Shown here: one piece after another, positions 1 to 33,129 of the stretch
How the letters are laid out: the number at the start of each line of letters is the position of its first letter
Numbering within the stretch: the first letter of the stretch is position 1
Source of the DNA: Spizellomyces punctatus DAOM BR117
Lineage: Eukaryota
Strand: one strand, 5' to 3'
NCBI GenBank assembly: GCA_000182565.2
Contig: KQ257469.1
Length of the DNA: 33,129 nucleotides
Notes under the pieces: model-generated
The model's database searches: none
The model's input: the letters and a program-made list of their open reading frames with translations, nothing else
Told to the model about the DNA's origin: nothing
Program-made: the position numbers and the translations under genes

Positions 1-1323
1 AAGTTTGCAACCATCAGGACGGTCCTGACACTAGCAGCCATGAAGGACATGGAGATTCACCAAATGGATGTCAAAACAGCATTCTTGAATGGGACCATTG
101 AGGAGGACATCTACATGGACCAACCAGAAGGCTTCACCACGGCAAATGGGCTTGTCTGCAAGCTGAAGAAGAGTTTGTACGGGCTAAAGCAAGCTCCAAG
201 AGCCTGGAACAAAGTCATTGACGGGCAACTCAAAGAACTTGGCTTTGAAAGGTGTGAATCAGACCACGGGCTGTACATCAACAAGAAGATGGGCATCCAC
301 CTTATCCTGTATGTGGATGACCTTATTCTGGCATCAAAGGACGACCAGGAGTTGTTAAAACTCAAAGAAGAACTCAAGAAGCAGTTCAAGATGGCTGATA
401 TGGGCCAGTTAGAGCATTTTCTCGGCATTCAAGTGGTCAGGGACAGAGCCAACAGGTCAATCTGGCTCTCCCAACAGCGGTACCTCGGTCAAACATTGAA
501 GAAATTCAACATGAGTAACAGCAAACCAGTTGCCACACCACTAGAGAATGGCCACAAGCTCACCAAGGCCATGTCACCACAAACTGAGGCAGAACAGCAA
601 GAAATGAATGGGGTTCCTTTCAGAAGTGCTGTTGGAAGTCTCATTTATGCAATGCTGGGCACCAGACCAGACATAGCAGCGGCAGTTGGATCAGTCAGCC
701 AGTACCTTTCCAACCCCGGACATCAGCACTGGATAGCAGTCAAACGGATCATGCGGTACCTGAATGGCACCACAGACCTAGGACTTCAACTGGGCGGCAT
801 TCAGAGCGAGTGGGAGCTATCTGCATACTCTGATGCAGATTGGGGCGGTGATTTGGACTTCAGGAAGTCTACCACTGGCTTCTTAGTCAAGATTGGCAGC
901 AGCACAGTCAGCTGGCAAAGCAAGAGGCAACCTACAGTCGCCCTATCATCAACAGAGTCAGAGTACATGGCTCTTTGTCAAGCTACCAAGGAAGTTATCT
1001 GGTTCAGAACACTTCTAGGCGAGCTAGGACATCAGCAAAGTGGTCCTACAACATTGTATGGTGACAATCAGGGTGCCATAGCACTTGCCAACAACCCAAC
1101 ACATCATGCAAGGACCAAACACATTGATGTGTGGCACCACTTCATCAGACAAGCAGTAGAAGACAAGAAAATCAGCCTCAAGTACTGTCAGACAGAAGAA
1201 ATGACGGCTGACATTCTCACCAAGGCCTTACCCAAGACAAAACACCTTAAACTTTGTGGTAAAATGGGTCTCTGTCGGAAATCAGATGATTCACTGAGTG
1301 GGAGTGTTGAGATTCAGGCTTAA
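1..1323 (+). CDS. copia pol, reverse transcriptase + RNase H (5'-partial); the last codons run into the LTR
   Basis: ORF 40..1323 extends upstream without a stop to the window edge; near-identical to the C-terminus of ORF 5835..9353(-). Confidence 0.95.
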   Translation, partial: KFATIRTVLTLAAMKDMEIHQMDVKTAFLNGTIEEDIYMDQPEGFTTANGLVCKLKKSLYGLKQAPRAWNKVIDGQLKELGFERCESDHGLYINKKMGIHLILYVDDLILASKDDQELLKLKEELKKQFKMADMGQLEHFLGIQVVRDRANRSIWLSQQRYLGQTLKKFNMSNSKPVATPLENGHKLTKAMSPQTEAEQQEMNGVPFRSAVGSLIYAMLGTRPDIAAAVGSVSQYLSNPGHQHWIAVKRIMRYLNGTTDLGLQLGGIQSEWELSAYSDADWGGDLDFRKSTTGFLVKIGSSTVSWQSKRQPTVALSSTESEYMALCQATKEVIWFRTLLGELGHQQSGPTTLYGDNQGAIALANNPTHHARTKHIDVWHHFIRQAVEDKKISLKYCQTEEMTADILTKALPKTKHLKLCGKMGLCRKSDDSLSGSVEIQA

Positions 1324-1817
1324 ACCACGCTGTATGATCTATAAATCATGTGAGATCATGCTGGGATGTCATTAGACAGTTCACATCTGATCTGGCTAAG
1401 TTACAACGTGGGGAATTGGACTTAGAGTAATCAGAATGATCACAGACGCGCGTGGGAATGATTTAAAGGGGTAAATCATCATGTAAGCACTCTTAGAAGG
1501 TCTGGAAGGTTTGTGACGATCTAGATCTTCAGGTAATGTGCGCCAAGGCATGGCTGAAGTTGCTGAGCACTGCTGAGCACGGCTGAGCATGTAAACAAGT
1601 GGGCTGAAGCATGTAAACAGCAAACAAAGGCAGAGGGAGGCTGGAGAATGTACTGGGTTATATAAAGGGGACTTTTGAATGTCTCTGGAGTAATATAAGC
1701 GTGTTATCCCACAAGTTACTGCACCCAGAAGTCTTACTAGCGACCACAGGCATTACTAGGCCTTTCAGAAGTGATTTCTACACGGGAAATCAGTGTTCCA
1801 AGCGCTAAGTTTCAATA
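1305..1817 (+). repeat. 3' LTR of copy A, 513 bp, TGTTGAGA...TTTCAATA
   Basis: Starts right after the PPT; same length and sequence family as 10018-10530; TATATAAA at 1659-1666. Confidence 0.95.
1561..1666 (+). promoter_or_regulatory. Putative LTR U3 enhancer/promoter: 3x GCTGAGCA at 10-bp period, 2x GCATGTAAACA, TATA box
   Basis: Motifs are read directly and recur in the other LTR copies; function is inferred from position. Confidence 0.55.
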
Positions 1818-2988
1818 CTTCTCCCTTTGGAAAGGGATGCCTGGTGATCTTTCCATGGCACAGGCTTCACATGGTGATGTTTCTGTGTGATTCTTGACCT
1901 CCACCCCGCTTCCCAGCTGGTTCCTAGCCAAGATTTTGATGCTNNNNNNNNNNNNNNNNNNNNNNNNNNNNNNNNNNNNNNNNNNNNNNNNNNNNNNNNN
2001 NNNNNNNNNNNNNNNNNNNNNNNNNNNNNNNNNNNNNNNNNNNNNNNNNNNNNNNNNNNNNNNNNNNNNNNNNNNNNNNNNNNNNNNNNNNNNNNNNNNN
2101 NNNNNNNNNNNNNNNNNNNNNNNNNNNNNNNNNNNNNNNNNNNNNNNNNNNAAGTTCTTTTCAAGCTTGGGAACAAACCACCACATCTCTGAGGGTACAG
2201 AATCGGTTTCTGCCTGTCTCAAGTGTGATCTGGCCCTTCCCTATTGCCTGAACTGTTCTGTTGTCCGCCAGATGGACTTGAATTGGTGACATCTCCATGT
2301 AATTGGTCATCCAATCCTTCCTGTGTGACATGTGCTGTGAGGCACCCGAGTCCACAATCCACCAGACTGCTCCCTGAGAGGTTTTGGTGTCATCTCCCGA
2401 CTGAGCAAAGAATAGGAACTCATTCTGAGTTGCCTGACTGGTGCTGGCTTGATTGGCTTGTTGTTTGGTGTCCGCCAGAAACTTCCTGCAGTCCTTCTTG
2501 AAGTGACCCTTCTTGTTGCAATAGAAGCACTTCCCTGCTATCTTCTTGATCCCACCATGCTTGCCAACCTTCTGCCCACCATCCCTGCTGAAAAAGGCCT
2601 TCCCTTTGCTATCTCCTTCACCCCCAGCTTCCTTCCTGCGTGTTTCTTCATGCAAAAGCCGTGATGTGAGGAATTCCAGCATCAGAGAATCACTCCTGGC
2701 CTCCAAAGACACCACCAGCTGTTCATAACTCTCTGGTAGGCTGTAGAGTAGGGTGATGACTTGGTCTTCTTCACTGACTGGCGCCCCAATGGCCTCCAAC
2801 TGCTGAGCCATTGTCCTGACCGTGTTTATGTGTCCCAACATGCCCCCAGTGCCATCTTCCATCTTCAGAGTGAGAAATTTCCTCCTTAGATAGAGCCTAC
2901 TGGCAATTCCCTTCCTTTGGTGGACGTCACTGAGCTTTAACCAGGCCTCCTTTGCAGTTACAGCGGTCTGTACATGCATGAGTTGGGC
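1818..2988 (-). pseudogene. copia gag-protease-pre-integrase fragment (copy D), interrupted by copy A, frameshifted, contains gap 1944-2151
   Basis: CFYCNKKGHFKKDC zinc knuckle and WIVDSGASQHM protease motif; 1-bp deletion near 1856 (CTTTCCATGGC versus CTTTCCAATGGC in other copies). Confidence 0.9.
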
Positions 2989-3706
2989 CCTTTATATAAC
3001 CCAGTCCTCNNNNNNNNNNNNNNNNNNNNNNNNNNNNNNNNNNNNNNNNNNNNNNNNNNNNNNNNNNNNNNNNNNNNNNNNNNNNNNNNNNNNNNNNNNN
3101 NNNNNNNNNNNNNNNNNNNNNNNNNNNNNNNNNNNNNNNNNNNNNNNNNNNNNNNNNNNNNNNNNNNNNNNNNNNNNNNNNNNNNNNNNNNNNNNNNNNN
3201 NNNNNNNNNNNNNNNNNNNNNNNNNNNNNNNNNNNNNNNNNNNNNNNNNNNNNNNNNNNNNNNNNNNNNNNNNNNNNNNNNNNNNNNNNNNNNNNNNNNN
3301 NNNNNNNNNNNNNNNNNNNNNNNNNNNNNNNNNNNNNNNNNNNNNNNNNNNNNNNNNNNNNNNNNNNNNNNNNNNNNNNNNNNNNNNNNNNNNNNNNNNN
3401 NNNNNNNNNNNNNNNNNNNNNNNNNNNNNNNNNNNNNNNNNNNNNNNNNNNNNNNNNNNNNNNNNNNNNNNNNNNNNNNNNNNNNNNNNNNNNNNNNNNN
3501 NNNNNNNNNNNNNNNNNNNNNNNNNNNNNNNNNNNNNNNNNNNNNNNNNNNNNNNNNNNNNNNNNNNNNNNNNNNNNNNNNNNNNNNNNNNNNNNNNNNN
3601 NNNNNNNNNNNNNNNNNNNNNNNNNNNNNNNNNNNNNNNNNNNNNNNNNNNNNNNNNNNNNNNNNNNNNNNNNNNNNNNNNNNNNNNNNNNNNNNNNNNN
3701 NNNNNN

Positions 3707-5018
3707 CCCTTCTGTTTGCAGAATTTCTTGAATTCTTCGCCCACATACTCTCCCCCATTGTCTGATCTGAGAGTTTTGATCTTCTGCCCCGTGAAGTTGG
3801 TTGCCCAGGCCTCAAACTCCTTGAATTTGCTGAGAACCTCACTCTTCTCCTTCAGAAGATAAACTGCCGTCATCCTTGACTTGTCATCAATGAATGTGAC
3901 AAAGTACTTTGCCCCACCATGACTTGGTGTCTTCATGGGCCCACACACATCACTGTGAACCACCCCCAGCAATAGAGCCACTCTAGCTGCTTCTCCCTTT
4001 GGAAAGGGATGCCTGGTGATCTTTCCAATGGCACAGGCTTCACATGGTGATGTTTCTGTGTGATTCTTGACCTCCAGACCGCTTCCCAGCTGGTTCCTAG
4101 CCAAGATTTTGATGCTGTTGACATTCAGGTGTCCTAACCTGCGATGCCAGAGGTCCAAACTCATTCCAGAGGCTATGTTTGCATGTTCTCTTGCATGAAA
4201 CATGTATAGACCGCCCCCTAGAGTTCCCTGGATTGCTTCCTGGCCATCTGAAGTCTTGATACAGCATCCCTTGCTGCCAAACTCAACTTTGGCACCATTT
4301 TCAGTGGCTCTTCTTACTGAAAACAAGTTCTTTTCAAGCTTGGGAACAAACCACACGTCTCTGAGGGTACAGAATCGGTTTCTGCCTGTCTCAAGTGTGA
4401 TCTGGCCCTTCCCTATTGCCTGAACTGTTCTGTTGTCTGCCAGATGGACTTGAATTGGTGACATCTCCATGTAATTGGTCATCCAATCCTTCCTGTGTGA
4501 CATGTGCTGTGAAGCACCCGAGTCCACAATCCACCAGACTGCTCCCTGAGAGGTTTTGGTGTCATCTCCCGACTGAGCAAAGAATAGGAACTCATTCTGA
4601 GTTGCCTGACTGGTGCTGGCTTGATTGGCTTGTTGTTTGGTGTCCGCCAGAAACTTCCTGCAGTCCTTCTTGAAGTGACCCTTCTTGTTGCAATAGAAGC
4701 ACTTCCCTGCTATCTTCTTGGTCCCACCATGCTTGCCAACCTTCTGCCCACCATCCCTGCTGAAAAAGGCCTTCCCTTTGCTATCTCCTTCACCCCCAGC
4801 TTCCTTTCTGCGTGTTTCTTCATGCAAAAGCCGTGATGTGAGGAATTCCAGCGTCAGAGAATCACTCCTGGCCTCCAAAGACACCACCAGCTGTTCATAA
4901 CTCTCTGGTAGGCTGTAGAGTAGGGTGATGACTTGGTCTTCTTCACTGACTGGCGCCCCAATGGCCTCCAACTGCTGAGCCATTGTCCTGACCGTGTTTA
5001 TGTGTCCCAGCATGCCCC
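3707..5018 (-). mobile_element. copia gag-protease-integrase fragment (copy E) between assembly gaps, frame open throughout
   Basis: Zinc knuckle, DSGAS protease, WHRRLGH...CEAC zinc finger, and integrase core HSDVCGP / RSDNGGEY. Confidence 0.92.
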
Positions 5019-5504
5019 NNNNNNNNNNNNNNNNNNNNNNNNNNNNNNNNNNNNNNNNNNNNNNNNNNNNNNNNNNNNNNNNNNNNNNNNNNNNNNNNNN
5101 NNNNNNNNNNNNNNNNNNNNNNNNNNNNNNNNNNNNNNNNNNNNNNNNNNNNNNNNNNNNNNNNNNNNNNNNNNNNNNNNNNNNNNNNNNNNNNNNNNNN
5201 NNNNNNNNNNNNNNNNNNNNNNNNNNNNNNNNNNNNNNNNNNNNNNNNNNNNNNNNNNNNNNNNNNNNNNNNNNNNNNNNNNNNNNNNNNNNNNNNNNNN
5301 NNNNNNNNNNNNNNNNNNNNNNNNNNNNNNNNNNNNNNNNNNNNNNNNNNNNNNNNNNNNNNNNNNNNNNNNNNNNNNNNNNNNNNNNNNNNNNNNNNNN
5401 NNNNNNNNNNNNNNNNNNNNNNNNNNNNNNNNNNNNNNNNNNNNNNNNNNNNNNNNNNNNNNNNNNNNNNNNNNNNNNNNNNNNNNNNNNNNNNNNNNNN
5501 NNNN

Positions 5505-5853
5505 AGTACATTCTCCAGCCTCCCTCCGCCTTTGTTTACTGTTTACATGCTTCAGCCCACTTGTTTACATGCTCAGCCGTGCTCAGCAGTGCTCAGCAGC
5601 TTCAGCCATGCCTTGGCAAACATTACCTGAAGATCTAGATCATCACAAACCTTCCAGACCTTCTAAGAGTGCTTACATGATGATTTACCCCTTTAAATCA
5701 TTCCACACGCGTCTGTGATCATTCTGATTACTCGAAGTCCAATTCCCCACGTTGTAACTTAGCCAGATCAGATGTGAACTGTCTAATGACATCCCAGCAT
5801 GATCTCACATGATTTGTAGATCATACAGCGTGGTTTAAGCCTGAATCTCAACA
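5505..5853 (-). repeat. 3' LTR of copy B (partial, truncated by gap)
   Basis: Reverse complement of the LTR, ending ...GAATCTCAACA next to the PPT complement CTCCCACTC. Confidence 0.93.
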
Positions 5854-8800
5854 CTCCCACTCAGTGAATCATCTGATTTCTGACAGAGTCCCATTTTACC
5901 ACAAAGTTTAAGGTGTTTTGTCTTGGGTAGAGCCTTGGTGAGAATGTCAGCCATCACTTCTTCTGTCTGACAGTACTTGAGGCTGATTTTCTTGTCTTCT
6001 ACTGCTTGTCTGATGAAGTGGTGCCACACATCAATGTGTTTGGTCCTTGCATGATGTGTTGGGTTGTTGGCAAGTGCCATGGCGCCCTGATTGTCACCAT
6101 ACAATGTTGTAGGACCACTTTGTTGATGTCCTAGCTCGCCTAGAAGTGTTCTGAACCAGATAACTTCCTTGGTAGCTTGACAAAGAGCCATGTACTCTGA
6201 CTCTGTTGATGAAAGGGTGACTGTAGGTTGCCTCTTGCTTTGCCAGCTGACTGTGCTGCTGCCAATCTTGACTAAGAAGCCAGTGGTAGACTTCCTGAAG
6301 TCCAAGTCACCGCCCCAATCTGCATCAGAGTATGCAGACAGCTCCCACTTGCTCTGAATGCCGCCCAGTTGAAGTCCTAGGTCTGTGGTGCCATTCAGGT
6401 ACCGCATGATCCGTTTGACTGCTATCCAGTGCTGATGTCCGGGGTTGGAAAGGTACTGGCTAATTGATCCAACTGCTGCTGCTATGTCTGGTCTGGTGCC
6501 CAGCATTGCATAAATGAGACTTCCAACAGCACTTCTGAAAGGAACCCCATTCATTTCCTGCTGTTCTGCCTCAGTTTGTGGTGACATGGCCTTGGTGAGC
6601 TTCTGGCCATTCTCTAGTGGTGTGGCAACTGGTTTGCTGTTACTCATATTGAATTTCTTCAATGTTTGACCGAGGTATCGCTGTTGGGAGAGCCAGATTG
6701 ACCTGTTGGCTCTGTCCCTGACCACTTGGATGCCGAGAAAATGCTCTAACTGGCCCATATCAGCCATCTTGAACCGCTTCTTGAGTTCTTCTTTGAGTTT
6801 TAACAACTCCTGGTTGTCCTTTGATGCGAGAATAAGGTCATCCACATACAGGACAAGGTGGATGCCCATCTTCTTGTTGATGTACAGCCCATGGTCTGAT
6901 TCACACCTTTCAAAGCCAAGTTCTTTGAGTTGCCCATCAATGACTATGTTCCAGGCTCTTGGAGCTTGCTTTAACCCATACAAACTCTTCTTTAGCTTGC
7001 AGACAAGTCCTTTTGCCATGGCAAAGCCTTCTGGTTGGTCCATGTAGATGTCCTCCTCAATGGTCCCATTCAAGAATGCTGTTTTGACATCCATTTGGTG
7101 AATCTCCATGTCCTTCATGGCTGCTAGTGTGAGAACTGTCCTGATGGTTGCAAACTTGACTACTGGGGCAAATGTCTCCTTGTAGTCCAGTCCTTCAACT
7201 TGGGAGTATCCTTTGGCTACCAGTCTGGCCTTGTAGTGCTCTACAGAGCCATCTGACTTGAGTTTCAGCTTGAAAACCCACTTGCAGCCAACTGTGGATC
7301 TTCCTGGTGGTAGTTTGACTAAGTCCCATGTCTGATTCTCCATCAGAGAGTCATATTCTGCTTTGACAGCCGCCTCCCACTGTTTGGCATCATGTCTGGT
7401 CCTAGCTTCAGCCAGAGTGCTGGGTTCTTCCTGTGGAACTTCTCCAATGGTGAAGGCAAAAGCCAGATTTGACTGGGTTGGCTTTGCAATCCACCACTCT
7501 CCCGGTGGTTTGTGAAATCTGGCACTCTTCCTGCTGAGTTCTGGCACTTCCTCAACATCCTGGAAGTCGTCCCCATCATCTTCTGATGCTGAAGAGTTGT
7601 CTGGAGTGATGCTAGATGGTCTCTGAGTCTCTTGAACCGTCCCTAGCCCTTCTTGGTTGTCCAAGAATGAAGGCTCCCCTCCCAGAGGCATCTGTAGCTC
7701 TTGGTCTTGCTGTGGTACACTCTGCAGTCGCTGCTGAGTGCTCCACATCAAGTTTTCATCAAAGATGATGTCCCTTGACATGACAACTTGGTTCATTTCA
7801 GGTACCCACAGTCTGTAGGCCTTACTCTGAGTGCTGTAGCCGACCATGACTGCCTTCTTGGCCTTCTCATCAAGTTTTGACCGCTTTTCCTTTGGAATAT
7901 GAGTGTAGGCCACGCAGCCAAACACTCTGAGGTGCTGGAGATCTGGTTTACCGCCTGTAAACTCTTGAAATGGTGTTGATTGGTTGCTGAGTGCTGCAGT
8001 GGGGCTCCTGTTCCTGAGATAGGCCGCTGTCATGATTGCCTCGCCCCAGAACTTGTGGCTGAGTCCACTGTGGTGCAGCATGCACCTTCCCATTTCCACC
8101 AGCGTCCTGTTCATCCTCTCAGCAACACCATTCTGCTCTGGTGTGTAGGGGGTGCTGAATTGCTGCTGAATTCCCTTCTGTTTGCAGAATTTCTTGAATT
8201 CTTCGCCCACATACTCTCCCCCATTGTCTGATCTGAGAGTTTTGATCTTCTGCCCCGTGAAGTTGGTTGCCCAGGCCTCAAACTCCTTGAATTTGCTGAG
8301 AACCTCACTCTTCTCCTTCAGAAGATAAACTGCCGTCATCCTTGACTTGTCATCAATGAATGTGACAAAGTACTTTGCCCCACCATGACTTGGTGTCTTC
8401 ATGGGCCCACACACATCACTGTGAACCACCCCCAGCAGTAGAGCCGCTCTAGCTGCTTCTCCCTTTGGAAAGGGATGCCTGGTGATCTTTCCAATGGCAC
8501 AGGCTTCGCATGGTGATGTTTCTGTGTGACTCTTGACCTCCAGACCACTTCCCAGCTGGTTCCTAGCCAAGATTTTGATGCTGTTGACATTCAGGTGTCC
8601 TAACCTGCGATGCCAGAGGTCCAAACTCATTCCAGAGGCTATGTTTGCATGTTCTCTTGCATGAAACATGTATAGACCGCCCCCTAGAGTTCCCTGGATT
8701 GCTTCCTGGCCATCTGAAGTCTTGATACAGCATCCCTTGCTGCCAAACTCAACTTTGGCACCATTTTCAGTGGCTCTTCTTACTGAAAACAAGTTCTTTT

Positions 8801-9838
8801 CAAGCTTGGGAACAAACCACACGTCTCTGAGGGTACAGAATCGGTTTCTGCCTGTCTCAAGTGTGATCTGGCCCTTCCCTATTGCCTGAACTGTTCTGTT
8901 GTCCGCCAGATGGACTTGAATTGGTGACATCTCCGTGTAATTGGTCATCCAATCCTTCCTATGTGACATGTGCTGTGAGGCACCCGAGTCCACAATCCAC
9001 CAGACTGCTCCCTGAGAGGTTTTGGTGTCATCTCCTGACTGAGCAAAGAATAGGAACTCATTCTGAGTTGCCTGACTGGTGCTGGCTTGATTGGCTTGTT
9101 GTTTAGTGTCCGCCAGAAACTTCCTGCANNNNNNNNNNNNNNNNNNNNNNNNNNNNNNNNNNNNNNNNNNNNNNNNNNNNNNNNNNNNNNNNNNNNNNNN
9201 NNNNNNNNNNNNNNNNNNNNNNNNNNNNNNNNNNNNNNNNNNNNNNNNNNNNNNNNNNNNNNNNNNNNNNNNNNNNNNNNNNNNNNNNNNNNNNNNNNNN
9301 NNNNNNNNNNNNTCCAGAGTCAGAGAATCACTCCTGGCCTCCAAAGACACCACCAGCTGTTCATACTCTCTGGTAGGCTGTAGAGTAGGGTGATGACTTG
9401 GTCTTCTTCACTGACTGGCGCCCCAATGGCCTCCAACTGCTGAGCCATTGTCCTGACCGTGTTTATGTGTCCCAACATGCCCCCAGTGCCGTCTTCCATC
9501 TTCAGAGTGAGAAATTTCCTCCTTAGATAGAGCCTACTGGCAATTCCTTTCCTTTGGTGGACGTCACTGAGCTTTAACCAGGCCTCCTTTGCAGTTACAG
9601 CGGTCTGTACATGCATGAGTTGGGCATCACTCAGTGACAGAGCAATTACTGCCATTGCCCACTCATCCCTTCTCCTCCAATCCTTGTCAGAGGTTCCCTC
9701 CATGCTGTCATCTCCTTCAATCACACCCCACAGCCCCTTTTCCTTCAGCAACATTGTCATTTTGAACTTCCAGAGGTGGTAGTTCATGCCATTGAACTTT
9801 TCCATTGTGAGTTTGGTGTCCAAGTCCGTGTTTGACAT
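5835..9838 (-). pseudogene. copia gag-pol single-ORF polyprotein with a 1-bp frameshift near 9364 (real or sequencing error next to gap 9129-9312)
   Basis: ORFs 9320..9838 and 5835..9353 join into one polyprotein; TCATACTCTC here versus TCATAACTCTC in copies D and E. Confidence 0.9.
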
Positions 9839-10003
9839 GTCTGAGCTGATTTGGTGAGTGGATTTGTTGTTGGGGAAGAGGTGAAATCGTCCTAGTATGG
9901 TAGGTGGTCCAAATATGAGGTTGGGAAGAAGATAGGTCTGTCAGGAAGATGGTGTGGCGGTCGGAAAAGAGATTTGAAGCAGGAAAATATCAGTGATAGC
10001 TAT

Positions 10004-10017
10004 CAGGGCTCATAACC
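10004..10017 (-). other. Primer binding site GGTTATGAGCCCTG, complementary to the anticodon stem-loop of initiator tRNA-Met (half-tRNA priming as in Ty5 and Drosophila copia)
   Basis: Lies directly inside the 5' LTR; its complement CAGGGCTCATAACC is the fungal tRNA-iMet anticodon arm. Confidence 0.9.
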
Positions 10018-10530
10018 TATTGAAACTTAGCGCTTGGAACACTGATTTCCCATGTAGAAATCACTTCTGAAAGGCCTAGTAATGCCTGTGGCCGCTAGTA
10101 AGACTTCTGGGTGCAGTAACTTGTGGGATAACACGCTTGTATTAATCCAGAGACATTCAAAAGTCCCCTTTATATAACCCAGTATATTCTCCAGCCTCCC
10201 TCCGCCTTTGTTTACTGTTTACATGCTTCAGCCCACTTGTTTACATGCTCAGCCGTGCTCAGCAGTGCTCAGCAGCTTCAGCCATGCCTTGGCAAACATT
10301 ACCTGAAGATCTAGATCATCACAAACCTTCCAGACCTTCTAAGAGTGCTTACATGATGATTTACCCCTTTAAATCATTCACACACGCATCTGTGATCATT
10401 CTGGTTACTCTAAGTCCAATTCCCCACGTTGTAACTTAGCCAAATCAGATGTGAACTGTCTAATGACATCCCAGCATGATCTCACATGATTTATAGATCA
10501 TACAGCGTGGTTTAAGCCTGAATCTCAACA
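10018..10530 (-). repeat. 5' LTR of copy B, 513 bp
   Basis: Full reverse-complement match to 1305-1817 apart from SNPs. Confidence 0.96.
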
Positions 10531-11560
10531 GTTCTGCCTGAGAGCTTGCAGAACCTGCTTGAGGTGGTCCAGGTGGCCTTCTGGGGTCTTGGAGTAGATG
10601 AGGATATCATCTAGGTAGACAATGACAAAGATGTCCAAGAAGGGTCTTAGAACATCATTCATCAAAGTCATGAAAGTGGCTGGGGCATTGGTCATTCCAA
10701 AGGACATGACCAAGAACTCAAAGTGACCATATCTGGTTCTGAAAGCTGTCTTGGGGATGTCTTCTGGGTGGATCCTGATCTGGTAGTAGCCTGACTTGAG
10801 ATCCAGCTTGGTAAAGACCTGGGCTCCATTCAGTCTGTCCATCAGCTCATCAATCCTGGGGAGGGGATATCTGTTCTTGATGGTGATCTTGTTCAGAGCC
10901 CTGTAGTCCACACACATCCTCAAAGACCCTTCTTTCTTCTTGACAAAGAGGATGGGTGCTCCAAAGGGGCTCTTGGATGGTCTGATGTGGCCTGCCTCCA
11001 GAAGTTCAGACAGCTGCTTCCTCAGTTCTTCTAACTCCAAAGAAGAGAGGTGGTAGGTTGGTCTCCAGGGGGTCTGGTTGGGGTCACTGAGTTCAATTCT
11101 GTGATCCACTGTTCTCTCAGGGGGAAGTCCTGGGGGAAGCTCTTCAGCAAAGACATCTTGATAGTCTTCAAGAAGCTTGGTGACTTTGGAATCCATGGTG
11201 TCTGGAGGGGTGCTGGTATCTTGAGGGTTCTTGAAATACACAGCAAAAGCTGTTGCTGTCCTCTTCTTCAGGGTTCTGGCCAACATCTTTGCTGATACCA
11301 TGGTGATATTGGGTTCTGGCTTGGGGGTGGTAGGTGCTGGTACAGTGGTGGCAAACCACCTGACTCTAGGGTGCTGGGAGGTCTCAAAGGTGATGGTTCC
11401 CTTCTGGTAGTTGATACTGGGGTTCCTCCAAGCAAACCAGGGAACTCCCAAGATTATATCAAACTTCACAGGTGCCACTATGAAGTCAGATATCTCAGAG
11501 TAGGTGCAAACAGAGTACTGTAGGCTTTTAACAAAGCCAGTTCCTGGGTACTTCTTGTTG
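10531..11560 (-). mobile_element. Ty3/gypsy (Tf2/chromovirus-like) pol fragment: protease C-terminal half and RT up to just past YLDD, cut by the copy B LTR
   Basis: [61 protein letters not shown] and [10 protein letters not shown], with no stop in the frame. Confidence 0.95.
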
Positions 11561-11633
11561 CCTTCTTGGACATCTTTGTCATTGTCTACCTAGATGATAT
11601 CCTCATCTACTCCAAGACCCCAGAAGGCCACCT
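11561..11633 (+). repeat. 73-bp inverted duplication of gypsy RT segment 10571-10643 (covers YLDD)
   Basis: CCTTCTTGGACATC...GAAGGCCACCT is the exact reverse complement of 10571-10643. Confidence 0.93.
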
Positions 11634-11789
11634 TGGCAAAAACATTACCTGAAGATCTAGATCATCACAAACCTTCCAGACCTTCTAAGACTGCTTACAT
11701 GATGATTTACCCCTTTAAATCATTCCCACACGTGTCTGTGATCATTCTGATTATTCTAAGTCCAATTCCCCACGTTGTAACTTAGCCAA
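11631..11789 (-). repeat. Internal copia LTR fragment, inverted relative to the adjacent LTR
   Basis: Matches 10288-10443 with several SNPs and a small indel. Confidence 0.9.
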
Positions 11790-12186
11790 CTTAGAGTAAC
11801 CAGAATGATCACAGATGCGTGTGTGAATGATTTAAAGGGGTAAATCATCATGTAAGCACTCTTAGAAGGTCTGGAAGGTTTGTGATGATCTAGATCTTCA
11901 GGTAATGTTTGCCAAGGCATGGCTGAAGCTGCTGAGCACTGCTGAGCACGGCTGAGCATGTAAACAAGTGGGCTGAAGCATGTAAACAGTAAACAAAGGC
12001 GGAGGGAGGCTGGAGAATATACTGGGTTATATAAAGGGGACTTTTGAATGTCTCTGGATTAATACAAGCGTGTTATCCCACAAGTTACTGCACCCAGAAG
12101 TCTTACTAGCGGCCACAGGCATTACTAGGCCTTTCAGAAGTGATTTCTACATGGGAAATCAGTGTTCCAAGCGCTAAGTTTCAATA

Positions 12187-12200
12187 GGTTATGAGCCCTG
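12187..12200 (+). other. Primer binding site of copy C (half tRNA-iMet)
   Basis: GGTTATGAGCCCTG directly after the LTR. Confidence 0.9.
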
Positions 12201-12365
12201 ATAGCTATCACTGATATTTTCCTGCTTCAAATCTCTTTTCTGATGGCCACACCATCTTCCTGACGGACCTATCCTCTTCCCAACCTCATATTTGGACCAC
12301 CTACCATACTAGGACGATTTCACCTCTTCCCCAACAACAAATCCACTCACCAAATCAGCTCAGAC

Positions 12366-15300
12366 ATGTCAAACACGGACTTGGACACCAAACTCACAAT
12401 GGAAAAGTTCAATGGCATGAACTACCACCTCTGGAAGTTCAAAATGACAATGTTGCTGAAGGAAAAGGGGCTGTGGGGTGTGATTGAAGGAGATGACAGC
12501 ATGGAGGGAACCTCTGACAAGGATTGGAGGAGAAGGGATGAGCGGGCAATGGCAGTAATTGCTCTGTCACTGAGTGATGCCCAACTCATGCATGTACAGA
12601 CCGCTGTAACTGCAAAGGAGGCCTGGTTAAAGCTCAGTGACGTCCACCAAAGGAAGGGAATTGCCAGTAGGCTCTATCTAAGGAGGAAATTTCTCACTCT
12701 GAAGATGGAAGATGGCACTGGGGGCATGTTGGGACACATAAACACGGTCAGGACAATGGCTCAGCAGTTGGAGGCCATTGGGGCGCCAGTCAGTGAAGAA
12801 GACCAAGTCATCACCCTACTCTACAGCCTACCAGAGAGTTATGAACAGCTGGTGGTGTCTTTGGAGGCCAGGAGTGATTCTCTGATGCTGGAATTCCTCA
12901 CATCACGGCTTTTGCATGAAGAAACACGCAGGAAGGAAGCTGGGGGTGAAGGAGATAGCAAAGGGAAGGCCTTTTTCAGCAGGGATGGCGGGCAGAAGGT
13001 TGGCAAGCATGGTGGGATCAAGAAGATAGCAGGGAAGTGCTTCTATTGCAACAAGAAGGGTCACTTCAAGAAGGACTGCAGGAAGTTTCTGGCGGACACC
13101 AAACAACAAGCCAATCAAGCCAGCACCAGTCAGGCAACTCAGAATGAGTTCCTATTCTTTGCTCAGTCGGGAGATGACACCAAAACCTCTCAGGGAGCAG
13201 TCTGGTGGATTGTGGACTCGGGTGCCTCACAGCACATGTCACACAGGAAGGATTGGATGACCAATTACATGGAGATGTCACCAATTCAAGTCCATCTGGC
13301 AGACAACAGAACAGTTCAGGCAATAGGGAAGGGCCAGATCACACTTGAGACAGGCAGAAACCGATTCTGTACCCTCAGAGACGTGTGGTTTGTTCCCAAG
13401 CTTGAAAAGAACTTGTTTTCAGTAAGAAGAGCCACTGAAAACGGTGCCAAAGTTGAGTTTGGCAGCAAGGGATGCTGTATCAAGACTTCAGACGGTCAGG
13501 AAGCAATCCAGGGAACTCTAGGCGGCGGTCTATACATGTTTCATGCAAGAGAACATGCAAACATAGCCTCTGGAATGAGTGTGGACCTCTGGCATCGCAG
13601 GTTAGGACACCTGAACGTCAACAGCATCAAAATCTTGGCTAGGAACCAGCTGGGAAGCAGGGTGGAGGTCAAGAATCACACAGAAACATCACCATGTGAA
13701 GCCTGTGCCATGGAAAGATCACCAGGCATCCCTTTCCAAAGGGAGAAGCAGCTAGAGCGGCTCTATTGCTGGGGGTGGTTCACAGTGATGTGTGTGGGCC
13801 CATGAAGACACCAAGTCATGGTGGGGCAAAGTATTTTGTCACATTCATTGATGACAAGTCAAGGATGACAGCAGTTTATCATTTGAAGGAGAAGAGTGAG
13901 GTTCTCAGCAAATTCAAGGAGTTTGAGGCCTGGGCAACCAACTTCACGGGGCAGAAGATCAAAACTCTCAGATCAGACAATGGGGGAGAGTATGTGGGCG
14001 AAGAATTCAAGAAATTCTGCAAACAGAAGGGAATTCAGCAGCAATTCAGCACCCCCTACACACCAGAGCAGAATGGTGTTGCTGAGAGGATGAACAGGAC
14101 GCTGGTGGAAATGGGAAGGTGCATGCTGCACCACAGTGGACTCAGCCACAAGTTCTGGGGCGAGGCAATCATGACAGCGGCCTATCTCAGGAACAGGAGC
14201 CCCACTGCAGCACTCAGCAACCAATCAACACCATTTCAAGAGTTTACAGGCGGTAAACCAGATCTCCAGCACCTCAGAGTGTTTGGCTGCGTGGCCTACA
14301 CTCATATTCCAAAGGAAAAGCGGTCAAAACTTGATGAGAAGGCCAAGAAGGCAGTCATGGTCGGCTACAGCACTCAGAGTAAGGCCTACAGACTGTGGGT
14401 ACCTGAAATGAACCAAGTTGTCATGTCAAGGGACATCATCTTTGATGAAAACTTGATGTGGAGCACTCAGCAGCGACTGCAGAGTGTACCACAGCAAGAC
14501 CAAGAGCTACAGATGCCTCTGGGAGGGGAGCCTTCATTCTTGGACAACCAAGAAGGGCTAGGGACGGTTCAAGAGACTCAGAGACCATCTAGCATCACTC
14601 CAGACAACTCTTCAGCATCAGAAGATGATGGGGACGACTTCCAGGATGTTGAGGAAGTGCCAGAACTCAGCAGGAAGAGTGCCAGATTTCACAAACCACC
14701 GGGAGAGTGGTGGATTGCAAAGCCAACCCAGTCAAATCTGGCTTTTGCCTTCACCATTGGGGAAGTTCCACAGGAAGAACCCAGCACTCTGGCTGAAGCT
14801 AGGACCAGACATGATGCCAAACAGTGGGAGGTGGCTGTCAAAGCAGAATATGACTCTCTGATGGAGAATCAGACGTGGGACTTGGTCAAACTACCACCAG
14901 GAAGATCCACAGTTGGCTGCAAGTGGGTTTTCAAGCTGAAACTCAAGTCAGATGGCTCTGTAGAGCGCTACAAGGCCAGACTGGTAGCCAAAGGATACTC
15001 CCAAGTTGAAGGACTGGACTACAAGGAGACATTTGCCCCAGTAGTCAAGTTTGCAACCATCAGGACGGTTCTGACACTAGCAGCCATGAAGGACATGGAG
15101 ATTCACCAAATGGATGTCAAAACAGCATTCTTGAATGGGACCATTGAGGAGGACATCTACATGGACCAACCAGAAGGCTTTGCCACGGCAAAAGGACTTG
15201 TCTGCAAGCTAAAGAAGAGTTTTGTATGGGTTAAAGCAAGCTCCAAGAGCCTGGAACAAAGTCATTGATGGGCAACTCAAAGAACTTGGCTTTGAAAGGT

Positions 15301-15826
15301 GTGAATCAGACCACGGGCTGTACATCAACAAGAAGATGGGCATCCCACCTTGTCCTGTATGTGGATGACCTTATTCTCGCATCAAAGGACAACCAGGAGT
15401 TGTTAAAACTCAAAGAAGAACTCAAGAAGCGGTTCAAGATGGCTGATATGGGCCAGTTAGAGCATTTTCTCGGCATCCAAGTGGTCAGGGACAGAGCCAA
15501 CAGGTCAATCTGGCTCTCCCAACAGCGGTACCTCGGTCAAACATTGAAGAAATTCAATATGAGCAACAGCAAACCAGTTGCCACACCACTAGAGAATGGC
15601 CAGCAGCTCACCAAGGCCATGTCACCACAAACTGAGGCAGAACAGCAAGAAATGAATGGGGTTCCTTTCAGAAGTGCTGTTGGAAGTCTCATTTATGCAA
15701 TGCTGGGCACCAGACCAGACATAGCAGCAGCAGTTGGATCAGTTAGCCAGTACCTTTCCAACCCTGGACATCAGCACTGGATAGCAGTCAAATGGATCAT
15801 GTGGTACCTGAATGGCACCACAAACA
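12366..15826 (+). pseudogene. copia gag-pol with three frameshifts (about 13710, 15220 and 15345) and a 3' truncation
   Basis: ORFs 12366..13805, 13766..15268 and 15265..15879 tile the copy B polyprotein; 1-bp indels are visible against copies A and B. Confidence 0.92.
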
Positions 15827-16579
15827 TATTGAAACTTAGTGCTTGGAACACTGATTTCCCACATAGAAATCACCTCTGAAAGGCGTAGTAATGGCTGTGA
15901 CTGCTAGTAAGACTTCCGGGTGCAGTAACTTGTAGGATAACACACTTGTATTAATCCTGAGATGTTCAAAAGTCCCCTTTATATAACCCAGTACATTCTC
16001 CAGCCTCCCTCCACCTTTGTTTACTGTTTGCATGCTTCAGCCCACTTGTTTACATGCTCAGCCATGCTCAGCAATGCTCAGCAGCTTCAGCCCACTTGTT
16101 TACATGCCCAGCCATGCCCAGCCATGCTCAGCAATGCTCAGCAGCTTCAGTAATGCCTTGGCAAACATTACCTGAAGATCTAGACCATCACAAACCCAGA
16201 GATGTTCAAAAGTCCCCCTTATATAACCCAGTACATTCTCCAGCCTCCCTCCACCTTTGTTTACTGTTTGCATGCTTCAGCCCACTTGTTTACATGCTCA
16301 GCCATGCTCAGCAATGCTCAGCAGCTTCAGCCATGCCTTGGCAAACATTACCTGAAGATCTAGATCACCACAAACCTTCCAGACCTTCTAAGAGTGCTTA
16401 CATGATGATTTACCCCTTTAAATCATTCACACACGCATCTGTGATCATTCTGGTTACTCTAAGTCCAATTCCCCACATTGTAACTTAGCCAAATCAGATG
16501 TGAACTGTCTAATGACATCCCAACATGATCTCACATGATTTATAGATCATACAGTGTGATTTAAGCCTGAATCTCAACA
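15827..16579 (-). repeat. Solo copia LTR, 753 bp, with a 240-bp internal duplication of the enhancer/TATA region
   Basis: Ends are TATTGAAAC (15827) and ATCTCAACA (16579). GAGATGTTCAAAAGTCC occurs at 15959 and 16199. No PBS, PPT or matching target-site duplication. Confidence 0.92.
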
Positions 16580-16659
16580 TAACTGCCTGTATGTTGTCCA
16601 GACTTTTCCAGAAGATAAACAAGAGCAAACAAGAGCATCATTCTCCAGGCCAACAAGAT

Positions 16660-16775
16660 GGATGACAGCAGATGTCTCACTAAGGCATTGCCTAAAGTCA
16701 AGCACCTCAAATCTTGTGGTATAATAAGCCTATGCATTCACACTTGTGATTCCCTGAGTTGGAGTGTTGAAGATT
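16660..16775 (+). pseudogene. Old diverged copia RNase H end, PPT and start of an LTR (TGTTGA at 16765)
   Basis: LTKALPKVKHLKSCG...DSLSWSVE versus LTKALPKTKHLKLCG...DSLSGSVE in copy A. Confidence 0.8.
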
Positions 16776-16971
16776 ATGCTGGAAAGCTTGGTGCATCAAA
16801 TTGCAGTTCACACCCATGGGTTAGGGTTAGAGCAGCTGTGGCATATGGGTCAACTGAAAAAATTGGTACTCTGTAGGCTTCATCATGAAAATTGTTAGAT
16901 ATTAGTAAACAGATCATTAAGAGTTGCAGATATATTAGTAATGAACTGTTTCAGGGTACATGCCAGGAGGA

Positions 16972-17160
16972 TTGGATCAGGTCATGAGGTCAGGATCCTC
17001 AAACAAGAGTTGGACTGGGTCCTAGATCAGGGAACTAGAATAATGTAACTGGATCAGAGAACTAGAACTAGTTACTAGATTGGAGAACTAAAATCAGGAA
17101 GCTAGAATCAGAAACCAAGATCAGGTAGCCAAATCATGCATCTGGCTGTGGGAACTAGTG
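16972..17160. repeat. Degenerate short tandem repeat (GATCAG/GAACTA units, roughly 12-nt scale)
   Basis: Recurrent GATCAG(G/A) and GAACTAG motifs. Confidence 0.45.
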
Positions 17161-17697
17161 AAGGGAACTGAATGGGTATTTAGGTTAGAGAACCATAGTT
17201 AGGGGTGCCATTATGAAGTAAATCAGTTATTAAAGAAGTATGCATCAATGTCCTGGAATAAGAAAGAGGTGTCAAGTGCAAAAATTACAGAAAAACCCCA
17301 TAGCTATCACCTGACTTTCTACCCCTGTATCTTTGTGAAAATACCATACAAAATAAGGAACAGAGTACTTGGGAATCTCAAGTTTTCTGACACCACAGGA
17401 CATCATATCATATAGGATCATTTACCATGGCAGACAATAGTAGTGTTTGATGTGTTTCCAGTATGAGAAGAGCAACTTCTAAGTTTGCTTTTGCTTTGGT
17501 AGTATCCACCAGCAATAAGAAAGTACTGTCAATAAAATATATATTTATACTAGTTCTGTTGGCAAGTTCCTTGGCAGAACACTTTATCAAAACTGTAGTT
17601 CTATGGTTGCTGGGCAATGGATAATGCCTCCTAAGCTACATAATTAGGCTGGCTACTGGTAATTACTCTGTATCTCTTCTGCTTTTAACTATAATAT

Positions 17698-18053
17698 TGT
17701 TGAGACTTTAATATAATGGCAGTATGTAATTTATAAATTATATGGGAGCATGCTGGTATATTATCAAGCAGTTTACATCTGGTTTGGTTAAGTCAGAACA
17801 TGAGGGAAAATGGACTTTAAAGTTATTCCTGCACATGTCTGTTCTGAAGTACTTGAATAATAGATCCTCCTATAAGCAGCATTAGAAAGCATAAGGAGGT
17901 CTGGGGTGGCAGAGATGTTCAGGTAATGTTTGCCAAGGTATTGCTGAAGCTGCTGACCATGGCTGAGTATGGCTGAAGAATATAAGCAATTGGCTAAAGT
18001 ATGGAAACCATAAACAAAGGTTGGGGGAGGCTGGAGTATGCACTGGGCTATTA
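17698..18053 (+). repeat. Old, AT-shifted relic LTR of the same copia lineage, truncated near the TATA box
   Basis: Starts TGTTGAGA and is collinear with 1305-1660 (e.g. TTCAGGTAATGTTTGCCAAGG, AAACAAAGG...GGAGGCTGGAG). Confidence 0.85.
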
Positions 18054-18450
18054 CTGAATTCATGTTATGCCATTCTGCTTAATTTATAAGGTAATCCTTT
18101 ATATTTAAGTTACAACTATATTTATCTAAGTATAGCTCCATGTTGGTAAGAATAAAAATAAAAGATATAATATAGGTCTTATATGTATTATAAAATATAT
18201 GGTAATAATATCTAATCAATACTGTGGGTCAGGTGGGGTTATCTGCCAAAATACAGTTTTGTCCTCAATTTTCTAAATGGAGTGGGCCTAAGCAGATGGG
18301 CTCTGTAATCCAACCATGCCCCAGTCAGGTGATTAGATGACATTACCAGTATGTCAGGATGTCGAATAGCATGGAGCCGACATTTGATAACCGCCTGATA
18401 ACCGTCAGATTGCGTCTCAGTGACATGACCACATTTCCTTCCAATATTGC

Positions 18451-21400
18451 ATGCAGCTGGTTGAGAGTCTGTGGTTGAATCCGACCTGATCTACAATTCT
18501 GGGAACTGACGTCCTCTGTTCGAAGGGAGTTTCTGGATATCTAATGCGTACTAAACCTGAAGATAGTCTACGGGAGCGACTCAGCCAGGCAAAGACGTAT
18601 GCGGAATGGGAAATGATAGCGGCCGATCTTGATATGTGAGTCGGAGGAAGGCGTATATCCATATAATCTTGGTATGAGCGCTAATAGTACATCAGAATAC
18701 TAGGTCCGATGATCATATGACGCTGAGAAACTTATAGTCGTGTTGATTCTCATATGTCTACAGGAAACGATGTGTGGAAGGCAGACGCTACCTCCAACAT
18801 CTACGACTATAAATTAATTCAGTTCAGATTGGAGCATCTGGCGGAAGTTCGGGATAGCGGAGACGTTGCAGAATTAATTTACTTGCTCCGATCAGGTACC
18901 TTTCTTTACTTTTCGTGATAGACGAAATGATTGGAAGAAATTATGGCCATTCACCGTCGTTCGGTGCAGGGCTTCTTCGGAATCTCGGCGGTATTGGCGA
19001 CCCACGATTGTTTTCTCGATCATACTTAGGGTAGTGCCCAGCGAAGGAATTCTCACAGCATTTTTGAACTGAACGAGTACAATAGGACAAAGAGTCTGAT
19101 TGAGGATTATCTGAACCAAGTTGTAACGCAGCTGCAGTACATTCAGCGTAACGATTTTGAGGTGCTCAGTCCTCAACAAAAAGTGGAATTTTTTCATGAT
19201 ACCCGTCAGAGCTTTGGAAATACAGCATTGCTACTGGAAGGAGGGGCAACATTTGGTCAGGGCCATCAGCGACGATCCAACTGCCGCTACCACTTACTGA
19301 CTAGAAAAATAATATTTAGGATTGTTTCACCTAGGTGTGGTCAAAGCTCTAAGCGAACATCACCTTCTTCCTCGGATCATCAGTGGATCATCTGTCGGGG
19401 CGTTGATTGCGGCTTTAGTCTGCGTCCATACTGAACAGGACTTACCGGTGAGAGCACATGAGATGTTTGGACAGCCAGGCACCGTAGTCATCGTCATTCC
19501 GCAGTGTATCTTTCAACCGGGCGGGATCAACTTGAAAGCGTTCGCTAAGAAAGGAATCAAAGGCAACATCACCCGTAAAATCACCCGACTTCTGAAATAT
19601 GGTGGGTGAACAGTCGAGCTCACTCTCATCGACCAAAATGGCTGATATGAGATCATTTCTGCCAGGGTACTTGATGGTACGAACCGGTATCTTCTTGCAT
19701 GCAAACCCGTAGTGATACGGCGAGTTTATTTGGTTTCATAAAGGATGTGAAGGTCCTGGAGGATTGTGTCCGTAGTAATGTGGGAGTGAGTCACCTCAGC
19801 AGACATAAAGCTAACTGAGCGAGCGACATAAAATTAAGATTATTGAATGCCCACGCAGGATCTGACATTTGGTATGATTTAGTCGCCTCAGCCGTATGGC
19901 TAGCCCTAATGGTCTCCACTTCAGAGGAGGCGTATGCGCGCAGCAAACGGGTGTTGAACATCACGTTAGTGTCCGGCGTCCCAACTTTGTGTCCACAAGC
20001 TCATCTTGTGATCACCGACAGTGTCGCATCCACACGGAAGTATGAGGTACCGCGACTTTTGAATTACCTGACTGCACCAAATGTGGTGAGTGGTGATAAA
20101 CAGAACGCGCGGAACCAGGGCGTCTTGGAATACTGATCTTGAATTCTTTGCCCACAGTTAATTTGGAGTGCAGCATGCGCATCAGGTTGGCTGTTCAGTA
20201 GCTGAGACGCTTGGAGGGACACTAAACTCAGTATTGCCAGCGGCTGTCATGGGTCTCTACGAGTCGGTCGATCTACTGGCAAAGGATAATTACGGTAACA
20301 TTGGTAATGCTCTATGACCAGCGACAGTAGCAATACTTGTCAGGCTGGCCTTTCAACGCGCATCACCTGGTATCATTTCAAAATTATCTGACTTCTGACT
20401 GGCTGTTGTCTGGTTTGTCTTTCTACAGTGCATTGGAGCCCAAGTGGTGAGTTCAACTGCTCTCAATGGACGTCTAGTTAGATATTTACGTAGATGAGTA
20501 GCCATCAGTTGGAGCGACTCTTCTTGCGAAAGGTACTTTCAGCTGACCCTTACAGTCGCCATGGGTACTTTGAGCTTACTTGCGGCTTAATGAGCAAGTG
20601 ATTCTCCGGAAATAAGACTCGCTGGTACACTACTGTGACTTCGCATATTTAAGGGTTGTGCCTTGTCTTCTAACCAGCATATTGCTTTAGAACAGGTGCG
20701 TACTGTACGCATTTAGGGGAAAACACCATCTCGCTGGCTTACCTAGACCTTCTGCCAGTTCAATGTGAATCACTTCATACTATCACAAGGTGGAGGAGCG
20801 CGGGCTCAGCAACTCCGTAAAATGCGGCTAACACATGAATTCTTACTAAATTTGAGCATCTAGCCAACCCATATATTGCACCTTTCCTATCGAAATGCCC
20901 ACAGGGACAAGGTGACAGTCTCTCAGATAAGCTGTTCATCTTTCTGTCTTCCGAAATTCGACATCGCTTACACCAGGTGTGTGCCGACATTCTTTCTTTG
21001 TGCCGTCTGATTACTAATCTCAATGCCCTAGTTGGCGCAAATTGGCCTGATGCCCCGAACGCTGCAAACACTTTTCGAACAGAGAGCTCAAGGTCATATT
21101 ACGATAGGTAAGTTGGGGACCAACAGTTGTCTGGACACTGCCTGCGTCTCATTTGAACTCTTTGTAGCCCCTCCTTTGAGTTCAATGGTCGGCTTGCTTT
21201 GATTTCATCCGAAAGCCACCTTCCGTTTTGTAACTTTCTCTATCTCTGGCAGGATTTCTACCAGCTTTTTTCGAACCCCACATACGGTAGGGCAACTTAT
21301 CGTATTACAGTCTTCATTACTTTATCGTCTTAGGCAAGCAACTATTCCCTAGCTTCCTTGAACTATTGGATCTTAAAGGGAGAACAGTCGACATGGCCTT

Positions 21401-21593
21401 TTTTATCATTTATCAGGAGCCGAACTAAAATTGAGCTGGCCCTCGACAAAGGTAATCAGTAACGCGTGGGAATGTCCGACGTGTCGCTCAGAACCTCGGA
21501 GTAGCATATATATATACGAGAGAATTCCTTAAGCAAACCCGAGAAGCTTTGATAAGAGGGGACGAATTTAAGCGTACAAGATCTGTTTGCTGA
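18451..21593 (+). CDS. TGL3: Patatin-domain triacylglycerol lipase, TGL3/TGL4/SDP1 family (most like TGL3), about 25 exons; start codon uncertain
   Basis: Hand-spliced translation gives AKTYAEWEMIAADLD..GNDVWK, YDYKLIQFRL, GLLRNLGGI, TALLLEGGATFGLFHLGVVKAL, ISGSSVG (GxSxG), LLNYLTAPNVLIWSAACAS, FNVNHFILSQANPYIAPFL and WILKGEQSTWP...IELALDK. Confidence 0.88.
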
Positions 21594-23968
21594 TCAATGG
21601 TTATTCACTGTGGATATATAGTCATACAAGCTGGCGAGTCGGTTATCAATATCTACAGTGTCCAGATTTGTGTCCAAATCCCAGTCCGCAAAATCATCTT
21701 TGCTCAGTGTCATTCTAGCGGTTGCACCCGTCTGTTTTCGGTTTGCTGACAACTTTGACCTGCTTCTGCTGACGTCGTCATACTGTTGAAGTAAAGTCGC
21801 GTGATCAGCTTTCCACGTTTGTGATACTGTGGGCCATGCGAAATAAAATACATATATGACACAGACGTTTACATTTTTTCCATTTGCATAAGGTCCGCCT
21901 ACGCCGCTGGCACGAGCGCCGGTAGTCGCAGTCGCGCTTGCTAAATGAATCGGACGGGAGAAAGTCAAACGCTCCGTTATAAGCAAGTCTCTGGGGCCAG
22001 AAACACACCAGAATCGCGTCTATACTTGACTGATGGCTCTTATTTAGCATCTGCAAGACGTGATCTGCAATGTAATCCTACATACCTGATCGCGTGGAAC
22101 TATTGGAACGTTCCCTACTGCAGGCGCACCGATGTGAATTCGCAAACCATGACTCGAATACGTGAAATTGCTAACCTGCGTGCGCGTCGCTCTTCCAGCT
22201 TGCGATTCCTCTCTAAAACGTACCTAAACCGAACCATCATCATTAGTCATAGGCACCAGGAGCAAAATTGCCGAATATACATACAGTGTCGGATCAAAGC
22301 GACGATAGGCCGAAGGACTCGATTTTCGTCCTGTTGGCTCCCAATTAGCGAAGGATCACCAAGCAGGGCCATTCACGTATTAAAGACCTGATGGTTGACG
22401 CCCGCGGGAGGGCGAGGGAGTTTTTCTTATTGAAGCTGGCGGGGAGCGCAACGGGCGCGATTTGACAACGCGATATTCACTTTTGCGCCTGCATCGTCAG
22501 TCTTCGGTTCCGATTACCTGCTGACTCGGTCATTCATTTACCTATTGCGAGATGTCACTGTCTCCTTGCTACGGTTAGAGCGTCTCAAAACTCTCCGCTC
22601 TAACGGCACAGATTTGACACTGCTGCTGTGCATTGCGTGTCTTTCAGAACTCGAGGATGTGCGCCTGCGAGAACCCTTCCGAACATCATCTGAACCGCCC
22701 TTTATGCCTTTCTGGTCAATTGGAGCAAGGGACACACGTTCCATTAACATCTGCCAAGCGAACCCAAGCTCAAGGGAACATACGGAAAGCGAGGTAATCA
22801 TGACATGCAGTCTTGAGATACTTTCATCTATGCGCAATCTGCGAAAAGACTAGTTTCGTAAGCACGTTGAAATTATATAAATACACGAGGAGCATCGCTT
22901 ACCTTTTGTATCATGGGGAATTCCAGGCGTATCTTTTCCAGGTCACGCTCAATCTCTTTCAAGCATTCATGGGCGTTACTTTCTCGCGCGGTCCGCGGGC
23001 TGTTCAATAAAATACAGAGGATCAGCGTTGCACACCGTTGGACTGCGCTCCTCACAACTACAAAGATTTATATACCTCTGCAATTCCTTCGTATTAGAGT
23101 CCGTGCAAGGCTGGCAGGCCACATGTTTTAATTCGTGCTTCAGCCTGTCATTCTCCCGCATGAGCTATACGCACCATGTCAACATCAAACGGTGTCGTAG
23201 CAAATGCCATTCAACTTCTGCTTACGAGCGCTATAGTCTCTAGGTGCTGTAGCTGTGATCCCAATTTCATATTGCCCTTGCGATTCTCTTCGAGGGAGTT
23301 GGGTTGCTTATCATGTAGAAGCGGTAGAGGATAGTGGACACTAATGAAAAAACCCGTCAAGCACTATGGACCAAGAAAGAAAGTATATGAGTCTATCGTC
23401 ACCTACCGGTCGAATGCAACCGCATAGGTTAAGATCATGTAGACTTTTTCCTGGCAGAGGACGGGCTCTTTGAAATCAGCACCACGAGTTTCAGGCACCT
23501 CGCCGGACTTCAGCGACTCAACATCTGCTGATGTTAGGAAGTCCAGACGCACAGTCTTGTTTGTCTAGACATATGAAAGACCCGTCACTAAGCTCGGTGC
23601 TAAGACTGTGCCGATTGATATGAATATGAACCTACATTCCTGAGTGATGATAGAAGCATTTCCACGAAGACAGGGAACCGTTTGAAGTTACCCGTTTTTT
23701 TGCAGATATCTTCGATAACTGTCAAAATGAAACCGTTCAGAGCGGTCGGTCGAGACGTTTGGTACCAGACAATAAATTGAGCACCTGCTGGGCTGAACTT
23801 GGCGTGCCATGCGTCTCCAGTGGACGGACATTCCAGGTAAATCGAGAGGCTCGGCTCGCTTCCATTGACAGATCCATCGACTTGTCCATACACGAATAAC
23901 TGGCACTCACCACCTTTGAGCAGAACGATAGCCTTCTCGTTGAAACAGCCGAGATCCAACGAGGCCAT
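21594..23968 (-). CDS. CCDC61: CCDC61/VFL3 centriole/basal-body coiled-coil protein (multi-exon)
   Basis: N-terminal head IEDICKKTGNFKRFPVFVEML, VRLDFLT and YMILTYAVAFDRVHYPLPL, plus C-terminal DIDNRLASLYDYI, match the CCDC61 family as I recall it (IEDLTHKTGNFKQF / FDRIHYPLPL / EIDARLKALQEYM). Confidence 0.88.
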
Positions 23969-24043
23969 GTCTACTGGACCAAGTTAACGCGTTAACGCGT
24001 CGCCCGCATATTACTTGTAGGTGTCCAGCTTTTTTGGCAACCA
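23969..24043. promoter_or_regulatory. 75-bp divergent spacer and putative bidirectional promoter with two ACGCGT (MCB-like) boxes
   Basis: CCDC61 ATG at 23968(-), predicted VPS52 ATG at 24044(+); GTTAACGCGTTAACGCGT at 23983-24000. Confidence 0.65.
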
Positions 24044-27000
24044 ATGTCCGCAGCCTCCCTCAAGACGACGGGCGAAGCTACCATACAGCCAGTTATTCCT
24101 AGTGCTCTTTCGTCGGATAGAGGGCAGAAATGGGTGGCTGCTCTGTTGGATTCTGGAGACCTGGTATTACCGTTGAGCACGTTGGTGCCCCCATAAATAG
24201 ACGGGATAACCTCACTACACGCAAACTCACGCTCAGCATGCCACAAATGAACTTGAGACTGTGCAGTCGCCGACCCACGAACTTTCATTTGACGAAGTGG
24301 ACGGTAAGATGCAGACATTGCTGTTGTCTCACTCATACTTAGTTGACTGGGTTTTATTGCCAGACCGTATCTCAGCTTTTCAGGAAGACGCCTTAGTGAA
24401 AGATGCCTTTGCAAAGGTACATACAAAGGTGGAAATATGCTTCGGGCAGGAGAGGGGTCCCTAAGAGAGTAGCTGCTATTGCATAGGGTGCGGACCTAAG
24501 GGATTACGCCAAACACATATCACAAGAGTTGGAGATACTTGAACAGGAGCACATACTTAACTGTACGACCACATCCCGCCTTCTGTGCTGCAAATGTGAA
24601 GCCCGCCAATCGAATATTTTTTAGATGTAACAAATAGCCAGCCTTTCGTCGATTTACATCAACAAATTCATGTGAGTTTGCCTGACGAGACCGAAAGACG
24701 TCGCCAGTTAACCCTAGTCCACGATCCCTATCTCTTTCAGGCCTGCGACGACATTCTACAGAAAATGGAGACGTTAATGAGCGGATTTCACTCAGATTTG
24801 GGCACTGTGAGCGCTGAAATTGAAATCCTTCAAGAACAGTCGCATTCAATGAGTATCAAGCTGAAAAATCGTACGGTATGTGGGGAAGCTTGCTTGAATG
24901 TTGTACTATCCTGTTGACTGTGCAATATTGCAAAAATTATAAGAGCATTCAGCAATTGCTGAACACCGTCCTTGATGGCGTTGTAATCAATCCCGATCTT
25001 ATTAGGTGCTATAGCAATACGTCCTTCGTATATTAGATTTGAGGAGAAAATTGATTGATGTGGTTTTATATTTATAGAAAAATATGCGAAGGCGAGGTCA
25101 ACGAGTTTTTCCTGCAGCATCTTGAAGTTCTGCAAAAAGTGCCCTCGTTTCAAAGAGTCAGCAAGGACAACATATTCGGGCGTTCAAGGATGCAGGACCG
25201 GAACTGGAACGCTTGCGTCTGAAAGTGAGGAGTGTCACCTCACAGTTTGCTTATCCTTGCACCGACTGACCACCTACTCTATTTGAATAGGCCGCTGAGA
25301 AGTCTCGAGACTTCCTTATCAAAAAGATAGACTCCTTGCGAGCCCCAAATACAAATATCGCCATTATCCAGCAAAATATTTTGTTAAAGTATAAAGAGCT
25401 GTATTGGTTTTTGGCGGAACGCTACAGCGAGGCGGCCATGGAAATACGAACGCTTTATGTGACCACGGTAGGCAATTACTACATTGCCTCGTTCGATAAG
25501 TATATGAAGTCCCTGCAAAGAGTTCAGGTCGTGATTTTCGACAATTCAGCAATACACGTTCTGCTGAGAACTTGACCAATTTCCGTTTACAGATGATAAT
25601 TGGGGATAGGTCCGACCTAATTGCAAACGAAGAAAGTCCAAAACGGGGTACCTACTCAAATCAAAGTTGAGATTTCGCGCATATCATAGTGAATTTCATC
25701 CAAACTCTGCAGGACTACCCGGACTTCCTGGATTATTCGGTCACAAGACTGCTCTGAAAGATAAATCAAATGTTTTCACTCTCGGTGACCGGCTACAAGT
25801 GCTGACTACTCCAGATCCTGGTATTATCCTGACGCATATAGCGGAAGAACAGAACATGGTAAGAAAACAGCGTGTTGAAAGAGGACATGTACGGGATCCT
25901 CAATGATGAGTGTCTAGAAATTCCCATTCGAAGCGATATTCAAAAGTGTGTCAAGACTGCTCATGGACAACGCATCCTCAGAGTATTTGTTTGCTATTGA
26001 ATTCTTCGCAGCACCTCGTGGCAAAAATGGGCGGTCAAAAAAAGATGGCCAATCGGGGGCACTCATATTCGGGGAAGTCTATGACCCAACGCTGAAATTT
26101 ATTCAGGTATCAGTTACCCAAGTGCCATGGTTTCAACGCATTCCTCTCACCCATGAGCGAAGGCTTTCAATAAACAATATATCGACACCAGTTTCGATGC
26201 GGTCGGCATATTGATGTGTATTCGCCTGAACAGCCAGAACATACGAATCATGCAGAAGCGTAGAATTCCTTGTCTTGAGAACTTTGCCAACGCAACGAAT
26301 ATGCTTCTATGGCCAAGATTCCAAGCGATTATGGACCTTCATATTGAAAGCCTCAAAAGGGCTGTTCCCCGGAATTTACTTCCTTCGAAAGATTTCCATC
26401 CTCATTATGTAATTCGAAACTTGTATGCTCAGAGTGATGTCATTTTCACTAACTCTGAGACACCTTACAAAGGTAACGAGGCGATATGCAGAGTTTGCCG
26501 CGTCTATTCTTACTTTGAACCAAGGATACGATGATGCTTTGCTCATAAATAGGTATTTCCTGGTACAGTTGTAGATGTACTGATGTACACCCGTTTAATG
26601 TCTCTCTAGCTTGCTTCGCCTGCGAACAGAGATTGAACACCTTCTGATGCGGATGTCGGGAGAATTTAACGACAAGAAGAGCCGTTTGGTATTCCTTATC
26701 AATAACTTTGACCTTGTAGTGGCTGTCCTTAGCGTAAGTAGCGTCTTTTCGGTTAAGATGACGAAGCTTACCCCATCTTCGCAATAGGAGCACTCCGCTT
26801 CATCTTTCGAACAGGAGAAGATGCACTTCAATGGTGTCCTCGATAGCAAGATCAACGAATATGTGGAGGAAGAGCTAAAGCCTCACTTCTTGGGACTAAT
26901 GACCTTCGTAATTGCGGCCGAGAGTGACCCAAATGTTGTAAATCTGCAGGAAGGTGAAGCACAACTGTTACAGACGCAATAGTCGCACTTGAGGAATGAC

Positions 27001-27351
27001 GTGGTTATTGCTTGGATATTAGAGAAATTCGAAAGAGTGGCAGCTGACTTCAATACGTGCTGGAAAAATGCGCTTACAAGCATAAATCAATCTGTGATGC
27101 AGAACTTTTCCAACTTTCAAAACGGGGCGCGCATCCTGCATGCGGCACTGACGCAGCTTCTACTCTTCTACAAGCGCTTTTTTACGCTTTGGGAGAAACG
27201 CTTTGTCACAAAGAAACCCAAAGTCCAACCAGTTGGACTGCAAAGTGTCATGGTCGAGATCAAGAAGTTCAGGTTGGTATTGTTGTGCCATTGTTCGCTG
27301 TGAAGTTGGCTCGAAGGTTAACCTCATTCCAACAGATCAAGTTTTCAATAG
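24044..27351 (+). CDS. VPS52: Vacuolar protein sorting 52 (GARP complex subunit, Sac2 family), multi-exon
   Basis: GADLRDYAKHI, ACDDILQKMETLMSGFHSDLGTVSAEIEILQEQSHSMSIKLKNR, LLMDNASSEYLF, LLWPRFQAIMDLHIESLK, PHYVTRRYAEF, FLINNFDLV and MVEIKKFRSSFQ*. Confidence 0.93.
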
Positions 27352-27958
27352 TCTTGTATAGAAATGGAATTGCCGGATCTGCTGGCTCAGACATTAGCGG
27401 CGGTGAACAAATTGCAGGGGTGAGACGCCGTTGTTTCCGATGCAGGCGTACGTAGCAAGCCCATCGCGATGAAGGCCACTTTTGCAAACAAGCATCCTCA
27501 GTGGTACATGATCCTTTAAGATGCCCTATAGATCTGTAGATTTCAGAAAGGATTGAAAGGGAAGGCATTGCGCCGTTAATTAAATCGCGTGAGCATCAAC
27601 CACCCATGGTCGGAGACAAATGGGTCAGCCACAATCTTGATTCTCACAATACTCTGATTCATGCACACCCTTCGCTGCCACCAAGCCGAAACTGAGCTAA
27701 TACAATGGTTTGTCGGCGTTCTGGAAGCCATTTTGCCGCCTGCTGTGCTGAAAGCGTCTCGGTTGAAACTCGCTGGAAAATCATATTTCCACTAATGCCC
27801 ATGAACACCGAGCGTGCCACAATAATTACAGTATATTCTCGATATGGATAGCCTCAAGACGACACTCGGCGAACATGACAATGTTATTGCAGCAATAACG
27901 AAAAAATCCAAGCCTTCAATTTCAGTTCTATGGGCATATTTTCGATTCAAAGGAACAT

Positions 27959-28916
27959 TTAACTGGTCATCCGCGTCACCTAGAGGAAAAACTTCAGTAT
28001 ATCACCCTATTCCACAAAACCTACTGACAACATTCAATAGATATATACCTTATCCAACACAGTGTCGTGACTAACTTCAGACAGATCGGTGCACTGAATT
28101 TCGGTGTAGATACCATCAAGCTTTTTCCTCAAAGCGTCCTTGCTAGCTGCGTACAACATCTTCTGCTTGATTTTCGACGTGTCCGGCGACCTAAGAAAAA
28201 GAACGACCCGACATCAACCCCGAATTGAGATGACCGTCTGCTAGAGGGGCCAATGAAAATATCTTTAACCCACTTACCACACGTAGAAGAGGATTTTGTT
28301 CCTAATTCCCTCTCCAGCCGTGTCGTACTGGAAGTCATACACGCAGTAGCGGCACTGATCTGCTGGCAGGGATGCTACAAAGTCTTCGTAGTCAGCACTT
28401 TCCACAGTCTTTTCCACCACGATTTCGGTATTGTTGTCGTTGATCTTGTAAATGATATAGCGGTACTTCTTCTTCAACTTTAGCTCCTGGAATGCCTCCA
28501 CGGCACTATCCTGAACTCCCACTCCGCTGGACTACAGCAATAAACAAGACGGTTAGAGGCCCAGTATCGGCAAACGTGCATTTCCCTATCGCCGAGGCTG
28601 GTTCCAGTATACGATAAGTCCAAATCCAATCTCCGTTATTTCCGGGTTCAATTTTCCCATTCCCATGAAGACCATCTTGGCGCGTCAAGATGGTCATGTC
28701 ACTTTGACATTGAGAGTCGCCAATTGTTGCCTGCATCACTCTCATCCACCTGTCGCATAGGATGGATGGATGGATGCCCTTGGATGGCTTAGATGTCTTC
28801 AAGTTGTCCGGAGAGATGCCTCCAGCGCGCTTGACGCCATCCACGATGGCCGTGGCCATGATCGCTCAATTTACCAACTCTGATGTTCCTTCTCATATGT
28901 TACCTTTACTCACCAT
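27959..28916 (-). CDS. COF1: Cofilin/actin-depolymerizing factor; exons 28914-28916 (ATG only), 28278-28531, about 28049-28190 and 27959-27979
   Basis: M|SSGVGVQDSAVEAFQELKLKKKYRYIIYKI...CRYCVYDFQY...RNKILFYVW|SPDTSKIKQKMLYAASKDALRKKLDGI...EIQCTD, with canonical splice sites. Confidence 0.96.
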
Positions 28917-29690
28917 TTTATGTTTGATGTGAGTTCTTCGGGAAGATACTGAAGAAAATGTCGAGAGGAAGCGGTATTAGGAGTCGAAATGCGGCTGGAC
29001 GATGCGTGTGTGAGTGTTGGAGTTGGTCAATGTTACGCGTCCAATATTATCGCATGCGTGTGATTTGAGCGGCGTTTTGTGATGTTTATTTTTGGGCCAA
29101 ACTCGACTAGTTGATAATATACATTGCAGCAATAGATACTATTATCGTCCCAGGAATCATAGCCTTTTTTTGAACCGTTAACATATTCATCACAGATGTA
29201 TTCAAGTAGAATATGGCAGAAGCTATCACTACTTCTCAGATGTCATCTATTTTTCCAGCCAAACTTCAACCATGTGTGAGTATCTTCAGATCCAAGAGGC
29301 GATGGTATGCAATAATGTGGTCCATAAGAGTACATCTTGCATCCATCGATTATTCTGCCGCTGGTAATGAGCTGTTCTGTTGATCGATTGTCTACTATGT
29401 TCCATCTGATCCTTCGTTTTTTCGTCAATCTCATCACCCTATTCGACTCCAAATACGTCCAAGTTCGACAATGCAATTGTGCTGGTGCAATAGGCCACCC
29501 TGGCCTCTCCATTCGACATGCAAGTTACTATAGTTCACTGGCTTGATTGCAGGGATATATCCATAGTGTGGAGGTGATTGAAAATGGCACTAAGACCCAT
29601 TGTTATCCGGATAATCCGGTTAATCATATCGCATAATCAGAACCCCCTCTATCGCTCAGATTGGTGTGGCATGCAGCGGTGTGGCATGCA

Positions 29691-30546
29691 TGTAATGTTT
29701 TTTTTTTTTTTTAAACTGCGGTGAGGCACATGCCAAACGTCTATAAAAAGGGGACCTTCTCCCTCTTCCCTCTTTCCTCTTTACCCATCCTCGACTCAAA
29801 GCATCCGCCCAACAAATCTCAGTCCACCATGAGAATACTGCTCTGGTGCCAAGGACCTCGACTGCCCGACAGCAACTGTGATCAGAACCAGCAGCAACCA
29901 ATCGGATCCGATAACAAAGCTGCTATTATGCTGCCACACTTGTTGAGCTTGGTTGGTATGTATTGATGGCATTTTGTAGCGAATGACTCTGGTAAACCGG
30001 TTCGCTTAAAGGCATCAGGTAACCATGATTGAGGTTTCCGCAATTGCAACCTAAGCTTCGAAACCCCTGAGATCAAGCTCGGTTCTGGGCTACACCAGCG
30101 CAGCACAAAGGATATGTTATGCAATCATAATTGATCATGGCAATGATCGGAAACGGGAATATCGGACACCGCCACCCTAATAAAGGTTATGGAAACCAGT
30201 GTAGATGTTACCATAGTATATTCTTGTATAAAAAAGACGAATTCAATAAAATAAGTTGGGGGCAGAAGCCGTAGCAACACTAAATCCCCACAACTAGCTT
30301 CTCAACTCCAATCTTAGGTTAACAGGAACCTAACAGAGCACTTCAATGGCCTGATCACCCACACTGAAGCCTCTAAATCCTGCTCAGTTCACAACTAACT
30401 GACTCTCCTTGCCTCTCACCCTCAAGTCACTACCAACACCCAAAGAAAGGATTCAGAGACTACAATTCCTAGTACAGACACCCACATAACCTGCTAGGAG
30501 ACCCAAGTTGTCTTTACCATAGTCTACCAACAAAAAATCCATTACA
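29691..30546 (+). repeat. Putative 5' LTR (856 bp) of a second gypsy-like element, TGTAATG...CATTACA
   Basis: 7-bp terminal inverted repeat extended by T/A runs, followed at once by a TGG-starting PBS and a gag frame. No second LTR in the window to confirm the left boundary. Confidence 0.65.
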
Positions 30547-30562
30547 TGGTGGAGAAGCACGA
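30547..30562 (+). other. Putative PBS TGGTGGAGAAGCACGA, like the complement of a tRNA-Ala 3' end
   Basis: Starts with TGG right after ...TTACA; ...UCUCCACCA is a typical tRNA-Ala acceptor end. Confidence 0.6.
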
Positions 30563-30700
30563 CGAACTGCCTTCCCCTCTCAAATTCAGCTGAAAACCTT
30601 ATTCAGTCATACCGAAACTCTTGCGCAAACCAAGATCCACTCAGGTAGCTACTCAGAAACCTTTTCTCTCATTTCGGAAACAGACTTCACAAAACCAAGA

Positions 30701-32317
30701 ATGATGCCAGTCGAACACTCACCAACGTGAGGCCGCTCACCTGTGATCCAGACTCATAGTCAGGGTCCTGCGGAGGACATTGAAGTCCCTCCTGCAACAC
30801 GCCTGAGGCGTTTGGGGACCACTTCTGTCGAACCGGAAGCCCCTAACTTGGCCACAATGGCCTCTGAAGTGGCAGCATTAAAAGAAGACATTGCCCGCTT
30901 GACTGCTGCAACACAGTTGGCAACTCAAAATCTTATGGAACAGCTTCATAGGCTTTCTGAATGTCAGACAGTGGTGGATGAGCACCTTGCATGAGCCTTA
31001 GAAGCCCTAGTGCATCGCCCACTGCCCAAACAACCTCTCATAGCACATGCTACAAGAGAACAGTCTGCAACCCCATGGGAAATGTTGGACACACCAAGGG
31101 AGCATACTGAACCAAGTTTTTCAGGTCCGGTGCCTCCAATCCAAGTGCCAGCAGCCCCGTGGGCCAGCAACACCAAGGTCGATTCCTTGAAAGCAAAGGA
31201 CATACCCGAGTTTACAGGCAAAAGAAACCAAGACGTTGAAGAATGGCTTAACAAAGTCCAACTTCTTCAAAACATTAGTGCAACATCAGATGCCAGGATG
31301 GTACAGCTCCTGCTAGCCATGATAGCTGAGAAAACCCCTGCTGATGCTTGGTTTTACACTCTGGAAGCCCAGGAAACTCACTCGTGGACCTGGAAAAGGT
31401 GGAAGGAAGAACTGCTTTGAGAGTTCCGAGACCCCCTAACCAAGTCCAAGTGCAAAACCAAATATGTGCACTGCCATGTGAACCCCAAAGAATTTCGCAG
31501 CTTTCTTGCATTCATTGACCACAAAACTCATCTCTGGCACCTTGCATATGGTGACTGGGCAAACATAGAATGTCCCGCTGACCAGCATTTCGACCTAATA
31601 GTCAAACAATTGCCCAGTGACATCCAAATCATGGTCAAATCCTGTAACATCATGAACCTGACCAAATTAAAAGACTTCCTGCACCTTTATTTCAGCTCTG
31701 ATGACACCAGAAAGCGAGACCCTTGCTACAGCGGTGCTGCAGAAGCTCAGAAGAAGTCACAAAAGACTGGAACCGATAAAGGCCCTAAGCAGACAGCTCA
31801 ACATAAAACCGGAAACCCCAAAAAGGGTCGCGACGGCCCTCAGAAGATGGTTCCAGACCCCAACAAGGAACCACTGGCACCCTGCAAATTCTGTCAGAAA
31901 AAGCGTCATTGGAATGTTTTCTGCTGGCAGAACCCAAACCAAAAAGATCCTGAAGATGGAAAGAAGGGACCATATGGAGCACCCATGCCCGCAGGTTGGA
32001 AACCCAAACAGGAGTCCAAGAAGTTGTACATAGTGGAGCTGGACTTGATGTCTGCTACCACCGAGACTCTTTTTTTGGCTTTGGAACTGGAAAGGACAGC
32101 CACCGCTAATCAAGGATTCCACACCATCGGATTCTTTCATTCACCCAAGCACTCAGAATCAACAATTTTGATGACCGCACCTCTTTCCGAGGTCATGGAG
32201 ACTAAGGAAGAGGACCCCCGCATGCCCATGCAGGGCTGGGACCGAGTCTGGGACAACATAGCCATCATCTGGGGCACCCCGCAAGTGGCTCTGATGATGG
32301 GTGACAACCCCCGCTGA
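30701..32317 (+). pseudogene. Retrotransposon gag (gypsy-like) in one frame with three in-frame TGA stops
   Basis: ORFs 30743, 31010 and 31466 share one frame; DIPEFTG...DVEEWL, AWFYTL...WTWKRWKEEL and the CX2CX4HX4C knuckle CKFCQKKRHWNVFC. Confidence 0.82.
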
Positions 32318-32753
32318 TAATATGATATACCCGGTGTATAATATGATATACCCGGCTTATAATATTCTATATAATAAGCCGTATTGAAGTGTTTGCCCAA
32401 TGCATTGGAGTGTTTCAAAGTGTTTCAAAGTGTTTCAAAGTGTTTCGAGTCTTCCAAGGTGTTTGTCCAAGTCCGGGACTATTGATGAAGGGATGTGCGC
32501 ATCTACGCCGAAAATTTTCTCTGACATACACGTAAAATTTTACGCATCTAATATTTCACGTGTCCAAACTTGACATTTGCTTCTTCTCAAGACTCCATGG
32601 TTCGTTTCCCCTTGGGCGGTTCGTTTCCCTTGGGCGGTTCGTTTGGTGATTTTACTCGAGCAAATTCTTGCTACTAGGTTCAAACGCCACACTTTATGAA
32701 ATCACTTTATCTTGCCACTAGGTTCAAATGCCACACTTTATGAAATCACTTTA
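32315..32753. repeat. Cluster of unrelated short tandem repeats and a hairpin
   Basis: 18-mer x2 at 21-bp period (32317, 32338); 8-bp-stem hairpin 32353-32381; 10-bp GTGTTTCAAA x3.5 (32410-32446); 18/19-bp GGTTCGTTTCCC(C)TTGGGC x2.5 (32599-32644); 44-bp x2 (32666-32753). Confidence 0.9.
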
Positions 32754-33129
32754 GCTTGGGACTCCATCTCTCCACCTTCCTTTACTGATGGTACTCGGGA
32801 GACCTTCAGTCTCAACACTTTTCGTTGTTTGCGGTAGATTGTGATAATCTCCATCACTTGGTCTTCTGTATATCCTGCCTCCATTAGCCCCTGCTTGACG
32901 TCATCCACCAAAGCATTTAGCTTCTCCTCTACTAGTGATGCCACATACATATTTGAACCATCTTCGCCTATGATTGTCCTCACATCCTTCTTAACCATTT
33001 TCCTTTCAATTGCCTCCTTTCTATGGCGATTCGTTGTTACGACTGCTTGGTGCATCTCATTGTCAACTGTGAGTTGGTAGAACCTCTTCATCTCATTTAG
33101 CTCTTCTTCACTTGCTCGCCTCATCATTT
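32738..33129 (-). CDS. Hypothetical protein, charged and helical, probably 5'-partial
   Basis: At least 129 codons without a stop or evident intron, open to the window edge; no family recognised. Confidence 0.5.
   Translation of the reverse strand, partial: MMRRASEEELNEMKRFYQLTVDNEMHQAVVTTNRHRKEAIERKMVKKDVRTIIGEDGSNMYVASLVEEKLNALVDDVKQGLMEAGYTEDQVMEIITIYRKQRKVLRLKVSRVPSVKEGGEMESQAKVIS

Follow-up and report, generated by a model that had tools for sequence, protein, structure and literature searches.

A nest of young and old retrotransposon copies in gene-free DNA next to expressed genes of Spizellomyces punctatus

The window, a 33,129-nucleotide stretch of contig KQ257469.1 of the chytrid Spizellomyces punctatus DAOM BR117, contains a cluster of retrotransposon pieces followed on the right by host genes. 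One young Ty1/copia family is represented within positions 1–18,362 by five copies or fragments in both orientations, which are 96.5–99.5% alike. The cluster also includes an inverted long terminal repeat (LTR) of greater age, two far more ancient relics, and a gypsy-type reverse transcriptase (RT) fragment interrupted by one of the copies (Table 1). The map of the pieces is based on BLAST comparison with the minus-strand copy M. The family, which fills the span 1–16,579, has Pfam matches to RVT_2, rve, SH3_retrovirus, Pol_BBD, gag_pre-integrs, and Retrotran_gag_2. Up to 18.7 kb the window is free of host genes: Pfam matches are absent from all 11 open reading frames of at least 55 residues between 16.56 and 18.7 kb, and everything further left is copia or gypsy. 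The original prediction, made from the nucleotide sequence, had described a stretch of at least 18 kb without a recognizable host gene and five copies or fragments of one family in both orientations, and both descriptions hold. The cluster that it listed is real; however, its inventory overlooked four runs of N (1944–2151, 3010–3706, 5019–5504, and 9129–9312; 1,575 bases in total), which mask most of the junctions. Therefore, no copy is seen with both of its ends, the 3′ end of M and the far ends of fragments X and Y are out of sight, and target-site duplications are unreadable, so that each insertion is deduced from a single junction. None of the copies is intact, as every one is broken by truncation, fold-back junctions, or single-base indels. 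The cluster runs on past the left edge of the window, and its left side lies outside it. The cofilin exon in the right part of the window is 99% identical to that of Spizellomyces sp. 'palustris', in agreement with the zoosporic fungus that had been proposed as the host.

Table 1 Features of the window and their positions.
Feature	Position	Strand	Content
Copy A	1–1817	+	3′ copia part: C-terminal part of RT and RNaseH; runs off the left window edge
Fragment X	1818–2988	-	gag-PR-preIN, reference positions 906–2075; adjoins the LTR end of A
LTR-like 21 nt	2989–3009	-	precedes an N run; resembles the inverted TATA-box part of the LTR (CCTTTATATAACCCAGT); by eye, short
Fragment Y	3707–5018	-	gag-PR-IN, reference positions 1048–2358; flanked by N runs 3010–3706 and 5019–5504
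Copy M	5505–10530	-	most complete copy: pol, gag, PBS, 5′ LTR, part of 3′ LTR
Gypsy-order RT fragment	10531–11560	-	protease-like stretch, then directly RT; RVT_1 E = 7.4e-34; split by M
Inverted gypsy repeat	11561–11633	+	perfect 73-nt copy of 10571–10643 (100%); fold-back junction
LTR fragment	11631–11795	-	LTR positions 82–244
Copy C	11789–15822	+	truncated on both sides: extends from LTR position 116 to RNaseH (reference position ~4153)
Older inverted LTR	15827–16579	-	753 nt; 180-nt internal tandem duplication; left side fused to the broken end of C
CpG-free stretch	16435–18362		about 1,929 nt; the CpG-depleted domain stops sharply at its right end
Old relic 1	16662–16775	+	pol 3′ end, PPT, first 10 nt of LTR
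Old relic 2	17699–18053	+	LTR beginning TGTTGAGAC
Flanking expressed host genes	18727–28531		Pfam on exon ORFs; GT..AG introns of 53–87 nt; RNA depth up to 333
DUF3336-patatin lipase	18.7–21 kb	+	Pfam
Transcribed exons	21–24 kb		RNA
Vps52	24.6–26.8 kb	+	Pfam
Cofilin	28.04–28.53 kb	-	Pfam

The element is approximately 5.2 kb long, with LTRs of 513 nt and a single gag-pol frame of about 1,335 codons, in which the Pfam domains are arranged in the copia order. The primer-binding site (PBS) GGTTATGAGCCCT immediately follows both visible 5′ LTRs, and 12 of its 13 bases lie within a Northern probe that was published as specific for the initiator tRNA-Met of yeast. The site matches the anticodon stem-loop of this tRNA, which indicates half-tRNA-primed reverse transcription, as in copia and Ty5, and agrees with the predicted Ty5/hemivirus type. 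Drosophila copia and other hemiviruses, which have one ORF and live in hosts that differ from the chytrid, are also primed by half of the initiator tRNA-Met; the PBS type is therefore a trait of a wide group and is not specific to Ty5. The hemivirus classification is reportedly that of the ICTV and of Peterson-Burch and Voytas in 2002. The chytrid family has its priming type in common with Ty5 of Saccharomyces and Tca5, Tps5, and Tdh5 of Serinales yeasts, all from the Pseudoviridae, but the sequence matches give no sign of a kinship with the Ty5 group closer than that with any other copia element. The nearest relatives among the matches listed are metagenome proteins of at most 60% identity and oomycete copia elements of 43–47% identity, and none of the 120 database matches listed is named Ty5. 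The label Ty5-like has the PBS as its sole basis.

Copy M has an open pol reading frame of 1,097 residues (5835–9128), a gag that starts with the ATG at 9838, a 1-nt deletion at 9366, a PBS at 10005–10017, and a 5′ LTR at 10018–10530. Its 3′ LTR is visible over 5505–5853 only, with the remainder inside an N run, and the two LTRs are 98.0% identical over the 350 nt compared. The 5′ LTR of M meets the RVT_1 fragment at 10531, as had been stated of the same copy under the name copy B. A contig of X1 carries the gypsy sequence unbroken across this position, which shows that M was inserted into a gypsy-type element. Copy A includes the polypurine tract (PPT) GAGTGGGAG at 1296–1304, a full 3′ LTR at 1305–1817, and the pol stop codon at 1324–1326; it matches RVT_2 with E = 1.3e-54 and is 97.0% identical to M over 1,654 nt. 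Copy A had been placed inside fragment X, then called copy D; the junction 1817/1818 between them is visible, and it is the only one that is. Fragment Y is 98.8% identical to M and 98.4% identical to C. Over 837 nt, X and C are 99.5% identical, including 807 nt at 100%. At 13710 the alignment of X to C is gap-free, whereas Y and M require a gap. X may have arisen by very recent duplication, or the assembly may contain the same piece twice. The short stretch at 2989–3009 resembles the interior of an LTR, which weakly suggests that X is joined to an LTR-internal piece and not to the rest of gag.

The LTR of copy C ends at 12186 and is followed by the PBS (12187–12199) and the ATG at 12366. Single-base indels are present at 13710, 15220, and 15344, and reads show the other state of the family at all three. 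Past the end of C at 15822, 111 reads of X22, a ChIP run without a stated target, carry on with normal copia sequence. The LTR fragment to the left of C and the first part of C make up another fold-back (arms 11640–11761 and 11789–11910); this junction at 11789, and that at 11561–11633, could be real or chimeric. The inverted LTR beyond C had been interpreted as a solo LTR, but it has no matching flanks, is internally duplicated, and is joined to the truncated end of C, and it is at most a candidate solo LTR.

The pairwise identities separate the pieces into age layers, in line with the earlier proposal of young and old layers at one spot. The young copies are 96.5–99.5% identical, the inverted LTR is 92.6–96.4% identical to the young LTRs, including that of M, and the relics are at 76–81%. 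Both relics are real by alignment, as had been proposed. Relic 1 is identical at 87 of 107 positions, with a score of 62 versus a best score of 27 among 100 shuffles, and relic 2 is identical to the LTR at 244 of 322 positions over 17719–18051 (72% by BLAST). As judged by sequence identity, an old element was followed by the intermediate inverted LTR and then by four or more young copies, including the one that split the gypsy-type element.

The nesting could instead be largely a product of the assembly, in which repeat contigs of one or two copies were misplaced or misoriented between N runs and the fold-backs are chimeric. Such an origin would account for the four N runs in the cluster, the near identity of X and C where other pairs are 1–3.5% apart, two perfect or near-perfect fold-back junctions within 250 bp, and an order of X and Y that is not collinear with any single element. 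However, it is highly improbable. Copies A, Y, M, and C are mutually 96.5–99.0% identical and differ at many positions, and therefore at least four distinct copies are real. The gap-free part 9313–33129 by itself contains the 5′ end of M, the gypsy fragment, C, the inverted LTR, and both relics. The N runs in M (9129–9312, 184 nt) and X (1944–2151, 208 nt) have exactly the lengths predicted from other copies, which favors a correct local order. Furthermore, independent reads reveal several copia-to-copia junctions in the organism: they link LTR ends to other copia positions and to a repeat at 30.3 kb.

The ratio of observed to expected CpG is 0.19 over 1–18,360 versus 0.95 in the adjoining genes. 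It is 0.20–0.32 in the copies and falls to 0.00 in the relic zone and in the gypsy fragment; TG and CA are overrepresented (1.35–1.65). The 2,200 nt of 16101–18300 contain one CpG versus about 84 expected from composition. The border, which a sliding profile also shows, is at 18363, where the first CpG is followed by 25 more up to 18786. Among the differences between copies, 25 are transversions and 96 are transitions, and CpG contexts account for 46 of the latter despite the five-fold depletion of CpG. Depletion is mostly common to all young copies and was therefore inherited from the source copy of the family, which makes it no proof of methylation here; only the relic zone and the gypsy fragment bear on the CpG decay of the locus itself. 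RNA depth in one run is 0–0.3 in the copia interior versus 2–333 in the neighboring genes, although the family is multi-copy, and reaches 2.4+0.8 in the bin 11734–12400, which covers the LTR, PBS, and gag start of C. The depth of X22 is 11–33 over the single-copy relic zone versus approximately 60 in gene bodies, which does not look like a heterochromatin mark. X21, another ChIP run without a stated target, has promoter-type peaks. According to two reports, 5mC in Spizellomyces is confined to transposons (PMC12695648), and the transposable elements of S. punctatus have high H3K27me3 and H3K9me3 (bioRxiv 2025.03.17.643675). The CpG depletion and RNA silence match this marking by 5mC and H3K9me3, which supports the silent domain of the original prediction. 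The zone is a silent, probably cytosine-methylated domain.

It is unlikely that a regional centromere or pericentromere of a chytrid chromosome has its edge at this cluster; the copia family would then be directed there, as Ty5-like elements are in several budding yeasts and Tcn elements are in Cryptococcus. The candidate gains from a stretch of at least 18 kb free of ORFs next to 11 kb with at least three named genes, from insertions of a single lineage spread over a long period, from the silence and CpG depletion of the zone, and from its extension past the window edge. Cryptococcus centromeres are silent and marked by H3K9me2 and 5mC. Precedents include one cluster of Tps5 or Tdh5 per chromosome (PMC2997560), centromeres with Ty5 clusters in several yeast orders (bioRxiv 2025.04.25.647736), and Cryptococcus centromeres rich in LTR retrotransposons (PMC5866544), in which the distribution of H3K9me2 and 5mC has been studied (PMC8407549). 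The literature on the yeast Ty5 clusters and on Ty5 and Sir4 bears out what had been cited. As described for Tps5 (PMC2997560), the chytrid family forms a cluster in which intact-looking, truncated, and LTR-only pieces point in either direction; however, Tps5 and Tdh5 have one cluster per chromosome, whereas the chytrid family is known here from one window. The ORF-free nests of truncated LTR elements (Tcn1–Tcn6) in the regional centromeres of Cryptococcus resemble the chytrid cluster, but in Cryptococcus it is established that CENP-A binds, that each chromosome has one nest, and that the elements are confined to centromeres, whereas the chytrid cluster is known from sequence and reads. Read depth of copia relative to single-copy DNA (approximately 12x in X22 and 19x in single X1 contigs) corresponds to roughly 12–25 family copies genome-wide, of which only 2–3 are here, and therefore most copies are elsewhere in the genome. 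Neither satellites nor telomere repeats are present in the window, and no AT-rich trough or core is seen in the young copies, whose GC content of 0.43–0.52 is like that of the genes. The X21 profile is not CENP-A-like, and expressed housekeeping genes begin approximately 350 bp from the border. A literature search for chytrid centromeres found no paper.

The integrase could also tether to silent chromatin through its C-terminal tail in the manner of Ty5, so that tethering and not selection builds the nest, a possibility that we regard as doubtful. The family accounts for well under 1% of the genome, and random insertion would give far less self-nesting than there is: A lies beside X, the inverted LTR lies in an older relative, and reads contain at least five more kinds of copia-to-copia joints. 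An acidic patch, EDDGDDFQD, is found again in P0001, which is the closest relative, and in part in P0003. To our knowledge, the chytrid host lacks the Sir4 pathway of yeast, and both Sir4 and the Ty5 hexapeptide that partners with it are confined to yeast, which counts against such targeting; unlike the hosts of the Ty5 group, the chytrid has 5mC and H3K9me3. The precedent is the binding of Sir4 by the Ty5 integrase C-terminus (PMC5911963). The acidic, Ser-rich tail had been put forward as the targeting determinant; however, a comparison of 12 sequences identifies it as a generic copia linker. All 12 sequences in the alignment have a variable, acidic stretch from SH3 to RT, conservation of the Ser-rich DNSSAS part does not extend even to the relative of 60% identity, and the KPPGEWW of the HKPPGEWW end belongs to the motif PRRSxRxxxPxEWW common to the aligned copia relatives, including the oomycete elements. 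Moreover, purifying selection in a gene-dense genome would be expected to give the same pattern, and one locus cannot separate the two.

We consider it probable that 1–18,362 is a transposon nest, a gene-free, silent, and probably methylated island in which one Ty1/copia-type lineage landed and survived repeatedly. A pile-up of broken retrotransposon copies in silenced gene-free DNA is a common kind of genomic region. Insertions into the gene-dense remainder of the compact genome would be purged, and those into dead methylated transposon DNA would be harmless and tolerated, so that copies would accumulate here. Tethering of the integrase to silent chromatin may contribute. Methylation-driven decay of CpG to TpG and illegitimate recombination would then degrade the copies. 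New features of this locus are the strong CpG depletion with a sharp border at 18,363 and near-silence approximately 350 bp from expressed genes.

Positions 1–16,579 hold five copies or fragments (A, X, Y, M, and C) of one young family of Ty1/copia retrotransposons. Their long open reading frames, translated with the standard code, contain the copia domain set Retrotran_gag_2, zf-CCHC, Pol_BBD, gag_pre-integrs, rve, SH3_retrovirus, and RVT_2, with the first two located upstream of the others, in the reading frame of copy C. The genes run gag–protease–integrase–RT–RNaseH, and the RT is of the copia type (RVT_2); this order, together with direct LTRs, a primer-binding site (PBS) behind the 5' LTR and, ahead of the 3' LTR, a polypurine tract, places the elements in Ty1/copia (Pseudoviridae). 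The LTR is 513 nt long (TGTTGAG...TTTCAATA; 10018–10530 in M and 1305–1817 in A), and the polypurine tract GAGTGGGAG at 1296–1304 precedes the 3' LTR. Gag and pol share one frame: the reading frame of C at 12264–13805 covers gag, zinc knuckle, protease, and pre-integrase, and that of M at 5835–9128 covers pol from protease to RNaseH, with no single copy open from end to end. The whole element measures about 5.2 kb, with a reading frame of about 1,335 codons.

In both copies that retain a 5' LTR, the last LTR base is directly followed by GGTTATGAGCCCT, which forms the PBS at 10005–10017 (M) and 12187–12199 (C); the motif has exactly two occurrences in the window, both at 5' LTR ends. Judged on the yeast tRNA, with which the 13th and 14th bases presumably agree, the PBS would be complementary to an internal stretch of initiator tRNA-Met at the anticodon stem-loop and not to the tRNA 3' end. 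The half-tRNA priming proposed in the original prediction is right, since 12 of the 13 PBS bases, GGTTATGAGCCC, are contained in the Northern probe oPA1732, which its source describes as specific for yeast initiator Met-tRNA and in which these bases adjoin the complement of the anticodon loop (PMC11230868). No tRNA gene was found anywhere in the window. The combination of a PBS fitting the anticodon stem-loop in initiator tRNA-Met with one-frame gag/pol is that of hemivirus-type (copia/Ty5-like) elements. A half-tRNA PBS is common to copia and other hemiviruses. The designation "Ty5-like" rests on the PBS type, because the best database relatives are metagenome proteins (60, 54, 50, and 49% identity), and among the 120 matches listed the named relatives are oomycete elements and no protein is named Ty5. 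The protein search scored 8,000 candidates, 5,557 of which passed an E of 1e-20. It recovered nothing above 60% identity when the host's own annotated copies were sought, and therefore gives no copy count. A search of the literature on S. punctatus copia elements yielded a single paper, on DIRS/Ngaro.

The organization of the nest was derived from a BLAST comparison of copy M with the window and from pairwise comparisons. The predicted copia cluster is real, but less tidy than it had been presented, as four runs of N (1944–2151, 3010–3706, 5019–5504, and 9129–9312; 1,575 bases in total), all within the cluster, had gone unmentioned. The LTR at 15827–16579 is likewise present, but as its flanks do not match, it is at most a candidate solo LTR. 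No copy has both ends visible: the 3' end of M lies in the N run 5019–5504, A leaves the window, and truncations affect X, Y, and C. Accordingly, none of the copies has a readable target-site duplication.

Features of the retrotransposon nest and its surroundings, and junctions seen in sequencing reads
Feature	Position	Strand	Description
Copy A	1–1817	+	RT/RNaseH and complete 3' LTR (1305–1817); off the left window edge
Copy X	1818–2988	-	reference positions 906–2075 of M
LTR-like piece, 21 bases	right of X, before N run 3010–3706		
Copy Y	3707–5018	-	reference positions 1048–2358 of M
Copy M (reference)	5505–10530	-	nearly full length; 3' LTR interrupted by N run
Domains of the 1,097-aa ORF of M (residues)	44–123; 165–214; 234–330; 391–462; 598–839		Pfam: Pol_BBD; gag_pre-integrs; rve; SH3_retrovirus; RVT_2 (E=1.5e-78)
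Gypsy-type RT fragment	10531–11560	-	RVT_1
Inverted copy of part of the gypsy fragment	11561–11633		perfect, 73 nt
Inverted LTR fragment	11631–11795		
Copy C	11789–15822	+	LTR position 116 into RNaseH
Whole inverted LTR	15827–16579		180-nt internal duplication
Old relics (two)	16662–16775; 17719–18051 (matched span)		
DUF3336-patatin lipase	18.7–21 kb		Pfam
Vps52	24.6–26.8 kb		Pfam
Cofilin	28.0–28.5 kb		Pfam; RNA depth up to 333
Read junction	LTR end to 12991		94 X22 reads
Read junction	LTR end to LTR position ~169, either strand		8 and 18 reads
Read junction	LTR end to 10460		7 reads
Read junction	LTR end to 13548		3 reads
Read junction	LTR start to repeat at 30321		3 reads and one X1 contig

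In the minus-strand reading frame at 10525–11589, a protease-like stretch is immediately followed by RVT_1, the order found in gypsy elements. In a contig from sequencing run X1, the gypsy sequence runs unbroken across 10531; therefore, a young copia copy has split a gypsy-type element. Two fold-backs, whose junctions lie within 250 bp of each other, are found next to the fragment. In the first, 10571–10643 is repeated as a perfect 73-nt inverted copy of a gypsy RT segment at 11561–11633; the second is a 122-nt LTR palindrome (11640–11761 and 11789–11910) with a 27-nt spacer, located at the truncated start of C. Either a real rearrangement of the hairpin type or a chimeric assembly could explain the two fold-backs. 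The N runs at 9129–9312 (184 nt) and 1944–2151 (208 nt) have exactly the length predicted by the other copies, which speaks for a correct local order. Gaps whose size is estimated from read pairs do not usually have such exact lengths. Sequence-based masking was rejected as the origin of the N runs because the same parts of the element are readable in other copies.

Apart from X, the young copies are 96.5–99.0% identical to one another, and the two LTRs of M are 98.0% identical across the 350 visible nt. Copy X shares 99.5% identity with C across 837 nt, 807 nt of which match at 100%, and it has the state of C at 13710, where Y and M differ; X would thus either have arisen from C by very recent duplication or be a redundant piece of the assembly. 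Copy C, truncated at both ends, carries single-base indels at 13710, 15220, and 15344 relative to most family reads, and normal copia sequence continues past its end at 15822 in 111 reads of the ChIP run X22. In copy M, which contains an N run, one nucleotide is deleted at 9366, at a distance of 53 nt from a contig edge. No copy is demonstrably intact. The single-base difference at 13710, which breaks the frame of C, is not private to C; only 321 of 599 X22 reads have the extra T, so a large share of the family copies may have the frameshifted state.

Older members of the lineage lie to the right of the young copies. The inverted LTR is 92.6–96.4% identical to the young LTRs. The first relic covers the 3' end of pol, the polypurine tract, and the ten bases with which the LTR begins, and agrees with them at 87 of 107 positions (score 62, against a shuffle maximum of 27); the second is identical to the LTR at 244 of 322 positions. 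The graded identities of relics, inverted LTR, and young copies point to at least three generations of one lineage at this spot, in agreement with the young and old layers of the original prediction. At 16034–16336, the inverted LTR contains a tandem duplication of 180 nt as well as an expansion of 10-nt repeats (CATGCTCAGC); each young LTR has this 10-mer three times.

Most copies of the family are located elsewhere in the genome, since the window contains two to three equivalents of the copia interior and the read depth indicates about 12–25. In X22, a ChIP library with unstated target that allows rough ratios, the summed depth is about 60 in single-copy gene bodies and about 750 in the copia interior, which corresponds to about 12-fold. 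In X1, the library kind of which is unrecorded and which is equally rough, word depth is 56–59 in single copia-interior contigs versus 2.6–3.3 in single-copy contigs, corresponding to about 19-fold, and summed bins reach at most about 25-fold. All five kinds of junction found in the reads (see table) are absent from the assembled window sequence. Because these reads join LTR ends to non-adjacent places, junctions between transposable elements are common for the copia family, in hidden parts of the nest or at other loci. The most abundant junction, between 12186 and 12991, has 39 start points and connects the last LTR base to the middle of gag, skipping 804 nt that include the PBS. It represents either a multi-copy deletion derivative or a same-orientation nested insertion elsewhere in the genome.

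The ratio of observed to expected CpG lies at 0.20–0.32 for the copia pieces, at 0.00 for both the gypsy fragment and the relic zone, and at 0.95 for 18.4–29 kb. Over 1–18,360 it is 0.19, as the 16,785 readable bases contain 178 CpG. For 1,929 nt up to 18,363 the sequence is devoid of CpG, after which 25 more CpGs occur up to 18,786. TG and CA are in excess (1.35–1.65), and the differences between copies comprise 96 transitions and 25 transversions, with 46 of the transitions in a CpG context although CpG is rare. This pattern of decay has the appearance of a footprint of cytosine methylation. According to published work, 5mC is limited to transposons in Spizellomyces (PMC12695648), and H3K27me3 and H3K9me3 are strongly associated with S. 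punctatus transposable elements (bioRxiv 2025.03.17.643675). The CpG depletion of the young copies is common to all of them and so was largely inherited from their source copy; the locus-specific signal is that of the gypsy fragment and of the relic zone. For RNA, one run, X20, was used, represented by about 6 in 100 of its reads. The RNA depth is 0–0.3 in the copia interior and 2.4 + 0.8 in bin 11734–12400, which contains the LTR and PBS of C, despite the multiple copies. The depth of X22 over the single-copy relic zone is low (11–33). The region is gene-free, silent, and composed of transposable elements; genes adjoin it on the right, and its left border lies beyond the window. The proposed silent domain is therefore supported by CpG decay in the sequence and by the RNA reads.

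To the right of 16.56 kb, all 123 stop-to-stop reading frames of at least 55 residues were compared with Pfam (E 0.01), and 14 had a match. All 11 reading frames left of 18.7 kb were without a Pfam match at this cut-off. The flanking genes encode a lipase, Vps52, and cofilin (see table), and their GT..AG introns of 53–87 nt are confirmed by RNA reads. One cofilin exon shares 99% identity with a Spizellomyces sp. 'palustris' protein and 81–89% with those of other Spizellomycetales. Repeated, partly CpG-depleted DNA occupies 29.5–33.1 kb, so that the genes stand as an island of about 11 kb with a repeat zone on either side. The ChIP run X21 (target unstated) has promoter-type peaks at the host gene starts (18404–19070, 23073–24406, and 28409–29742), the first of them no more than about 400 bp from the CpG border; X22 dips at these sites and is flat over gene bodies.

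Next to cofilin, the segment 29076–30399 is both repeated and expressed (X22 about 190, X1 62, RNA up to 80, with a strong X21 peak), and it corresponds to neither an Rfam family nor a tRNA; no Rfam family reached the gathering score anywhere in the window. Many loose read ends fall at 29562–29975. The joins of the copia LTR start (10530) to 30321 indicate another copia copy within a copy of the 30321 repeat elsewhere. Two adjacent plus-strand reading frames (141 and 298 residues) at 30995–32317 have a CCHC-like motif (CKFCQKKRHWNVFC), a CpG ratio of 0.3–0.5, and no Pfam match; they are probably the gag region of another retroelement. Four short tandem arrays with periods of 10–44 are located at 32309–32758, and a minus-strand reading frame at 32738–33127 that leaves the right edge has a weak AAA_12 match (E=0.007) and a best ESM Atlas score of 0.77, which is uninformative.

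The acidic, Ser-rich integrase tail had been put forward as a targeting determinant, by analogy with the integrase C-terminus of Ty5, which indeed binds Sir4 (PMC5911963). Alignment of the reading frame of M with 11 relatives of 43–60% identity does not make the tail recognizable as such a determinant, because all 12 sequences have an acidic stretch of variable length between SH3 and RT, the KPPGEWW end belongs to a motif, PRRSxRxxxPxEWW, common to oomycete elements, and the Ser-rich piece DNSSAS is not kept even in the closest relative, P0001. The acidic patch EDDGDDFQD, which recurs in P0001 and partly in a second relative, P0003, may keep the idea of targeting alive.

The nest has also been proposed to be part of a chytrid centromere to which the half-tRNA-primed copia elements are directed. 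The background of this proposal is accurate: at proposed centromeres, each chromosome has one cluster of Tps5 or Tdh5 (PMC2997560), and clusters of Ty5 mark centromeres in several yeast orders (bioRxiv 2025.04.25.647736). A literature search found no paper on chytrid centromeres. The window contains neither a satellite array nor a telomere repeat. The local GC-poor trough that would be expected of a retrotransposon-cluster centromere, such as those of yeast Ty5 and Cryptococcus Tcn, is absent from the young copies, which have a GC content of 0.43–0.52, similar to the 0.43–0.50 of the genes; only the relic zone is lower (0.37–0.41). A centromere is thus improbable here, and this part of the prediction, like the targeting tail, is speculation. 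A subtelomeric location was rejected because any telomere repeat is absent from the window; the telomere motif has one match with one mismatch, which is at chance level (reached in 6 of 100 shuffles). The nest is that of a young half-tRNA-primed copia family inserted in putatively methylated transposon DNA of a chytrid.

If the nest were a centromere, it would be the first mapped in a chytrid and would extend the retrotransposon-cluster centromere of budding yeasts and Cryptococcus to early-diverging flagellated fungi; one cluster per chromosome would bear on how long LTR elements and fungal centromeres have been linked. Even as a plain nest, it flags a badly assembled repeat region and documents a young, undescribed half-tRNA-primed copia family in a model chytrid. 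It also provides a clean example of a sharp border, visible in the sequence, between putatively methylated transposon DNA and expressed genes.

Follow-up and report, generated by a model that had tools for sequence, protein, structure and literature searches.

A fragment of a Ty3/gypsy pol gene within a 33,129-nt stretch of DNA from Spizellomyces punctatus DAOM BR117, hereafter the window, contains not a single CpG dinucleotide and retains an open reading frame with its conserved arginines in place. We propose that this state probably results from CpG decay directed at transposable elements (TEs) and filtered by purifying selection on a gypsy lineage that was still active, and that the copy in the window was truncated afterwards.

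The initial annotation had described about 1.1 kb of roughly half G+C without a CG dinucleotide, and a recount agrees: base composition predicts 65.0 CpG between positions 10531 and 11633 (1103 nt, G+C 0.489), where there are 0, together with 39 GpC. The CpGs that bound the CpG-free run lie at 10506/7 and 11731/2, which gives it a length of 1225 nt and makes it the second longest CpG-free run in the window, after that at 16435-18362. Chance as the cause of the zero count is ruled out by shuffling. Shuffling the single nucleotides of the 1029-nt coding piece 10,000 times gave a mean of 60.4 CpGs and a minimum of 40; in 10,000 synonymous-codon shuffles, which keep both the protein and the codon usage, the mean was 29.2 (sd 3.3) and the minimum 16. 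Measured against the synonymous shuffles, the products of deamination are in excess in the fragment (TG, 73 vs 59.7 +/- 2.9; CA, 99 vs 81.6 +/- 3.5) and TA is scarce (32 vs 45.7 +/- 3.1). Even at the observed/expected ratio (o/e) of the neighbouring copia, 0.2, at which ~13 CpG would be expected, the probability of finding none in the fragment is 2e-6.

The minus-strand ORF at 10525..11589 runs for 354 codons without a stop and matches the Pfam family RVT_1 (E 7.4e-34, profile positions 1-179 of 205). Its translation contains the catalytic motif YLDD, of the YxDD type, and the conserved motifs quoted earlier, among them AFRTRYG, were located in it. Pfam matches no protease domain in the fragment; the part preceding the reverse transcriptase (RT) can be aligned, at 97-100% coverage, with the region of relatives that bears the protease (PF08284/PF13975). 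The limits of the fragment were drawn from the translation, Pfam, the codon analysis and the contigs of the family, which diverge beyond 10531 and 11560. Accordingly, the extent first given for the gypsy sequence, 10531-11633, holds for 10531-11560 (343 codons), whereas 11561-11633 is an inverted duplicate.

The absence of CpG is written into the codons. All 20 arginines in the 354-codon frame use AGR (11 AGA and 9 AGG), TCG, CCG, ACG and GCG do not occur, and there are 0 C|G junctions between codons against ~34 expected, with 127 of 355 codons ending in C and 95 starting with G. The base before a G-starting codon is T (38), A (37) or G (19), and never C. The claims that the frame is free of stops, that the conserved arginines are kept and that all of them are AGA or AGG are thus borne out. 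Two further features of the fragment are a low TpA (o/e 0.48) and an enrichment of CWG (o/e about 1.9).

Surroundings of the fragment

From the order of the flanks at 10530 and past 11560, the gypsy fragment lies between two head-to-head copia copies (Table 1). On one side, three copies of the copia LTR align as far as 10530 and then diverge, and the last codons of the 354-codon ORF, together with its stop, lie inside this LTR. On the other side, the first 10 codons of the ORF derive from the 73-nt inverted duplicate and constitute a false N-terminus. Contigs of other gypsy copies differ from the window past 10531, where the 30 letters shown read as a continuation of the RT in our own translation, and they part from the window sequence at 11560; the loose-end consensus of the family beyond 10531 and beyond 11560 (30 nt each) contains no CpG. 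Among the contig pieces listed, none bridges junction 10530/31 or junction 11560/61; positions 11603-11907 have no contig cover in runs X1 and X2, which counts neither way. The window is a gapped draft assembly with four N runs, and the head-to-head copia/gypsy arrangement may reflect genuine nesting by insertion together with rearrangement, or an assembly join. The CpG count is unaffected by this uncertainty.

Neither the RNase H, integrase and chromodomain nor the gag and LTR of the gypsy family were found anywhere in the window. A tblastn search for other gypsy pieces in the window, with 109 ORFs of 80 relatives, gave nothing beyond weak cross-hits to the integrase and gag of copia. Flanking LTRs of gypsy were not found either, the only flanking repeats being copia LTR pieces and the 73-nt inverted self-duplicate. 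The gypsy copy in the window is a dead, truncated remnant.

Several further observations concern the local arrangement. At the join between the inverted duplicate and the LTR piece (11561-11640), a few bases (CCTT) are common to both partners, a pattern that template switching, joining by microhomology or a chimera formed in amplification would be expected to leave. The copia arms at 9365-10415 and 11789-12839 are 99% complementary, and after the plus-strand copia comes an oppositely oriented LTR at 15823-16579. In this LTR copy an 84-nt segment is repeated at 180-nt spacing (16113-16376), a tandem duplication absent from the other LTR copies. Additional copia pieces at 1-5018 are broken up by the four N runs. 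The copia arrangement over 5835-16579 may be a real nest, or the product of mis-scaffolding or of a chimeric join.

Table 1. Positions of the gypsy fragment and of other features in the window
Feature	Coordinates	Strand	Description
Copia coding region	5835..9940	minus	gag 9320-9940, pol 5835-9407 (1190 open codons); CpG o/e 0.19
5' LTR of minus-strand copia	10014..10530	minus	terminus ...AACA at 10530 abuts and truncates gypsy RT
Entire CpG-free run	10507..11731		from CpG position list; takes in last 24 nt of copia LTR, inverted duplicate and duplicated LTR piece
Ty3/gypsy pol fragment	10531..11560	minus	probable C-terminal end of protease region, and RT to just past YLDD; 343 open codons
Perfect 73-nt inverted duplicate	11561..11633	plus	reverse complement of 10571-10643 (YLDD region), 100%
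Copy of copia LTR piece	11640..11795		direct, 95% to 10294-10449 (156 nt); then plus-strand copia LTR, inverted, from 11789
Second copia	12264..15879	plus	head to head with first, 97-99% identical; three frame pieces; CpG o/e 0.21
CpG-free run	16435..18362		1.9 kb, G+C 0.38; non-coding copia-like debris; TpA o/e 0.96
Host gene region	18364..30000		genes with introns; CpG o/e 0.93 (normal)
Patatin-like phospholipase exon	19313-19609
Vps52 exons	about 24600-26534		Protein Atlas agrees with Vps52
Cofilin exon	28274-28531	minus

Copies and relatives of the gypsy family

Variant gypsy copies, mostly 90-99% identical to the window, are present in two runs of the organism itself (X1 and X2) and in a run from another sample and study (X10). 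Inside the fragment, the 35 differences listed between these copies and the window comprise 27 synonymous and 8 nonsynonymous changes, with a pN/pS among the copies of 0.085 (binomial P 9e-12); only one of the 35 creates a CpG, and this is a low-depth W>S change. Contigs of other runs, X10 included, cover 720 nt at ~96% identity, with no CpG-creating difference among those listed, and a 172-nt gypsy piece of 96.5% identity is present in X15, a run whose kind is guessed to be RNA.

More distant relatives are not CpG-free. Among 80 related RT loci from metagenomes, none lacks CpG; the lowest count is 5 (o/e 0.12), some are CpG-poor (o/e 0.12-0.35), and the median o/e is about 0.85. In the nearest of them, L050, 113 of 153 RT residues are identical to those of the window and the CpG o/e is 1.2. 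All 35 of its CpG-bearing codon contexts are CpG-free in the window gypsy, and seven conserved arginines that L050 encodes by CGN are AGR in the window. A close copy at the family level was found in none of the protein databases, metagenome contigs (best 74%, RT only) and viral contigs, and a 31-nt exact word retrieved no copy of the gypsy family from prokaryote genome contigs. In the protein databases the best full-coverage identity was 56% in a near-length search and 64% among longer proteins, with taxonomically mixed top matches. One of the best long relatives, P0170, is 64% identical across 100% of the query and has the Pfam families of RT, RNase H, integrase and chromodomain, and relatives at 50-64% identity bear the chromodomain PF00385.

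Because the differences among copies are mostly synonymous and only one of the 35 listed creates a CpG, and because L050 is CpG-rich, these alignments indicate that the CpG-free state is derived and common to the gypsy family, having arisen under purifying selection on the protein. Its family-wide extent is read from the contig differences, since the window holds only 1.03 kb of the family. The earlier proposal that this lineage lost its CpGs under purifying selection accords with the AGR-only arginines, the missing C|G junctions, the mostly synonymous differences and the CpG-rich L050.

The same contigs bear on the idea that the zero count is an artefact, produced by chance or by errors of the assembly consensus at methylated CpG. 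The four N runs of the draft and the two junctions that no listed contig piece bridges speak for such an artefact, but it is close to refuted: (i) the shuffles rule out chance, (ii) errors from CG to TG or CA would give Cys, Trp, stop, His or Gln, whereas the conserved arginines are intact as AGR, and (iii) independent contigs, including those of X10, agree with the window.

CpG decay in the resident transposons

The minus-strand copia, which has Pfam matches to RVT_2, rve and Retrotran_gag_2 among others, shows the same trend of CpG loss in a less advanced form. Its ORF uses 46 AGR and 8 CGN codons for arginine, and has 17 CpGs at codon junctions vs 88 expected. With copia at an o/e of 0.2 and with long open frames, the contrast between gypsy and copia is one of degree, not of kind. 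The decay can be followed between copia copies, where 57 of 162 differences are exchanges between CpG and TpG or CpA (20 of 50 in four non-overlapping segments of one pair). Since CpG makes up only about 2-3% of the bases, CpG sites in copia change ~25 times faster than other sites, a per-site ratio for which some of the repeat pairs compared overlap and the assembly is a draft with gaps. Among the CpGs that survive in 1-16433 (177), TCG occurs at 0.52 of expectation, vs 1.08 in the gene region, in this one window; the shortfall could possibly reflect a context bias of CpG loss, as in hypermutation of the Microbotryum type. Classical RIP of the Neurospora type, which converts CpA to TpA and enriches TpA, is rejected, the TpA o/e being 0.48 in gypsy and 0.38-0.40 in copia.

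Other parts of the window differ in their CpG content. In the run at 16435-18362, about 75 CpG would be expected (from 1-kb bins) and 0 are present; it holds an LTR end, a 32-residue remnant of copia pol at ~16676-16771 and an inverted LTR at ~17719-18051 that is 70-80% diverged. A gag-like frame at 30473-32317 on the plus strand, with a zinc-knuckle-like CKFCQKKRHW, has 43 CpG vs 110 expected, and its 298-aa piece is without a Pfam match. The initial annotation had cited stops in the copia copies and in this gag as marks of decay; the gag-like element does have three in-frame TGA codons (at 30728, 30992 and 31418), whereas one copia copy is open over its whole pol frame. In the host gene region CpG is at its normal frequency. 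The best matches of the cofilin exon there are 74-76% identical, and the named ones are from the chytrids Rhizophlyctis rosea and Thoreauomyces humboldtii; this one exon makes a chytrid host probable.

Selection at the RNA level or on translation, through avoidance of dinucleotides in the transcript, could in principle have removed CpG independently of DNA methylation. CpG and UpA suppression occurs in RNA viruses and retroviruses, and the scarcity of TpA beside that of CpG in the gypsy fragment, below the level of the synonymous shuffles, would fit such a process. ZAP, the known CpG-sensing RNA restriction factor, is a vertebrate protein. We regard selection on the RNA as very improbable, given that: (i) host genes, at a CpG o/e of 0.93, offer no host-wide avoidance to be mimicked, (ii) non-coding TE debris is CpG-free at a TpA o/e close to 1, and (iii) CpG transitions are in excess between copia copies at the level of DNA.

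The gypsy family might instead have come by horizontal transfer from a strongly CpG-depleted donor, in which the CpG-free state had been acquired. No close relative is present in the protein databases, the top matches there are of mixed taxonomy, and certain of the metagenomic relatives are CpG-poor, all of which this origin would account for. Against it, gypsy and the resident copia have a common dinucleotide profile (low CpG, low TpA and CWG at about 1.9), CpG hypermutation is visibly acting in the host genome, several diverged gypsy sublineages are present that differ mainly at synonymous sites, and the nearest relative is rich in CpG. A transfer of this kind seems to us quite unlikely, if slightly less so than selection on the RNA.

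Passive decay of a dead copy is ruled out by the intact frame and the conserved arginines. We return to decay of an active lineage under selection as the preferred explanation. While it was active, the gypsy family would have resided for a long time in a genome where CpG sites of TEs mutate ~25 times faster, the likeliest cause being deamination of 5-methylcytosine (5mC) at CpG methylation targeted to TEs. Synonymous losses of CpG (NNC|G to NNT|G, NCG to NCH) would be fixed freely, and copies whose CGN arginines decayed to TGN or CAN would die. As a lethal liability, CGN would thus be replaced in surviving lineages by way of rare C-to-A changes, and lineages with their arginines so shifted to AGR would alone keep transposing. 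The outcome would be a coding sequence without CpG that specifies an unchanged protein. The copy in the window would afterwards have been cut within the RT by the insertion of copia, and at its opposite end by a rearrangement or an assembly join.

Methylation as the cause and the long residence of the family are what we infer from this pattern. In one report, 5mC of the chytrid Spizellomyces punctatus is described as limited to its transposons (PMC12695648), and CpG-type C-to-T signatures are documented in fungal TEs in two others (PMC4352252, PMC3318451). A review describes 5mC in early-diverging fungi as near-undetectable overall (PMC13297926), which counts against a strong effect of methylation unless methylation is restricted to TEs.

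A rough calculation with copia-derived rates puts the equilibrium number of CpGs at 2.3 for the gypsy fragment, with a probability of about 0.10 of finding none, and at 3.9 for the run at 16435-18362, with a probability of 0.02. With an equilibrium of only ~2.3 CpG, the zero in gypsy needs no special adaptation; in view of the lower value for the debris, CpG may be lost faster than estimated, or another factor may contribute. The suggestion of recoding to evade methylation, which implies adaptation, is consequently not supported as it was stated, since mutation pressure and purifying selection suffice. As for the idea that the lineage may be largely invisible to CpG methylation, silencing can also take other routes.

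Adaptation would have taken the form of a counter-defence, in which CpG-free lineages were favoured because they escape CpG methylation, CpG-directed hypermutation or both. Several observations point that way: the purge is complete in gypsy and the co-resident copia is still at an o/e of 0.2; the arginines are now AGR, which deamination cannot produce; and both CpG-free runs stand at exactly zero, which the passive estimate makes somewhat improbable. There is also a precedent in the LTR of ONSEN, which is free of CG and CHG (PMC3907296). Nevertheless, the passive equilibrium already permits zero, and the run at 16435-18362 is non-coding debris and as such incapable of adapting. Moreover, the gypsy contigs are covered to a depth of only about 7-25 and the copia LTR to one of about 95, which gives no sign of the CpG-free family being more successful than copia, contig depth being a poor measure of copy number. 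An evolved counter-defence therefore appears unlikely to us. A bolder reading, which we put forward tentatively and give only slightly more weight, is that a CpG-directed defence (TE methylation with fast deamination, or active hypermutation of repeats) lets only CpG-free retrotransposon lineages persist. Gypsy would then be defence-proof and selected for mutational robustness, and copia would be a younger invader on the same path.

The fragment shows the extent that CpG decay can reach in a functional mobile element: no CpG at all, every arginine AGR and the protein unchanged. It also provides evidence, from sequence only, that an early-diverging fungus imposes ~25-fold CpG hypermutation on its transposons and not on its genes, and such confinement to TEs bears on the debate about the importance of 5mC in chytrids. 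Should CpG-free families prove less methylated and longer-lived, this would be a case in which a transposon escapes a defence through the loss of the sites that the defence targets.

Comparison with known systems

With an RT that carries YLDD, the fragment resembles Ty3/gypsy elements (Metaviridae), those related to it being chromovirus-like, and differs from them in that the copy in the window is only a piece made up of the protease end and the RT. Vertebrate retroviruses and retroelements show a host-like suppression of CpG, in a host genome that is itself CpG-poor and with a contribution from an RNA sensor. The gypsy family shares with them a CpG-poor coding sequence and a CpG-avoiding choice of codons under purifying selection; here, however, only the TEs are depleted, and CpG in the host genes is normal (o/e 0.93).

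A closer parallel is the decay of CpG in fungal TEs. A CpG-type C-to-T signature is reported in TEs of Tuber melanosporum, Microbotryum, Puccinia and Melampsora (PMC4352252, PMC3318451, PMC4165359). As in these fungi, the loss here is specific to TEs, the genes are CpG-normal, exchanges between CpG and TpG or CpA are in excess between copies (57/162), and there is no CpA-to-TpA signature of RIP (TpA o/e 0.4-0.5). The decay described in those fungi inactivates the copies, whereas here the loss is complete in a coding sequence that was kept functional (pN/pS 0.085). The fragment is thus an extreme example of a known process, the decay of CpG in methylated TEs filtered by selection, in an unusual host. 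We found no such analysis of TEs for chytrids, and the word 'chytrid' is absent from PMC4352252. Among the titles listed in a literature search, none describes a CpG-free retrotransposon lineage under purifying selection, which is weak evidence that such a case is unpublished; TE-by-TE tables of CpG in the supplements of PMC4352252 or PMC12695648 could hold comparable cases.

Finally, the gypsy family invites comparison with ONSEN. In both, a retrotransposon sequence is devoid of symmetric sites for maintenance methylation, which for ONSEN has been considered as a means of getting past silencing. The sequence that lacks these sites is the promoter/LTR, about 440 bp in length, in ONSEN, but 1 kb of pol coding sequence in the gypsy family; CWG is enriched in the gypsy fragment (o/e 1.9) rather than avoided, and the host and its methylation machinery are different.
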